64,000 nucleotides of DNA from an uncultured Chloroflexia bacterium (GTDB lineage Bacteria > Chloroflexota > Limnocylindria > Limnocylindrales > CSP1-4), in NCBI GenBank assembly GCA_963748625.1, contig CAVVJT010000010.1, forward strand, positions 1,120,001 to 1,184,000, read 5' to 3'. The translations under genes were made by a program, and so were the position numbers. This document shows positions 1 through 64,000 of this stretch, piece by piece. Below the pieces are notes generated by a model. The model ran no database searches. It was not told the DNA's origin and was given only the letters and a program-made list of their open reading frames with translations. The stretch's first letter is position 1. Every line of letters starts with the position of its first letter.

Positions 1-1
1 C

Positions 2-1132
2 ATGGGCCGGAGCTCGGATGGCGTGCTTGCCGCCCGGGCCAAGGCGATCCTGGAGGAGGCGACACCCATCGTCGAGGACGACGTCGCGCGCCGCGTGCTG
101 GGCCAGGACCCGTGGGGCGACACCTTCATGCTCTGGGTCATCGCGCGCCGGGCCCGGGCGCTCACCCACGTGCGCGGGCTTGCGACCGCCATCGCGTCGC
201 GGTATGCCGCCCGGGCTGAGCGCGCCAGGGGCCTGGTGCTCGGGCGGGCCTTCCCCTACTTCGACAAGCCGATGCTCTCGGCGACCGCGCACCTGGCGTC
301 GGCGGCGGCCCGGATCGGTGATGGGGTCGACATCGTCGCGCCGGCCGTGGCCTGGCTGCCGGGCCAGCGCAATGCCGACGGCGGCTGGGGCGACCCCGGG
401 CAGGGCTCCGAGATCCTCACGACCATCGCCGTCGCAGAGCTGCTGGGCCACCTGGATCCGGCCTTCGAGCCCGCGTCCGTGCTGGAGATGCTGGGGGACC
501 TGGTCGCGCGCGGCGACCCGCGCCCGGAGCTCATCGGCCCCGAGTGGCCCTGGGTTGCGGCTGAGCTCCTTGCCTTCGCAGACTGGTGCCGGCGCCCCTT
601 CCGGGAGCGGTTCCGCTGGCCGCACGTGCCGGGCTACATGGTGGACCAGCGGGTCCGCGTGCCGCGCTACGAGGCGTACCTCGTGGACGCCCGCCTGTTC
701 GAGGGGATCCCCGGGCTGTCGGCGGCGCCCGTGGAGATCGGGTTCCTGGACATGGCGGGCTTCGGGGCGTGGAACACGGGCTACGGCCAGGCGGCGGGCG
801 ACGAGCTCCTGGCGCTGCTCACCTCGGAGCTGCGGACGCTGCCGGAGTCACGCACCATCCGCGACGGCGGCGACGAGTTCCTTGTGGTCGGCGCGCCCCA
901 GGCGACGGGCCTCGAGGAGCGGTTGCGGGCGATGTTCGCCCGCTGGGCGGCGGTCTCCCGCGAGCACTACCCGGACCTGCCGGTCGTGCCGCTTCGGGCT
1001 TCGGTGACGATGACCCGGGCCGACGGCCTGCGCACAGCCCGCGAGAACCTCGGCCGCTGGATAGGCGAGGTCAAGCACGCGTACCCGGACCCGCCGCCCG
1101 AGGGCGTCGTGCGCTGGTACCCGTCGGCGTAA
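2..1132 (+). CDS. GGDEF-domain protein with N-terminal prenyltransferase/squalene-cyclase-like repeat (probably 5'-truncated by the window edge)
   Basis: QW-like motif QRNADGGWG; C-terminal FLDMAGF...NTGYGQAAGDELL...IRDGGDEF. Confidence 0.7.
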   Translation: MGRSSDGVLAARAKAILEEATPIVEDDVARRVLGQDPWGDTFMLWVIARRARALTHVRGLATAIASRYAARAERARGLVLGRAFPYFDKPMLSATAHLASAAARIGDGVDIVAPAVAWLPGQRNADGGWGDPGQGSEILTTIAVAELLGHLDPAFEPASVLEMLGDLVARGDPRPELIGPEWPWVAAELLAFADWCRRPFRERFRWPHVPGYMVDQRVRVPRYEAYLVDARLFEGIPGLSAAPVEIGFLDMAGFGAWNTGYGQAAGDELLALLTSELRTLPESRTIRDGGDEFLVVGAPQATGLEERLRAMFARWAAVSREHYPDLPVVPLRASVTMTRADGLRTARENLGRWIGEVKHAYPDPPPEGVVRWYPSA

Positions 1133-1187
1133 GCATCAGCATCGGCATCGGCGGGGTGCCCGGCCCAGCGGGTGCCCGGCTTCGGGC

Positions 1188-1348
1188 GTGCATCGCACGC
1201 ACACTTCCGTGCCTTGCCTGTCGCCCGCAGGCATCGCAAGCACGACGGCGACAGCTTCCGGGGCCATTCGGGCCCGTTGCCGCGTCGGCAACGTGCAGCG
1301 CACGCACGCATGGAGCACGACAACCCCGAAAGTGTGCGTCGCGTACAC
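1188..1348. repeat. Intergenic element bounded by inverted repeats (MITE/REPIN-like)
   Basis: ACGCACACTT (1197-1206) and AAGTGTGCGT (1330-1339) are a perfect 10-bp inverted pair with imperfect extension. Confidence 0.45.
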
Positions 1349-1409
1349 GAGCGCGCCCGCGCCGACGAGCGCGCCCGCGCCGACGAGCGCGCCCGCGCCG
1401 ACGAGCGCG
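1347..1409. repeat. 18-bp tandem repeat x3.5
   Basis: Unit ACGAGCGCGCCCGCGCCG. Confidence 0.95.
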
Positions 1410-1421
1410 GCTGGCCCGGAC

Positions 1422-2609
1422 TCAGTCGAGCAGGCCCAGCAGCATGGCGCCGAACAGCACGGCCGTTCCGAGCGTCAGCAGCACCCGGGCCATCCCGCGA
1501 CCGCCGTCCCGGAGATGGACGACCGCGCCGGCGACCAGGATCGCGAGCGCGACGGCCCCGAGCAGGAGCACCTCGAGCTCGAGCAGCAGCGGCTGGCCGT
1601 CGCGGAGCGCCGCCGCTCCCACGAACAAGGCAAGCGCGCCCAACCCGAGCGCGGTGCCGGAGATGATGCGGACGAGCGGCATGGCGACCTCCTCCTTCCG
1701 CGGATGTGTCGCGACCAGGGACGCGCCGATGGCCGTCCCGAGCACGACGACGATCACGAGCAGTGCAACGGCGATAGGGATGTCGATGAAGCCACCGACG
1801 AGGATCTTCACGCCGGCGAACACGAGCAGCACGGCGAGGCCGAGCTTGAGGTAGATGAAGCGGTCGAGCAGGCCCGCAAGCAGGAAGTACAGGCTCCGCA
1901 GCCCGAGGATCGCGAACAGGTTGGAGCTGAACACGAGGAACGGGTCCGTGGTCACAGCGAACACGGCCGGGATGGAGTCGATCGCGAACATGATGTCGGT
2001 CGTCTCCACCACGAGCAGCACTGCCAGCAGCGGTGTGGCCAGCAGCCGGCCGCCCTCCCGGACGACGAAGGCGGCGCCGCGGTAGTCGTCGGTCATGGGC
2101 ACGACGCGCCGGAAGACCCGCAGCACCGGGTTGCGCGAGGGGTCGACGGCATGCCCCTTGGAGCGGGCGAGCCGGATGCCCGTCACGACCAGCAGGGCGC
2201 CCAGCAGGTAGATGACCCAGTGCGCCGCCTCGAGGATGGCGGTGCCGGCCCCGATGAACACCGCACGGAAGACGATGGCACCCAGGATTCCCCAGAACAG
2301 CAGCCGGTGCTGGTAGGCGGCAGGGACGGCGAAGGCGGCGAACACGAGGGCGAAGACGAAGACGTTGTCCACCGAGAGCGACAACTCGATGAGGTAGCCC
2401 GCGAGGTACTCGCCGCCCGCCGTGCTGCCCTGCGTGACCGCGATGTAGCCGCCGAACGCGAGGGCGAGCGACACCCAGACCGCGCTCCAGAACGCCGCCT
2501 GGCGAAACGGGACCACCTCGGCCCGCCGGTGGAGCACGAGGAGGTCCAGGGCGAGCATGCCGCCAACGATCGCAGCAAGCAGGATCCACGGGAGGAGATC
2601 TGGGGACAC
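1422..2609 (-). CDS. TerC/Alx family membrane protein with C-terminal hydrophobic extension
   Basis: GYLIELSLSVDNVFVF, DIMFAIDSIPA and SSNLFAILGLRSLYF motifs; GTG start after GGAGG. Confidence 0.92.
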   Translation of the reverse strand: MSPDLLPWILLAAIVGGMLALDLLVLHRRAEVVPFRQAAFWSAVWVSLALAFGGYIAVTQGSTAGGEYLAGYLIELSLSVDNVFVFALVFAAFAVPAAYQHRLLFWGILGAIVFRAVFIGAGTAILEAAHWVIYLLGALLVVTGIRLARSKGHAVDPSRNPVLRVFRRVVPMTDDYRGAAFVVREGGRLLATPLLAVLLVVETTDIMFAIDSIPAVFAVTTDPFLVFSSNLFAILGLRSLYFLLAGLLDRFIYLKLGLAVLLVFAGVKILVGGFIDIPIAVALLVIVVVLGTAIGASLVATHPRKEEVAMPLVRIISGTALGLGALALFVGAAALRDGQPLLLELEVLLLGAVALAILVAGAVVHLRDGGRGMARVLLTLGTAVLFGAMLLGLLD

Positions 2610-2633
2610 GCAGCAGCCTCCGGCGATGATGCC

Positions 2634-2730
2634 GAAGGTCTCTCCCGACCGGCCTCGCGCCGGTCGCTCACAGCGGGCCACGACGGGTGGCCGGGATGAC
2701 GCCGCAGAGCCGGGTGGGATACTCCCCTTC
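2634..2730 (-). ncRNA. yybP-ykoY manganese riboswitch
   Basis: Minus strand reads GAAGGGGAGTA...CGTCATC...GAGACCTTC with GAAGG/CCTTC P1 pairing, directly upstream of TerC/Alx, its canonical context. Confidence 0.85.
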
Positions 2731-2799
2731 GCCCGGTAGGGTGAGCCACAGGCGGGCGCCCGGGTCAAGTGCCGGACGACGCTGCGTGCAGGCGCGACA

Positions 2800-2874
2800 T
2801 GGTGAGCCCGCTGGGATTCGAACCCAGGACCAAGGGATTAAAAGTCCCCTGCTCTACCGCTGAGCTACGGGCCC
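2800..2874 (-). tRNA. tRNA-Lys (anticodon TTT)
   Basis: GGGCCCGTAGCTCAGCGGTAGAGCAGGGGACTTTTAATCCCTTGGTCCTGGGTTCGAATCCCAGCGGGCTCACCA; cloverleaf with encoded CCA. Confidence 0.98.
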
Positions 2875-2883
2875 CGTGCAACT

Positions 2884-4251
2884 CTACCGGGTGGGGACCT
2901 CCCGGCGGCCTGCGGCGCTGGTGATGCCCGCGGCGCCGGCCCTGGCTGCGTACGGCCGGCGGTCAAGGGAGCGGGCCACGCCCCAGCGTCGGGCCTGCAT
3001 CCGCCAGCCGATGCTGCCGACCGCGCGGTAGAGGCGGGCCTGCACGAAGGGCCGGGCGAGATGCTCCTGGGCAGCAGCCGGGATTGCGGTCCCGTGCGCC
3101 AGAGCGTCGGCGGCGAGGTCCAGGGCGGCGCGCGCGTGACCCGCTCGGCCCACCGTGTCGAGCGGGGCGCCATGGACGAGGCCCTCACCGGCACCCAGGG
3201 CCAGGCCACCGGCCCAGGTGAACCCGGCCTCCACGGCGAACTGCGCGGAGACCGCGAGGGCCGGAGCGATGTGCGCGGCCTCCGGGAAGCCGCAGTTGAC
3301 GATGGCGGCGAACGCCGGCCGAACTGGACCCAGAGCCACACTGCCGTTCGCGCGGCGGGCCGCCAGCCCCTCGAGGACGCGGGTCACCGGCGCCGGGAGC
3401 GTGTCCACGTAGAGCGGCGCGGCGAGCACCACGAGGTCGGCGGCCTCCACGATGTCGAGCGCGCGGTCGAGGCGGGCGGGTGCGCCCGCGACCGGGTACA
3501 GCTGGATCGTGTCCACCTCGACACCCCGCTCGTCGAGCTGGCCCGACAGGTACGCGCCGAGCGACGCGGAGGTGCTGGTCCTGGTCCGCGGGCTGCCCAC
3601 CAGGACCACGGCGCGCGTCGGAGCCGGCCAGGTGCCGGGATCGCCGTCGGGTGCCGGCACCGGGTCCGCGGGCAGCCGCCGGCCGCGGCCGATGTCCTCC
3701 ATCGCGCCGGCGACGAGCGAACCGATCGCATCGTCCGCCATCCCCGCGTGGACGACCCGGGCCGCGGATGCGCCGGCATGGAGGTTGCGGGCGTTGCGAC
3801 CCGCAAGCGAGGAGAAGACGGCCTCCGCCGCCGCGTCGGGCGCATCGAGCCAGCCGATGGCGAGCAGGTCCGGGTAGCGCGCATATCGCATCTGGTGGTG
3901 GGTCTCGCCGGCGATCTGGGCGAACCCCGGCATGAGGAGCTGGATCTGGTGGTCGAGCGCCTTCTTGAGCTCCGACGAGTAGCCCCCGAACGTCACCGGC
4001 GACAGGAGCACGAGGAGGTCGCTGCGGATCGTGGCTGCAGCGATCGCGCGGTTGTCATCGTCGGTGTTGCACTGGCCCGGGCTCCGGATCCAGCAGTAGA
4101 AGTCGCCCGCGCAGTTGCCGATCCGCGCCTCGCGCAGGGTGACGCTCTCGGTCGTCCAGCCGGCTGCGGCCAGCCTGGCCTCGACGGCCTCGCGGACCCG
4201 CGCCCCGGCTCCACCGGCATCGAGCGACCCGTCGAGCACAAGTGCATGCAT
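2884..4251 (-). CDS. Tandem flavodoxin-like / NAD(P)H-dependent FMN reductase family protein
   Basis: Two flavodoxin folds (LVLDGS and LVGSPR...S starts); CAGDFYCW...GQC motif; APLYVD motif. Confidence 0.8.
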   Translation of the reverse strand: MHALVLDGSLDAGGAGARVREAVEARLAAAGWTTESVTLREARIGNCAGDFYCWIRSPGQCNTDDDNRAIAAATIRSDLLVLLSPVTFGGYSSELKKALDHQIQLLMPGFAQIAGETHHQMRYARYPDLLAIGWLDAPDAAAEAVFSSLAGRNARNLHAGASAARVVHAGMADDAIGSLVAGAMEDIGRGRRLPADPVPAPDGDPGTWPAPTRAVVLVGSPRTRTSTSASLGAYLSGQLDERGVEVDTIQLYPVAGAPARLDRALDIVEAADLVVLAAPLYVDTLPAPVTRVLEGLAARRANGSVALGPVRPAFAAIVNCGFPEAAHIAPALAVSAQFAVEAGFTWAGGLALGAGEGLVHGAPLDTVGRAGHARAALDLAADALAHGTAIPAAAQEHLARPFVQARLYRAVGSIGWRMQARRWGVARSLDRRPYAARAGAAGITSAAGRREVPTR

Positions 4252-4277
4252 GGCCGTGTCCTCCTGTGCGCCTGCGG

Positions 4278-4778
4278 TCAGGCCGCGACCGACGGGTGAC
4301 GCTCGCGCCGCTGGCGGGCCGAGGCGTGCGAGCCGCCGACCGGAACCGTGCCCACCGCGCCGCCGAGCCCGAAGCCCGCCGGGATGTCAACGTAGAGCGA
4401 CTCGACCGCTCCCGGCTCCGTCACGTAGGTCTCGTGGAACAGGCCTACGGCCCCGGCCGCGGCCTTGGACCGGCGGTAGAACGCGGTCCAGGCGGGGCGG
4501 TGCGCGGCGCCGTCGGAGCGCGCGTACTGCTCGAGTGCCTCGAACGAGCGCCAGTAGCTCACCACCATGATCGTCCGCCCCGACAAGAAGGTCCGGGCGC
4601 CCAGGAGGCCCAGCTCCGGCTGCGTGGACAGCTCGCTGAGCATCGGGCCCATGGCGCGCGCGGCCGGCAGCCAGCCGCGGAGGCTGCGCAGGCGGTTGAT
4701 CCGCATGCCGACCAGGAAGACGACAACAGGGGCATCGACATCGGCCATCAGGCGGACGGTCGGCTGGGCTGCAGGCAT
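4278..4778 (-). CDS. DUF4188 family (monooxygenase-like) protein
   Basis: VVFLVGMRIN, YWRSFEALE.YA, H..AW and VGLFHETY motifs. Confidence 0.85.
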   Translation of the reverse strand: MPAAQPTVRLMADVDAPVVVFLVGMRINRLRSLRGWLPAARAMGPMLSELSTQPELGLLGARTFLSGRTIMVVSYWRSFEALEQYARSDGAAHRPAWTAFYRRSKAAAGAVGLFHETYVTEPGAVESLYVDIPAGFGLGGAVGTVPVGGSHASARQRRERHPSVAA

Positions 4779-4813
4779 GGGTGGCGGGCTCCAGGTGGGT
4801 CGGGGACGCTTGG

Positions 4814-4859
4814 TGTTGACAGCGTCAACATTACGCGATGGATGTGAACACTGTCAACA
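4814..4859. promoter_or_regulatory. Two palindromic TetR-type operator sites in a divergent promoter
   Basis: TGTTGAC-AGC-GTCAACA (4814-4830, perfect) and TGTGAAC-ACT-GTCAACA (4843-4859). Confidence 0.75.
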
Positions 4860-4878
4860 CCTGTGCGACAATGCCGCC

Positions 4879-5475
4879 ATGCGCGATCGTCCCTACCACC
4901 ACGGCGACCTGTACGAGGCCCTTGTCACGGCCGGCGTCGAGGCCGCCCGCGCCGGCGGGCCATCGGCCATCTCCATCCGCGTGCTCGCGAAGACCGTCGG
5001 CGTCTCACCGACGGCCGCCTACCGCCACTTCCCCAGCCTCGAGCACCTCGTGGCGGCGGTGTCCCAGCGCGCCCGCGAGCTGCTGGCGACGGCGATGGGC
5101 GCCGCCATGGACGAGGTCCACACGGACGATGCCGCGGCGCGGGCCTGGGACCGGCTCCTTGCCAGCGGACGGGCCTACGTGCGGTTCGCCGTGGCCGAGC
5201 GGCACCTGTTCGCGATGGCCTTCGTCCCGTGCGAGGCGCCGCCGCCCCGCCCCGACGATCCCGACGCGTGGGCGCTGCTGGTCGGGACGCTCGAGGATGT
5301 GGGTCGCACCGGAGGACTCGCGCTATCGCCGCCGATGACCGCACCGGTCGCGGCCTGGGCGATGGTCCACGGCCTCGCGGGCATCGTCACCGGCACCACG
5401 CTGCCCCCCGAGGTCAACCCCGATGCACTGACCGACGCCGTCCTCGGCGTCCTCCTGCGCGGCCTGCGAGCCTGA
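4879..5475 (+). CDS. TetR/AcrR family regulator (WHG-type C-terminus)
   Basis: YHHGDL start, HTH ending AAYRHF, WAMVHG. Confidence 0.92.
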   Translation: MRDRPYHHGDLYEALVTAGVEAARAGGPSAISIRVLAKTVGVSPTAAYRHFPSLEHLVAAVSQRARELLATAMGAAMDEVHTDDAAARAWDRLLASGRAYVRFAVAERHLFAMAFVPCEAPPPRPDDPDAWALLVGTLEDVGRTGGLALSPPMTAPVAAWAMVHGLAGIVTGTTLPPEVNPDALTDAVLGVLLRGLRA

Positions 5476-5522
5476 TCTCCGCGGAGCCGCAGCAGGCGCC
5501 CGGGGCGCACGGCCGATCCCGC

Positions 5523-5993
5523 TCAGGCGACCGGGCGCGCCCCGTGCGGGCCTGCCTCGCCTGGGCCTGCCTCGCCTGGGCCTGCCTCGCCCCGGCCAGG
5601 GCGGCGGTCCCGGCCGGGCCCCTCGTCGGACACGATGCGGCGGTGGCGCAGCGACCACTTGCGCAGTGACTTGGGGAGGTGGCTTCCGACCGCGCCGATG
5701 ACGAGGGCGGCCACGGCGACCGGGACCTCGGCGCCCTTGGCGCGATGGAAGGCGACCAGGACGCCGACATGGGCGAACACGAGGAGCCCACGGCCCTCGT
5801 AGGCCCAGTGGCGGCTGTGGGAGGCCTCGGTCGCGAGCAGGGCGGCCCCCGTCAGCGTGGTCGCCGTGCGCCAGCGGGAGGCCGCCGTCGGGTGCCCGGC
5901 CATCCGCCCGCCGAGGTAGCCCGCCATCGCCAGGAGGTGCGCGGTGCGGGCGATGATCGCGACCGTGCGCGGAGCGGGATCGTAGGGGTTCAT
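5523..5993 (-). CDS. Small hypothetical membrane protein
   Basis: ATGA overlap with moeA stop; hydrophobic segments; GSH.PK..RKWS motif; a 15-bp x3 repeat encodes GEAGP units near the end. Confidence 0.65.
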   Translation of the reverse strand: MNPYDPAPRTVAIIARTAHLLAMAGYLGGRMAGHPTAASRWRTATTLTGAALLATEASHSRHWAYEGRGLLVFAHVGVLVAFHRAKGAEVPVAVAALVIGAVGSHLPKSLRKWSLRHRRIVSDEGPGRDRRPGRGEAGPGEAGPGEAGPHGARPVA

Positions 5994-7210
5994 GACCGGC
6001 CCTCGCCCATAGCGCCCTCGTGGCGCAGGAAGTGGATGTCCACCAGGGTGCCCGCGGGGAGGACGTCCTCGCCCGGCGGCACCAGCGCGATCGCGTCCGC
6101 GTTGGCGAGGGTGCTCACGAACCCTGTGGCCTGGCGCCCGGCGCTCCCGGCGAGCAGCCCGTCCGGGCCGTCCTCCACGACCACCCGGACCAGCGTCAGG
6201 CGGTCCACGCGGGGCCGGATCTCGTGGGTGAGGCGGGCGCGCGCGGGCGGTCCGGCAGGGATCGGCACGCCCGAGAGGCGCCGCAACGCGGGCCGGACCA
6301 GCGTCTCGAAGGTGAGCAGCGCGGCCACCGGGTTGCCAGGCAGCGACAGGATGCACGTCGCGCCGGCGAACGCGCAGGCGAACGGGCGGCCGGGCTGGAT
6401 GTCCACCTTGTAGAAGCGCTCCGCGGCGCCCAGCTCCGCGAGGGTCTCGCGGACCAGGTCGCGCTCGCCGGTGGACACGCCTGCCGACGTGAGCAGGACG
6501 TCAGCCTCCAGGCCCGTCCGGAGCAGTTCCCGCAGCTCGTCGGGCTCGTCGGGTGCCACACCCAGCAGCACGGGCACACCCCCAGCGCGCGCGGTCGCCG
6601 CGGCCAGCATCGACGCGTTGCTGTCGTAGATGGCGCCGGGCGGCAGGGGCTCGCCGGGCGCGACCAGCTCGTTGCCGGTGGACAGGATGGCGACCCGCGG
6701 GCGGCGGTGGACCCGGACCGCCACCCGGCCAATGGACGCCAGCACCGCGACCTCGGGCGGCCCGACGATCGTGCCCGCGCGCAGGCACGCGTCACCCGTT
6801 CGCATGTCGCCCCCGCGCAGTCGCACGTGGTCGCCCGGCGCCACCGGCCCGCGCACCCGGATGGTGCCATCGACCTCGTCCACAACCTCGAAGGGGATCA
6901 CCGCGTCGCCGCCCGGCGGCATCCGGGCGCCGGTCAGGATCTGGACGGCTGTGCCGGGCCGGACGTCCACCACCTCGCGATCGCCGGCGGCGATGGTGCC
7001 GATGACCTCCAGGCGGACGCCGGCGACGCAGTCCGCGGCCCGCACGGCGAACCCGTCCATCGCGGAGTTGTCCCAGTGCGGGAGGTCGAATGGGGCCCGG
7101 ATGTCCTCGGCGAGCACGCGGCCGTCCACCGCCGCGAGCGCCACCTCCTCCGCCTCGAGCGGCCGGAGCCCGTCGAGGATGAGGTCGCGCGCGATGTCGA
7201 GCGAGGGCAC
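5990..7210 (-). CDS. moeA: Molybdopterin molybdenum/tungsten transferase MoeA
   Basis: DNSAMDGFAV, ILSTGNEL, IYDSN, GVSTGERD and LPGNP motifs. Confidence 0.95.
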   Translation of the reverse strand: MPSLDIARDLILDGLRPLEAEEVALAAVDGRVLAEDIRAPFDLPHWDNSAMDGFAVRAADCVAGVRLEVIGTIAAGDREVVDVRPGTAVQILTGARMPPGGDAVIPFEVVDEVDGTIRVRGPVAPGDHVRLRGGDMRTGDACLRAGTIVGPPEVAVLASIGRVAVRVHRRPRVAILSTGNELVAPGEPLPPGAIYDSNASMLAAATARAGGVPVLLGVAPDEPDELRELLRTGLEADVLLTSAGVSTGERDLVRETLAELGAAERFYKVDIQPGRPFACAFAGATCILSLPGNPVAALLTFETLVRPALRRLSGVPIPAGPPARARLTHEIRPRVDRLTLVRVVVEDGPDGLLAGSAGRQATGFVSTLANADAIALVPPGEDVLPAGTLVDIHFLRHEGAMGEGRS

Positions 7211-7319
7211 GTGGATCTCCCGTGGGGCGGCTGATCCCCAGGCTGCGCGAGGTCCCGGAAACACGGGCCGGAGTTCCCTGTGAACCGGATTGCGGCGCGG
7301 ATGATACTCCCGCACGAGG

Positions 7320-7343
7320 CGCTATGGCCAAGTTGACATGGCC
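7320..7343. promoter_or_regulatory. Candidate ModE-binding site between moeA and aor
   Basis: CGCTATG-N10-CATGGCC imperfect palindrome resembling CGCTAT-type Mo boxes; a modE gene is in the cluster. Confidence 0.4.
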
Positions 7344-7379
7344 CTTCCGGGGCGCCCTCGATGGTGGAGAGTTGCGGCA

Positions 7380-9116
7380 ATGGACATGATCCTGCGCATC
7401 AACATGGGCGCCGAAGGTGGACCCAGTGCGAGCGTCGAGGAGATGGGCAAGTACGCGGGCCTGGGCGGCCGCGCGATGACGTCGCTCATCGTGGCCGACG
7501 AGGTGGACCCGATGTGCCACCCCCTCGGGGCCGATAACAAGCTGGTGTTCGCGCCCGGCATGCTGACCGGGTCCGCTGCCTCGACCAGCGGCCGCATCTC
7601 CGTGGGCTGCAAGAGCCCCCTGACCGGCGGCATCAAGGAGGCCAACGCCGGTGGCCAGGCGGGCCAGGCGCTCGCGCGGCTCGGCTACCGCGCGGTCATC
7701 GTCGAGGGCAGGCCCGCGGGCGACGACCTCTGGACGATCCTGGTGAACCAGGACGGCGTCTCCTTCAAGGTCGACAACGACCTGAAGATGAAGGGCACCT
7801 ACGACACCGTCGACAAGCTCAAGGGCGAGTACGGCGACAAGGTCACCTTCATGATCATCGGGCAGGCCGGCGAGATGATGCTTGGCGGCGCCTCGATCGC
7901 CGCGTGCGACCGCGAGCTGCACCCCACCCGCCACATGGGCCGGGGCGGCGTCGGCGCGGTCATGGGCTCCAAGCGGATCAAGGCGTTCATCCTCGACGAG
8001 GCCGGCACGAAGACCCGCCCGCCCAAGGACGAGGCGCGCTTCAAGGAGGCTGCCCGGATCTTCAACGAGGGCCTCCGGCGTCACGGCGTGTCAGGCCAGG
8101 GCCTGCCGTCGTTCGGCACGAACGTCCTGACCAACATCCTCAACGAGGCCGGCGGCTACCCGACCAACAACTTCCAGACGGGCCGCTTCGAGGGTCACGA
8201 GAAGATCTCGGGCGAGACCCAGGCCGCCGTCATGACCGAACGCGGCGGCGAGGCCACCCACGCCTGCCACCGTGGCTGCATCATCCAGTGCTCGGGCATC
8301 TTCAACGACGCCACCGGCAAGTACAAGAGCAAGCAGGCCGAGTACGAGACCGTCTGGTCCCACGGCGGCAACTGCGGCATCAGCGACCTGGACATCATCC
8401 AGGAGCTGGACCGCATGGATGACGACTTCGGCCTCGACACGATCGAGACCGGCGTGGCCATCGGTGTCGCCATGGAGGGCGGCCTCCTGGAGTTCGGCGA
8501 CGGCCCCGGTGCGATCAAGGTCCTCGCCGAGGTGGGCAAGGGCACGCCGCTGGGCCGCATCATCGGTTCCGGCGCGGGCGTGACCGGCAAGGCCTTCGGC
8601 GTGGAGCGCGTCCCGGTCGTCAAGAACCAGGCGCTGCCCGCGTACGATCCGCGCGCCGTCCAGGGCATGGGCGTGACCTACGCCACCACCCCCATGGGCG
8701 CCGACCACACCGCGGGCTACGCGGTCGCGACGAACATCCTCCGCGTGGGCGGGTTCGTCGATCCGCTCCAGCCCGATGGCCAGATGGAGCTCTCCCGGAA
8801 CCTGCAGATCGCCACCGCGGCGATCGACTCCACCGGGATGTGCCTGTTCATCGCGTTCCCCATCCTCGACCAGCCGGACACGTTCGATGCCCTCGTCGAG
8901 ATCATCAACGGGTTCTTCGACATCAACCTCACCGCGGCCGACGTCACGGCGCTCGGCAAGCGGGTCCTCGAGACCGAGCGGGACTTCAATGCCCGCGCCG
9001 GCTTCACGGCCGCCGATGACCGCCTCCCGGCGTTCTTCGAGAACGAGCCGGTCGCTCCGCACAACGTGACCTTCACGGTCACGCACGAGGAGCTCGACAA
9101 GGTCTTCGCCTGGTAG
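7380..9116 (+). CDS. aor: Aldehyde:ferredoxin oxidoreductase (AOR family, tungstopterin)
   Basis: KSPLTGGIKEANAGG, GRGG.GAVMGSK, CHRGCIIQC, EYET, D.FGLDTI, YDPR, GADHT and DSTGMC motifs. Confidence 0.95.
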   Translation: MDMILRINMGAEGGPSASVEEMGKYAGLGGRAMTSLIVADEVDPMCHPLGADNKLVFAPGMLTGSAASTSGRISVGCKSPLTGGIKEANAGGQAGQALARLGYRAVIVEGRPAGDDLWTILVNQDGVSFKVDNDLKMKGTYDTVDKLKGEYGDKVTFMIIGQAGEMMLGGASIAACDRELHPTRHMGRGGVGAVMGSKRIKAFILDEAGTKTRPPKDEARFKEAARIFNEGLRRHGVSGQGLPSFGTNVLTNILNEAGGYPTNNFQTGRFEGHEKISGETQAAVMTERGGEATHACHRGCIIQCSGIFNDATGKYKSKQAEYETVWSHGGNCGISDLDIIQELDRMDDDFGLDTIETGVAIGVAMEGGLLEFGDGPGAIKVLAEVGKGTPLGRIIGSGAGVTGKAFGVERVPVVKNQALPAYDPRAVQGMGVTYATTPMGADHTAGYAVATNILRVGGFVDPLQPDGQMELSRNLQIATAAIDSTGMCLFIAFPILDQPDTFDALVEIINGFFDINLTAADVTALGKRVLETERDFNARAGFTAADDRLPAFFENEPVAPHNVTFTVTHEELDKVFAW

Positions 9117-9125
9117 AACGTCCCG

Positions 9126-9164
9126 ACGCTGCCGCCGCGCATCCCCCGAGCGCGGCGGCAGCGT
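9126..9164 (+). terminator. Strong GC hairpin after aor (terminator or mRNA stabiliser)
   Basis: ACGCTGCCGCCGCGC / GCGCGGCGGCAGCGT 15-bp stem; no clear U-tract. Confidence 0.55.
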
Positions 9165-9747
9165 GCTGCTCACGGGCGGTGTCATGCTCCTCATCAGCCC
9201 GGCGACGGCTCCCTGGAGGGAGCTGAACGCCCTGCTCCAGCAAGGCGTCTGGTGCCGTGCCACGGTGCCGGCATACCTGCTCGACTTCCTCACCACGCAG
9301 GTCGGGCTTGCCGACGAGTACGTCCGCTCGCGGGTCGAGACGATCTTCCTCGACGGGATGGTCGTGGACGACCTGGAGGCGTCCATGGTCCACGACGGCT
9401 CCACCGTGACCCTGTCGGCGGCGATGCCGGGGCTGGCGGGCGCCACGTTGCGACGCGGCGGGTTCTACCGGTCGATGCGCTCGAGCATCAGTTGGTCCAC
9501 GCTCGCGGGCGAGGCGGACGAGGACCGCGCGGCACCGGGCCTGGTCCGGGTCAAGCTGTTCAACCTGATCCTGCGCGAGATGGGCCCCGAGCTGCTCCGG
9601 CACGGCGTCCTCGTGGACACGGACCGCGCCGTCGATGCGCTGGGCGCGCCCGCGGCGGCCGAGGCGGCCACGGCGGAGGGTGTGGGTCGTATCCTCCTCG
9701 TCGTCGGTGACGAGGGTCCCGAAGCTGAGGACGATCCGTGCAGGTGA
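9163..9747 (+). CDS. Hypothetical protein in aor operon with internal MoaD/ThiS-like segment (start may be ATG 9184)
   Basis: TIFLDGMVVDD...VHDGSTVTLSAAMPG; overlaps moaD start. Confidence 0.7.
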   Translation: MLLTGGVMLLISPATAPWRELNALLQQGVWCRATVPAYLLDFLTTQVGLADEYVRSRVETIFLDGMVVDDLEASMVHDGSTVTLSAAMPGLAGATLRRGGFYRSMRSSISWSTLAGEADEDRAAPGLVRVKLFNLILREMGPELLRHGVLVDTDRAVDALGAPAAAEAATAEGVGRILLVVGDEGPEAEDDPCR

Positions 9748-9962
9748 CGGTCAAGCTGTATGCGACCTTCCGGACCGGCCGGTTCGCGAAGGAGGAACGC
9801 GAGGTGGCCGAGGGCACGCGCGTCGCGGCGATCGTTGACGAGCTGCGCATCCCCGTGCCGGAGATCGGCGTGACGATGGCCAACGGCCGCCACGTGGAGC
9901 TGGACCACCTCGTCCGGGACGGCGACGTCATCGCGATCTTCCCCGTCATCGGCGGGGGCTGA
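9738..9962 (+). CDS. moaD: MoaD/ThiS family sulfur carrier
   Basis: 74 aa; V.VKLYATFR start; ends IFPVIGGG. Confidence 0.93.
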   Translation: MQVTVKLYATFRTGRFAKEEREVAEGTRVAAIVDELRIPVPEIGVTMANGRHVELDHLVRDGDVIAIFPVIGGG

Positions 9963-9976
9963 CGGGAGCGGCCACC

Positions 9977-10999
9977 ATGGACCGGTACGCGCGCCAGGCC
10001 CGCTTCCCCGCGGTCGGCCCCGAGGGCCAGGAGCGGATCGCTGCGGCCGTGGTCACGGTCGTCGGCTGCGGCGCCCTCGGCTCCGCGAGCGTGAACTTGC
10101 TGGCCCGCGCCGGGGTCGGCGAGATCCGCATCATCGACCGCGATGTCGTGGATCTCACGAACCTGCAGCGCCAGCTGCTGTTCGAGGAGGCAGACGCGCG
10201 TGACGGCGTGCCCAAGGCGGTGGCTGCCGCCGCGGCCGTCGAGAGGATCAACTCCTCGATCCGCGTGGTGCCGTTCGTCGTGGACGTCACGCCGTCGAAT
10301 GTCACGACGCTCCTCGTGGGCTCCACGGTCGTTGTGGACGGCACGGACAATCTCGAGACCCGCTTCCTGGTCAACGACGCCTGCGTGCGACTCGGCATCC
10401 CCTGGGTGTACGGCGGCGCGATCGGCTCCACGGGGATGGCCATGGCCATCGTCCCGGGCCGGACGGGCTGCTTCCGCTGCCTCTTCCCCCTCCCGCCCGA
10501 TCCGGCCACGCTCGAGACCTGCGAGACGGCGGGGGTTCTCGCCTCAAACGTGGCGATGGTCGCCGCGTTCCAGTGGACAGAGGCGGTCAAGCTGATCGTC
10601 GGCGCGGACACCGGCACTGCGGGGGCGCTGCTCGTGGTGGACGTGTGGGCCGGCGACTACCACCTGGTCGAGGGCGCCGCCCGCCGGGAGACGTGCCCCT
10701 GCTGCGCGGAGGGCCGGTACGAGTTCCTCGACGCCGCGGTCACCAGCCGCGCCACCACGCTGTGCGGTCGGGACGTGATCCAGGTCAGCCCGGCGCGGGC
10801 CGCCCGGATCGACCTTGCCGCACTCGGGACCCGCCTCTCGCCTTTCAGCACCGGCAGGCCGGTGGTCAACGAGCACCTCGTGCGAGTCCACGTGGACGGG
10901 CACGAGATGACAGTCTTCGCGGACGGACGAGCACTCATCAAGGGCACAGCGGACCCGGCGGTCGCCCGCTCGCTCTACGCACGCTGGATCGGGGCATGA
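9977..10999 (+). CDS. moeB: ThiF/MoeB family adenylyltransferase
   Basis: RYARQ, VGCGALG, DRD.V...NLQRQ, DGTDN, CFRC and CPCC motifs. Confidence 0.92.
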   Translation: MDRYARQARFPAVGPEGQERIAAAVVTVVGCGALGSASVNLLARAGVGEIRIIDRDVVDLTNLQRQLLFEEADARDGVPKAVAAAAAVERINSSIRVVPFVVDVTPSNVTTLLVGSTVVVDGTDNLETRFLVNDACVRLGIPWVYGGAIGSTGMAMAIVPGRTGCFRCLFPLPPDPATLETCETAGVLASNVAMVAAFQWTEAVKLIVGADTGTAGALLVVDVWAGDYHLVEGAARRETCPCCAEGRYEFLDAAVTSRATTLCGRDVIQVSPARAARIDLAALGTRLSPFSTGRPVVNEHLVRVHVDGHEMTVFADGRALIKGTADPAVARSLYARWIGA

Positions 11000-11049
11000 A
11001 GGCAGGACCGGGCGGCACCCCGGCCCGCGGCACTGGAGGAACGCGTCCC

Positions 11050-11406
11050 ATGGCAGAGCTGCACGTGAACATCGTCCTCGCGTCGGGGGCGCGCGTGGGG
11101 CCGGGCAAGGCGACGCTCCTCGAGGGCATCCGCGACACAGGCTCCATCTCGGCCGCGGCCCGCGCGCTGGGCGTGGACTACAAGCGGGCATGGCTGCTGC
11201 TCGACAGCCTCGACACCGCCTTCGACACCCCGGTCGTCGAGCGCAAGGCGGGTGGCGTGGGCGGGGGCGGCGCGTCGCTGACCCCGTTCGGCCTGGACCT
11301 GCTGGAGCGCTACCGTCGGATCGAGGCCGCCGCGACCGCGCTGGCGGAGGCGGACCTTGAGCTGCTCCAGCAGCACGCCCTGCCCAGCGCGGGGCCCAAG
11401 ATCTGA
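11050..11406 (+). CDS. modE: ModE family transcriptional regulator (HTH only)
   Basis: GPGKATLLEGI..TGSISAAARALG.DYKRAW...GG..GGGA.LT; GGAGG RBS. Confidence 0.9.
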   Translation: MAELHVNIVLASGARVGPGKATLLEGIRDTGSISAAARALGVDYKRAWLLLDSLDTAFDTPVVERKAGGVGGGGASLTPFGLDLLERYRRIEAAATALAEADLELLQQHALPSAGPKI

Positions 11407-11422
11407 CGCCTGCCGCCCGACG

Positions 11423-12784
11423 TCAGCGGAGACACTGAAAGGGACCCGTGCACCAGAGGCAGGCGGCGCAGGGGACCGTGCCGACATGGCAGTCCTGCTC
11501 GAAGTCACCCTCGCTCACGTAGTCGCAGAGCGCGACGTTGCAGTCGTAGCAGAACGGGAACTCGTACCGCGTGACCTCGCCTCGGAAGGCGCGCCATGGG
11601 CTGCCGTTCCAGATGTCCAGGACTGGCTGCTCCGCGACATCGCCGAAGACCTTGGGCTCCACGAGCTTGGTGATCCCGGCGAGGTGGCAGGCGAACCGGT
11701 GCCAGAGGAAGTAGCAGGGGTGGAGCTTCCCATCCCAGGCGACGAACGCCGAGCCCTCCTCCACAAAGTCGCAGTAGCGCACCTGGGTCGGGATGGTGCG
11801 GGGCAGGCGCAGCTCCAGGCCCAGCTCCGCAGCGAGCGCCGCAGCCTGGTCGAAGACCCTGGTGACCTCGTCAACCCGGGCATGGTCGAAAGCCATGAGG
11901 TCCGCGATCTTGAGCGAGATCCCCTGGCTGCTCGCATCCTCCACCATGCGTCTCACGTACTCGTTCGCGCGCCGTTCAGCGTCAGAGGCGTGGAAGCGTG
12001 CCGGCTCCCGGTAGTCGTCGAAGCTGACCCCATCGGCCGTGGCGCGCTCGCGCCATGCCTCGAAGATCGCGAGGGCGCGGTCCGTCGTGGGCATGAAGGC
12101 CGCCTCGCCGGCCATGGCCGGGTCGTACGGCAGCATGTGCGTGACGATGATGAACGCGTAGCCCTGGTCGGCGGCCCATTGCACCAGGAGCGGGAGCTCG
12201 CCGAGGTTGCTGCGCATCGCGACGAACTCCAGGCCGAGGCGCACGTCGCGGCCGTGGCGCTCCGCCGCCCCCTGGAGCGCGGCCGTCGCCGAGAGGATCT
12301 GGCTCTGGCGGGCGCCGCCGTGGATCTGGCGGAGCATCTCGGGGCTGACCGCGTCGGCCGAGATGCAGATCCGGTCCACGCCCGCCGCGACCAGCGAGTC
12401 CGCCCGCCGCGGGCCGATGAGCTGGCCGTTGGTCTGGAAGCCGATCCAGGCCGAGGCCGGCATGTCATCCCGTGCCCGCGCGATGAACCGCTCGAGGCCG
12501 CGGTGCAGGAGCGGCTCGCCGATCCCGTTGAGCACGAGTGACTCGAGGTGGGGGAAGGTGGGCGCGAGACGCTCGAATGTCTCGTCGGTCATGTCGCCCT
12601 CGACCAGGCCCTGGCCGGGCGCGTACTTGACGCACATCGCGCACTGCAGGTTGCAGCGCGTGGTGACCTCCACGAACAGCTTGGACGGGTGCCGGCGCAC
12701 CGCTGCCGGCGTCGGGCTCACGGGGGCCGCCACAGGAGCGGGAGGCGCGGGCTGCAGCAACGGCAGGTGCCGTGTCGCCGTCAC
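11423..12784 (-). CDS. Radical SAM/SPASM putative metalloenzyme maturase
   Basis: CNLQCAMC (CxxxCxxC), GIGEPLL, Cys-rich SPASM tail CYDCNVALC...DC...PCAACLWC...C. Confidence 0.9.
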   Translation of the reverse strand: MTATRHLPLLQPAPPAPVAAPVSPTPAAVRRHPSKLFVEVTTRCNLQCAMCVKYAPGQGLVEGDMTDETFERLAPTFPHLESLVLNGIGEPLLHRGLERFIARARDDMPASAWIGFQTNGQLIGPRRADSLVAAGVDRICISADAVSPEMLRQIHGGARQSQILSATAALQGAAERHGRDVRLGLEFVAMRSNLGELPLLVQWAADQGYAFIIVTHMLPYDPAMAGEAAFMPTTDRALAIFEAWRERATADGVSFDDYREPARFHASDAERRANEYVRRMVEDASSQGISLKIADLMAFDHARVDEVTRVFDQAAALAAELGLELRLPRTIPTQVRYCDFVEEGSAFVAWDGKLHPCYFLWHRFACHLAGITKLVEPKVFGDVAEQPVLDIWNGSPWRAFRGEVTRYEFPFCYDCNVALCDYVSEGDFEQDCHVGTVPCAACLWCTGPFQCLR

Positions 12785-12922
12785 AGGTTCCTCCACAGCA
12801 CAGCCGGCTGGAGCGCGACCGGATGGGGCAAGGGCGCTGAGGAACGAGTGTACCCAGCCCGTCACTGCTCCCGCATGACCATGGGGGGGGCGGCCACGCA
12901 CCCGGTGACCGCCACCGTGGTC

Positions 12923-13318
12923 CTACGCTCCGGGCCGCTCCACAGGCAGGCTAGCCGCCGCCCACGCCGTGAAGCCGCCGTCCATGTCCGCGGCGCGGTC
13001 GAACCCGAGGTCGCGCAGCGTGGCCGCGGCGAGGCTGGAGCTGTAGCCGTCCTCGCACACGAGGATCACCCGCCGGGCCGGGTCGTCCCAACGCGGGTCC
13101 GAGTAGCCAGACGCCGGGTCCAGGCGCCAGAACAGCACCGACAGCGGGATGTGCGCCGCGCCTGGGATCATGCCTGCCGCCTCGCGCTGGCTCGCGCAGC
13201 GCGTGTCCACGACCAGGGCGCCACCGTCCATCTCGCGGGCGGCGTCCGCGGGGGAGACGCGGTCGATCCGCGACCGCGCCGCCTCGAGCAGCTCGTTGAT
13301 GGTCAGCCGGCTCGCCAC
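12923..13318 (-). CDS. Rhodanese-like domain protein
   Basis: LVVDTR, IPGA, CEDGYSS and DMDGGFTAW motifs. Confidence 0.88.
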   Translation of the reverse strand: MASRLTINELLEAARSRIDRVSPADAAREMDGGALVVDTRCASQREAAGMIPGAAHIPLSVLFWRLDPASGYSDPRWDDPARRVILVCEDGYSSSLAAATLRDLGFDRAADMDGGFTAWAAASLPVERPGA

Positions 13319-13321
13319 GGG

Positions 13322-14398
13322 TCAGCCCGGCAGCAGCGAATCGTTCACCAGCTGGTCCACCGTGACCGGGTTCGGCACCAGGTCCAGCGTCGTCATGAAC
13401 TCCAGGGACTTCTGCCAGCCGTCGGTGTCGATGGAGCCGAGCGCGCCGCCGGTCCGCGTGTTCTGCCACTGCGCCACGGTCGCCTCCAGGATCTGGAGTT
13501 GCAGGGCCGGGTCGGCGGCAAGCTCCGGGACCATCGCGAAGGTGGCATCGAGGCCCTTCTGCGGATCGGCCTTGATCTCCTCCATCGCCTGCAGGGTTGC
13601 CGCGGTGAAGGCCGTGAGGGCATCCCGCTTGGCCTCCAGGGTCGCCGTGCCGGTCACGAGGCCCGGACCCGGCAGGGGCACGAACCCGTCCACGGTGAGC
13701 ACGTTCACGTCGATCCCGGCGTTGCCCAGCACGATGGGCTCGTTGTTGGCGAAGCCGGTGGCCGCATCCACGGCGCCCTGCTGGAGGGCCGCCGCCTGGC
13801 CGAAGTCCGGGAACTCGACGAGCTTGACGTCGTCCACCGTCAGGCCGGCCGAATCGAGCAGCGCGAGGAGCTGGATCCACGAGGTGCCGTACTTGCCTGG
13901 GATGCCGATCCGCTTGCCCTTGAGGTCCGCGGGGGCTGCGATGCCGGCGTCGGCACGCGCGATCACGACCGCTGGGAACTGCCCGTAGATGGTCGCCGTG
14001 TAGACGACCGGGATGCCCTGGCTGACCGCGGGGATGACCGAGGTGCCGTCGCCTGAGCCGATGTCCACGGCGCCCTGGCCCAGGAGCGTGATCAGGTCCG
14101 GGTCGATCTTGTTCTGGAGCGTCACGTCGAGGCCTGCCGCGTCGTAGTAGCCCGCCTGCTCGGCGAGGTAGAACTGGGCGAACTGGACGCTGGGGATGTA
14201 GCCCAGACCGACGGTCAAGGGAACGGGTTCGACGGCCGGGGACGGCCGCTCGGTTGCCGGCGCGGTCGTCGCGCCCGAGCCGCCACACGCGGCGACGAGG
14301 ACAGCGATGGCGGCGACCACGGCCGCGGGCCGCAGGAGAGTGGCGCGGAGCGAGGACACGGTGCTGGAGACCTCCGGGATCGATGAGGTGCGGCTCAC
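13322..14398 (-). CDS. ABC substrate-binding lipoprotein, NMT1/THI5 family (RibY-like, probably riboflavin)
   Basis: Lipobox LVAAC; LGYIPSVQFAQFY; downstream of FMN riboswitch. Confidence 0.88.
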   Translation of the reverse strand: MSRTSSIPEVSSTVSSLRATLLRPAAVVAAIAVLVAACGGSGATTAPATERPSPAVEPVPLTVGLGYIPSVQFAQFYLAEQAGYYDAAGLDVTLQNKIDPDLITLLGQGAVDIGSGDGTSVIPAVSQGIPVVYTATIYGQFPAVVIARADAGIAAPADLKGKRIGIPGKYGTSWIQLLALLDSAGLTVDDVKLVEFPDFGQAAALQQGAVDAATGFANNEPIVLGNAGIDVNVLTVDGFVPLPGPGLVTGTATLEAKRDALTAFTAATLQAMEEIKADPQKGLDATFAMVPELAADPALQLQILEATVAQWQNTRTGGALGSIDTDGWQKSLEFMTTLDLVPNPVTVDQLVNDSLLPG

Positions 14399-15180
14399 CG
14401 GTCACCGACCAGGCGGCGCTCGATGAGGACCATGACGAGGTAGAGGCTCACGCCGATGAGGGCGAGCGTGAGCAGGGTGGCGAACATGAGGGGGATGTCG
14501 AACATGGAGCCGCGCGCCATGTTGATGAGCACGCCCAGACCGTTGTCCCCGCCCGCCCATTCGGCGACGATCGCGCCGATGACGGCCAAGGTGATGCCCA
14601 CGCGCATGCCGCCCAGGATCGCGGGCAGCGCCGCGGGGATCTCGACACGGCTGACCGTCTGCCACGACGTGGCGCGGAACGAGCGGGCCATCTCCAGCAG
14701 GCGCGGGTCCACCGAGCGGATCCCCACCATTGTGGCGACGGCGACCGGGAAGAACACGATCAGCGTGGTGATCACGAGCTTGGACAGCAGTCCCGTGCCG
14801 AACCACAGCGCGATGAGCGGAGCGAGCGCGAGGACCGGGGTTGCCTGGGCGGCGACGATGTACGGCGAGAGCAGGCGCTCGGCGAGGCGGGAGCGCGCGA
14901 GGAGCACGCCGACCACGAGCGCAAGCGTGGCGCCCAGGGCGAAGCCGAGCAGGATCTCCATCAGCGTCTGGGCGGTGTGCTTCCACATCAGGCCCTCGGC
15001 CCAGGCAGCGACGAACCGTTGGGCCACGGTGAGCGGTCCGGGCAGGATGAACGGCGGGTAGCCGGTCACGACGACGACAACCTGCCAGGCGACGACGAAC
15101 ACGACCAGGCTCAGCACGATCGGCCAGAGGACGTGGAAGCTGCGGCGGCGGCGTCCTCCCGCCGGCGTGGTCCCGCTCAC
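14395..15180 (-). CDS. ABC permease, NitT/TauT family (RibX-like)
   Basis: ILPGP, LAPLIALWFG and GAIVAEW motifs; 4-bp overlaps with both neighbours. Confidence 0.9.
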   Translation of the reverse strand: MSGTTPAGGRRRRSFHVLWPIVLSLVVFVVAWQVVVVVTGYPPFILPGPLTVAQRFVAAWAEGLMWKHTAQTLMEILLGFALGATLALVVGVLLARSRLAERLLSPYIVAAQATPVLALAPLIALWFGTGLLSKLVITTLIVFFPVAVATMVGIRSVDPRLLEMARSFRATSWQTVSRVEIPAALPAILGGMRVGITLAVIGAIVAEWAGGDNGLGVLINMARGSMFDIPLMFATLLTLALIGVSLYLVMVLIERRLVGDR

Positions 15181-16121
15181 GGCTCGTCCTCCGATCGGAA
15201 CGGGTCGAACCAGGCAGGCGTGCCCGGGTCGGTGTCGGCATGGCGGCGCCCGGCCCTGCCGCCGGGCAGCGCCACGACCTGCGCGTGGTCCTCGACCATG
15301 GCGATGCGGTCGTCGGTGGTGTCCACGAGGTGCGCGCGGATGTCGGCGGCGAGCGACGAGACCAGCGCGGAGTCCATGTCCGCCGTGCGGCGCGGCCGGG
15401 GCAGCTCCACGCGGATGTCGGCCACCACAGCGCCTGGACGAGGCGACATGACGACGACGCGGTCGGCGAGGAAGATCGCCTCGGGGATGCTGTGGGTGAC
15501 GATGACGATGGTGGTCCCGGTGCGGTCCCACAGGCGCAGCAGCTCCGCGTTGAAGCGCTCGCGGGTGAGCGCGTCGAGCGCGCTGAACGGCTCGTCCATC
15601 AGGAGCACCCGCGGCTCCAGGGCCAGCGCCCGCGCGATCGCGACCCGCTGGCGCGTCCCGCCCGAGAGCGTCGAAGGCTTGGCACGCGCGAACTCCCGCA
15701 GGCCCACGAGACCCAGCAGCTCCTCGGCGCGGGCCGCCTGGCGCTCCTTCGACCAGCCCGCGAGCTCCAGCGGGAAGCAGACGTTGGCCTCGGCCGACTT
15801 CCATGCCAGCAGCCGGGGCTCCTGGAAGACGAGGCCCACCCGCGGGTCGGGTCCGCTGACCGGGACGCCCTCCACCTCCACCGATCCGCTCTCGGCGGGG
15901 ATCAGGCCGGCGACCACGCGCAGCAGCGTGCTCTTGCCGCACCCGTTGGGCCCGATGAGCGCGACCACCTCGCCGGCGCGCACGTCGAGGGAAAGACGGT
16001 CCAGGACGTGGACGGTGCGCGCGCCGTGGAAGGTGAGCGAGACGTCGGCGATGGCCAGGCCGGCACCGGGTGCCCGGGCAGGCAGCACAGGCGCGGGATC
16101 CTGGGCCCTGGTCGCCGTCAT
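15177..16121 (-). CDS. ABC ATP-binding protein, NitT/TauT family
   Basis: GPNGCGKST, LSGG, LLMDEPFSALD and VTHS motifs. Confidence 0.93.
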   Translation of the reverse strand: MTATRAQDPAPVLPARAPGAGLAIADVSLTFHGARTVHVLDRLSLDVRAGEVVALIGPNGCGKSTLLRVVAGLIPAESGSVEVEGVPVSGPDPRVGLVFQEPRLLAWKSAEANVCFPLELAGWSKERQAARAEELLGLVGLREFARAKPSTLSGGTRQRVAIARALALEPRVLLMDEPFSALDALTRERFNAELLRLWDRTGTTIVIVTHSIPEAIFLADRVVVMSPRPGAVVADIRVELPRPRRTADMDSALVSSLAADIRAHLVDTTDDRIAMVEDHAQVVALPGGRAGRRHADTDPGTPAWFDPFRSEDEP

Positions 16122-16203
16122 GTCTGCCTCCGGTGCACGTACCACGAGCACATCGGGGCAGGGATGGACGGCATCGCCCGGACGCCGGGCGCACCGGTCC
16201 ACG

Positions 16204-16365
16204 GCCTTCTCTCATCCGGACTGTACCGTCGGCTCCGGCTTGCGAGGACCACCTCGCCCCGGATCTGCTGCACGCCGCGGGTTCTACACCGCTGCGCCGC
16301 TCGTGGGCTCGTCCCGCATCAGCGGGAACCACCACCGGTCGGGAATCACACCCTGCCCCGAAGGC
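16204..16365 (-). ncRNA. FMN riboswitch (RFN element)
   Basis: Minus strand: CTTCGGGGCAGGGTGTGATTCCCGACCGGTGGT...AGCCCACGAGC...GCAGATCCGG...CCGGAGCCGACGGTACAGTCCGGATGAGAGAAG. Confidence 0.95.
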
Positions 16366-16580
16366 TCTGCGCGGAATGTACCACCCCCCGAGCGGGGGCG
16401 GCGAACCCCACGCCGGGTCGTGCGTGCTCAGCGTGCGTACGGGAGCGTGCCTTGTCGTTCCTGCGCGGCGAGCGCTCGCGATCGCGCCTGTGCGGCCCGG
16501 AACGGTCGATTCCGGCACGCTTGGCGCTCATCAATCGCTGGGGTCCAGACGGTCCGCGCCTGGCGCCGCACGCTGGCGTG

Positions 16581-17969
16581 CTAGCCGTCGGACCGGTGGA
16601 AGATCGGGCGCAGGGCCGGGTAGAGGGAGCGGTACACGGCGAAGGCCTCGTCGTAGCGCTCGCGGTCCGCGGGGTCCGGATCGATCCGGCGCTCCACCGC
16701 GGTCATGGCGACCACGGCCGCCTCGAGATCCGGGTGCCCGCCGGTGCCGGCCGCCGCCACGATCGCGGCGCCCAGGACGGCGGTGTCGGTGATGCACGGG
16801 ATCGCGGCGGGGACGCCCAGCACGCCCGCCTTGATGCGGGCCCAGCAATCATCGGGCGTGGCGCGGCCGGTCAAGTGCAGCTCGCGGACGGGGGCGCCGG
16901 CCGCTGCCAGGGGCTCCGCCACGTCGCGCAGCGCGTAGGCCGCCGCCTCGAGCGCGGCGCGCGCCAGGTGCTCGGGTCCGTGGGCCAGCGTCAGGCCGAA
17001 GATCACGCCGCGGGCATCCTCGTCGAACACCGGCGCGCGCTCCCCGGCGAGATACGGCAGCACGACGAGGCCATCAGCGCCCGCGGGCACGGTGGCGGCC
17101 GCCTCGAACATCTCGTCGGGGGTCCACCGCCCGCCCAGGATCGAGGTCCGCACCCAGTCCACGGTCGCCCCCAGCGCCGCCATCGCCCCGCCGACCACCC
17201 ACCGTCCCTCGAGCGGCGCCGGCGAGAGGAACGAGCGGCCCACCTGGACCGGCCGGTCGGCGTAGATCGCGAGACCGCCGGACGTCCCACCCGTGTCGAC
17301 GGCGTCGCCGGGCAGCCGCAGGCCGGCGCCTAGCATCGACGCTGCGCCATCGTTGACGCCCACCACCACGGGGATCCCGGCCGGCAGGCCCAGGTCCGCC
17401 GCACGGTCGGCCCGCAGTGGGCCCAGCGGCGCACCCACGGGCCGCGAACCCGGTACCCGGTCACGCGGCACGCCCGCGGTTTCCAGCGCGGCCGCCGACG
17501 GCACCGCCTCGTGGCGCTGCACGCTGGTCACGGCCACCCCGGTCAGCATGTGGCCGACCGCATCCCACGACGCCAGCAGCCAGCGCACCCTGGCGATCGA
17601 CGACGGATCCTCGCGGGCCAGCCAGGCCATGCGTGGCAGCAGCCCGTAGCCCCCCGCGCCCGCCCGTCGATCCTGCCAGGTGAGCGCCGGGCGCACTGGG
17701 CGGCCATCAGCGTCGACGGCAACCAGGGTGGGGCCCTGGCCGACGCAGCAGATCCCGGTGACCTCGGCGGCGGCGATGGCGTCCGCCATGGAGCGCACGG
17801 CAGCAACGATCGCCACCCACCAGTCGCGCGGATCCTGTTCGGCACGCCCGTCCGGCCCGATGTCGGTCGGGTAGCCGCCGCGGCCCATGCCCAGCAGCCG
17901 CCCGTCCAGGCCCACAAGGGCTGCCTTCACCTCCGACGTGCCAAGGTCGAGGCCCAGGACGGCCGACAC
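16581..17969 (-). CDS. FGGY-family carbohydrate kinase (xylulokinase-like)
   Basis: LGLDLGTSEVK, TWQDRR and LPYLAGERAP motifs. Confidence 0.9.
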   Translation of the reverse strand: MSAVLGLDLGTSEVKAALVGLDGRLLGMGRGGYPTDIGPDGRAEQDPRDWWVAIVAAVRSMADAIAAAEVTGICCVGQGPTLVAVDADGRPVRPALTWQDRRAGAGGYGLLPRMAWLAREDPSSIARVRWLLASWDAVGHMLTGVAVTSVQRHEAVPSAAALETAGVPRDRVPGSRPVGAPLGPLRADRAADLGLPAGIPVVVGVNDGAASMLGAGLRLPGDAVDTGGTSGGLAIYADRPVQVGRSFLSPAPLEGRWVVGGAMAALGATVDWVRTSILGGRWTPDEMFEAAATVPAGADGLVVLPYLAGERAPVFDEDARGVIFGLTLAHGPEHLARAALEAAAYALRDVAEPLAAAGAPVRELHLTGRATPDDCWARIKAGVLGVPAAIPCITDTAVLGAAIVAAAGTGGHPDLEAAVVAMTAVERRIDPDPADRERYDEAFAVYRSLYPALRPIFHRSDG

Positions 17970-17973
17970 CCGC

Positions 17974-19668
17974 TCAGCCAACCGCCACGTCCTCGGGCAG
18001 GAGGAACCAGCGCAGGTCCTCGAAGTCGTCGCCCACGGCGCCATCGGCGATGGTGGGGCCGGGAAGGGCGCGCGGTGCCCGGGCGAGGATCGTGCGCGCC
18101 TCGTCCAGGTAGGCGGCCAGGCGAGTCTCGGGCTCGCGATGGCGGTGGGCGGGCCACGTCATGGCGCCCCCGTCAAAGCGGATGCCGTGCAGGGAAAGCG
18201 GCGGCTCCGGCACGCCGTCCCGATGGCGCCACATGCCGGTGGCCGGTTCGAAGGCGTAGTCGGGCAGGAGGCGCCAGCCCTCGGTCGCGACGAGGTCCAC
18301 CGCGTCTAGGACGAACTGGAACACCGTCTCGCTGATGAAGTAGTTGAAGTTGACCCGGATCCAGCCGGGCTTGATCCCCTCGCAGCCGCGGGCGATCTCG
18401 CGCTCGAACTCGTGGCTGGTCTCGAGGTCGATGCCCAGCAGGCGGTGTCCGTACGGCCCGGCGCACGAGCAGCCGCCGCGGGACTGGATGCCGAACAGGT
18501 CGTTGAGCAGCGCCACCACGAAGTTGTGGTGCAGGTACCGCCCGTCACGGCGGACGACGAAGGACACGATCGAGAGCCGCTCCGCGTGGTGGGAGCCCAG
18601 GATCTCGATCCCCTCGTTCGCCTCCCAGCGGTGCAGGGCGCGGTGGATGAAGTCCTCCTCGCGCTCGCGGATGGCCTCCACCCCCACTTCGGCCTTGAGC
18701 TTGAACACCAGGCCCGCCCGGATCGACTCCACGATGGCGGGAGTGCCGCCCTCCTCCCGGTGCTCGATGTCGCTGATGTAGAGGTGCTCGACCGGGTTGA
18801 CATAGGCCACCGTTCCACCGCCGGGCACCGACGGGACCCGGTTGCGGAACAGCTCGCGGCGGGCGACCAGCACGCCCGGCGTCCCCGGTCCGCCGATGAA
18901 CTTGTGGGGGCTGATGAAGACGGCGTCGAGGTACGCCAGCGGGTCGGCGTCGGCGGCGGGATCCATCTCGATCGCCACGTACGGTGCGGCCGCCGCGAAG
19001 TCCCAGAAGGACAGCGCCCCGTGCTCGTGGAGGAGGCTCGCGATCCCCCGGGTGTCGGTGACGATGCCAGTGACATTGGACGCCGCGCTGAACGACCCGA
19101 TCCGCAGCGGCCGGTCCGCGTACCGCTCCAGCTCTGCGCGGAGCTGGGCCTGGTCGATGTGGCCCTCACGGTCCTCGCGGATGGTCACCACGTCGGCGAT
19201 GGACTCCCGCCACGGCAGCTCGTTGCTGTGGTGCTCGTACGGGCCGATGAAGACCACGGGCCGCTGGTCGCGCGGGATGCGGGAGCGCAGGTCCCAGCGG
19301 TCGTCGAGGTCGGCGGGGATCCGCAGCTGCAGGACGTCCACCATGCGGTTGATCGCCGCTGTGGAGCCGGAGCCGCAGAAGATGACCGCGTGGCGCTCGG
19401 GCGAGCCGCCGACGCCATCGAGCACGAGGCGTCGGGCCTCCTCGCGGAAGCGGGTGGTCTGGAGGCCGGTTCCCGAAGACTCGGTGTGGGTGTTCGCGTA
19501 GAGCGGCAGGACCGCCTCGCGGATGTAATCCTCGATGAACGCGAGGCTGCGGCCGGATGCGGTGTAGTCCGCGTAGGTCACGCGCCGAATCCCGTACGGC
19601 CCCGCGACGGCCTCGTCGTCGCCGATGACGGAGGCGCGGATCAGGTCCACCAGGGCGTCAGGTTCCAT
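17974..19668 (-). CDS. Class V PLP-dependent aminotransferase / cysteine desulfurase-like enzyme
   Basis: YADYTASGR, EHHSNELPW, SPHKFIGGPG and RGGCSCAGPY motifs. Confidence 0.92.
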   Translation of the reverse strand: MEPDALVDLIRASVIGDDEAVAGPYGIRRVTYADYTASGRSLAFIEDYIREAVLPLYANTHTESSGTGLQTTRFREEARRLVLDGVGGSPERHAVIFCGSGSTAAINRMVDVLQLRIPADLDDRWDLRSRIPRDQRPVVFIGPYEHHSNELPWRESIADVVTIREDREGHIDQAQLRAELERYADRPLRIGSFSAASNVTGIVTDTRGIASLLHEHGALSFWDFAAAAPYVAIEMDPAADADPLAYLDAVFISPHKFIGGPGTPGVLVARRELFRNRVPSVPGGGTVAYVNPVEHLYISDIEHREEGGTPAIVESIRAGLVFKLKAEVGVEAIREREEDFIHRALHRWEANEGIEILGSHHAERLSIVSFVVRRDGRYLHHNFVVALLNDLFGIQSRGGCSCAGPYGHRLLGIDLETSHEFEREIARGCEGIKPGWIRVNFNYFISETVFQFVLDAVDLVATEGWRLLPDYAFEPATGMWRHRDGVPEPPLSLHGIRFDGGAMTWPAHRHREPETRLAAYLDEARTILARAPRALPGPTIADGAVGDDFEDLRWFLLPEDVAVG

Positions 19669-19719
19669 CGCCCCGCAGTCTATGTCAGGCGGTGCGCTCC
19701 CCCGGCAGGCCGGCGCGGA

Positions 19720-21072
19720 CTACGGGATCAGGACGGGCGTGAAGTCCTTGTAGTGGTAGTAGTTGAGGTCCACGCGACCGACGATGCCGGGCACCGTCCC
19801 GTCCGAGGTGTACTGCCAGAACGTCCAGCTCTTGCCACCCCAGTTCGCGGCCGGCACGGTCGGGACACCTGCTGCCGGGCTCCAGTGGGCGACCCACAGC
19901 ACGGAGTAGCCGTTGGCCGCGAACCACTGGGTGTTGCCCATCCTGTTGGTCCAGAACGAGGGGGAGACGTAGATGGCCCCACGGAGGCCCGTTCGCTCGT
20001 ACACGCGCCCGAGGAAGGCCTTGACCCACTCGATGAGCTGTGCGTCGGTGAGTCCGTTGTTCTCCTCCAGGTCCAGCACGGGCAGCAGCTCGCCCTTGAC
20101 TGGGGCAGCCGTGTCGATGAAGTGGTCGGCCTCGGCCACGGCGTCGCCCACGGTGAGATCGGGCTGGGCGAAGTGGTATGCCCCGACCAGGAGGCCGTTG
20201 GCCTTGGCGCCCGAACGGCTCTTCGTGTAGGTGGGATCGACGTAGTCGATGTCCTCGGACGCCTTGAGGAAGACGAACTCCTTGCCGGCCGCCGCGACCT
20301 TTGCCCAGTCGATGGGGGCCTTGCCATCGATCTGCCAGTGGCTTATGTCGATCCCCTGGACCCAGGCCGGGGCCGGCGTCGGGGTCGGCGTGGGTGTTGG
20401 GGTGGGGGTCGGTGTTGGGGTGGGGGTCGGCGTCGGGGTGGGGGTCGCGGCGACCGGGGTCGCCAGCGTGGCCCGCGCAGCGAACAGCATGCTCACGCCG
20501 TAGAGGCTCTTCACGCTCTTCCCGTTGACCGAGGTGACCGCCCACCAGCCCGATGACGAGACGGAGCGGCCTGAGCACGACGAGGTCCAGGCGCCGCCGG
20601 AGATCCAGCCGGCCACCCCCACCCTCGTCGCTTTGGCGAGCCGGACCTTGACGGTCGCCGAGGTGCTGGTCGACGTACGCAGCCGCACGCCTGCGCACTG
20701 CGTCGCGAGCGTGGTCGTCGACGCGGCCCGGAAGAGGCCGGCCGCCGCGTACACATAGTCCCGGCCGTAGAGGCGCTTCACGCTCTTCCCGTTGACGGAG
20801 GTGATCCGCCACCAGGTGCTTCCCGAGATCCTGCCGCCACACGACGTGGACCACTTCGCCCCGCTGACGCGGGCAACGACGGTCACCCTGGCGCCCTCGG
20901 AAAGACGCCTGAGCAGCTTCGCGCCCGTGGATGGCTTCGCCCGCAGCGAGACGCCATCGCAGCGCGCGGCGAGGGCGGTCGCAGCAACGGCCGGCGACGG
21001 GAACACGGCAGTCAGGGAGGCCGCGACGAGCGCAAGGACGAGTGCTGCGGCGAGCACGGCCCGCATGGGCAT
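19720..21072 (-). CDS. Secreted GH25 lysozyme with two SH3-like repeats and a Pro/Thr linker
   Basis: Signal peptide; duplicated W..(I/V)TSVNGKSVK.LYG domains; (TP)n linker; GIDISHWQ, LDLE and WQYTS motifs. Confidence 0.9.
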   Translation of the reverse strand: MPMRAVLAAALVLALVAASLTAVFPSPAVAATALAARCDGVSLRAKPSTGAKLLRRLSEGARVTVVARVSGAKWSTSCGGRISGSTWWRITSVNGKSVKRLYGRDYVYAAAGLFRAASTTTLATQCAGVRLRTSTSTSATVKVRLAKATRVGVAGWISGGAWTSSCSGRSVSSSGWWAVTSVNGKSVKSLYGVSMLFAARATLATPVAATPTPTPTPTPTPTPTPTPTPTPTPAPAWVQGIDISHWQIDGKAPIDWAKVAAAGKEFVFLKASEDIDYVDPTYTKSRSGAKANGLLVGAYHFAQPDLTVGDAVAEADHFIDTAAPVKGELLPVLDLEENNGLTDAQLIEWVKAFLGRVYERTGLRGAIYVSPSFWTNRMGNTQWFAANGYSVLWVAHWSPAAGVPTVPAANWGGKSWTFWQYTSDGTVPGIVGRVDLNYYHYKDFTPVLIP

Positions 21073-21291
21073 GCGCGCCCCGAGGGTGCTCAGGACAGCC
21101 GGTCGGCGGGCTTCGGGCGGTTCGCGGTGCACGATGGGCGGGCCTCTTGTGCTGGTGCGGTCAAGCGTCGGGCATCCGCCGGCGCCATGCCATGGCTCCT
21201 TGGGGCCAGTCCGCGTGGACCAAGGGAACCATGCCACGATCGGCCGAACCCGTCGAGGAGGCCCGAGTGGTTGCGCGGCTACAATCGCGTT

Positions 21292-21768
21292 GTGTCCCAC
21301 TTCTACGCGCTTGATGAGGCGAATGCACTGCTGCCCGGTCTGGTCACCGTGGTCGAGCGGCTGCGCGAGCAACGTGATTCCCTGGTCGTCCTGCGCGACG
21401 CCTACAGGAACCGTGAGCATGTCGTGATGGGCGGTCTCCTGGCCATCGACCCGCTGGACGCCATCGACCCGCGCATCGTGGAGGATCCGCGCTCCGGCGT
21501 GGACGAGGCCGGCGACGAGGAGCTGCGCCGCATCCGCCTGCGCATGCGCGGCATCGTCGACCAGATGCAGGCCGATGCCGCCTGGCTTGACGCGCGCGGG
21601 ATCGTCCTGCGCGACATCGGCACCGGGCTCCTGGACTTCCCGGCGCTCGTCGCGGGGCGACCGGTCTGGCTCTGCTGGCGCTCCGGCGAAGTGGGGGTGG
21701 GCTGGTGGCACCACCAGGACGAGGGGTTCGCTGGCCGCCGGCCGATCGCCGACCTCGGGACGCCATGA
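21292..21768 (+). CDS. DUF2203 family protein
   Basis: FYALDEANALLP...LRDIGTGLLDFPA...LCWRSGE...WWH....GFAGRRP. Confidence 0.88.
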   Translation: MSHFYALDEANALLPGLVTVVERLREQRDSLVVLRDAYRNREHVVMGGLLAIDPLDAIDPRIVEDPRSGVDEAGDEELRRIRLRMRGIVDQMQADAAWLDARGIVLRDIGTGLLDFPALVAGRPVWLCWRSGEVGVGWWHHQDEGFAGRRPIADLGTP

Positions 21769-22379
21769 CCGACACGCACTGGCCCGACTACTACGCGGTC
21801 ACGGTTGACCGCCCGGCCTGGGACACCGTCATCGGCGCGGCCGACCGGTTCGAGGCCGACGGTGCGGCCCTTGGCCGGACCCCTGGCGGGCGCTTGGCCG
21901 TGGACCTTGGCTGTGGGGCCGGGCGGGACACGCGGGAGCTGCTCCGGCGCGGCTGGCGTGTGCTCGCGGTGGACGGCGAGGCGGACGCGATTGCGGCCCT
22001 GCGGGATGCCACGCCAGCCGAGGACGTCGCCCGCCTCGAGACGGCCGTTGCCGACATCGGGGCCTTCGAGCTCCCGCGGTGCGATCTCGTGGTGGCCAGC
22101 GTGAGCCTGCAGTTCCTCGACGCCACCGCATACGCGACCGTGTTCGAACGGATGGCGGCGGCGCTCCCCGCGGGTGGCCGGTTCGCGGGCTACCTGTACG
22201 GCGACAAGGATGAGGCCGCAGACGATCCCGCCTATACCTGCCCCTCGGCTGACAGGATCCGCGAGCTCCTCGCCGGGTTCGAGATCGAGCTGTGGAGCGA
22301 GCGCGAGGAGGACGGCCACATGGCGCTGGGCGACCCGCACCATCTCCACCTCATCGAGGTCATCGCCCGCCGCCGTTGA
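21765..22379 (+). CDS. Class I SAM-dependent methyltransferase
   Basis: VDLGCGAGRD motif; ATGA overlap with upstream gene. Confidence 0.88.
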   Translation: MTDTHWPDYYAVTVDRPAWDTVIGAADRFEADGAALGRTPGGRLAVDLGCGAGRDTRELLRRGWRVLAVDGEADAIAALRDATPAEDVARLETAVADIGAFELPRCDLVVASVSLQFLDATAYATVFERMAAALPAGGRFAGYLYGDKDEAADDPAYTCPSADRIRELLAGFEIELWSEREEDGHMALGDPHHLHLIEVIARRR

Positions 22380-22456
22380 GCCGCCGCCGTTGAGCTGCGG
22401 GCGACCCCGGTACACTCGGACGGCAGTCCACCCCAGTGCGAAGGAAATCGACCCGC

Positions 22457-22819
22457 ATGACACGGCCCGGGGCCATCCCCCAGCTCGACCCGCTCTACGC
22501 GGACATCCGCCGCCGCGACCCGGTACGCCCAGCCATCCTGCTCGACGTGCGCGAGGTGGACGAGTTCCGCAGGTCTCGGGCGGACGGCTGCCTGTTCATC
22601 CCCATGTCCCAGGTCCAGCTGCGGGTGTCGGAGATCCCCAAGGACCGGCCGGTCATGGTCATCTGCGCGTCGGGCAGCCGCTCGGTTGGCGTCACGTCCT
22701 TCCTGCTGGAGCAGGGCTTCGAGGATGTTGGCAGCGTGGCGGGAGGCATGGACGGCTGGCAGCGCATGGGCCTGCCCGTGAAGACCGGACCGGTCGAGGA
22801 CGGCGAAGGCCGGCTCTAG
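22457..22819 (+). CDS. Rhodanese-like domain protein
   Basis: LLDVRE..EF, ICASGSRS and GGMDGW motifs. Confidence 0.9.
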   Translation: MTRPGAIPQLDPLYADIRRRDPVRPAILLDVREVDEFRRSRADGCLFIPMSQVQLRVSEIPKDRPVMVICASGSRSVGVTSFLLEQGFEDVGSVAGGMDGWQRMGLPVKTGPVEDGEGRL

Positions 22820-22854
22820 GCCCAGCCTGCGGGCCGGTCGGGCTCCGGGGCCGT

Positions 22855-22900
22855 GACTGGCCCCCGACTGCTCCCGACTGGCCCCCGACTGCTCCCGACT
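22855..22900. repeat. 21-bp tandem repeat x2.2
   Basis: Unit GACTGGCCCCCGACTGCTCCC. Confidence 0.85.
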
Positions 22901-23079
22901 CCGGTGGGGGTCACGGACCGGCCGTCCGAGCACGGGATGTGCAGCAAACCCCGACTGGCTGCACGCCCGCCGCACAGCGCGTCTCCCGGTGACTCCCCGA
23001 TGAGTGAGTCAGCGAACGCTGCGCGGGCGGCCGTCCGTGCACGGGACGTGCGGGACACCTCGAGATCTGACGTGAATCG

Positions 23080-23116
23080 CGAAGGCCGCCGGCGGTGCCG
23101 GCGGCCTTCGTTTGTT
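23080..23116 (+). terminator. Intrinsic terminator between convergent genes
   Basis: CGAAGGCCGCCGGC-GGT-GCCGGCGGCCTTCG followed by TTTGTT. Confidence 0.8.
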
Positions 23117-23130
23117 GACGAGGAAGGCGA

Positions 23131-24594
23131 TCAGCCCTTGCCGCGCCGGCGCAGACGCTCCCACCAGCCCCGGACCTGGGGCTTGTGGTTGAACGCCCAG
23201 CCGATCAGCAGCAGGACGATGAAGTTGACGGTGCCCACGCCCGCGGCGTTGAGGTAGCCGATCTGCTGGCCGATCTCGCCCTGGAGCTGCAGCCCCGGGA
23301 CGGTGGCGCCCAGGATGCCGGCCTGGAAGAACGGAGCCTGCGGAGCAAGGTAGGTCCGGGCAACCCCGGCCGTCACGCCGTCAGCGGTGGTGCCACCGAA
23401 CAGGAAGGCGTACGGACCGTTGACCACACCGCCCGACCCCTGCACCCCGACGCCGAGGTCCGTCTGCGACAGGTTCATCCAGGCGGTGATCACGCCCTCG
23501 GCATTGGGCTGGGCCCAGTAGGTCTCACTGCGCGGCGTGACCCCGTCGGAGCCGCCCTGGACGTAGATCACGCCGTTCGACGCGAACCCGGACATGTCCG
23601 TCCGCGGACCGGGAAGGTTGGTCTCCGCGCTCGCACGCCACAAGGCGACGATCGCGTTGGGGTCATCGGCCGGCGCCGGGTTCTCCGCGTCGCCGCCGAC
23701 CAGGCCCTGCTGGACCGTGGCGACAACCTGGCCCTGGTCGTTCGTGCCACCGACGAGGGTGATCACGTCGCCCACGTGCGCGGCGAAGCCATCCACGTTG
23801 GCCTCGAACAGCGGGGTCTGCTCGGCCCAGGCGCTGTACGTGCCCTTGGTGTCCACCTGCGTCTTCCAGACGCTCTTGGTCGCAGCCGTGCCGTCGGTGC
23901 CGCCCAGGAGGACGATGCCGTCGGAGACGGTGACCGCCGCGGCACCCGCACGTGGCGCCGGAAGCGCGAGCGCATCCACGGCCGTCCACTCACCGATCGC
24001 GCCGCCGTTCTCGACGGTGAGGCTGAAGACGGTCGAGGTGGGCGCACCCGCGGCGTCGAAGCCGCCGATCACGAACAGCGTGCTGCCGACCGCGACGAAC
24101 GCGGCGTCGGAGCGGGGCTCCGGCAGCGCCGGGCCTGCGGACCAGACGTCAAGGTTGCCGCTCCCCACGACGTGGGAGATCCAGGTGTCGGCGGTTGCGG
24201 CCGCCCCGTCGGACCCGCCCGCCACGATGTAGGTGGTGCCGATGACGGCCACGGCGGCGTCGGTGGTGGCCTGCGGCAGGTTCACCTCCGGCGGCGCCGG
24301 CTCCCAGGGCAGCGTGGCGCCGGCCGGGGCCGGGCACGGGAGGGTCTCGTTCTCGGCCGGGCAGAAGCTGACCACGGGCACCTGCACGAACGGTGCCAGG
24401 GGCCACAGCTCGACCGTCCGCCCGACGGTGAAGTAGTAGGCCCGGTCTGGGATCCAGCCGAGCATCGTGATGATCACGACGAACCAGGCGAGTGCCTTGA
24501 CGATCGACCAGGGCCAGCCTTCAGCATCGAACATCCCGAACACGACGCGGCGGCGCACGGTGTGCTTCGGAGCGGGGATTGCCGTCTGAGCCAT
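23131..24594 (-). CDS. Kelch-repeat beta-propeller membrane protein
   Basis: Repeated GG...W...LP.PR Kelch motifs between N- and C-terminal TM helices; starts 4 bp after the upstream stop. Confidence 0.8.
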   Translation of the reverse strand: MAQTAIPAPKHTVRRRVVFGMFDAEGWPWSIVKALAWFVVIITMLGWIPDRAYYFTVGRTVELWPLAPFVQVPVVSFCPAENETLPCPAPAGATLPWEPAPPEVNLPQATTDAAVAVIGTTYIVAGGSDGAAATADTWISHVVGSGNLDVWSAGPALPEPRSDAAFVAVGSTLFVIGGFDAAGAPTSTVFSLTVENGGAIGEWTAVDALALPAPRAGAAAVTVSDGIVLLGGTDGTAATKSVWKTQVDTKGTYSAWAEQTPLFEANVDGFAAHVGDVITLVGGTNDQGQVVATVQQGLVGGDAENPAPADDPNAIVALWRASAETNLPGPRTDMSGFASNGVIYVQGGSDGVTPRSETYWAQPNAEGVITAWMNLSQTDLGVGVQGSGGVVNGPYAFLFGGTTADGVTAGVARTYLAPQAPFFQAGILGATVPGLQLQGEIGQQIGYLNAAGVGTVNFIVLLLIGWAFNHKPQVRGWWERLRRRGKG

Positions 24595-24598
24595 CGCG

Positions 24599-25682
24599 TC
24601 AGCCCCCGACCTTGAGGGTGCCGGTCATGTTGGGATGGACCGTGCACACGAAGGTGTAGTCGCCGGCCGGGAGGGCCTGGACGTTGTAGGTGGTCACGAT
24701 GGGCCCCGTGACGAGCTCGCCCGTGAAGATCTCCGCCCCATTGCCGTCCTTGATCGCGATGTTGTGCGGGATGCCGGCGTCCTGGTTGTCGAACTCGATC
24801 TTGAAGGGGATGTCGGCCGGGGCGGCCAGCTCGCCGTTCACGAATGCGATGTTGAGGGCGGCCTCCTTGATCACGTCACCCGCAGGCGGCAGCGACTCCC
24901 CGGGCACCTCGCCCGACGGGGCCGGCGTGGCGGCACCCGACGACGGGGCCGGCGTGGCGAACGCGTCGGTCCAGCAGTCCGGGAAGGGCGTCGCACCGGG
25001 CGCCGGCGCGTACGCGGGATCCACCCAGCCGGTGAATGTGAGCTCCTCGCCCGTGACCGGATCCAGCTTGGGCTCCCACAGCACCGGGTCCATGACCCGG
25101 AACGTGTCGTCCTTGGACGCCCGCAGGTACTCGATCAGGTAGTTGATCTGCATGTAGTTGAGCGGGACCAGGCGGGTTCCCCGTGTTCGACCAGACCGGC
25201 ATGATGCTGTCGGGATTGCCGCAGGCGTAGCGCCCGCCGGACACGAGCATGTTGCGCAGGAAGTCCGGGTTGAGGTGCGCGAACAGCTTCGACTGGTCGT
25301 TGAGCTTGGGACCCTTGCCGCCCTCGCCGTCAACGCCGTGGCACTGCGCGCAGTTGGCCTGGTACAGGTCGTAGCCACGCTCGACGGCCGTCACCTGCTG
25401 ATCCTCGGTCGCCTGGTCCAGCCGCGGCGTGACGCCAAGGGCCGGCATGCCCAGCTCGATGAAGTAGTAGACGATGACGAACAGCGCCACGAGGGTCACC
25501 GCGAGGAAGCCCACGAACCGCGCGTTCGCGGACTGGCGGACGATCCGGGCGGCGCGCTCGGGTGTCAGGTCGTTGCGGTGGGCCGACGGCGGCGCCGAGA
25601 AGCGCTCCGCGGGCGCCGGCGCGGACGCGGGCACCGGGGCGGGCAGGCGCTCCTCGGGCGGGCGGCCGGTCTGCTCGGTCAT
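24599..25682 (-). CDS. Membrane-anchored cytochrome c-cupredoxin fusion (frameshift near 25165)
   Basis: TM helix and CAQCH in one frame; IPHN...FVCTVHPNM type-1 copper ligands in the next; removing one base gives continuous NPPGPLNYMQI. Confidence 0.82.
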
Positions 25683-25722
25683 CGGACTCCTCGGTGGACG
25701 GGCGGGCGGGGGTGTGACGGGA

Positions 25723-26397
25723 TCAGATGCACCCGGTCGGGGTGCGCGGGGGCTCGATGCCGGGCTGGCCAACCGCGACCGGGAGCGGGCCGAGGGTGAT
25801 CTTGCCGGTGTCGATGGTCAGGGCGCCCTCACCGTCCACGACGACGGCGAAGCGATCCATGCCGCGCGGCGCGGGCCCGTACTGCGAGCCGTCGGCCTTC
25901 ACGCCGAGGCGGTCGTAGCGCGAGCCGTGGCACGGGCATTCGAGCCAGAAGTTCTTCTCGCACGGGTTCGGCTTGCAGCCGAGGTGCGGGCAGCGCTGGT
26001 AGAGCGCTCGGACGTTGACGTTGGTGCCATCCCCGGTGGCATCCTCGCCCGGCAGGAATGCCTGCTGGTTCGGATCGACCAGCAGCACGAACGCCTTGGC
26101 CGAGGAGTAGTAGACCGGGAAGCCCTGGTCGACCGGGAGCGCGGAGTTGTCGGCCTTGACCTGGTCGAGCGTGCCGATCTTCACCAGGCCGCCGAACTTG
26201 CCCTCGAGGTTGGGCCACAGGAAGCCGACGGTGCCGGCGGTGACCTCGATCAGCCAGAGGCCCATGGCGGCGGCCAGCGAACCGCGCAGCAGCTCGCGGC
26301 GGGACACGCCCTCGACCTGCTCGTGACGGAGGCTCTTGATCGCCTCCGTGGTCAGCGCCTGCGGCTTGGAGGCCGGCTCGACGGGGTAGTTGCTCAT
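25723..26397 (-). CDS. qcrA: Rieske 2Fe-2S subunit of Rieske/cytochrome b complex
   Basis: Tat-like SRRELL plus TM helix; CPHLGC, CPCHGS and GPAPR motifs. Confidence 0.93.
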   Translation of the reverse strand: MSNYPVEPASKPQALTTEAIKSLRHEQVEGVSRRELLRGSLAAAMGLWLIEVTAGTVGFLWPNLEGKFGGLVKIGTLDQVKADNSALPVDQGFPVYYSSAKAFVLLVDPNQQAFLPGEDATGDGTNVNVRALYQRCPHLGCKPNPCEKNFWLECPCHGSRYDRLGVKADGSQYGPAPRGMDRFAVVVDGEGALTIDTGKITLGPLPVAVGQPGIEPPRTPTGCI

Positions 26398-26416
26398 GAC
26401 TCCGGATTCCTTCGAA

Positions 26417-27034
26417 TCAGAGGGCGAAGTGAAGGCCCGGCGTCCCGATCGAGAAGAACTCGAGGTACGGGATGACGAACGCGTAGCCGGGACCGCGGAA
26501 GAAGATCCCGACGAAGGTGACGAACAGGCCGAGGCCCGCGAACAGGGAGAACAGCACGACGGCGGTCTTCCGGTCGGACGGGCGGGTGGCCAGCAGGTTG
26601 GCGCGGTCGAGGAACGGGATCAGGGCCGCACCCACGAGGACGAAGGTGGGCACGAGGACACCCGCGACGGTCGGGTGGAAGTAGGCCAGCAGCTCCTGCA
26701 GGCCCAGGAAGTACCACGGCGCCTTGGCCACCGCGGGGGTGACGTTGCCGTTGGCAAGGTCCTCGAGCGGGGCGTTCATGAACAGGCCCATCGCGAGCAG
26801 GAACACGCTCATGAGGGCCGCCGCCATGAACTCGATGGTCAGCAGGTGCGGCCAGGTCATGACCGTGTCGTCAGGTTCCTTCTGGACCCGCACGACCGCA
26901 TCCTGCTTGACCAGGGCCAGCAGGCGGTAGGGCCGTGCCGACATGGGCACGCGCTGCTTGTCGATCTCGGTGCGCCGGGTCGGATCGACCGGGGCGACGA
27001 CCCGCGTCTCGTTCGGCTGCTTCGTATCGGTCAT
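26417..27034 (-). CDS. Cytochrome b6 subunit IV / cytochrome b C-terminal subunit
   Basis: TWPHLL, APL...AN...TP and KAPWYFLGLQELL (PEWY-equivalent); three TM helices. Confidence 0.88.
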   Translation of the reverse strand: MTDTKQPNETRVVAPVDPTRRTEIDKQRVPMSARPYRLLALVKQDAVVRVQKEPDDTVMTWPHLLTIEFMAAALMSVFLLAMGLFMNAPLEDLANGNVTPAVAKAPWYFLGLQELLAYFHPTVAGVLVPTFVLVGAALIPFLDRANLLATRPSDRKTAVVLFSLFAGLGLFVTFVGIFFRGPGYAFVIPYLEFFSIGTPGLHFAL

Positions 27035-27049
27035 CTCGTCACCCCCGTC

Positions 27050-27779
27050 TCAAAGCGGGCCGCTGATGCCACCGTCCTTGCGGATCCGCCAGAAGTGGAC
27101 CGCGAGGAAGATGGCCGCAACGAGCGGGAAGACCATGATGTGCAGCACGTAGAACCGGAGCAGCGTGTTCTGGCCCGACCTCGATGCCGCCCAGGAGGAG
27201 GAACTTCGAGGGGGTGTTGAACAGCGGCGCGTAACCGGCCATGTTCGTGCCGATGGTGATGGCCCAATAGGCGATCTGGTCCCACGGGAGGAGGTAGCCC
27301 GTGAACGAGAGCATGATCGTGAGGAAGAGCAGGACCACGCCCACGACCCAGTTGAACTCGCGCGGCGGCTTGTAGGCCCCGTGGTAGAAGACCCGCATCA
27401 TGTGCAGGAAGACGAAGAACACCATCAGGTGGGCGGCCCACCGGTGGATGTTCCGGGTCAGCAGGCCGAACACCACGCGGGACTGGATGTCCAGGATGTT
27501 CGAGTAGGCCTGCGTGTCCGATGGGATGTAGAAGAACATCAGGTACACGCCGGTGACCGTCAGCACGAGGAACAGGAAGAAGCTGAGGCCGCCCAGGCAG
27601 AACGTGTAGGCGAACTTGACCGCGTGCTGCCGGACCCGCACAGGGTGCAGGTGCAGGAACACGTTGTTCATGACCGCGTACGCGCGCGACCGCTCGTCGT
27701 TCGGGTACGGGTTGCGGAAGATCGACCGCCAGACGGGTGACCGCCTGATGCTCTGGTCGACCCGCTCCAGGAAGCTCAC
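27050..27779 (-). CDS. qcrB: Cytochrome b6 (N-terminal cytochrome b; frameshift near 27175)
   Basis: FCLGG (heme ci Cys), [21 protein letters not shown]; after removing one G the frame ends LLRFYVLH...[16 protein letters not shown]. Confidence 0.92.
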
Positions 27780-29618
27780 CTACGCTCCTCCTGCCACGCC
27801 GGCGGTTCCGGCGAGTTGCGCGTCACGGTACGACTCCTTGTAGAGCCGGCCGTCGCTCGAGATCTCCTGGAGCTCGAACCGCTCCATGGTGATGGCATCG
27901 AAGGGGCACCGCTTCACGCAGAGCGCACAGCGGATGCACCGCTCTTCGTCGAGGACCATGGCTGCGCCGTTGGCCCAGCCGTATGCCTCCTCGACCTCGG
28001 GCAGCAGCCCCTCGGTCTTGAGCTGGTTCACGTCCACCATGTGGATGACCCCCTCCGGGCACACGTCGGCACACGCGCCGCACAGCACGCACCGGAACGG
28101 GTCGAACCAGATGTTGTAGTTGCACATGAGGCAGCGGGTGCTCTCGGCCACCGCCGCCGTCGTGTCGTATCCCAGTTCCACAGGGGTGTTGAAGTTGAGG
28201 ACGACGTCCTCGCGGCCACCGGGCATCCGCTGGGAGACCGGGATCACCGGGATGTGCTGGCGGGGCAGCACGTCGTACAGCTCCGGCATCTCGTGCCGCC
28301 AGGAGCTCGTGATCTTCACGTTGGGCGTGACCGTGACGTCGGTGCGCCCCGCGAGGTAGCGGTCGATCGCGTAGGCGGCCTTCTTGCCGTGGCCTGCCGA
28401 CTCGATCATGGTGGTGGGGCCGGTCACGAAGTCGCCGCAGGCGAAGACGCCGCGGATGTTGGTCGCGTACGTCGCCGGGTCAACCTTGAGGCGCCCGCGG
28501 CCGACCTCGAAGTTGGCCTCCACCGGCAGGAACGAGAGGTCCGCGGCCTGGGAGACGGCGGGGATGATCGTCTCGCAGGGGACCGTGTACTCGGATCCCG
28601 GGATCGGCACGGGCGAACGGCGGCCGGACGCATCGGGCTCGCCGAGCTTGTTGCGGATGAACGTGATGGCGACGAGCTTGCCGTCCTCGCCGATCAGCTC
28701 CACCGGGCTCACCAGGAAGTCCATGCGGACGCCCTCGAGCTCGGTCTCGCCCAGCTCCTCCTCGTCCACGACCAGCTCCGACCTGGTGCGCCGGTAGGCG
28801 ATCGAGACGTTCTTCGCGCCGAAGCGCAGGCTCGTCCGGGCGCAGTCCATGGCGGTGTAGCCGCCACCGATGACGACCACGTTCTCCCCGACCGTCATCT
28901 CCTGGCCGAGGTTGGCGCGCTTCATGAAGTCCACGCCGTACTGCACGCCTTCGAGGTCAGCGCCCGGGACGTCCAGGTACACCGGGTTCATGGCACCGGC
29001 CGTGATGGCGATGGCGTCGTAGTCCCGCTGGAGGTCCTCGAAGGGGACATCGATGCCGATGGTGGTGTCGTAGACGAACGTCACGCCCAGGCGCTCTACC
29101 AGGCGCACGTCCATCTCGATGGCGGCGCGCGGGAGGCGGAAGGCGGGAACGCCCATGAGGAGGGTGCCGCCACCGAAGGGCAGGCTGTCGAACACCGTGA
29201 CCTGGTAGCCGCGGGTGGCGAGCTCGCGGGCGACAGCCAGGCCGGCCGGGCCTGCGCCGATCACGGCGACACGCTCGTCGCGCGGGGTGATGGCCGGCAT
29301 CGCGTCCGGGATGCCCGACGCCTCGTGCCACTCCACGAGGAACCGCTTCATGGCGCGGATGGCCAGGGGCCGGTCGATGTCGCCCCGCCGGCACGCGCGC
29401 TCGCACGGCGCCGAGCACACGTAGGCGCACATCGCCGCGACCGGATTGGGCTCGCGCGCGAGGATGTAGCCCTCCTCGAAGCGGCCTTCCGCTGCGAGGT
29501 TGAGGTAGCCCCGGCAGTTGGTGCCGACGGGACAGGCCTCCTGGCACTCGATGTTGCACTGGAGCCAGGACGCGTCCACGGGCTGGACGAGGAACTCCTG
29601 GGTGTGATCGAGGGTCAC
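27780..29618 (-). CDS. GltD/NfnB-like FAD- and NAD(P)H-binding oxidoreductase with C-terminal 2[4Fe-4S] ferredoxin domain
   Basis: CQEACP, CAYVCSAPCERACRR, GAGPAG, GGGYTAMD, RCLMC, CVLCGACADVCP and CIRCALCVKRCP. Confidence 0.92.
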   Translation of the reverse strand: MTLDHTQEFLVQPVDASWLQCNIECQEACPVGTNCRGYLNLAAEGRFEEGYILAREPNPVAAMCAYVCSAPCERACRRGDIDRPLAIRAMKRFLVEWHEASGIPDAMPAITPRDERVAVIGAGPAGLAVARELATRGYQVTVFDSLPFGGGTLLMGVPAFRLPRAAIEMDVRLVERLGVTFVYDTTIGIDVPFEDLQRDYDAIAITAGAMNPVYLDVPGADLEGVQYGVDFMKRANLGQEMTVGENVVVIGGGYTAMDCARTSLRFGAKNVSIAYRRTRSELVVDEEELGETELEGVRMDFLVSPVELIGEDGKLVAITFIRNKLGEPDASGRRSPVPIPGSEYTVPCETIIPAVSQAADLSFLPVEANFEVGRGRLKVDPATYATNIRGVFACGDFVTGPTTMIESAGHGKKAAYAIDRYLAGRTDVTVTPNVKITSSWRHEMPELYDVLPRQHIPVIPVSQRMPGGREDVVLNFNTPVELGYDTTAAVAESTRCLMCNYNIWFDPFRCVLCGACADVCPEGVIHMVDVNQLKTEGLLPEVEEAYGWANGAAMVLDEERCIRCALCVKRCPFDAITMERFELQEISSDGRLYKESYRDAQLAGTAGVAGGA

Positions 29619-30005
29619 GAAGCGGACGCGCCTCTTCTGCGTGCGGTGGGCTGGGCGACGGAAACCACGACGGGGTGCTCCGCCGACCGGGGGAGATTAC
29701 CAAGCCGAAGGCGGACCTGCATAGCGAATGAGGGCCATTTCGACCCCGAAACCATGCCGGAGGTCGCCGTGGTCCCGGGCCGCGGGACGACGTGCGCGGC
29801 CCAGCAGGGTCCCGCACGAGGAGCACGCGCGGCCGGACAGCCGGACCCGCGGACGGACAGCCCGCCGGCCGTTCCCGTCCCGGCGCGACCCGGGCACTCG
29901 ACACCGTGTGCGCGGCCCGGGTTGACGACCGGGTTGACGCCCGGGGTGGGCGCAGCTACGCTGGCCCGGTCACCGGCCCCGCAGGAGGGCCGTCTCAGGA
30001 GCAGC

Positions 30006-31784
30006 GTGAACCCGTCCGAGACCGCCTTCCTGGTCCTCGGCCTCGTCATTGGCACGGCGATCGGCGTCGCACTCTGGCTGGCCGCGCGCACGTGGCCCGC
30101 CCCCCGGCGGGAGGTGCGGCTGACGATCGCTCCGCACGCGATCCCCGTTCGCAGGGCCACCACGCTGGCCACGCCGGACGGTCGACGCGACCAGGGACCG
30201 CTCCCCGGCTCCCCTGACGGCGACGCCCTCGCGCACGACCCTCGCGCCGCGCTCGCGGTCCCGGCGGCACGGCCCACGATGGTTCCCGCGTCGGCGCAGG
30301 CGATGCTTCCGGTGGTTCGAACGCCTGTTCCCAATGCCCTCACGGGAATCCCCCTCAACGCGGTGGCCGTCCCGATCGTGGCCGATGAGGTGGACCGCAT
30401 CCCAGCCGCCTCACCGATCCGGACAGGTTCGATGGCGGCGTCCAGCTCGATCGCGGCGTCCATCGTCCGCACGGCGGGGGCGGTCGCGGTCCTCGAGCAT
30501 CCGCGGACACCCCTCGCGACCCCGGGAACGAGGCCGATGGCCACCGAGCGGTCGGGCGACAGGCCTGCCGCCTCGCCCGGGACCCACGGCACACCCGCAC
30601 TGCCGGACCCGGCCGCGGTCGCCATCACGGCCGCCGGACCACTGGCTGGTGCGTGCACCGACGAGCGGCGCATGGCGGAGGAGCGGTGCGCCCTCGCCGA
30701 CGCTGCGCGGGAGGAGTCCCGACGGGTCACCGAGACCTTGCGCACGGCCCAGCGCTCCTACGACGCCCTACGTGAGCGGGTGGAGCGTGCGCAGGATGTC
30801 GGCGATCCCCGCCGCGTTGCTGACGCGAAGAGCCGCCTCCATGCGGACTTCCGGACCGCGAACGAGGCGGCCAAGGGTGCCGACGAGGCTGAGACGGCCG
30901 CCCGCGAGTGGCTCGATGCGATCAACCGCCTGAACACGGCCGTGCGTGACGCTGCCCGCCTGGCCGACGTCGGCGGCGCCGAGCTGCGCGCCCAGCTGCC
31001 CACCATCGAGCGGCTCGGGCTCGAGGCCGAGGCCGCCCGGATCGCGGCCGACAACGCTGCCGAGGGCTGCCTTGCGGCGCGCGAGCGCCTGGCCGCCTGC
31101 GAGGAGGACGCCACGCGCGCCGCCGCCGCCGCGGTCATCCCCGCTGAGCCAGACGAGGAGCACCCGTTCGCCGGGGTGTGGCCCGCCGAAGAGCCCGGCT
31201 TCGCTTCGCCACCCGCGCCGCTGGAGCCCGACGGCACCGGCGTCTCCGCGATCATTCGCGTGCTGCGCGGTGACCGCGATGCCCGTGAGCAGATCGTCGC
31301 CGCGCTTGCCGGGCCCGACCCCGACGCCCAGCGCGAGTGGCACCTGCGCCTCGCGCACCTCGTGGACGCGATCACGGCCCGGTCCATCGAGGACGGCTAT
31401 CTCGACCTGCCGGCGGACGACCACTTCTGGAACATGTTCGACGTCCGCGAGGCGCGCGACATCGTGGGCGCGCTCTCAGCCCTGGGCTTCCGCTATGACG
31501 GCATGGGCGGGTTCGCCGATGGGCGCGTGCCCGCGCTGCGCGACCTCTCGCTGGCCGTCGGGTACGCCGGCCTCGACCGCATGCGCATCCGCTCGTGGCC
31601 CCGTGAGGACGATATGGCCCGCCTGTACGCGAACGCGACCGTCGCCTGCGACGAGTGGCTCGCGACCCTTGCCGGCGACCTGTCCCTCGGCCGGATGGTG
31701 GACGCGCTCGGCGCCCGGGCGGCGGCGCTGGCGGACGTCTGGAATGCGTGGGGGCGCGTGCGGCCGGTGCTGCTGGCGGGCTAG
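30006..31784 (+). CDS. Hypothetical membrane-anchored protein with Ala/Pro-rich linker and coiled coil
   Basis: AGGAG RBS and GTG; N-terminal TM helix; helical mid-region; globular-looking C-terminus. Confidence 0.7.
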   Translation: MNPSETAFLVLGLVIGTAIGVALWLAARTWPAPRREVRLTIAPHAIPVRRATTLATPDGRRDQGPLPGSPDGDALAHDPRAALAVPAARPTMVPASAQAMLPVVRTPVPNALTGIPLNAVAVPIVADEVDRIPAASPIRTGSMAASSSIAASIVRTAGAVAVLEHPRTPLATPGTRPMATERSGDRPAASPGTHGTPALPDPAAVAITAAGPLAGACTDERRMAEERCALADAAREESRRVTETLRTAQRSYDALRERVERAQDVGDPRRVADAKSRLHADFRTANEAAKGADEAETAAREWLDAINRLNTAVRDAARLADVGGAELRAQLPTIERLGLEAEAARIAADNAAEGCLAARERLAACEEDATRAAAAAVIPAEPDEEHPFAGVWPAEEPGFASPPAPLEPDGTGVSAIIRVLRGDRDAREQIVAALAGPDPDAQREWHLRLAHLVDAITARSIEDGYLDLPADDHFWNMFDVREARDIVGALSALGFRYDGMGGFADGRVPALRDLSLAVGYAGLDRMRIRSWPREDDMARLYANATVACDEWLATLAGDLSLGRMVDALGARAAALADVWNAWGRVRPVLLAG

Positions 31785-32157
31785 TGTCTCGGACCGGCGA
31801 TGCCCGGGGGGGACCTCTCCGTGCTCGGCGTCTCCCACGGCGGCTGCTGCCGTGCGCACCCGGCGCACACACGGAGCGGTGACGTCGCTTGTTGTGCGCC
31901 CGGTGCGCCGCCCGTGCGCTCCGGCAGGGTCCCGACGGCGCGACCTGCGCACCAGCCGCGCATCGAGCGCTCCGATTGCACCGTGTGGCTGTCCGGCGCG
32001 CAGCCGGAGGGGGCAGGAGCCGGACGGCGCCAGGATGGGCGACAGGTCCCGGAACGGTGGTCCGCAGGGCCGCCGGCGAGGAGCAAGGCGGGACTCCAGG
32101 GCCAGGCGCCCGCCGGCCCCGCAGGACGCCGGCCATCCGCCATCGGACGCCCAGTGC

Positions 32158-32958
32158 TCAGGCCGGGTCGCCGCCTTCCGTCTGGGGCGGGGTCACGTGC
32201 GTGGGGCCCTCGTCCTCGGCGGCATCCTCCTCGATGACGATCACGCGGAACGCCTCGCCCGCGTCGGTCGCGATCGCCTCCCCCTCCTCGCGCGCCCACT
32301 CCCGGATGCGCAGCTCGAGCCGCTCGGGGTGACGGATCTGGCTCGCGTGCTCGCGGAGCGCGGCGAGCTTGCGATCCACGGTGGCACTCACGTCAACCCA
32401 TGCCGACGGATGGTTCGACCAGAACAGGTAGATCCGCCGGACGACCCACGGCTCCAGGCCGTCGCGCGCGAGCCACGGGAAGGACTGCGCGTTGCGGGCC
32501 GCCGGGTAGACCGCGTCGACTGCCGCCATCCCCGCGGCCCGGTGGTCGGTGTGGTTGACCCCGCCATCACCGTAGAAGAGCGTCTCCGGGTCCACCGTGA
32601 GAACGGCATCGGGCTTGAAGGTCCGGATCTCGCGCACCAGGTGCTCGCGGAGGGCGAGGTCGTTGGCGAGGGCGCCGTCGGGCTGGTGGAGGAACGCGAC
32701 CCCCGAGTAGCCGATGACCCTCGCCGCCGCCGTCTGCTCCGCCTCCCGGGTGGCGGCGAGCTCGAGCGGGTCGGCGCGCCAGTCGTCCGAGCCGGCATCC
32801 CCGCTGGTACAGCACACGAGACGTCCCACGGACCCCTCGTCGATCCACGACGCGGCGGTCGCCGCCGGCCCGAAGTCGGCATCGTCGGGGTGGGCGACGA
32901 TCACCATGAACCGCTGCGGGCGCCACGCGTGCGGGCTGGTCGGAGCGGCGTCCGCCAT
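32158..32958 (-). CDS. PIG-L family deacetylase
   Basis: AHPDD, TSGDAG, RE.EQ.AA and NHTDH motifs; AAGGAGG RBS. Confidence 0.92.
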   Translation of the reverse strand: MADAAPTSPHAWRPQRFMVIVAHPDDADFGPAATAASWIDEGSVGRLVCCTSGDAGSDDWRADPLELAATREAEQTAAARVIGYSGVAFLHQPDGALANDLALREHLVREIRTFKPDAVLTVDPETLFYGDGGVNHTDHRAAGMAAVDAVYPAARNAQSFPWLARDGLEPWVVRRIYLFWSNHPSAWVDVSATVDRKLAALREHASQIRHPERLELRIREWAREEGEAIATDAGEAFRVIVIEEDAAEDEGPTHVTPPQTEGGDPA

Positions 32959-33053
32959 GCGGATGGACCTCCTTGGCGATGACCGGGCCGGTGCGCCAGG
33001 TTCATGCATTTCGACGATGTCAGCCGTTGTCGGCGAGTGCTACATTCTGCGCC

Positions 33054-33088
33054 GAGGCTTCGCTCGTATCCCCCCACGGGCGAAGCCT
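33054..33088. terminator. Hairpin downstream of bcp
   Basis: GAGGCTTCGC...GCGAAGCCTC stem; no U-tract. Confidence 0.45.
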
Positions 33089-33122
33089 CACTCCATGTCC
33101 GGGACCCATCCGGACGGCGATG

Positions 33123-33599
33123 TCAGGCCCCCCGGGCCGCCCGCAGCGCGGCCAGGACCTGGTCGGCGTGACCCTCCGCTCGCACCTTCGGCCAGGCCTT
33201 GGCGATGCGCCCATCCGGCCCCACGAGGAAGCTTGAGCGGATGATGCCCATGTAGGTGCGGCCATAGTTCTGCTTCTCGCCCCAGGCACCGTAGGCCTCG
33301 GCGACCGCGTGGTCCTCGTCGGAGAGGAGCGTGAACGGGAGGCCGAACTTGGCGCGGAAGGCGGCGTGGCTCCCGGCCCCGTCGGGGCTGACGCCCCAGA
33401 CCTGCGCATCGAGGTCCCCAAGCTCGCCGTGGAGATCCCGGAACCCGCAGGCCTCGGTGGTGCACCCGGGCGTGTCGTCCTTGGGGTAGAAGTAGACGAC
33501 GGTCCATGCGCCCTGGCGTGCGCTCAGACGGTGGACGGTGCCCTGATCGTCGGGAAGCGCGACCTCGGGGGCCAGGTCGCCGGCCTGCGGCATGCTCAT
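33123..33599 (-). CDS. bcp: Thioredoxin-dependent peroxiredoxin BCP
   Basis: YFYPKDDTPGCTTEAC, GVSPD and F.LLSD motifs. Confidence 0.95.
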   Translation of the reverse strand: MSMPQAGDLAPEVALPDDQGTVHRLSARQGAWTVVYFYPKDDTPGCTTEACGFRDLHGELGDLDAQVWGVSPDGAGSHAAFRAKFGLPFTLLSDEDHAVAEAYGAWGEKQNYGRTYMGIIRSSFLVGPDGRIAKAWPKVRAEGHADQVLAALRAARGA

Positions 33600-34360
33600 G
33601 GCCGCGAGGATAGCGGCGCGGGCGCCGGGGCGGGTTCGGCGTGTCCCCAGGCGCTCTCGACGAGCAGGAGCCTGCCGCTGCCGACCGTCACGGCCGCGTC
33701 CGGCGCCGTGCGCACGTTCGACAGGCCACGGGCGGGACCGGTGCGCAGCGGCTCCTGGGCCAGCGGGTAGCGCAGGCCGCTCGTGGTGATGCCCTCCGCA
33801 TCCCCACCGAGGGGGAGGAGCGACACCAGCGCCCCAACCGGACCGGGCAGCGGTCGAGTCACGGGTCGTCCGCTGGGACCGGGGGCGGTCACCAGGGAGA
33901 CCCGTGTGCGCGCGTCGAGGAGGCACACCGCAACGGCACCGAGGCCCGGGTGGGCGAGGAGCCACACGTTGGCAAGTGCATGGTCGAGGCGTGGTCCACC
34001 GAGCGCACCGACGACGGTCACCCGGGTTGCGCCCCGGCGGACCGCCTCGAGGAGGGCCAGCTCCGTGTCCGATTCGTCCTTGTCGACGCTGGAGCGCAGG
34101 ATCGGGACGCCCGCCGCCCGGACGGCGGCCACGGTCCCGGCGTCGAGCGAGTCCAGGTCACCGAGCAGGAGCGCGGGTCTGAAGTCGAGCGCCCGCGCCC
34201 GCAGCCAGCCTCCATCCGCGGCGATCACGAACGCCGCGTCATCGTCCCAGCCGGGCCACGCGGCATCGAGCGCGGCCCTGGGTGGCACATCGCCGTCGGC
34301 GACCACGATGACGTGCCGACCCTCCTGCTCGGGGAGTCGGCTTGCGTGTCCGGTGTCCAT
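33596..34360 (-). CDS. thiN: Thiamine diphosphokinase
   Basis: IAADGG, GDLDS, DKDESDTELAL, GG.RLDHALAN, GLRYPL and GLSN motifs. Confidence 0.93.
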   Translation of the reverse strand: MDTGHASRLPEQEGRHVIVVADGDVPPRAALDAAWPGWDDDAAFVIAADGGWLRARALDFRPALLLGDLDSLDAGTVAAVRAAGVPILRSSVDKDESDTELALLEAVRRGATRVTVVGALGGPRLDHALANVWLLAHPGLGAVAVCLLDARTRVSLVTAPGPSGRPVTRPLPGPVGALVSLLPLGGDAEGITTSGLRYPLAQEPLRTGPARGLSNVRTAPDAAVTVGSGRLLLVESAWGHAEPAPAPAPLSSRP

Positions 34361-34418
34361 CGGTCCAAGCCTACTCGCCGGCGGCTTCGGGCGAGCGGGT
34401 TCGTGTATGCTCGCGGGC

Positions 34419-34979
34419 GTGCCGGATTCCCCGTTTCCTCCTGCCGTCCAGCGGGTCGTTGACGCTGCCGCCCGCAAGGGCGTGACGCTCGACATCCTCC
34501 TGTCCGACGAGTCCGCGCACACGGCGGAGCAGGCAGCGGCGGCCGTCGGCGTGGAGCTCGGCCAGATCGTCAAGTCGCTGGTCTTCGTCGCTCCGGGCGA
34601 GCATGGCCTCGAACCGGTCCTCTGCCTCGTCTCCGGGCCCAACCGGGTGGACATGGCCCGCCTCGCCGCGGTGCTCGGCGAACCCGACGTCCGGCGCGCC
34701 ACCGCCAACGAGGCACGGGAGCTCACCGGGTTCTCGATCGGCGGCATCCCGCCCATCGGTCACGGGCGGGCCATCCGCGTGATCATGGATCCCGACCTCG
34801 GGCGATTCCAGGTGGTGTGGGCGGCTGCCGGCACGCCGACCGCGGTGTTCCCGGTCGCGCCGGGCACGCTGCGCATGCTGGCCAACGCCAACGTCGCCCC
34901 GGTCTGCGAGGAGCGCGACCGGCCGGTGCCCGACCTCCCTGGCTACATGGCCGCGCCGCAGCCCAATGGTGGCGCCTGA
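34419..34979 (+). CDS. YbaK/EbsC family aminoacyl-tRNA deacylase
   Basis: TAEQAA, QIVKSLVF, TGFSIGGIPPIGH and WAAAG motifs. Confidence 0.92.
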   Translation: MPDSPFPPAVQRVVDAAARKGVTLDILLSDESAHTAEQAAAAVGVELGQIVKSLVFVAPGEHGLEPVLCLVSGPNRVDMARLAAVLGEPDVRRATANEARELTGFSIGGIPPIGHGRAIRVIMDPDLGRFQVVWAAAGTPTAVFPVAPGTLRMLANANVAPVCEERDRPVPDLPGYMAAPQPNGGA

Positions 34980-35010
34980 CGCCGCCTGCCGACCACGGAG
35001 CCTCCATCCG

Positions 35011-35580
35011 ATGACGATCGAACCGCGGCACGCGGTCATCACGTTCCCCGGCGGCCTCCGCGCCGCCGTTCGGTGGACAGGTTCAGGCCAGGCACCGGCG
35101 TTGTTCGCCCTCACCGAGGCCGGCGGCCCGCTCACCGACCTGGGCGAGCTCACCGGTGCGGAGCCCGACCGCCGCTGCCGGGCCGAGCTGCGGGTCGACA
35201 CGCCGGCCGGGCCTTGGACGGTGCGCCTCGCATCGCTGGTGAACGACGAGCCCGCAGCCCTGGCCTGGGACACCGAAGCCCTGCTGGTGGTCAAGTACGG
35301 GTTCCACGTCTACGCCTTCGAGGCACGCACGGGCGTGCTGCGCTGGAGCCACCGGTCGGCCACCCCGGTCCTGGTGCTCCTCGGGTCGTCGCGCCTGCCC
35401 CACGTGCTTGCCCAGGCTGAGATCGAGACGTTCGCCCTCCGCGGGGACGGCGAGGTTGCATGGCGGGTCGCCCACTCCGACGTCGTCACAGCGGCGGAGC
35501 TGGTGGGCGGCAGCCTCGTGCTGACGAGCTTCAGCGGCCAGGTGCAAGCGCTCGACCCGCTGACGGGACGGGGCAGCTGA
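35011..35580 (+). CDS. Hypothetical protein with PQQ-like beta-propeller repeats
   Basis: YAFEARTGVLRW, GEVAW and ALDPLTG repeats. Confidence 0.6.
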   Translation: MTIEPRHAVITFPGGLRAAVRWTGSGQAPALFALTEAGGPLTDLGELTGAEPDRRCRAELRVDTPAGPWTVRLASLVNDEPAALAWDTEALLVVKYGFHVYAFEARTGVLRWSHRSATPVLVLLGSSRLPHVLAQAEIETFALRGDGEVAWRVAHSDVVTAAELVGGSLVLTSFSGQVQALDPLTGRGS

Positions 35581-35590
35581 AGCCACGACG

Positions 35591-35699
35591 TTGTCCACCG
35601 CGCACGGCGACCCGAGTGCGCTTGCGCTTGCGCTGGGGGCCGAGCCTGTGGAACGACGGTGGATAAGTCACCCGGGCCGCCGCCGCAATAGGTGGACAA
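35591..35699. promoter_or_regulatory. Cluster of DnaA-box-like 9-mers
   Basis: TTGTCCACC (35591), TGTGGAACG (35647), GGTGGATAA (35658), GGTGGACAA (35691). Confidence 0.45.
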
Positions 35700-35890
35700 C
35701 CCGATTGACCCGACGCCGGCCGCACCCGTAGCGTGGAACGCGGTCCGAAGGGGCTGAGCGATGCTAACGGCCGCGATGACATCAAGGTCCACGCGTCGAG
35801 TAGGTTCCTTCGGATCATTGATTCCCGGCGCACGACGCCTTGACCAGCCGGTGCCCCTGTCCCGCGGACGGCATGTGCAATGATCGCGCC

Positions 35891-36607
35891 GTGATCCCCA
35901 TCGTCCTCGCCCTGATCGGCATCGGCGCGCTCGGCGCCGGCTGGCTGGTCATGCGCAGCCTCGGCCCGCGTGCCCGGATCGGCCGCATCATCGCGAGCAC
36001 CCCGGTGGTGCCGGTGGACCGCGCGGTGGCGATCGCCCGCTCCGGGAAGCCGCGGTACGTGGCCGTCGGCGGGCGCGTGGACGCCGAGGAGGAGTTTCTC
36101 GACGAGAACGAGCGGCCGCTCGTCTACCGCCGCACCAGGCTGGAGCTCAGGACCGGCAAGGACTGGGAAGCGGTTGAGGATGTCCGGGAGGCGCTGCCGT
36201 TCGAGATCGCGGGTGGCGTGGAGCGGATCGCGGTGGACCAGGACGACCTGCGCGAGGGTGTCGTCGTGGTCGTGCGCGAGTCCGTCGGCACCGCGGACGA
36301 GATCCCTGACCGGCTGCCGGCCGGCACGGATCCGGTGACACCGGTACGGCTCCAGGTGGAGCACGTGAGCACCATCGATCACGCCATGGTCCTGGGCGTT
36401 CCCACCGTGGACCCGGCGCGCGGGCCGATCATGCGCGCGGGCTACGGGCGCCCGCTCATCCTGAGCACGCTGGAGCCGGCCGAGGCGATGCGACTGCTGG
36501 CGCTTGGACGACGAGGCTCGACCCGGGCTGCGAGCCTGCTCCTCGGAACGGGTGCGGCGGTCCTGGTGACCGCTGCCGCCTGGGCGCTGGTCGATGCGAT
36601 CTCGTAG
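35891..36607 (+). CDS. Hypothetical membrane protein
   Basis: TM helices at both termini around a soluble domain; GC-biased codon usage. Confidence 0.7.
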   Translation: MIPIVLALIGIGALGAGWLVMRSLGPRARIGRIIASTPVVPVDRAVAIARSGKPRYVAVGGRVDAEEEFLDENERPLVYRRTRLELRTGKDWEAVEDVREALPFEIAGGVERIAVDQDDLREGVVVVVRESVGTADEIPDRLPAGTDPVTPVRLQVEHVSTIDHAMVLGVPTVDPARGPIMRAGYGRPLILSTLEPAEAMRLLALGRRGSTRAASLLLGTGAAVLVTAAAWALVDAIS

Positions 36608-36611
36608 GCCG

Positions 36612-36893
36612 ATGCGGGATCGCCAGACCCGGAAGAGCGTGCGCGCCGCGGGCATGCTTCCGGTGGCACTGGCATGGGCGCTGGCCGCAGCGACAGCGCT
36701 GGCCGCGTCACCGGCCCCGTCAAGCGGTGCGGGCGCCGACCCGCGCTCGAGTGGCCAGGGACCTGGCCTCGTGGGCGATCCGATGCTGGCCATCCTGGTG
36801 GTGGCCGCGATCGGCGTGCTGAGCCTGGTCGCGACGCTGGCGTACGTGCGAGCCACCGGCGGGTCCCGGGGAGCGGGCGGCACGCGTCGGTGA
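36612..36893 (+). CDS. Small hypothetical membrane protein
   Basis: Signal-like N-terminus, DPRSSGQGPGLVG linker, C-terminal TM helix; 4 bp after upstream stop. Confidence 0.6.
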   Translation: MRDRQTRKSVRAAGMLPVALAWALAAATALAASPAPSSGAGADPRSSGQGPGLVGDPMLAILVVAAIGVLSLVATLAYVRATGGSRGAGGTRR

Positions 36894-37009
36894 GGCGCCG
36901 GCTCGGCGCCGGGGCGGGCCCTACCCGAGACGGGGCTACCCGAGACCGGTGTGGACGATCGTCCTATTGTCAATTGCTGTAAAGCAAGCGAAAGTCTTGG
37001 CGAGCGCTG

Positions 37010-39892
37010 ATGCCTGCCAAAGCCACCATTTCCTCCACCGATCCTCGAGCCCCCCGCCCTGGTGATGCGAACCTGACCGTCACCCGGGCAGCACGTGTCC
37101 TCGGCGTGCACCCCAACACGGTCCGGGCGTGGAGTGAGGCGGGCCGCCTGCGGTACTACCGCATCAACGAGCGGGGCGACCGGCGGTACCGCCTCATCGA
37201 CCTCCAGCGGTTCCTCACGGCCGCGGAATCCCCAGTCCAGGTATCCGGCTCCGCGCAGCCCCAAGGCCGCCCCGATCGACGGAGCGCCACTCCGCCGATG
37301 CTCGAGGAGACGCCCGCGGGCCTGACGCTGCTCGCGGACCTCGCCGAGGTGGCCTCCTTCCCCAGCGGCCTCGATCCAGCGCTCGACGAGGCATGCCGCC
37401 GCATCCGCACCGCCACCGGGGCCGCCCTCGTCGGCATCTGGGAGCGTCGTCCGGGCGGCCTCGTCCCCAGGGCGACCGACGTCGAAGGCCCGGGCGTCAC
37501 CGCCACCCGCAACATCCCGCTGGCCGCCGGCCTCTTCGCCCAGGCGCTCGAGTCGGAGGTGCCCCTCCACGCCCGCCCCGGATCGAGCGGACCGATGCCC
37601 GTCCTCGGCATGGGGACCGACGAGCTGGTGGTCCGCATCCCGGGCGGTGAAGCGCCGTGGGGCCTCCTGGTCCTCGCGGGCGCCATGCAGCTGGGGCCGG
37701 ACGATGGCAGGCACCTCGCCGATGCCATCGCGCGCACCCTGGGCGTGCTGGTCCGGGGTGCCGGTGCGGCCGAGCAGGCCGCAAGCCGTCTCCGGCGCTC
37801 AGAGGCACTGCGGCGCGTCGCCACCGACCTGGCCTCGCGCCTCGACATCAACGATGTCGTACGCGACCTCTCGGACCACTGCCGCGTGCTCTTCGGCGCC
37901 GACCGCGTGGCCGTCATCCTGCGTGATGCCGAGGGCCGTGTCTCGTCGCCCGGTGGCTCCGGGTTCTCGGACACGTTCCTGTCCACCGCACGGGTGCTGG
38001 AGGAGGCCCACCTCGGCCAGCGCGAGATCCCGTCCCGGCGGCCGACGCCACTGCTGGGCCCGGACGTGCCCCGCTCCACGAGCCCGATGCGCGCCGCAGG
38101 CATCCAGGAGGGGGTGGACAGCCTGCTCATGGCCCCGCTCGTGGACGGACACGACCTGCACGGCGTGCTCTACCTCGCCCACGATCGCCCGCACCGCTGG
38201 CGCGACGTGGACCTCGATGCCGCCGATGCGCTGGCTGGCGACGCCGCGATCGCCGTCCGCTCGGCGCGGACCTTCGGCCGGATGGCGGCTTGGGCGGCCC
38301 AGCTCCAGTCGATCCAGCGCCTGGGGGCACGGCTGTCGGGCTTGTCGGACGTGCGTGAGATCGGCAGCACCATCGCCACCGAGCTGCGCCAGCTCATCAG
38401 CTACGACAACGCCCGGGTCTACCGCGTCTCCGGCCCGTCGCTGGTGCCGGTCGCCATGCAGGGCACGAGCGAGATCTACTCGGCGGAAACCGCCGAGACC
38501 CTCAAGGTCGCGATCGGCGAGGGCATCACGGGGTGGGTCGCCCGCTTCCGGGTCCCGCAGCTGGTGGACGATTCGGCGAGCGATCCGCGTGCGGTCACGA
38601 TCCCCGGGTCCGAGGACGACCTCGACGAGTCCATGCTGCTCGCCCCGATGGTCCACGAGGGCGTGTGCCTGGGCGTGGTGGTGCTGGTGAAGCTGGGCCT
38701 GCGCCAGTTCACCGAGGACGATCTGCGCCTGCTCGTCATCTATGCGTCCTTCGCGGCCCAGGCCATGGCCAACGCCGATGCCACGGCTCGCCTGCGCGAG
38801 CAGTCGTCCACGCTCGAGCGCCAGCTGCGTGCCCAGCGCGAGCTCCTGCGGATCACGGAGTCGATCCTGACCACGCTCGACCAGCGCCAGGTGCTGGAGC
38901 AGATCACCGACCGCCTCGGGACGCTGATCCGGTGCGACAACATCGCGATCGAGGTGGTGGAGCGGGACACGGGGCGTCTCCGCCCGCTCACCGCACGCGG
39001 CGTCCACGCCGATGCCTACATGCAGCCGTGGGAGCCGGGCGAGACGGGCGATCGCCACGTGGGTGGTGGAGCACAACGAGCCGGCCCTGATCGAGGACCA
39101 GGCGGAGGACGCACGGGTCAACCACTTCCGCGAGCTCGGGCCGGCCGAGGGCAGTCTGATCGTGGTCCCGCTGCGCGGTCCGCAGGGCGCAGCCGGCGTG
39201 CTGACCCTGGAGCGCCTCGGGGCGGAGAGCCGGTTCGACCGGGGTGACTTCGACCTCGTCCAGCTGTTCGCGGCCCAGGTGTCGATCGCGCTGCGCAACG
39301 CCGAGACGTTCGAGGCGGCCGAGGTCCGCGCCCGCACCGACGACCTCACCGGCCTGCTCAACCACGGCACCTTCCACGACATGCTCCGGCGGAGCGTCGC
39401 GAACCACGAGGCGTTCGGCATCGTGATGATCGACCTCGACGAGTTCAAGGCGATCAACGACACGCTCGGTCACCAGGCCGGCGACCGGCATGCTGCGCGA
39501 GATCGCGCATGCGATCCAGGGTGCCGCCCGCGACACCGACGCCGCGTTCCGCTACGGCGGCGACGAGTTCGCGGTGCTGCTGCCACACAGCGATGCCCGC
39601 GGCCTCCACCCCGTCGCCGAACGCATCCGCGCGTCGGTCGAGGCGGTCGGCGCAGCCGGCTCACCGTGGGCCAGGGAGGGCGTCAGCGTCTCGGCGTCGA
39701 TCGGCACCGCCTCCTACCCGATCGACGGTGACACGCCGGAGGCGGTGCTGCTCGCGGCGGACCGGGCATGCTTCGTGGCCAAGCGGCGCGGCCGCGGGCC
39801 GGGTGGCGACGGCGTCGGAGGGACTCGCCCTGGCGGCCGAGTTCACGCTGTCCGAGCCCACCCCGGTGGACCCGCCGACCGTCAGCGCGTAG
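37010..39892 (+). CDS. HTH (MerR/excisionase-like)-multi-GAF-GGDEF diguanylate cyclase (frameshifts near 39050, 39489, 39797)
   Basis: AARVLGVHPNTVRAW...GDRRY HTH; about four GAF-like domains; DDLTGLLN, DLDEFKAINDTLGH.AGD and RDTD.....GGDEF across consecutive frames. Confidence 0.85.
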
Positions 39893-39924
39893 GGTGGTCG
39901 CGGCGCCCCCGGAACAAGCACGGG

Positions 39925-39996
39925 CCCTCGGGCGTCCACGATCCCGGGTGCACGCGCGGCCCCTCGGGCGACCACGATCCCGGGCGCACGCGCGGC
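39925..39996. repeat. 36-bp tandem repeat x2
   Basis: CCCTCGGGCGWCCACGATCCCGGGYGCACGCGCGGC twice. Confidence 0.85.
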
Positions 39997-40028
39997 CCAG
40001 CGCCGTCGCCCACTGCTCGGAGTACCGC

Positions 40029-40540
40029 GTGCCTTCGTCGTCCCGGACAACCGCCCGCCCCCGTCGCCCGGCCGCCATCGCGCTCGTGTGCCTCGCCCTC
40101 GCGGTCGTCGCTGGGGCCTGCCTGCCGGCCGCGATCCGGCCGACCCCCACACCCGTGGTCACGCCCACCCCGCAGCCGACCGTGCCGCCGCCCACGCCCA
40201 CGCCCGGGCCCGCCCACGCCGACGCCCGGGCCCCGAGTTCGTGCAGCACAAGGTCGTCCGCGGCGACACGCTGACCTCGCTCGCCCGCAAGTACAAGACC
40301 AACGGGCCGCTCGATCGCGTACTGGAATCGCGACGAGTATCCGTCGCTCGATCCCGAGTCGCCGGGCTACGCGCCCGGACAACCTCAAGCGGGGATGGGT
40401 GCTGCAGGATCCTGCCGGGCGAGGAGTACTCGCCCCCGCCCGACGACGGCGAGACGGACGAGGAGGTCACGCCGGAGCCCGAGGAGGACTTCGAGACCGA
40501 GGCGCCGTCGGCCGACGGGGAGGCGAGCCCGGAGGCGTAG
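40029..40540 (+). CDS. LysM-domain lipoprotein (multiple frameshifts)
   Basis: Lipobox VAGAC, PT-rich linker, HKVVRGDTLTSLARKY, acidic tail; pieces lie in different frames. Confidence 0.65.
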
Positions 40541-40579
40541 TCCGGAGGCGACGCTGCGGAGGCGGAAAGCCTGGCCCCA

Positions 40580-40680
40580 GTGCCGTCCCGGCCGGCGGGC
40601 GTACGTGCCGCCGGCCGGCCGTACGTGCCGTCCCGGCCGGCGGGCCGTACGTGCCGTCCCGGCCGGCGGGCCGTACGTGC
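40580..40680. repeat. About 26-bp imperfect tandem repeat x4
   Basis: Unit GTGCCGTCCCGGCCGGCGGGCCGTAC. Confidence 0.85.
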
Positions 40681-40816
40681 AGAATCTCGCACAGCACTGC
40701 CGCTGGACGGTTGTCGATGCCCTAAAGCGCCCGATTCGGGGGTGGTCTGCCCGCCCTGCGGCACAAACGTGCGGAATCCTGCACACAGGGCCCGCTGGGC
40801 GGGTGGACGGGGTGGG

Positions 40817-40946
40817 CGGCAGCCGTGCGTGGCCAGCGGGCGGGCCCCTCGGCCGGCAGCCGCGTGGCCAGCGGGCGGGCTCGCTCGGCCGGCAGCCGCG
40901 TGGCCAGCGGGCGGGCTCGCTCGGCCCGCAGCCGCGTGGCCAGCGG
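40817..40946. repeat. About 36-bp imperfect tandem repeat x3.5
   Basis: Unit GGCAGCCGCGTGGCCAGCGGGCGGGCTCGCTCGGCC. Confidence 0.85.
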
Positions 40947-41019
40947 GGCGGCAGCGCAGCCGGGACGTGCGGGTGCGTCGTCGGAGGCGTCGTCGCGCCC
41001 GACCGCTATCCTCTCGGCC

Positions 41020-41772
41020 ATGACCATCCGCGCACCCCGCATCGTCGTAACGCTCGCGGTGCCCACGCGTGACCCCCAGCCCGCGCTTGCGGCCCGGAAG
41101 AACGCGCTGTACGTGGACTCGGTGGTGCGTCACGGCGCGACCGCGATCCCCCTGGACGCGACCACATCGGCGGCCGATCGCGCGGGCGCCTTCGCCTCGA
41201 TGGACGGGCTGCTGATCTCGGGCGGGACGGACCTCGCCCCGACGCTGTACGGCGAGCCGGACGCGGGCTCCCGCAGCGTGGAACACGACCGCGACCATCT
41301 CGAGCGCGAGGCCTACGACGTCGCCGACCGGCGCAGCCTGCCGATCCTCGGGATCTGCCGCGGGCTGCAGGCGATGAACGTGTTCGGCGGCGGGCGCCTG
41401 GTGCAGCACCTCGACGGCCACAGCGGCCCCGGCTGGGGCAACGGGCACGCGCACACGCACCCGATCCGGGTGGTGCCGGGGACGAGGTTCGCGGGGATCG
41501 TCGCCTCGATGGGCTCCGGGGCCGACGTGCTGCACGTGAACAGCTACCACCACCAGGGCGTGACCGAGGAGCACCTGGCGCCGGGGTTCGTCGCGGCGGC
41601 CTGGGCGCACAGCCCGATCGGGGACCTGGTCGAGGCGCTCGAGGCGCCCGACGGGCCGTTCAGGATCGGGGTGCAGTGCCATCCCGAGCGGACGGAGTCG
41701 TCGCCGCGCGAGATGGAGCGGCTGTTCGCGTCGTTCGTCGCGGCCTGCCGGGAGCCGCTGGCCGGCCGCTGA
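41020..41772 (+). CDS. Gamma-glutamyl-gamma-aminobutyrate hydrolase family (peptidase C26, PuuD-like)
   Basis: DGLLISGG.D, GICRGLQ, VNSYHHQG and GVQCHPE motifs. Confidence 0.92.
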   Translation: MTIRAPRIVVTLAVPTRDPQPALAARKNALYVDSVVRHGATAIPLDATTSAADRAGAFASMDGLLISGGTDLAPTLYGEPDAGSRSVEHDRDHLEREAYDVADRRSLPILGICRGLQAMNVFGGGRLVQHLDGHSGPGWGNGHAHTHPIRVVPGTRFAGIVASMGSGADVLHVNSYHHQGVTEEHLAPGFVAAAWAHSPIGDLVEALEAPDGPFRIGVQCHPERTESSPREMERLFASFVAACREPLAGR

Positions 41773-41886
41773 GTTGCCCGACGGCCGCTGAGTTGCCCGA
41801 CGGCCGCTGAGTTGCCCGACGGCCGCTGAGTTGCCCGACGGCCGCTGAGTTGCCCGACGGCCGCTGAGTTGCCCGACGGCCGCTGA
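41763..41886. repeat. 19-bp perfect tandem repeat x6.5 that includes the upstream gene's stop codon
   Basis: Unit CGGCCGCTGAGTTGCCCGA, no spacers. Confidence 0.97.
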
Positions 41887-41901
41887 ACCGCTCTCCGCCG
41901 G

Positions 41902-42009
41902 CCGGTCGCCCACCGCCGCCCGGTCGCCCACCGCCGCCCGGTCGCCCACCGCCGCCCGGTCGCCCACCGCCGCCCGGTCGCCCACCGCCGCCCGGTCGCC
42001 CATCGCCGC
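41902..42009. repeat. 18-bp tandem repeat x6
   Basis: Unit CCGGTCGCCCACCGCCGC. Confidence 0.97.
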
Positions 42010-42032
42010 CCAACCCTGGGCTCGTGCGTGGA

Positions 42033-42163
42033 AGTCAACGGAAGTCCGCAAACGGGTCGTCCGCCAGCCTGGATCCGGGGCTCTGTTGCGCTGCGGTCAG
42101 CGAATGCCCGCAAACAGGCCGGGGCAGCCCGAATCGCGTCGCCGATACGGGGTTCCGTTGACT
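42033..42163. repeat. Intergenic element bounded by 11-bp inverted repeats
   Basis: AGTCAACGGAA (42033-42043) and TTCCGTTGACT (42153-42163). Confidence 0.55.
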
Positions 42164-42177
42164 GTGGCGCACATCCC

Positions 42178-42272
42178 GCGGGGCTCGGGGCTCGGGGCTC
42201 GGGCGCGGGGCTCGGGGTCGCTCGGCGCGGGGCTCGGGGCTCGGGCGCGGGGCTCGGGGCTCGGGCGCGGGC
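42178..42272. repeat. G-rich GGGGCTC-based tandem repeat
   Basis: Many GGGGCTC and GGGCGC units. Confidence 0.85.
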
Positions 42273-42309
42273 GCAGGGCTGGTAGCCGCGCCGATGAGCG
42301 AGGAGGCCG

Positions 42310-43074
42310 CTAGAGCCGGCCCGCCTCGATGATCCGGTTCAGGAACTGGCGGGTCCGGGCCTCAGCGGGGTTCGAGAAGATCTGAGCAGGACTCCCCTGC
42401 TCCAGGATCCGCCCTGCATCGAGGAAGCAGACCCGGCTGGCAACCTCCCGGGCGAAGCCCATCTCGTGGGTGGCGATGAGCATCGTCATACCGCCGTCCG
42501 CCAGCTCGCGGACCAGGCTGAGCACCTCCGCCACGAGCTCGGGATCAAGCGCGGACGTGATCTCGTCGAGGAGCAGCAGGTCCGGCTCCATCGCCAGCGC
42601 CCGCACGATCGCCACCCGTTGCTGCTGGCCGCCCGAGAGCTGGTCCGGACGGGCGCCCGCCTTGTCGGCCAGGCCGAACCGCTCGAGCAGGGCGACGCCC
42701 GCCGCCTCGGCGTCGGACCGGGAGCGCTTGAGAACCTTGCGCGGGGCGAGCGTCACGTTGTCCAGCACGCTCATATGCGGGAACAGGTTGAACGCCTGGA
42801 ACACGATCCCGATCCGGCGGCGGATCCGGTTCACGTCCACACCCCGGGCCGTGATCTCCTCGCCCTCGATGAGGATCCGGCCCGCGTCGATCGGCTCGAT
42901 CAGGTTGATGCAGCGCAGGAGCGTGGACTTGCCGCTGCCCGACGCGCCGATGAGCGCGATGACCTCGTGCTCGGCCACCTCGAGGTCGATGCCGCGCAGG
43001 ACCTCGAGCTCCCCGAAGGCCTTGTGGAGGCCGTGGATCGACAGGGCGGGCCCGTCCTCGCTGCTGCCGGTCAC
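42310..43074 (-). CDS. Polar amino acid ABC transporter ATP-binding protein
   Basis: GASGSGKST, LSGGQQQRVAI, LLDEITSALDPE and THEMGFA motifs. Confidence 0.95.
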   Translation of the reverse strand: MTGSSEDGPALSIHGLHKAFGELEVLRGIDLEVAEHEVIALIGASGSGKSTLLRCINLIEPIDAGRILIEGEEITARGVDVNRIRRRIGIVFQAFNLFPHMSVLDNVTLAPRKVLKRSRSDAEAAGVALLERFGLADKAGARPDQLSGGQQQRVAIVRALAMEPDLLLLDEITSALDPELVAEVLSLVRELADGGMTMLIATHEMGFAREVASRVCFLDAGRILEQGSPAQIFSNPAEARTRQFLNRIIEAGRL

Positions 43075-44024
43075 GGCACGCCCCCCGCGCCGGCGCCCCC
43101 GCGACCCCGGCCCCAGCCGCCCAGCGTCAGGCCGCTCCGGTTGCCGCGCGCCACCTGCCCCTGGCCCTTGCGTTGTTCGCGGGCGATCAGCCAGTCCGTG
43201 AACCGCGCCAGCGGGATCGTGATCACCAGGAAGATCAGCGCGGTGACCACGTAGGGTGTGAAGTTGAACTTGGCCGCCGAGATGATCTGCGTCTGCTTGA
43301 ACACCTCGACAAGGCCGATGTACGAGACCAGCACCGTGTCCTTCTGCAGGCCGATGAAGTCGTTGAGGAGCGGCGGAATCACGCGCCGGATGGCCTGCGG
43401 CACGATCACGTGGCGCATCGTCTGTACCTGGGAGAGTCCCAGGGAGCGCGCGGCAGCAGACTGGCTGCCGTGGACCGACTCGATCCCTGCCCGGTACACC
43501 TCGGACACGTACGCCGAGTACACGAGTGTGAGCACGACGATCGCCCAGAAGAACTCGTCCTTGGGCACGCCCGGGATGCGCAGGGCGGGCATGCCCAGGC
43601 CCAGGGCCAGGATGATGAGGATCCCCGGGATCGCCCGGAAGATGTCCACGTAGAGCGTGGCCATGATCCGGAAAGGCGTGAAGACGGGGCCCGGAAGGCT
43701 GCGCAGGACCGCGAGCAGCAGGCCGAAGGTGAGGATCAGCACCTCGGCGATGAGGAACAGCTGGACGTTGGTCCAGAACTTCGAGACCAGCTTGGGGACT
43801 GAGTACCAGAAGATCTCAGGGTTGAGGAACGCCTCCTGGACTCGCGGCCAGCCCTCGGAGTTGACGATGACGTAGCCGAGCAGGCCGAAGACGACGACCG
43901 TGGAGACGAGGGCGATCGCTATCGAGCGACCGCCCTCCCCGCCAGTCCCGAACCGGGGCCCCCGCATGGCGCGGGGCGACGGCGCCGACCCCATGGCCGT
44001 GCCGGGGGACCCGTCGGGATCCAT
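43071..44024 (-). CDS. Polar amino acid ABC transporter permease
   Basis: SAYVSEVYRAGI, AARSLGL, PQAIRRVIPPL and KDT motifs. Confidence 0.93.
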   Translation of the reverse strand: MDPDGSPGTAMGSAPSPRAMRGPRFGTGGEGGRSIAIALVSTVVVFGLLGYVIVNSEGWPRVQEAFLNPEIFWYSVPKLVSKFWTNVQLFLIAEVLILTFGLLLAVLRSLPGPVFTPFRIMATLYVDIFRAIPGILIILALGLGMPALRIPGVPKDEFFWAIVVLTLVYSAYVSEVYRAGIESVHGSQSAAARSLGLSQVQTMRHVIVPQAIRRVIPPLLNDFIGLQKDTVLVSYIGLVEVFKQTQIISAAKFNFTPYVVTALIFLVITIPLARFTDWLIAREQRKGQGQVARGNRSGLTLGGWGRGRGGAGAGGVP

Positions 44025-44054
44025 CGTTCAGTCAGGCCCGCGGGCGGCCGGATG

Positions 44055-45019
44055 TCAGGGCTGGTAGACCGGGGCCTCGACGTTGTCAGACATCTCCGCC
44101 TGGGTGATGCGGTCGAGCTCGCCCGATGACTTGAGCTTGGCGACGGCCTCGTTCACGCATGCGGTGAGCGGGCTGTCCTTGTCCAGGACGACGCTGAAGT
44201 GCTCGCCGCCCTCGGGGGCCGGGAACTGGCCCACGACCTTGCCCTCGGGGAACTGCACGGCAGTGATGAACAGGGCGGTGGGCAGGTCCACCACGAGCCC
44301 GTCGATCTGGCCGTTCTTGAGGGCCTCGACCGCCTGGTCGTTGGTGTCGTAGACCTTGGCATCCTTGGACGGGGCGATCGTGCCCTCGATCAGGGCGAGG
44401 CTGGTGGTGCCGATCTGGGCGCCGAACTGGAAGTCCTTGAGCCCGGAGATGGTCGTGACGCCGGCGAGAGGGCCGTCGGCGGCGGCCACAACCGCTTGCG
44501 CGACGTCGTAGTAGCCGTCGGACAGGTCGACCGCCTGGGCGCGCTCGTCGCTGTAGCTGACCTGGGTCAGGTAGATGTCGAAGTCCTTGGGGCCCGGCCC
44601 GATCGCGTTGGTGAACGGGACCGCCACCCAATCGACGGTGTCGCCGACGAAGCCGAGGTTGCGGGCGATGTTCCACGCGACCTTGCCCTCGAAGCCCTGG
44701 CGGTTGGTCGGGTCACCCAGCTCCCAGGGGTCGGTGGCCGGATCGGACGGCTGGTAGTACGGCGGGTAGGCCGGGTTGTCGGCGCCGATGGTGAGCCTGC
44801 CTGCCGTCTTGGTGGCCAGGTTGGCCGGGATGCAGGCAGCCGACGTGTCGAGCGTGGCGGCCGCGGTCGGGGCCTCTGTGGGCGGCCGTCGTGGCCGCGG
44901 GCGCCTCGGTGGCGGCCGGGGCGCTCGGTGGCGGGAGCGGTGGTGGCCGTGCCACCGGTGCAGGCGGCCGCGAACAGGGCCGCGAGGGCGAGGGCGGTGA
45001 TGCCCTTGGCAGTGCGCAT
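44055..45019 (-). CDS. Amino acid ABC substrate-binding lipoprotein (frameshift in the Ala/Pro/Thr linker, about 44880-44925)
   Basis: GAGGAGG RBS; MRTAK...FAAAC lipobox; SBP family 3 domain (PAYPPY, VDLSDGYY, GAQIGTTS). Confidence 0.88.
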
Positions 45020-45085
45020 GTGTGTCCTCCTCAGGATTGCGGCGTGAAGTGTACCGGGCGCCACACGCACCGATCCCAACAACGG

Positions 45086-45160
45086 CCGAAGCGACGCCGG
45101 GAGGAGGACGGCGTCGCTTCGGAGGGTCTGCCGGTTCGGGCGGGAGGAGGGAGGACCGCC
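45086..45160 (-). ncRNA. Candidate small RNA with two anti-Shine-Dalgarno (UCCUCC) hairpin loops
   Basis: GGCGG-TCCTCCCTCCTC-CCGCC and CCGAAGCGACGCCG-TCCTCCTCC-CGGCGTCGCTTCGG on the minus strand; strand uncertain. Confidence 0.5.
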
Positions 45161-45352
45161 GTCGCCGGACCTTGTTCAGGTTGGTCCCGCACCGTGGTGC
45201 GTTGACACAACTGTGGGGTTCCATCGTCCGGGGTGGCACTACCCACAAGTCCTATGGCACCGGGTACTTTGCGGACGCCCCGAGCGGGGTCCCGGCTCGT
45301 TCCCCTGCCGGGTCCAGATGTCGCCTGCCGGGGTGCTCGGTAGACTCCCCCT

Positions 45353-46538
45353 GTGCGCGTGCGGACGATCGAGCTCCGGATCCTGGGGGTGGCGCTGGCC
45401 GGCCTCTGGTTCGTCGCGTTCGCCCTGGTGATGGTCGGGTACCGGCCGGGCGGACCCGCCGACATCCTCGTGGGGCTCATGGCCCTCGGCCCGCTCGTGG
45501 TGGCGCTCGCCGCCATCCGCTGGCCGCCCGTGGCGCGCGGCACCTATCCCGTCATCGCCATCGCCTGGCTCGCGCTGGGCGCCGTCCTGCTCCTGGTCCC
45601 ATCGATCGGCGGGCTCGTCGCCCAGCTCACCGGCAATGGGCCGCAGACCCTCCTGCCGTCGATCGAGGCCGCCTACCCGTGGATCCTCGCGCTGCTCGCC
45701 ACCGGCATGTTCGCCGGCCTCGGCATCGCACGGCGCCGGCTGGGCGAGACGTCGCTGCGGCGCCGGCGCCTGGGCCTGGGCGCGGGCATCGGCGTGCTGC
45801 TCGCGGTCCTCGCCGGGTCGCGGGTTCGCGGCAGCGGCCATCGGCAACGAGCTCGCCCTCGCCGACCGGCCCGCGATCGCCTCGCGCTTCGGGCCCACGG
45901 ACCCGTCCCTGGATCCGCCGCCCTGTTCGGGCGCCGTGTCGATCGGCTCGACGGCGCGCGTCAAGCTCGTGATGGACTCCTCGATCGACGGGCGGTACGC
46001 GGGCTCAGTGCGGCTCGAGGGCATCCGGGACGGCGCCGACGTGGCCTGGACCGGGTTCGCGGCATCCCGGACAACCCTCGGCCAGCACGGACTGGTGCGC
46101 CTCGCGGGGACGGTGTGGGAGCAGCAACCCGGCACCCAGTGGGACCGCAGCGAGACGTTCCGCGGCGACGGCCAGGACCTCGACCGCCAGCTCGGCCTCG
46201 TCGCGCTCCAGGCGGCCAACCGGACGGCCGCCGAGGACCGCGGCCTCGCCTTCATCGAGGGGGCGCGTGCCCGCCACTGCCGGATCGCACTGGACGGTGC
46301 CACCCTCCGGTCCGCTCTGCCCCAGATCTCGCTGCTGGTCGGGACCACGGATGTGCGCCTCTGGCGTGGCTACCTGGACTTCTGGATCTTCGCCGACGGC
46401 CAGCTGGGGCAGGCCGACGGCAGGATCGAGGGCCCGGCGGCCGATCTCGACCCCGACGCGCTGCTGGCCGACATCCGCTTCCGCATGCTGGCGATCGACC
46501 GCGGCCTGCCGGTCACGGTGATGGCCCCGGCGCGATGA
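45353..46538 (+). CDS. Hypothetical membrane protein, about 5 TM plus soluble domain (frameshift near 45820)
   Basis: Leaderless GTG after TAGACT; TM-rich N-terminus continues in another frame as FAAAAIGNELAL... Confidence 0.7.
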
Positions 46539-46654
46539 CGGCGCCGGCCCCCGCGATGACGGAGCCGGCCCCGGCGACGGTGACCCGGAGTGGCGGCCCC
46601 CGCGCGGTGATCGCGAACGGGCATCATGCACATGAGGACGAGGAGGGACGCCGC

Positions 46655-47657
46655 ATGACAGACGAGATGCCGGGCGATGTGCGCGCGAAGCAGGACCGGA
46701 CTGCGCGCCTGCTGAACACCGTCGCGATCCTGCAGGGGTACGGCGAGGCCGGCGTGACCCCCAACGAGATCGCCGCCCGCACCGGCGTCGCCCGCCGGAC
46801 CGTCTACCGCGACCTGCAGCGCCATCGAGGGCGAGCTGCAGCTCTCGGTCTGGGCAAAGGGCGGGCGCTGGGGCGTCAACGACGAGAACTGGCTGCCGCC
46901 GCTCAAGCTCACGCTGCCCGAGGCGCTGGCGGTGTTCCTCTCGGCGCGGCTGGTCGGGCGGTTCATGGACCGCAACGACCCGACGCTGGCCTCGGCGTTC
47001 ACCAAGCTCGAGCGGGCCGTGCCCAACAAGGCGCTCGCGGCAGCGATCGAGGGCACGGTGCGGGAGATGGCGGCCCGGCCGCTGGACGCCGCGTCCGCAC
47101 GCACGCTCGAGGACCTCACGCGCGCCTGGGCGGCGCGGCGCGAGGTGGAGTTCGACTACGCGCCCGCGTTGTACGGGGCCGCCGAGCGCCCCGTGGAGCG
47201 GCGTCATGTCCGGCCCTACCAGTTGGAGCCGTCCCTCGCCACCCGCGCGCTGTACCTCATCGGGCACGACGTCGGCCGCGGCGCGACGCGGACGTTCAAG
47301 GTCGAACGCATCAGCAACCTCGTGCTGCGGCCACAGACGTTCAACGAGCCCGAGGCGGATGTCCTCGACCGGCTGCGCGGAGCCTGGGACATCATCGCCG
47401 ACCAGCCCGGCGCCGAGGTGGTGCTGCGCTTTGCGCCGACGGTCGCGGCCCGCGTGATGGAGGCGACCTGGCATCCGACCCAGGAGCTCGACGAGCTGCC
47501 CGACGGCTCGCTGGAGTGGCGCGCGACGGTGTCGGGTACGGTCGAGATCAAGCTCTGGATCCTGTCCTGGGGCGCCGACGTGGAGGTGGTTGCACCGGCC
47601 GCGCTCCGCGACGAGGTGGCGGACACGCTGCGGATGGCCGCTTCCCAGTACGAATGA
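46655..47657 (+). CDS. HTH-WYL domain transcriptional regulator (PafBC/DriD-like; frameshift near 46820)
   Basis: GVARRTVYRDL HTH, LPPLKLT..EA, R.VRPY.L, LYLIG, RTFKVERI, WHPTQ and WILSWG..VEVVAP..LR. Confidence 0.88.
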
Positions 47658-47725
47658 GGGACGGCGGGATCGGGTGGGCTGGGGTACCCTCCGCCCGTCC
47701 GCACGGCCCGCGGACCGCACCAGGA

Positions 47726-48544
47726 ATGCCCGTGACCCGCCTCTTCCACCGCCGCGCCTTCCGCCGGCTCGCGCTGGTGCTCGCCGCGCTCGTCGTGGCC
47801 GTCTCCGCCGGCGCCGTCCGGCCCGCACCGGTGGCCGCCGACACGGCGTCGGACATGGAGGCGTTGATCCTGCGGGCGATGAACGAGGACCGGGCGGCAC
47901 GAGGGCTGGTCCCGTACCGCGGCTGGGACGCGCTTGCCGACCTGGCAGCCGGGCGGGCCGCCAACATGGCCGCCCGCAACACCCTCTCCCACACCGCCGC
48001 GGGCGGCGACCTCGGCGCAGCGCTCGAGGCGCGCGGCATCGCCTGGTTCGGGTTTGGCGAGACCATCGGCGTCAGCGGCTATCCGTGGGGTGCGGAGGCT
48101 GCGCGAGACATCTACCGCCTCTGGAAGGGCAGCAAGGCCCACGAGGCGATCATGTTCAGCAGCACCTACAACTACGCCGACGTGGGTGTGGTCCAGGGCA
48201 GCGACGGCAAGGCCTGGATCTCGGCGGTGTACGCGGAGTCGGCTGATCACACGGCCCCCGTCGCCCGCAGCGGCTCGCTGAGCCGAGACGGACGGACGGT
48301 CTGGTTCTCCTTCTCCGGCTTCGACCCACGACTCCAGACGCGCACCGCCGGCCTGCGCTCCTTCGACGTCCAACTGCGTCGGGATGACGGCGCCTGGAGG
48401 ACGGTGCGCGACGACATCACGAGGACGACGGTCCGGTTCAAGGATCGGGCCCGTGGCCACTGGTACAGCGTCCGCGTCCAGGCGGCGGACCGGCGGGGTA
48501 CGCTGTCGCCGTGGACGATCGAGAAGAGGATCTGGGTTCCCTGA
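47726..48544 (+). CDS. Secreted CAP (SCP) domain protein with C-terminal FnIII-like domain
   Basis: Signal peptide; N.DRA..GL, LSH, GETI and W.GS.AH motifs; YSVRVQAADR.G. Confidence 0.82.
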   Translation: MPVTRLFHRRAFRRLALVLAALVVAVSAGAVRPAPVAADTASDMEALILRAMNEDRAARGLVPYRGWDALADLAAGRAANMAARNTLSHTAAGGDLGAALEARGIAWFGFGETIGVSGYPWGAEAARDIYRLWKGSKAHEAIMFSSTYNYADVGVVQGSDGKAWISAVYAESADHTAPVARSGSLSRDGRTVWFSFSGFDPRLQTRTAGLRSFDVQLRRDDGAWRTVRDDITRTTVRFKDRARGHWYSVRVQAADRRGTLSPWTIEKRIWVP

Positions 48545-48552
48545 CGGACCCG

Positions 48553-50010
48553 ATGACGCCCGGCACGGACGCCGCGACCGCGACATCCGCCGCCGGGGGG
48601 CGCACGGGCCGGAGGCACACCTTCGCCGCGGTCAACCTCATCTCCGACCCGATCCACGGGTACGTCGAGCTCAGCAAGCGGCTTGCTCCTGACCAGGCGC
48701 GCGCCGCCGGCCTCGCCGAGGAGGACGTGGCCGAGGACGACCTGCTCGACACCGCCTGGCTCCAACGCCTGCGGCGGATCTCCCAGCTGCAGTCGGCCCG
48801 GTGGGTGTTCCCCACCGCGGAGCACTCGCGGTTCACGCACGGCCTGGGGGTGATGCACGAGGCCGGGCTGTGGGCACGGTCGCTGTATCCGTCGCTGCGG
48901 GCTGTGCTGCCGGCGCTTGCTCCGGGTGCCCCCGTGCCGTCCGAGGGGCTGGTCGTGGAGACGCTCCGGATCGCCGGCCTCCTGCACGACGTGGGGCACG
49001 GGCCGTTCGCGCACTTCTTCGACGACCGGTTCCTGGCGTCCTTCCCGGCGCCCGTGGACCCGCGCCGGCCGGGCGCGAAGTCGCTGTCGCACGAGGACCT
49101 CGGCCAGCTGATCATCGAGCGGGAGCTGGGGCCGCTGATCGCCGGGCTGCGGCGGGCGCCGGGCTCCGTGGCGGAGCGGGACCGGTTCGCGGACGGCGAG
49201 GCGATCGAGCCGCGCTGGGTGTCGTTCCTGATCTCGAAGCCACCGCTCGTGGACCCCTCGATGCCGGCCTGGGTCCGCCTGCTCCAGCCGCTGCTGTCGG
49301 GTGTGTTCACGGTGGACAACCTGGACTACGTGCGGCGGGACGCGTACCTGACGGGCGTGTCGATGGGCCCGGTGGACGCGGAGCGGCTGCGGCGCTACTG
49401 CTTCATCTCGGAGCGGGGCCTGACGCTGTACGAGTCCGGCGTGGGTGCGCTGGAGATGTTCCTGACCGCGCGGCTGTTCATGTACCGGCACGTGTACCTG
49501 CACCGGACGGTGCGGGCGATCGACATCGACCTGGCCGAGGTCTTCGCGCCATCGATCGTCGCAGTGTTCGGCGAGGGATCGCCGGCCGAGCGGCTGGGTG
49601 CGTTCGCGGACCTCGACGAGTACGCGCTGCTCCACCAGGCGGCGCTGTGGGTGCGCGGGGAGCGGGTGTCCGCGGCTCCGGTGCCGGGCGACGGGACCGT
49701 GCGCCAGGAGGTGGCTGATGGCTGGCGGGCGATCCTGCTGCGCAAGCCGCGCTGGCGGACCGAGCGCGAGGTGCACGCCGAGCAGGATTCGCCCGAATGG
49801 CCTCCGGCGCTGCTGGCGGAGCTGGGATCGGCGGAGCCCGGGCGGGTCGTGCTGGACCTGACCGGCGTCGATGCGCGGCCGGGGGCGGGCAGGGCGCCCA
49901 CGCTGGTGATCGAGCGGCGGGACGGCGAGGCCGGTCCGGAGCTGGATGCGGCGCTGGCGCGGGTGCCCGCGTGGTCGCTGGTGGGACGGCGGTACCGGCG
50001 GGTCGGGTAG
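48553..50010 (+). CDS. HD-domain phosphohydrolase (SAMHD1/dNTPase-like)
   Basis: DPIHGY, QRLRRISQL, HSRFTHGLGV, LLHDVGHGPFAH, D.LDYVRRD and MYRHVYLH. Confidence 0.92.
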   Translation: MTPGTDAATATSAAGGRTGRRHTFAAVNLISDPIHGYVELSKRLAPDQARAAGLAEEDVAEDDLLDTAWLQRLRRISQLQSARWVFPTAEHSRFTHGLGVMHEAGLWARSLYPSLRAVLPALAPGAPVPSEGLVVETLRIAGLLHDVGHGPFAHFFDDRFLASFPAPVDPRRPGAKSLSHEDLGQLIIERELGPLIAGLRRAPGSVAERDRFADGEAIEPRWVSFLISKPPLVDPSMPAWVRLLQPLLSGVFTVDNLDYVRRDAYLTGVSMGPVDAERLRRYCFISERGLTLYESGVGALEMFLTARLFMYRHVYLHRTVRAIDIDLAEVFAPSIVAVFGEGSPAERLGAFADLDEYALLHQAALWVRGERVSAAPVPGDGTVRQEVADGWRAILLRKPRWRTEREVHAEQDSPEWPPALLAELGSAEPGRVVLDLTGVDARPGAGRAPTLVIERRDGEAGPELDAALARVPAWSLVGRRYRRVG

Positions 50011-50059
50011 CGGTCGGCGCGGGTCAGGTCGGCGCGGGTCGGGTACCGGTCGGCGCGGG

Positions 50060-51061
50060 TCAGGGCACCGCGGCGGGCTTCGGGCTCGCTGACGCGTCGG
50101 CCTTCGGCTTCTTCGGGGCGTTGATCCCAGCCCGTGGCGGAAGCACCTTGAGCGGATCGACCCGCGCGATCTGCTCCTTGGGGAGCTTCATCCGCTTCAC
50201 GACATCGGGCTTGATCCGGAAGGTGGCCATCTCCCACGGCGAGAACAGGCCGTAATGGAGGTGGCAGCCCGAAGCGCGCCCTGTCATCCCCTCGTTGCCA
50301 AGCAGCTGGCCGGCCTTCACGACATCGCCCTTCTTGACGGTGATCCGCCACATGTGGGCGTACATGCTCCGGTAGCCGTTGCCGTCGTCGATGACGATCA
50401 CGATCGGCAGCTGCGGCCACAGGTGCTGGCGATCCAGTCGGTTGTAGTAGGGCTCCAGGTCGCCGGTCCAGCCCATCGCGTCGTCATAGTGACGACCTGC
50501 CGCGAGCACCGTGCCCGAGTGCGCGGCCAGGATTCGGTCGTTGCAGAACGTCGCGAGGTCGACGCCGTCATGGAACGGCTCCCCGTTGACGAGGCGCGAG
50601 CCCCAGGACGTGGGCCCGAACGGCAGCGTGAGGCGAGGATGAGCGAGGGGCCAGCGGTAGCCGTCGAGGGTGTCGATCGCAGGTGCGCGGGTACCGGTCC
50701 ACTCGACCCAGGCACGCTCGGGCGGGACGCCGTGGGGCGTGCTGCCGGTGGCAGGCAGGGCAGCGGCGATGGGCGGCGGGGGTGCAGTGGGGATGGCCGG
50801 GGTGGCTATTGGATCGGCCGATGGCGCCGTCGTTGCAGCTGCGGCCACGGCGATCTCGAGCGTGGCGGGTGAGCCGGCGGGCGTGGGCTCCTGGCCGGAG
50901 ACCGCCTGGCCGACCGGTGTGGCCGACCGCGACCCGGTGACGCCGGCAGCCACGGGGATCACCAGCAGGACTGCGAGCCCAGCAGCGGCACCGAGCAGGA
51001 GGGGGCGCGCGATGATGCGGCGCTGGCGCCGGGCGTGGGGGAACCGGTCGTGACGGGGCAC
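50060..51061 (-). CDS. M23 family metallopeptidase
   Basis: HDGVD, YAH and G.TG.ASG.HLH motifs; N-terminal TM helix. Confidence 0.9.
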   Translation of the reverse strand: MPRHDRFPHARRQRRIIARPLLLGAAAGLAVLLVIPVAAGVTGSRSATPVGQAVSGQEPTPAGSPATLEIAVAAAATTAPSADPIATPAIPTAPPPPIAAALPATGSTPHGVPPERAWVEWTGTRAPAIDTLDGYRWPLAHPRLTLPFGPTSWGSRLVNGEPFHDGVDLATFCNDRILAAHSGTVLAAGRHYDDAMGWTGDLEPYYNRLDRQHLWPQLPIVIVIDDGNGYRSMYAHMWRITVKKGDVVKAGQLLGNEGMTGRASGCHLHYGLFSPWEMATFRIKPDVVKRMKLPKEQIARVDPLKVLPPRAGINAPKKPKADASASPKPAAVP

Positions 51062-51250
51062 TCGCGGATTGTGCCGTACATGGGTCGGGGGTGTCGGGCC
51101 GGCGCGCGAGGCAACCGAGGCTGAGCGCCGCGCAACGTGCCTGCATTTGACGGAATCGGGCCGAGGGCCGATGGTGGGGGTCCTAGTCGCCAGTTGTGCC
51201 GGGCTCTCATTCGCCGGTCCGTAGCACGCGACGGATCGGTTTCCCCGCAC

Positions 51251-51538
51251 ATGTCCCGTACCTCCTTTGCTTCCCCTGCCTCGCGCATCGTCGTGAGCAC
51301 CGACGGCTACTTCGACGTCTATGCGCCTGCCGGGCGCCCGACCGATGACAAGCCCGCATACCGCGGTGGACTGTCCGAGCTCGGCACCGGCATCCGCGGT
51401 CTCGACGACCGCCTGGCGGTCCGGCCCGACTCCGCCTTTCTCGCGAACGCCGTCCGTGACTGGTCAGCCGCCAACGGCAGCGCTGCGGTCAGGGGCGAGC
51501 TCGGCGGCGGCCGCGACGGCTCCGATCCCGTGGCGTAG
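51251..51538 (+). CDS. Small hypothetical protein
   Basis: Fills the gap before the tRNA; plausible codon usage; no recognised motif. Confidence 0.5.
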   Translation: MSRTSFASPASRIVVSTDGYFDVYAPAGRPTDDKPAYRGGLSELGTGIRGLDDRLAVRPDSAFLANAVRDWSAANGSAAVRGELGGGRDGSDPVA

Positions 51539-51607
51539 AGCACGCGCCAGTAGGGGCCCGCGCCTGTCCGGCCCTGGCTCGAGGGCCGGGTATGATCGTG
51601 CCGTCGC

Positions 51608-51683
51608 GCGCCCGTAGCTCAGTGGATAGAGCACCTGACTTCGGATCAGGTGGTCGGGGGTTCGAATCCCTCCGGGCGCGCCA
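51608..51683 (+). tRNA. tRNA-Arg (anticodon TCG)
   Basis: GCGCCCGTAGCTCAGTGGATAGAGCACCTGACTTCGGATCAGGTGGTCGGGGGTTCGAATCCCTCCGGGCGCGCCA; TATGAT -10 box at 51591. Confidence 0.98.
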
Positions 51684-51969
51684 TGTCATGAGTCGCGACA
51701 TGTGCGACACATGAGTCGCGACATCTGCGACACATGGAGTCAGCCGGTCGCCTGGGACCCCGGCCATCGGCCGGGGTCTCTTCGCGGGCGAGGAGCCGCT
51801 GGAGGTGGCCCCGGCTGAGGTGGCACTCCGCTGCGGCGGCGGTGACGGACAGCTGCCCTGAGACGACCTTGAGGACGGCCACGCGGTGCTTCGACATGGC
51901 CGGGACTGTCACGCATGTCCCGACTCATGTGTGCCCTATCAGGTGTCACCTATGTCGTGGACTCTGACA
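51684..51969 (-). mobile_element. Internally deleted IS481-family element (286 bp) with 15-bp target duplication
   Basis: TGTCA...TGACA ends with imperfect 18-bp IRs; subterminal ATGAGTCGCGACAT repeats; transposase-like N-terminus MSKHRVAVLKVVSGQLSVTAAA...HLQRLLAR; flanked by CCTCCGGGCGCGCCA. Confidence 0.8.
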
Positions 51970-52015
51970 CCTCCGGGCGCGCCACCTCCGGGCGCGCCAC
52001 TGTCCGAGCGCGCCA
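51970..52015 (+). repeat. Tandem copies of the tRNA-Arg 3' 15-mer
   Basis: CCTCCGGGCGCGCCA at 51970 and 51985; degenerate TCCGAGCGCGCCA at 52003. Confidence 0.92.
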
Positions 52016-52169
52016 CACCAACCTGGGTGCGAGCCGTCGCCGGATGACGAACGGCACCGATAGGGCTTCGCTACGGCAGCGGCTGGGCGGCGCGGGAGCT
52101 CGATCCGCGGTCCGCGCTTCACAGCCGCACGGTCACCCAAGCCCCGCCGGCCCGCGGAGCATCCGGTGA

Positions 52170-53216
52170 TCAGCCGGTTAGGTACCTCGGGTGGATGGTC
52201 CGCTCTTCCCGTGCCGCCAGCGCCAGGGCGTCCAGCGCCACCATGTTCCGGATGCTGTCCTCCGGGAGAACGTCCAGGCCTTCCTCGCCCTGAACGGCCC
52301 GGGCGAAGTGCTCCACCATCAGCCGGTACTCGTCCGCGCCGGCAACCCGGTGCACCTCGCCGGCCTCCGAGTCCTGCTCCCGCCGGGTGTAGAGCGCCTC
52401 GCGCTCCCACGGGATGAAGGCGTCGTGGGGCAGCTCGATGGCGCCCATCGTCCCCGTGACGCTGAACGTCTGCTGCAGGGCGGACACGAACCCGGCCTCG
52501 ATGCCGGCGAGGGCGCCCGTCGGGAATCGCAGCGTCCCAGCAATGTGGACGTCGACGCCGTGGCGATAGACCGCCTGGGCCTGCACGCTGACGGGCTCCG
52601 CCCCCAGCAGCCACCGGGCCACGCCCACCGTGTAGCAGCCGACGTCGAGCAGCGCACCGCCGCCCATCTCCGGGCTCAGGCGGGCGCCGTCCCCCGCCTG
52701 CAGGGCCTCCTCGGCCATGGGGAACGTGAAGGCGGCGCGCACGCCCCGTGGGTCCCCCAGGCCGCCGGCGTCCACCAGCGCCTTGATCGCGCGGCTCCGG
52801 GGGTGGAACCGGTACATGAGGGCCTCCATCAGAAGCCGGCCGGAGGACGTCGCCGCCGCGGCCATCTCCATGGCCTGCTCCGCGCTGCAGGCGAGGGGCT
52901 TCTCGCACAGCACGTGCTTGCCGGCGGCGAGGGCTCGCAGCGTCCACGGATGGTGGAGGTGGTTGGGCAGCGAGACGTAGACGGCGTCCACCTCCGGGTC
53001 CTCGAGGACCTCCTCGTAGCGGCCGTAGACCCGCTCGAACTGGTGCCGGGGCGGCGGCGGCGCCTGGGGCGCGGCCGTCGCCGGAGGCGATCCTCCGGCC
53101 GAACGGGTCCCCAGGGCCTGCAGCCGGCCGTTGTCGGACACCGCGATGGCCGGGATCATGCACACGCGGGCGATCGTGGAGTGGCCGAGCACACCCCAGC
53201 CAATCCGCTCAGGCAT
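52170..53216 (-). CDS. Gfo/Idh/MocA family oxidoreductase
   Basis: WGVLG, LPNHLH, HVLCEKP, EALMYRFHP and GGALLDVGCY motifs. Confidence 0.92.
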   Translation of the reverse strand: MPERIGWGVLGHSTIARVCMIPAIAVSDNGRLQALGTRSAGGSPPATAAPQAPPPPRHQFERVYGRYEEVLEDPEVDAVYVSLPNHLHHPWTLRALAAGKHVLCEKPLACSAEQAMEMAAAATSSGRLLMEALMYRFHPRSRAIKALVDAGGLGDPRGVRAAFTFPMAEEALQAGDGARLSPEMGGGALLDVGCYTVGVARWLLGAEPVSVQAQAVYRHGVDVHIAGTLRFPTGALAGIEAGFVSALQQTFSVTGTMGAIELPHDAFIPWEREALYTRREQDSEAGEVHRVAGADEYRLMVEHFARAVQGEEGLDVLPEDSIRNMVALDALALAAREERTIHPRYLTG

Positions 53217-54855
53217 CCATCGCCTCGACGCATCCACCCTTCTCCATCGACCGTGTGGCAGCCTCCAGGATGGCGACCACCTTCACCGAATCCGCGAGGG
53301 GCGCCACCAACGGCTCACCGGTCAGGAGGTGGTCGGCCAGGTTGCGGTGGAACCCGAACGGGTCACGTGGCGGCATGGCCATCGGCATGGAGGTGACCTG
53401 CCCGTCGCGCTGCCGTCGGAGAAGGAGCAGCTCGGGCGCCATCTCGGTTGCCGGGATCGGGTCTTCGCGGTAGTGAACCAGGGGATCGGCCCGGAGAGCG
53501 ACGAGATCCCGCCAGCGACCCTCGATCGCACCCTCCGTGCCCAGGGCGTACCACTTCGGCTTGCGGACCGCCGCGATGTCCGAGTGGATGAACTCGGCCT
53601 CGAAGCCTCCCTTGAACCGGACCTGGATCCGCTCCTGGTCGGCGCTGGTCACGTCGTGCCACACGCGCTTGTGGCGGGTCCCGATCACGGCCTCCACCCG
53701 GTGCGGCATGAGGCTCACGATCCAGTCCAGGTAGTGGGCGCCCCAGTCCCAGGATGTGCCACCCGATACCGGCGAATGGGAATGCCAGAAGCCGCACGGG
53801 TGGTGGAAGCCCCCGACGAAGGTCTCGAGCTGGAAGAGCTCGCCGATGAGGTGCCCCTCGACCGCCTCCCTGACGGCGAGGTAGTCCGGGTCCCATCGTC
53901 GGTTCTGGTGGCAGCCCAGGTGGACCTGCATGGCCTGCGAGACCTCGACCATCCGATCCGTCTCGCGCCGGCCCAGCGCCAGCGGCTTCTCGCAGACCAC
54001 GTGCTTGCCGGCCGCCATGAGCTGCACGGACAGCGCGGCGTGGGTGTTCGGCGGCGTGGCCACGATGACGAGGTCGATGTCCGGGTCGTCGGCCAGCAGT
54101 TCAGGCGCCTCGTGGACCGTGACCCCAGGAAAATCGAGCGCGGCCTGGTGCCTGCGCGGGGGTGCGATGTCGCAGACGGCCCCGAGCGTGAGCCCGGTCG
54201 TCTCACCCACCCCCGTCCCGTGCATCTGCCCGAGCCAGGGCGCATAGCCGAGGATCCCGACTCGGACCTCCGGGGGCTGGGCGATCGCACCGCCGAGGCT
54301 GCGCAGCCAGCGGTAGAGGAGCTGCTGCACCACGGGATGGCCAAGGTCCCCCAGCGTGGTGCAGACGGCGCGGCCCGCGCCGTGCGAGCGGACGGTCATC
54401 ACCGGGCGGCGCCCGTACTGCCAGTCGGCGTGCAGGACCGTCGTGGTGCCCTCGTCACGTGGCCGCACCGCCAACCTGGTGCGTCCGACAAGGAAGGACC
54501 GCTGCATGCGCTGCGCCAACGGATGTCCTGGGTCCTCCCAGCTCACACGCAGCTCCGTCGCCGGCAGCAGCGGCTCGACCCCTACCCCGAACACCGACGG
54601 CGGGAGGCCTGCGTCATCGGCGACGTGCAGCCACCCCTTGCCCGCGCGCACGAGATCCGACAGGACGGTCACATCCTCCGGCGGCAGGGCCGATCCCGCG
54701 GTGAGGACGACATCGATCCCGTCCGTGGCGGCCGGCAGCGCCTCCGAGCGCTCCAGCTGCGTGTGGGAGGTCCGCGCGAGATAGCCGGCCAGCGGTTCCA
54801 GTGATGCGTCGGCCGGACCCACCCAGAGGATCCGAACCACGGAGTGCACGATCAC
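53209..54855 (-). CDS. Gfo/Idh/MocA oxidoreductase with N-terminal ThuA-like domain (start uncertain)
   Basis: HPL...G.GRAVCTTLG N-domain; ATPPNTH, HVVCEKP, HQNRRWD and DWGAHYLD. Confidence 0.85.
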   Translation of the reverse strand: MIVHSVVRILWVGPADASLEPLAGYLARTSHTQLERSEALPAATDGIDVVLTAGSALPPEDVTVLSDLVRAGKGWLHVADDAGLPPSVFGVGVEPLLPATELRVSWEDPGHPLAQRMQRSFLVGRTRLAVRPRDEGTTTVLHADWQYGRRPVMTVRSHGAGRAVCTTLGDLGHPVVQQLLYRWLRSLGGAIAQPPEVRVGILGYAPWLGQMHGTGVGETTGLTLGAVCDIAPPRRHQAALDFPGVTVHEAPELLADDPDIDLVIVATPPNTHAALSVQLMAAGKHVVCEKPLALGRRETDRMVEVSQAMQVHLGCHQNRRWDPDYLAVREAVEGHLIGELFQLETFVGGFHHPCGFWHSHSPVSGGTSWDWGAHYLDWIVSLMPHRVEAVIGTRHKRVWHDVTSADQERIQVRFKGGFEAEFIHSDIAAVRKPKWYALGTEGAIEGRWRDLVALRADPLVHYREDPIPATEMAPELLLLRRQRDGQVTSMPMAMPPRDPFGFHRNLADHLLTGEPLVAPLADSVKVVAILEAATRSMEKGGCVEAMDA

Positions 54856-55277
54856 GCTGACCCCTTTGTGCCCGGACCCAGGCCGGAAGCTCTCGCCCGT
54901 GGTTGCTGCAGGCGGACCCGAGTTGCCGCCAATCATGCGCCACGACGCTGGGCCCTGTCCGGGCGTCCGGATGCGATGAGGTCGCGGGCCGAGCCATTGC
55001 AGAGCGTCGCGCCAGGCTCAGGGTGGGCGCTGCCCTGCCCACCTCCCCGGTTCGGCGGGCCCCACCTGCGGTTGGCGGCGACGCGCGACACTGGCGGCGA
55101 CGGGCACTTGACAGTCCCAGCCCGCTGGGCTACGGTTACTGTGCTCGAAGGGGCTTCGAACATCTAGTGATTTGGCCGGTGTTTACATTGGCCAGAGCAA
55201 CTAGTGATCGCGGTTCCTTCGGGCGTTTTTCGTTGGTGCCCGGCGCGGACGCGACCCGTGCACAACGCCCCCCGGCC

Positions 55278-56171
55278 TCACGGGTTGCCGCTGAACGTGT
55301 CGCACCCGTCCGGCGACTTCGCCTGGTAGCCGGCCGTGAACCACTTCTGGCGCTGGGCGGACGAGCCGTGGGTCCATGTCTCGGGGCTGACCTGCCCCTG
55401 CATCTCCTGCTGGATCCGGTCGTCGCCGACGGCCGACGCGGCATCGAGGGCATCGGCGATCTCGGCTTTTGTGAGCGGCACGAGGTAGCCCGTCGCGGCC
55501 GCGTTGCTTGCCCACACGCCGGCGTAGCAGTCGGCCTGGAGCTCAGTCCGGACCGATTGCCCTGCGGCCCCCTCCTGGCTCGTCCCGCCCGACAGCGTCC
55601 CGACCAGATCCTGGACGTGGTGGCCGTACTCGTGGGCCAGTATGTAGGCCTGGGCGAACGGACCACCCTTGGCGCCGAACTTCGAGCGCAGCTCGTCGAA
55701 GAACCCGAGGTCGATGTAGACGAACTGGTCGGCGGGACAGTAGAACGGGCCGCTGGCCGACGATGCGACGCCGCAGCCAGTGTTGACCTGGTCGGTGAAG
55801 AAGCGCGTCCTAGCCACGACGTACTGCTGTCCCGAGGCGGCGAACGCGTCGGTCCAGTAGGCCTGGATGCTGTTGACGTAGCCGACGATCCGGCAATCCT
55901 CGCTGGCGTTGGCGTCGGCCCCGGTCTCGCAGGCCGCCAGAGCGCTGCTGGCGGGACCCGGCTCCTCGGCGCCACCGCCGATCGTCTGGCCGACGAGTCC
56001 ACCGACCGTCTCGCCGGTCTGAGGGCTGCCGCCCAGGAGCACCCAGACGAGGGCGACGATGATCCCGATCCCGCCGCCCCCGCCGACCATCAGGCCTCGC
56101 CCGCCGACCCGCGAGCCGCGGACGTCCTCGACCTGCGAGGGATCGAGCTTTGCGCCCGGGTTGAACGGCAT
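55278..56171 (-). CDS. Neutral zinc metallopeptidase (YpfJ-like)
   Basis: GPFYCPAD, AHEYGHHVQ, ELQADCYAG, GDDRIQ and THGSS.QR motifs. Confidence 0.93.
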   Translation of the reverse strand: MPFNPGAKLDPSQVEDVRGSRVGGRGLMVGGGGGIGIIVALVWVLLGGSPQTGETVGGLVGQTIGGGAEEPGPASSALAACETGADANASEDCRIVGYVNSIQAYWTDAFAASGQQYVVARTRFFTDQVNTGCGVASSASGPFYCPADQFVYIDLGFFDELRSKFGAKGGPFAQAYILAHEYGHHVQDLVGTLSGGTSQEGAAGQSVRTELQADCYAGVWASNAAATGYLVPLTKAEIADALDAASAVGDDRIQQEMQGQVSPETWTHGSSAQRQKWFTAGYQAKSPDGCDTFSGNP

Positions 56172-56204
56172 CTCAGAGCCTCCTGCGGGTGGAGCCCGCG
56201 GGGC

Positions 56205-56294
56205 TCAGATCTTGATGACGCCGACCAGGAAGAGGATCACCACCACGATGACGATCACGCCGATGATTCCGATGCCACCGTTTCGTCCGTTCAT
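56205..56294 (-). CDS. 29-aa single-TM small protein
   Basis: MNGRNGGIGIIGVIVIVVVILFLVGVIKI directly upstream of the peptidase. Confidence 0.55.
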   Translation of the reverse strand: MNGRNGGIGIIGVIVIVVVILFLVGVIKI

Positions 56295-56361
56295 GAATCG
56301 AGGGATCGCATGGGGCCTCCGGGTCGTGACGGGAGCCGGTTGGACGGGGCTGCTGTCGAAC

Positions 56362-56733
56362 TCAGCCCGGGGCCTGCTGCGGTCCGTCGCTGCTGGCGGC
56401 GTCGACGATGATCCTGAGGGTCCCGTCCGCCTGCCGCTGGTAGACGACGACGTACTTGCTCTGGCCGCTCGGGCCGACGATCCGACCGACATCCACGACC
56501 AGCGAGCCCCCCTCGATCACCTCGTCGGTCACGAATCGCAGGTTCGCCGGCCCGCCGGCGACTATGTTGCGAAGGGCGGCGTCGACTGCCGCGCGTCCAC
56601 GGATGATCGGCTGGCCTTGGAACAGGAGTCGCGCGTCGTCGGCGTAGAACGCCGCCAGCCGCTCGCCATCCTGCGTCGCGAATGCCTCGCCGAACCCCGC
56701 GTTGATCGCATCCAGCTCGTCTTCAATCGCCAC
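56362..56733 (-). CDS. SnoaL/DUF4440 (NTF2-like) protein
   Basis: F...D...LAAFYADDA, GRAAV and KYVVVY.RQ.DG motifs; GAGAGGG RBS. Confidence 0.8.
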   Translation of the reverse strand: MAIEDELDAINAGFGEAFATQDGERLAAFYADDARLLFQGQPIIRGRAAVDAALRNIVAGGPANLRFVTDEVIEGGSLVVDVGRIVGPSGQSKYVVVYQRQADGTLRIIVDAASSDGPQQAPG

Positions 56734-56856
56734 CCTGTCACCCTCTCGTTCGAACCTGGCGTCCTGAGCCGATCCGGCGAACCCCCGATCCGCAGCCGAG
56801 ACGCGAGCCAGGTGAAGATCATGCCGCCTGCGCGCGACCTGCGTTCAAGATGTGCG

Positions 56857-56895
56857 TTGTTGCTCCTGCGCGCCAAATGCCCTCCGGGCGCGCCA
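56857..56895 (+). repeat. att-like junction 1: shared 24-bp arm plus tRNA-Arg 3' end
   Basis: TTGTTGCTCCTGCGCGCCAAATGC followed by CCTCCGGGCGCGCCA. Confidence 0.85.
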
Positions 56896-57105
56896 TGTCA
56901 TCTGCGACACATGTGGTCAGCCCGTCGCTCGAGACCCCGGCCATCGGCCGGGGTCTCTCCGTGTGTTGCGCCAGTACCACCTGCCAGGCTCGATCAGGTG
57001 CGTGGAGGGGATCTCGCCCGTCTCGAGGGCGACGACCGTGAACTCCTGCTCGTCGACGATGGCGAGGACCCTCCGGCACGAAAGGGCCGCGCCCACCGCT
57101 GCCAC
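56896..57105 (-). mobile_element. IS481-family remnant (one end plus transposase C-terminus)
   Basis: Begins TGTCA right after the tRNA 15-mer; shares CTGCGACACATG and the RRDPGRWPGS.ATG-coding hairpin with the 51684 element. Confidence 0.75.
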
Positions 57106-57299
57106 CCTGTCGCCTTTCTCGTGCGAAGCCGGACGCCCTGTGCGGACCCGGCGACACCCCGATCCTCGGCCGAGACCCGAGCCGAGTGTGGATCACGCCC
57201 CTTGCGGACCACGTGCGTTGCTGTTCGTGCCCGCCCGGGGGCCCTCCTGTCCGCGCCCCGCAACTCGGCTCCGCGGGGTCGGCGCCCTCGACGACCTGC

Positions 57300-58823
57300 C
57301 TACCGGAGGAGAGCGCCCAGGTCGGCTCGAAGCAGCTTGCCGACCGAGCTCCTCGGAAGCCGGTCCAGAAACGTCACCGAGGTTGGCACCTCGTGCGCGG
57401 CGAGGCGGCCGCGAGCGAACTCGAGGAGTTCGGCCTCGGCGAGCGAGCTCCCGTTCCGCAGGACGACGATCGCCGCCCCGACCACATCGCCATCGGGGGT
57501 GGTCATCGGCACGACCCCGGCGTCGGCGACCGCCGGATGGGACATGAGCTGGCGCTCGACATCGCCGGGATAGACCGTCCGACCGGCGACATGGAAGCTG
57601 GCGGCGACGCGATCGACAATCCAGATATCGCCCTCGGCGTCCATGCGTGCCGCGTCGCCGGTACGGAGCCAGCGATCTGGGATCAGCACCTCACTGGTCT
57701 CGGCCGGTCGACGCCAGTACCCGGACATGACGTTCGGGCCACGCGCCAGCAGCTCGCCAGTCTGGCCAGGGTCGACATCGTGTCCGTCGGGATCAACGAT
57801 CCGGACGTCCACGAACAGCGGCGGTCGACCAGCCGACCCGACCTTCCGGAGCGAACGCTCGGCGTCGACAAGGAGCACGACTGGCCCCGCCTCGGATAGC
57901 CCGTAGCCCTGGACCAGGGCGACCCCGCGGTCGTGGTACGCACGGATCAACCGCTCGGGTACCGGTGCGCCCCCAGTCAGGATGAACCTGATGCTGGACA
58001 GATCGGCCACCGGCCATCGCTCGGCGTGCATCAGCTCGTCAAGCACGTCCGGGTTGCCGAAGCCGACGCTGACATGATGCCGCTCGATGGCCTCGAGGAG
58101 GCCGCCACCGGTGACGTCGTCGGGCACGATGACCGTGCCGCCGAGAAAGAGCACGGGCAGGACGTTCACGCCCGTGCCTCCTGCTCGGAAGAACGGGGCT
58201 ACAGCGACCGTCACGTCGTCGCCCCGGAAGTCAGCGCGGGAGAGCACGTTGACCACATTCCAGGTCACGTTGCCGTGGGTAAGCATCACCCCCTTGGGGG
58301 ACGCGGTCGTGCCGGAGGTGTGGGGCAGGAACAGCAGATCGTCGAGCGCGATAGCCGCGTCGAGCGCGTGCTCCGGCGACGCCGCAACGAACGCCTCGTA
58401 GCTGACGGCGCCCGCCACGGTGTCTGGGCCGACGACGAGGCGGTGGCGGACGGAGACGGGCGCGCGCGTGGGCGCCACAGCGAGATGCTCGATCAGCACG
58501 GTGGGCTCGGCGTCCTCCAAGATCAGGGCACGCACGTCCGATGCCAAGCGGTGGTTGACCGGGGCAAGGGCGGCGCCAAGCGTGCCGACCGCGAAGAACG
58601 CCTCAAGGAACGCGCCATGGTTCGGGCCAACCCAGGCGACGCGATCACCCCTGCCAACCCCGAGGCGGCTGAGGCCGCCCGCCAGTCTGCGGATCCGCTT
58701 GGCAAGCTCGGCGTAGGTAATCGCACGATCGCCGGTGATGATCGCTAGACGGTCTGGATTGACCCGCGCTCGTCGTTCGATCCACGAGCCGACACCGACG
58801 ATTGACTCCGCCTCGAAGCTCAT
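57300..58823 (-). CDS. AMP-binding acyl-CoA synthetase (MenE/FadD-like)
   Basis: HTSGTTASPKG, QGYGLSE, LRTGD and LPRSSVGK motifs. Confidence 0.92.
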   Translation of the reverse strand: MSFEAESIVGVGSWIERRARVNPDRLAIITGDRAITYAELAKRIRRLAGGLSRLGVGRGDRVAWVGPNHGAFLEAFFAVGTLGAALAPVNHRLASDVRALILEDAEPTVLIEHLAVAPTRAPVSVRHRLVVGPDTVAGAVSYEAFVAASPEHALDAAIALDDLLFLPHTSGTTASPKGVMLTHGNVTWNVVNVLSRADFRGDDVTVAVAPFFRAGGTGVNVLPVLFLGGTVIVPDDVTGGGLLEAIERHHVSVGFGNPDVLDELMHAERWPVADLSSIRFILTGGAPVPERLIRAYHDRGVALVQGYGLSEAGPVVLLVDAERSLRKVGSAGRPPLFVDVRIVDPDGHDVDPGQTGELLARGPNVMSGYWRRPAETSEVLIPDRWLRTGDAARMDAEGDIWIVDRVAASFHVAGRTVYPGDVERQLMSHPAVADAGVVPMTTPDGDVVGAAIVVLRNGSSLAEAELLEFARGRLAAHEVPTSVTFLDRLPRSSVGKLLRADLGALLR

Positions 58824-58975
58824 CGACGCAGGATGCCAGACGACGGCAAGGGGTCGATCGCACACAGGGCCACCTTCGCCGTCTGTTGTTCCCTCGCGCC
58901 CATCGGGCCCACAGGCGTGGCCGCTCATCGGGGTCCGCCGCACGTGCGAGGACGGCGCTCGACCCGGCTCCGTGG

Positions 58976-59680
58976 TCACCGTGCGCCCGCCGCCATCATC
59001 GAGGGCTCGCTTGCAGGTGCCGTCGCACCGGCAGGTGCTGAGGCGGCCGACGACGAATTGAAGCCCTTGGCGATCAGCCACACAGCCAGGACCATCTCCT
59101 GCAGCGCGAGCGGGGCCATGAGGACATCGAGCGAGAGCTCGAACATGTTCCCAAGCGGCGGCACGATGTAGAGCACGGCCCCCACGAGCCCCCAGGCGGA
59201 CAGCCACCGGGGCACCAGCCGTGACTGGTAGAGCAGGACGTAGAACATCAGGGCGCCGAGCGCGAACGGCACGGCGATCAGCTGGTCCCACGTCACGGCC
59301 ACGGTCGTGCGCACGAGGCCGGCGAGCGGTGCCGCACCAGGTTCCGTGCTGAGCGCGATCAACAGCAGCCAGCCGAGCGCGCCGACGATGTAGATGACCG
59401 TCTCGATCGCGCCCCGGAACACGACGTACCCCATGGCCAGCGTCTCGTTGTACCGCTTGCCGACCGGCCAGAACACGACCGGAACCATCGCGAGCGCGAA
59501 GCCTGCCAGCAGGACGAGCAGGGCTCCGACGGCCAGCTGGTTCGGCTGCTCGGCGACCTGGGCCAGGTAGGCGGGCCCCGTCAGGACGCCATCCGTGACG
59601 ACCGCGCTGAGGACCAGGGTGACCGTGCCGATGATGTACAGCACGCCGATCGCGACGGCGGCCTTCCGATCCGCGCTCAT
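58976..59680 (-). CDS. DUF4386 family membrane protein
   Basis: A..IGVLYII, GYVVFR..E, SRLVPRWL..WGL.G and E..LAVWLIAKGF motifs. Confidence 0.85.
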   Translation of the reverse strand: MSADRKAAVAIGVLYIIGTVTLVLSAVVTDGVLTGPAYLAQVAEQPNQLAVGALLVLLAGFALAMVPVVFWPVGKRYNETLAMGYVVFRGAIETVIYIVGALGWLLLIALSTEPGAAPLAGLVRTTVAVTWDQLIAVPFALGALMFYVLLYQSRLVPRWLSAWGLVGAVLYIVPPLGNMFELSLDVLMAPLALQEMVLAVWLIAKGFNSSSAASAPAGATAPASEPSMMAAGAR

Positions 59681-59729
59681 GCCGGGCCTCCCTGGTGCTG
59701 TCGGCGATCGTTCGGTTCGTGCTCATGCT

Positions 59730-60044
59730 CTATCTCCTGATGTGGTCGACATCGACGTGGACAAGCGTTGTCGGGGGGTCGGGCTCGTCCCGGGTGACCG
59801 AGACGAGCGGCAGGCCGAGGTCGCGCACGCGCTGGAGCAGCCCGTGAAGTGCGGCCTGGTCGGCGACCGGACCGCCGATGAGCGTGGTGCCGTCGCCTTC
59901 ACGGCTGACGGTCAGCCCGTCGAACCACGCGGCCCAGCGCGCGTCGAGGTGCCCGGCCAGCCGGATCTCGTAGCGTCCGGCCCCGGGCCGATCTCCTTCC
60001 GGGGTGTGTCGCTCGGTCATTCCGCTCCTCGTGCGTGTCGCCAT
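59730..60044 (-). CDS. Small hypothetical protein typical downstream of MalT-like regulators (start may be 60020)
   Basis: YEIRLAGHLDARW..WFDG...DQAALHGLL.RVRDLGLPLVSV. Confidence 0.8.
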   Translation of the reverse strand: MATRTRSGMTERHTPEGDRPGAGRYEIRLAGHLDARWAAWFDGLTVSREGDGTTLIGGPVADQAALHGLLQRVRDLGLPLVSVTRDEPDPPTTLVHVDVDHIRR

Positions 60045-60219
60045 CTGGACCTCCGACTGGCAACGCCGACCGGAGTCACTGGACACACCGTGGAGGCGGA
60101 CGTGATGAGCGCGCATCACCACACTTGATGAGCGGCGTGATGATTCGCCAGCGAGACGAATGCACCCCGGGGTCACTGTCCGTGCACGTGACGCGACCCG
60201 GGGGAGCCGGGGCAAACGA

Positions 60220-62988
60220 CTACGCCGTGGGCCGGCGGTCCCGGTTGCGCGAGAGCAGGCCGAGCTCGCCGGCACGGCGGACGGCTGCCCTCCGGCTGTT
60301 CACGCCGAGCTTGGCGTAGATGCTCCTGGTGTGCGACCGCACGGTGGCCACGGACACGGTGAGCTGGCCTGCGATTTCCGGGCCGTCGAGATCGCTCTCC
60401 AGGAGGCGCAGGACCTCGAGCTCGCGTTCGCTGAGCGGTTCGATCAGCGACTGCTTGACGGTCGCTCCTCCCTCCACCGTGACGACCGCGGCCAGGAGTC
60501 GGCGCACGTAGCCCGGAGCCATCCGCTCCTTCGCCGCCAGCTTCAGCAGCGCCGCCATGGGCGGCCCTTCGTCGATGAAGACGCGGACGTAGCCCTCCGG
60601 CTCGGCCAGGGCAACCGCGCGCGCCAGCGAGGCGAGCGCACCCGCCGGATCGTCGCTGGCGTGACGGGCGATCGCCTGCACGACGAGGATGTCGATCGCG
60701 CTCCCGCGGCGCCCACCGTCCTCCGCAGCCGCGAGCAGGCGCTCCGTGAGCTCGATCGCCGCACCGACGCCGTCGTCGGCACGGTCTCGCATTCCGTGCG
60801 CCAGGAGCAGCCTCGCCAGCGTGGCGTGCTCGAATTCGTGCAGGTAGCTGAGCTCGTCCGTGGCCGCGACACGACGCGCCTGCGCCCAGCCCCATGCCGC
60901 CGACAGGTTCCCCTGGGCGATCCACACCCTCGCCATCACGGCGGCGACAGGGCGCACATCGGGGGAGAAGTCGCTCGCATACAGGCGCTCGGCCTCCTCG
61001 AGAAGCTCGAGCGCGCCATCAGGATCCCCTTGCGCCTGTCGGATCCGGGCCGCCGCGACACGCGACCTGTACGGGTTCTGCGACAGGCCGCTCTCCTCAC
61101 CCAGTTCCCGGCTCAGCAACAGGTGCTGCGCCGCGGTCTCGAGGTCGTCGCGCTCGCGGAACAGCTCGCTCATGCCTGTGTGCATGTCCGCCGCCCCCCG
61201 CTGCGCGGGCGCGCCATGTCCGGTCGCAAGCCGCAGTCCCCGCTCGTACGTGCGCATCGCATCGCGGAGACGACCCTGGGCGATCTGGATGTCGGCCTGG
61301 GCGATTGCGCCACCGATGACGTCCGAGAGGTGACCGGCCTCCTGCAGGTTCGCCATGCTCTCGGCGTACGAACGGAGCGCTGCCTCGAGATCCCCACGTG
61401 CCCAGGCAGCGAGTCCCAGCAATCCCGCTGCCGCACCACGCCCGAGCTGATCGTCCTCGTCAACGAGGTCGAGCACGTGTTGGGCATGGGTCCTGGTGGC
61501 GGCCACGTCGCCGTGGGCCATGGCCAGGGCCGCACGGTAGAGGGCGATCGAGCCCGGCAGACGGCGAAACGCATCCTGGTCGACGACGACCATCGCAGTC
61601 GCTCGGGCCCGAGGTTCATCGGGTCCGTCGGCCGTCGTATCCAGCCAGTGTTCGGCGTCTCGCAGTCGGGCATCAACGCCCTCGACCCTGCCTCCCTCCA
61701 GGAGTGTCGCGGCATACGCGACGCTCAGCACGGGCCTGACCCGGATCAGCTCGTCGGGAAGTGCCGCAAGCCACCGGCGCGCGGTGGCCGCCTGCTCCTT
61801 CTGGAACGTCGCCGGGATCGCGAGCTCCACCAGGTCCGCCGCCCGTTCGAAATCCTCGCCGGCCAACGCGTGGCGGATCGCCTCAGACCGGTCACCGTGC
61901 TCCTCGTACCACTCGCAAGCCCGCCGGTGCAGCTCCGGCACCCGCCCGGGTTGCTCGTCCAGGAGGCGGGCCCGCAGCACGTCGGCGAAGAGGTGGTGGT
62001 AGCGGTACCACTGGCGCCGGTCGTCGAGCGAGACCAGGAACAGGTTCCCTCGATCGAGCGCCTCCAGCGTGGCCCTGCCTCCGCCCTGGCCGGTGACGGC
62101 GTCGCACAACGGGCCGCTGAGCCGGCTCAGGAGCGACGTCTCCAGCAGGAAGCTCCGGACCCGTTCGGGCAGCCGATGCAGGACCTCTTCGACCAGGTAG
62201 TCGACGATGTACCGGTCGTCCCCGGCGAAGCCCGCGATGAAGCCGGTGACATCGTCGCGCCCCTGCATCGACAACGCCGCCAATTGGAGAGCAGCGATCC
62301 AGCCTTCGGTACGCTGCGCAAGCGCGGCGACGTCTCCCGAAGCGAGATCCAGCCCCATCACCTCGTTGAGGTAGGCGGTGGCCTCGTCCGGCGTGAAGCG
62401 CAGATCGGCGGCGCGGATCTCGACGAGCTCGCCACGCGCCCGTAGACGGGCCAGCGGCAGCGCGGGATCGGCGCGCGTCGTGAGCACCAGGTGGACCTGT
62501 GGGGGCAGGCGCTCCAGCAGGAACGCCATCCCGCCGTTGATGTCGTGCGAGTCGATCACGTGGTAGTCGTCGAGCGCCAGCACGACCTCGTCCGGCACCG
62601 CGTCGAGCTCGTTGAGCAGCGTGGCGAGGATCGTCTCGATCGGCGGTGGCTGAGGCACCTGCAGGAGGGACAGCGCACGTGCGCCGATCCCCGGCACCAC
62701 CGTCTGCAACGCAGCGATCAGGTAGGTCCAGAGGGAATCCGCTTCGTTGTCTCCAGGGTCGAGGGACACCCACGCCACTGACCGTTCACCAGCAGGAGTG
62801 ACTGCCAGCCACTCGGCCAGGAGCGTCGTCTTGCCGAAGCCGGCCGGGGCGGAGATGAGCGTCAGCTTCGACTCGGCCCCCCGGTTCATGCGCTCGATGA
62901 GCCGCGGGCGTACGACCAGGGCGCGTCGCAGCCTGGGCACGTGGAGTTTGGTCTCGAGCAGCGGGCCTGCGTTGTCCGGCGTTGTCAT
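60220..62988 (-). CDS. MalT-like LuxR family regulator (STAND ATPase-TPR-HTH)
   Basis: LLETKLHVP, APAGFGKTTL, LDDYH, TEGW, YRYHHLF, C-terminal LSERELEVL...IYAKLGV. Confidence 0.95.
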   Translation of the reverse strand: MTTPDNAGPLLETKLHVPRLRRALVVRPRLIERMNRGAESKLTLISAPAGFGKTTLLAEWLAVTPAGERSVAWVSLDPGDNEADSLWTYLIAALQTVVPGIGARALSLLQVPQPPPIETILATLLNELDAVPDEVVLALDDYHVIDSHDINGGMAFLLERLPPQVHLVLTTRADPALPLARLRARGELVEIRAADLRFTPDEATAYLNEVMGLDLASGDVAALAQRTEGWIAALQLAALSMQGRDDVTGFIAGFAGDDRYIVDYLVEEVLHRLPERVRSFLLETSLLSRLSGPLCDAVTGQGGGRATLEALDRGNLFLVSLDDRRQWYRYHHLFADVLRARLLDEQPGRVPELHRRACEWYEEHGDRSEAIRHALAGEDFERAADLVELAIPATFQKEQAATARRWLAALPDELIRVRPVLSVAYAATLLEGGRVEGVDARLRDAEHWLDTTADGPDEPRARATAMVVVDQDAFRRLPGSIALYRAALAMAHGDVAATRTHAQHVLDLVDEDDQLGRGAAAGLLGLAAWARGDLEAALRSYAESMANLQEAGHLSDVIGGAIAQADIQIAQGRLRDAMRTYERGLRLATGHGAPAQRGAADMHTGMSELFRERDDLETAAQHLLLSRELGEESGLSQNPYRSRVAAARIRQAQGDPDGALELLEEAERLYASDFSPDVRPVAAVMARVWIAQGNLSAAWGWAQARRVAATDELSYLHEFEHATLARLLLAHGMRDRADDGVGAAIELTERLLAAAEDGGRRGSAIDILVVQAIARHASDDPAGALASLARAVALAEPEGYVRVFIDEGPPMAALLKLAAKERMAPGYVRRLLAAVVTVEGGATVKQSLIEPLSERELEVLRLLESDLDGPEIAGQLTVSVATVRSHTRSIYAKLGVNSRRAAVRRAGELGLLSRNRDRRPTA

Positions 62989-63162
62989 GTCTCGTGCTTC
63001 ACGGCAGCGGTTCGTGGATGCGCCGTCTGCCGATGCGATGCGCGCCCACGCATTGTGGGCTTCCTGCGGGTCATCTACGTGGACAACAGGCAACCTTCAG
63101 CACGACCGTGCTCGGGGGTCGGCATGCGCCCGATCATCGGTCAGCCCGACGCTGCCCCAACC

Positions 63163-63222
63163 TTGTTGTTCCTGCGCGTCCAACGCCCTCCGGGCGCGCC
63201 AACCTCATGCGTCGCGACATGA
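63163..63222 (+). repeat. att-like junction 2: shared arm, tRNA-Arg 3' end and degenerate IS481 end
   Basis: TTGTTGTTCCTGCGCGTCCAACGC, CCTCCGGGCGCGCCA (63187-63201), then TCATGCGTCGCGACATG. Confidence 0.85.
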
Positions 63223-63250
63223 GCACGACGCCCGTTGCGGTCTTGGGCCC

Positions 63251-64000
63251 TTAGATGTTGAGCCCCACGCCGATCGCGGTTCCCAGCATGATGACCGCGT
63301 CCGCCTCCCCGGCCATCGCCGCGGCCGCGGCATCACCGTCGTTGAGGATCTGGACGGTGACCGGGTAGCCGAGCCGATCCATGAGACGGTCGGCAAGCCG
63401 TCGCGGGAGCGGGACCGTCCCGAGGGACCCGTAGAGTCCCGGCTGCCCGGCGAGCGGCTGCCCGGTCGCAGCCACGTCTGCGGCGATCGCGAGCCCGGCC
63501 GACGACACGCTCAAGCCCTGGACGACGTCGGCGGCCGCGTCGGCGAGGAAGTCGGCGAACGCACCAGCCCGTGGGCCGAGCGGTGGGGCCACCGCCGCCA
63601 TGGTCTCGAGGGTGAGGCATCGCCCACCGTGAACGCTGGCGAGTCCACGCTTGATCCCCGTGAGACCGGCATCGACGAGCACCGCCCGCCCGTCAGGCAG
63701 CCTCGTCGCGGCGCCCCGCAGGGCCAGCGATCCGGGATCGTCGGCCAGCCGGAGCTGAACCTCGCCCGCACCCAGACGGGGCAGCCAGGCGGTCGCGGAC
63801 GCGACCAGTTGTCTGCCGAGCACACCCGATGCGATCCCGCCCCCCAGCACGATCCGGCGCACGGCCGCCCAGCGCTCCCAGTGCTCGGCCGGCCAGTCGG
63901 GGCGTGCCGCGCGCGCATCCTGGGGCCCGAGAACGAGCATCGCGACGAGCCCCGCGAGCGCCACCCCGAGGTCGTCGGCTAGCGCCACGGCCGTGACGTC
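63251..64000 (-). CDS. ROK/ASKHA-like protein, 5' part outside the window
   Basis: IVLGGG, LVDAGLTGIKRG, ILNDGDAAA and LGTAIGVG motifs. Confidence 0.65.
   Translation of the reverse strand, partial: DVTAVALADDLGVALAGLVAMLVLGPQDARAARPDWPAEHWERWAAVRRIVLGGGIASGVLGRQLVASATAWLPRLGAGEVQLRLADDPGSLALRGAATRLPDGRAVLVDAGLTGIKRGLASVHGGRCLTLETMAAVAPPLGPRAGAFADFLADAAADVVQGLSVSSAGLAIAADVAATGQPLAGQPGLYGSLGTVPLPRRLADRLMDRLGYPVTVQILNDGDAAAAAMAGEADAVIMLGTAIGVGLNI

What the first reader, a model, noticed from the sequence alone, without database searches (positions are those of the whole stretch)
23131..29618. Rieske/cytochrome b6 operon coupled to an NAD(P)H flavoprotein-ferredoxin, a cytochrome c-cupredoxin and a Kelch protein
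Seen: six co-oriented genes with gaps of 40 bp or less; the oxidoreductase stop (27780-27782) abuts the cytochrome b GTG (27779), whose RBS lies in the upstream gene's last codons. The cytochrome b is split and keeps the heme-ci Cys (FCLGG). Known: heme ci faces the cytoplasmic side in b6f-type complexes, and anammox Rieske/cytb clusters encode NAD(P)H oxidoreductases proposed to couple quinol oxidation to NAD(P)+ reduction. Inference: this complex may send the low-potential electron via heme ci and [4Fe-4S] clusters to NAD(P)+ or ferredoxin (or run in reverse), and the high-potential electron to the heme c/copper fusion. I know of no characterised complex with this subunit set.
Basis: partly seen in the sequence, partly recalled or inferred. 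Interest (0 to 1): 0.85.

Follow-up and report, generated by a model that had tools for sequence, protein, structure and literature searches.

The report
Cytochrome b6 complex with NADPH port
This is a real six-gene respiratory operon of a Limnocylindria (Chloroflexota) bacterium, in which a cytochrome b6-type quinol-oxidising complex carries an extra NADPH-binding iron-sulfur flavoprotein; the kind is known from anammox genomes, but which way its electrons flow has never been measured.

Summary
Observation confirmed. The six genes, the tight spacing and the CxGG motif are real. Two unmentioned +1 frameshifts (cytochrome b; cytochrome c-cupredoxin) are probably assembly errors. The flavoprotein directly precedes cytochrome b in 79 of 80 close loci and across all five sampled families of the class. 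The complex is lost together with the heme-copper oxidase. The type is known: anammox Kuste4569-4574/Kustd1480-1485 and cytochrome b subfamily G. This scan has found the operon before in 22 genomes.

What my controls add:
- The same membrane core occurs in Chloroflexota with no such flavoprotein, so the flavoprotein is an add-on.
- A cytoplasmic subunit IV segment tracks the flavoprotein's presence (16 of 18 genomes encoding it elsewhere, 0 of 14 lacking it), a candidate docking site.
- A second lineage keeps the flavoprotein but lacks the heme ci cysteine, so heme ci is not the required link.
- The class also has an NADPH-type complex I and transhydrogenase.

Best reading: an NADP(H) port on an intact Q-cycle enzyme, running NADPH to menaquinone (0.45). 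New variant of a known kind.

The parts
27780..29618 (-). GltD/StnC-type FAD flavoprotein with a fused C-terminal 2x[4Fe-4S] ferredoxin (612 aa). It has an NADP(H)-type second Rossmann fold (GGGYTAMD at 251, YRRT at 275), Lys91 at the StnC lysine-ligand position and four predicted [4Fe-4S] clusters.
   Evidence: Pfam Fer4_20, Pyr_redox_2, Fer4; below all NCBIfam cut-offs; best PDB hits 9bov, 9n5u and 8oh5 StnC; motifs
27050..27779 (-). Short four-helix cytochrome b (b6 type, 242 aa in relatives) with CxGG (Cys61), four heme-b His and an N-terminal HxHP; +1 frameshift near 27177 in this assembly
   Evidence: (best PDB hits are cytochrome b6)
26417..27034 (-). Subunit IV with WP-H-LL-x-x-E (His and Glu beside heme ci), the APWY Qo motif, and a conserved cytoplasmic N-terminal segment that is the candidate docking site for the flavoprotein
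25723..26397 (-). Rieske [2Fe-2S] protein with a twin-arginine signal; box II CPCHGSRY (Ser and Tyr both present)
   Evidence: best PDB hits are the anammox Rieske proteins 9rk4 and 9rk3
24599..25682 (-). Membrane-anchored monoheme cytochrome c (CxxCH, Met ligand) fused to a type-1 copper cupredoxin (His...Cys-x2-His-x2-Met); +1 frameshift near 25167 in this assembly
23131..24594 (-). Kelch beta-propeller between two membrane helices. No conserved metal-ligand residues, so probably a scaffold. Found only in families f1 and f2 among the loci examined.
   Evidence: AlphaFold model with mean pLDDT 91; Foldseek gives generic Kelch domains; its N-terminal helix weakly matches a small membrane gene at the same operon position in family f3 (probability 62%)

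Best explanation
The operon encodes the organism's complex III, a menaquinol:cytochrome c/cupredoxin oxidoreductase of the b6f type (subfamily G). It passes the high-potential electron through Rieske, heme c and blue copper to the A-type oxidase. The flavoprotein is an add-on cytoplasmic subunit that docks on the subunit IV N-terminal segment and the cytochrome b inner face. It wires NADP(H) to the low-potential hemes through FAD and four [4Fe-4S] clusters. I think the net flow is most likely downhill: NADPH supplies electrons to the inner-side hemes and the Qi site, priming or supplementing the Q-cycle, as a non-pumping second entry for an NADPH-centred respiratory chain. Shown here: gene content, conservation, motifs and co-occurrence. 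Inferred: binding, cofactors, NADP specificity and direction.
For: Linkage: flavoprotein directly upstream of cytochrome b in 79 of 80 loci and in 99 of 105 class genomes that carry it. None of the other 6 is a counter-example: 2 are adjacent at a contig end (loci L086, L154), 4 could not be judged from the listed matches. Translational coupling (-4 or 0 bp) in 78 of 85 junctions. A distant lineage (37% identity) repeats the linkage in 61 of 80 loci. Co-loss: in family f1 the same 8 of 35 genomes lack the flavoprotein, a strong cytochrome b match and COX1; the other 27 have all three. It is the only Rieske/cytochrome b operon found in G000. Menaquinone: MenB over its cut-off. Docking: the subunit IV segment scores at least 25 in 16 of 18 genomes encoding the flavoprotein elsewhere and in 0 of 14 lacking it. 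Direction: Cys, Glu and His of the Qi/heme ci site are kept, as in flavoprotein-less relatives that presumably run a plain Q-cycle. NADPH is already supplied by PntAB (PntB in 116 of 121 genomes). No RuBisCO was found in G000. The uphill direction needs an acceptor above about +320 to +390 mV at 150 mV pmf (assumed potentials).
Against: Feeding NADPH at Qi bypasses proton-pumping complex I (6 versus 10 charges per NADPH). Hauser et al. reject this direction for Kuenenia on that ground (PMC12954380, Discussion). Streamlined 1.0-1.4 Mb genomes keep the operon (5 of 5), which is odd for a wasteful bypass. The docking-segment correlation rests on few independent lineages; family f42 has the flavoprotein without the segment, and the second lineage has a different segment. 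L041 places an 82%-identical flavoprotein in a nuo operon with no cytochrome b. In seven Chloroflexota families (f23, f27, f8, f15, f42, f45, f50) the flavoprotein gene is not next to the qcr genes. The co-loss with COX1 is one or two events.
Confidence: 0.45

Rival explanations
1. Quinol-to-NADP+ (the anammox proposal and the first reader's main idea). Qo-site bifurcation sends one electron to Rieske, heme c, copper and O2 and lifts the other across the membrane to NADP+. In this class the NADPH would be reoxidised by the NADPH-type complex I, an extended Q-cycle that recovers energy from the large menaquinol-O2 gap.
For: The closest solved Rieske proteins are the anammox ones, measured at +303 and +335 mV (PMC12954380); Ser and Tyr are both present. 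The GltD-type complex I subunit occurs in 115 of 121 class genomes, and canonical NuoF in only 1 of 61. Among 37 selected genomes outside the class, all 11 with that subunit also encode the flavoprotein. The bookkeeping gives 9-10 charges per quinol instead of 6, within the energy available. The operon is lost with the oxidase and kept in streamlined genomes.
Against: Rieske GSxY and the HxHP histidines are equally present in flavoprotein-less lineages. The Qi site looks intact, so menaquinone would compete for the electron. PntAB already makes NADPH. Families f15, f42 and f50 have the flavoprotein but no GltD-type complex I subunit. The energetics are marginal.
Confidence: 0.33
2. The flavoprotein is a co-transcribed but soluble NADPH:acceptor oxidoreductase, not a subunit; the membrane part is an ordinary subfamily G complex III.
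For: The core exists without it in families f47, f39, f32 and f26; the gene is unlinked in seven families; L041.
Against: Translational coupling, linkage in two distant lineages, co-loss, the subunit IV segment that tracks it, and reported co-migration of all subunits in Kuenenia (PMC12954380 citing de Almeida 2016).
Confidence: 0.12
3. The flavoprotein is a bifurcating NfnB-like enzyme, or exchanges electrons with free ferredoxin rather than with NADP(H).
For: NfnB-fold homology and a conserved Arg161 at the flavin N5 position.
Against: Lys rather than Glu at the proximal-cluster position, as in non-bifurcating StnC; no NfnA partner in the operon; the ferredoxin is fused and the NADP motif is kept.
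Confidence: 0.07

Closest known systems
Anammox Rieske/cytochrome b complexes Kuste4569-4574 and Kustd1480-1485 (Kuenenia stuttgartiensis; PMC12954380: Introduction, Results 3.1-3.3, Discussion and supplement text read)
   Same: Short b6-type cytochrome b plus subunit IV, heme cN with Glu ligand and a nearby His, Ser/Tyr Rieske (closest PDB hits), and a cytoplasmic FAD/NAD(P) oxidoreductase with four Fe-S clusters in the operon.
   Different: Monoheme c-cupredoxin plus Kelch instead of hexa- or octaheme cytochromes; an aerobic heterotroph with an A-type oxidase instead of an anaerobic lithotroph; the only such operon in the genome; subunit IV of about 205 aa (the anammox one is modelled with five helices). 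Orthology of the flavoproteins was not tested, because no Kuenenia flavoprotein sequence was available.
Cytochrome b subfamily G of Dibrova et al. (PMC5600118: passages and section 8 part 1 read)
   Same: Short cytochromes b with CxGG that co-occur with large NAD(P)-binding Fe-S oxidoreductases; many phyla, including Ktedonobacteria.
   Different: The word Chloroflexi does not occur in the main text and no Limnocylindria passage was shown; no cupredoxin or Kelch subunit in the passages seen. Placement in subfamily G is by description, not by a tree with their sequences. Their supplement (Fig. S1) was not seen.
StnC of StnABC (PDB 8oh5) and NfnA of NfnABC (9bov, 9n5u); PMC10482914, passages read
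   Same: GltD-like NADPH/FAD domain with a Lys at the proximal-cluster ligand position.
   Different: No N-terminal [2Fe-2S] domain, no FdhF-like domain and no StnAB partners; the wire ends in a fused ferredoxin facing a membrane cytochrome.
Cytochrome b6f with bound ferredoxin:NADP+ reductase (mentioned in PMC5600118, passage seen)
   Same: A heme ci complex with an NADPH-linked flavoprotein on the inner side.
   Different: An unrelated flavoprotein fold; photosynthetic; cytochrome f and plastocyanin on the outer side.

Membership tests
b6f-type (heme ci) Rieske/cytochrome b complex | Split four-helix cytochrome b plus subunit IV | tested here: met
b6f-type (heme ci) Rieske/cytochrome b complex | CxGG cysteine and four heme-b histidines | tested here: met
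   C61, H112, H126, H213 and H228 invariant in 40 sequences
b6f-type (heme ci) Rieske/cytochrome b complex | Heme ci covalently bound; Q-cycle activity | not testable with these tools
   needs purified protein
Anammox-type NAD(P)-oxidoreductase Rieske/cytochrome b complex | FAD/NAD(P) oxidoreductase with Fe-S wire encoded in the operon | tested here: met
Anammox-type NAD(P)-oxidoreductase Rieske/cytochrome b complex | Multiheme (6-8) cytochrome c on the outer side | tested here: not met
   monoheme c-cupredoxin here; diheme in f3 and f69; hexaheme in the second lineage
Anammox-type NAD(P)-oxidoreductase Rieske/cytochrome b complex | Glu ligand and nearby His at heme cN; Ser/Tyr Rieske | tested here: met
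   WP-H-L-x-x-x-E in 82 of 82 subunit IV; GSxY in 74 of 75 Rieske; but not specific to flavoprotein-linked complexes
Anammox-type NAD(P)-oxidoreductase Rieske/cytochrome b complex | His for the proposed dimer-interface heme b | tested here: inconclusive
   H43 and H45 invariant in 62 sequences, but HxHP is also in flavoprotein-less lineages; the equivalent of Kuste4571 His43 could not be aligned
Anammox-type NAD(P)-oxidoreductase Rieske/cytochrome b complex | Orthology of the flavoprotein to Kuste4570/Kustd1483 | not tested
   no named anammox flavoprotein sequence came up in any call
Anammox-type NAD(P)-oxidoreductase Rieske/cytochrome b complex | Physical association; NAD(P)+ reduction | not testable with these tools
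   needs biochemistry
Glutamate synthase small subunit GltD | NCBIfam cut-off; partner gltB; no C-terminal ferredoxin | tested here: not met
   256.6 versus 482.95 bits; no gltB beside it; ferredoxin fused
NfnAB (NfnSL) bifurcating transhydrogenase | Glu-ligated proximal cluster; NfnA partner | tested here: not met
   Lys91 invariant in 62 sequences; no partner in the operon
Galactose/glyoxal oxidase-type Kelch enzymes | Conserved Tyr/His copper ligands | tested here: not met
   no invariant His or Tyr in 54 sequences; Foldseek top 50 are generic Kelch domains

The most novel reading that the evidence does not exclude
Limnocylindria run an NADPH-looped respiratory chain. Complex III lifts its low-potential electron to NADP+ by Qo-site bifurcation driven by O2, and the class's NADPH-fed complex I pumps protons while returning it to menaquinone. 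This would raise the yield from 6 to about 9-10 charges per quinol. The subunit IV N-terminal segment would be the docking site, also for flavoproteins encoded elsewhere in the genome in other Chloroflexota.
Probability: 0.2. Interest if true: 0.88.

Novelty: new variant of a known kind. Interest (0 to 1): 0.58.

Why it matters
Whether a Rieske/cytochrome b complex can exchange electrons with NAD(P)H has been proposed for anammox bacteria for over a decade and, in the papers I found, never shown. This version is small, is core to an abundant class of soil and freshwater aerobes, and comes with natural controls. There are lineages with the same membrane core and no flavoprotein, lineages with the flavoprotein encoded elsewhere, and one lineage without heme ci. 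That makes the question testable and names a specific segment to delete. Either direction would be a new wiring of complex III; the looped version would be a new way to conserve energy in menaquinone-based aerobic respiration.

Tried and rejected
Complex prediction (two cytochrome b, two subunit IV, flavoprotein residues 428-611, own alignments): no answer, score 0.01. It is used neither for nor against binding.

Natural flavoprotein-cytochrome b fusion: the 853-aa ORF in L004 comes from one extra G in a G run of a single assembly. A search with it gave 1 hit among 8000 scored candidates at a very strict E of 1e-200. Not used as evidence; distant fusions are not excluded.

HxHP histidines as a marker of flavoprotein linkage: rejected, because they are present in 19 of 20 other Chloroflexota loci, none with the flavoprotein nearby. 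The C-terminal Arg-Lys as a marker: rejected, because cytochrome b6 has it too. Rieske Ser/Tyr as evidence for direction: weakened by the same control.

My first reading that the 40-43% flavoproteins of other Chloroflexota are unrelated to cytochrome b was dropped.

A single-sequence fold of the Kelch protein failed (pLDDT 39) and was redone with an alignment. The maximum-likelihood tree did not finish; FastTree trees were used, rooted on paralogues, with weak inner support.

Plasmid search: no close operon. No sigma-70-like promoter and no terminator above chance; no Rfam match in 20000-36000. RNA-run contigs of relatives cover all 30 bins and some bridge gene junctions, but contigs cannot show a single transcript; small word shares were not used for habitat.

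Dibrova 2013 was not held. ten Brink 2013, Kartal 2013 and de Almeida 2016 were seen only as citations.
Full report
OBSERVATION. The six minus-strand genes are there with gaps of 0, 15, 19, 40 and 4 bp. Domain assignments are Pyr_redox_2/Fer4_20/Fer4, Cytochrome_B, Cytochrom_B_C, Rieske, cytochrome c plus cupredoxin, and Kelch. No protein reached an NCBIfam cut-off; cytochrome b and subunit IV score best against ExtP and ExtQ. Two +1 frameshifts in short G runs interrupt cytochrome b (near 27177) and cytochrome c-cupredoxin (near 25167). Relatives are in frame in 68 of 70 and 62 of 66 loci, and public contigs of related strains lack the extra bases. A third frameshift sits in the NuoF-like gene. 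I read all three as assembly errors. The host is placed in Limnocylindria from the record titles of its closest relatives, not from G000 itself.

CONSERVATION. Seventeen end at a contig edge, L077 lacks Kelch, and L041 has the flavoprotein inside a nuo operon. In a class sample of 121 genomes, 105 carry the flavoprotein, and 99 of these have a listed cytochrome b match within 1.5 kb downstream (53 matches were not listed). These tallies include three genomes flagged unpublished (G355, G359, G374); no conclusion depends on them. The order flavoprotein, cytochrome b, subunit IV, Rieske, cytochrome c holds in families f1, f2, f3 and f69; for f70 I saw the first three genes in that order, the rest being cut from the output. 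The f3 and f69 loci I examined have a diheme cytochrome and no Kelch gene, so the copper and Kelch parts are local additions. The Kelch protein folds as a propeller between two membrane helices, conserves only structural residues, and resembles generic Kelch domains. A 37%-identical flavoprotein from an unnamed lineage is followed by Rieske, a fused long cytochrome b and a hexaheme cytochrome in 61 of 80 metagenome loci. Its cytochrome b keeps HxHP in 55 of 55 but has lost the heme ci cysteine in 55 of 55.

RESPIRATORY CONTEXT. G000 has one Rieske/cytochrome b operon and one heme-copper oxidase, whose subunit II carries an extra cupredoxin and no heme c. It also has cytochrome bd, MenB, no futalosine-pathway hit, PntB and no RuBisCO hit (98% complete, 7.7% contamination). 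In family f1, the same 8 of 35 genomes (genera g4 and g5, one or two events) lack the flavoprotein, a strong cytochrome b match and COX1, while keeping PntB and the complex I subunit described next. The complex I operon has a split NuoI, a NuoF-like protein with altered FMN/NADH and cluster motifs, and a [2Fe-2S]-GltD-ferredoxin subunit with an NADP-type motif. This subunit occurs in 115 of 121 class genomes and canonical NuoF in 1 of 61. I found this independently; earlier scan notes had reported it too. The chain therefore appears NADPH-centred (inference).

CONTROLS THAT CHANGED MY READING. The same cytochrome b subfamily occurs across Chloroflexota. In 20 loci chosen from other families, none has the flavoprotein nearby, yet 19 keep HxHP, 17 keep CxGG and nearly all keep Rieske GSxY. 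A profile search of 34 chosen genomes found no GltD-family match at all in 10 of them (f47, f39, f32, f26), and a full-length orthologue elsewhere in f23, f27, f8, f15 and f50 (f42 and f45). So the membrane core works without the flavoprotein, and neither the histidines nor the Rieske signature indicates NADP+ reduction. One feature does track it: a segment of about 25 residues before the first helix of subunit IV. Scored against Limnocylindria segments, it reaches 25 or more in 16 of 18 genomes that encode the flavoprotein elsewhere, 0 of 14 that lack it, and 0 of 3 with only distant homologues. Two incomplete genomes without a flavoprotein hit score positive, and 2 loci gave no subunit IV match and were left out. 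Exceptions are f42 and the second lineage. Kin are not independent: most positive families form one clade with f1-f3 (support 0.98), though f69 and f70 keep the segment while grouping with flavoprotein-less families (support 0.80). This is a lead for a docking site, not a proof.

MECHANISM. The flavoprotein resembles StnC and NfnA. It has the NADP-type motif (that this motif marks NADP preference is recalled knowledge), an invariant Lys at the position that ligates the proximal cluster in non-bifurcating StnC, and a fused ferredoxin. It is best read as a linear wire between NADP(H) and the inner-side hemes. Direction is open. For NADPH to quinone: downhill, intact Qi features, NADPH supplied by PntAB, and no autotrophy found. 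For quinol to NADP+: the anammox Rieske proteins are the closest solved relatives and have high potentials; complex I could consume the NADPH; and the bookkeeping allows 9-10 charges instead of 6 if the acceptor sits between about +320-390 and +515 mV at 150 mV (textbook potentials assumed). Outside the class, the GltD-type subunit appears in 11 of 37 chosen genomes, all flavoprotein-positive and probably one clade, and beside a NuoF-like gene in 11 of 12 loci; its place in a nuo operon there was not shown. Seven genomes of flavoprotein-positive families (f15, f42, f50) lack it. I give 0.45 to NADPH to quinone, 0.33 to quinol to NADP+, 0.12 to no physical association and 0.07 to bifurcation or ferredoxin exchange. 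That the flavoprotein is a partner of the complex at all I put near 0.8.

WHAT IS KNOWN. PMC12954380 (Introduction, Results, Discussion and supplement text read; methods not read) describes the anammox complexes, proposes NAD(P)H production and models an interface heme, without an activity assay of the complexes. PMC5600118 (passages and one section) states that short subfamily G cytochromes b co-occur with NAD(P)-binding oxidoreductases. PMC10482914 (passages) gives the StnC lysine ligand. PMC13212565 and PMC6169038 (passages) describe Limnocylindria as mainly heterotrophic or as carrying respiratory add-ons, and showed no passage on this complex. Searches (titles and abstract openings seen) found no paper on this operon in Limnocylindria. 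The library lacks most subscription papers, including the 2013 reviews, and their supplementary trees may already show such operons. This scan reported the operon before, with look-alikes in 22 genomes; a word search for the docking segment found nothing.

VERDICT. Real, conserved, and a new variant of a described but untested kind. The natural controls and the candidate docking segment make a long-open question testable, so interest is 0.58.

Noticed in passing
L137:4844-9472 (G000:C7, nuo operon): Complex I with nuoI split around a NuoE-like piece, a degenerate NuoF-like gene (frameshifted in this assembly) and a [2Fe-2S]-GltD-ferredoxin subunit; probably NADPH-fed; class-wide.
   Followed up: yes
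L136:10788-11840 (G000:C2): Oxidase subunit II carries an extra C-terminal cupredoxin domain instead of heme c; with the operon's fusion this suggests a copper-to-copper relay.
   Followed up: partly
L139:6486-7061 and L140:6894-7115: Two further stand-alone cupredoxins in G000, 61% and 45% identical to the operon's copper domain; possible mobile carriers.
   Followed up: no
L041:8001-12455: An 82%-identical flavoprotein sits directly before the GltD-type complex I subunit and nuoJKLMN, with no cytochrome b; either a misassembly or a real rearrangement.
   Followed up: partly
L163, L164, L165, L166: Many Limnocylindria carry a second cytochrome b operon of other types (long cytochrome b beside COX1, or beside decaheme cytochromes) without the flavoprotein.
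   Followed up: partly
L111:4835-5416; L152:4439-4930: Families f3 and f69 have a small conserved membrane gene where the Kelch gene lies here; the f3 one weakly matches the Kelch N-terminal helix.
   Followed up: partly
G151, G169, G178, G187, G205, G237, G345, G354: Two genera of family f1 lack the heme-copper oxidase and this complex but keep complex I and PntB; possibly low-oxygen specialists.
   Followed up: partly
G000:C7:55783-59075 and C4:821918-824893: Two NrfD-family clusters, one with a hexaheme cytochrome and a ferredoxin; neither looked like a full alternative complex III.
   Followed up: no
L277, L280, L281 (families f17, f7): Distant 736-740 aa GltD-ferredoxin homologues with an extra N-terminal domain, beside a small gene of unknown role.
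   Followed up: no
window:27816-31784: A 1322-aa plus-strand open frame overlaps the flavoprotein antisense; no Pfam hit. Only its 3' part (from about 30000) is likely a real membrane and coiled-coil gene, conserved upstream of the operon in L159 and L162.
   Followed up: partly
window:22457-22819: Rhodanese-domain gene convergent with the operon end; also found there in L162 and L080.
   Followed up: no
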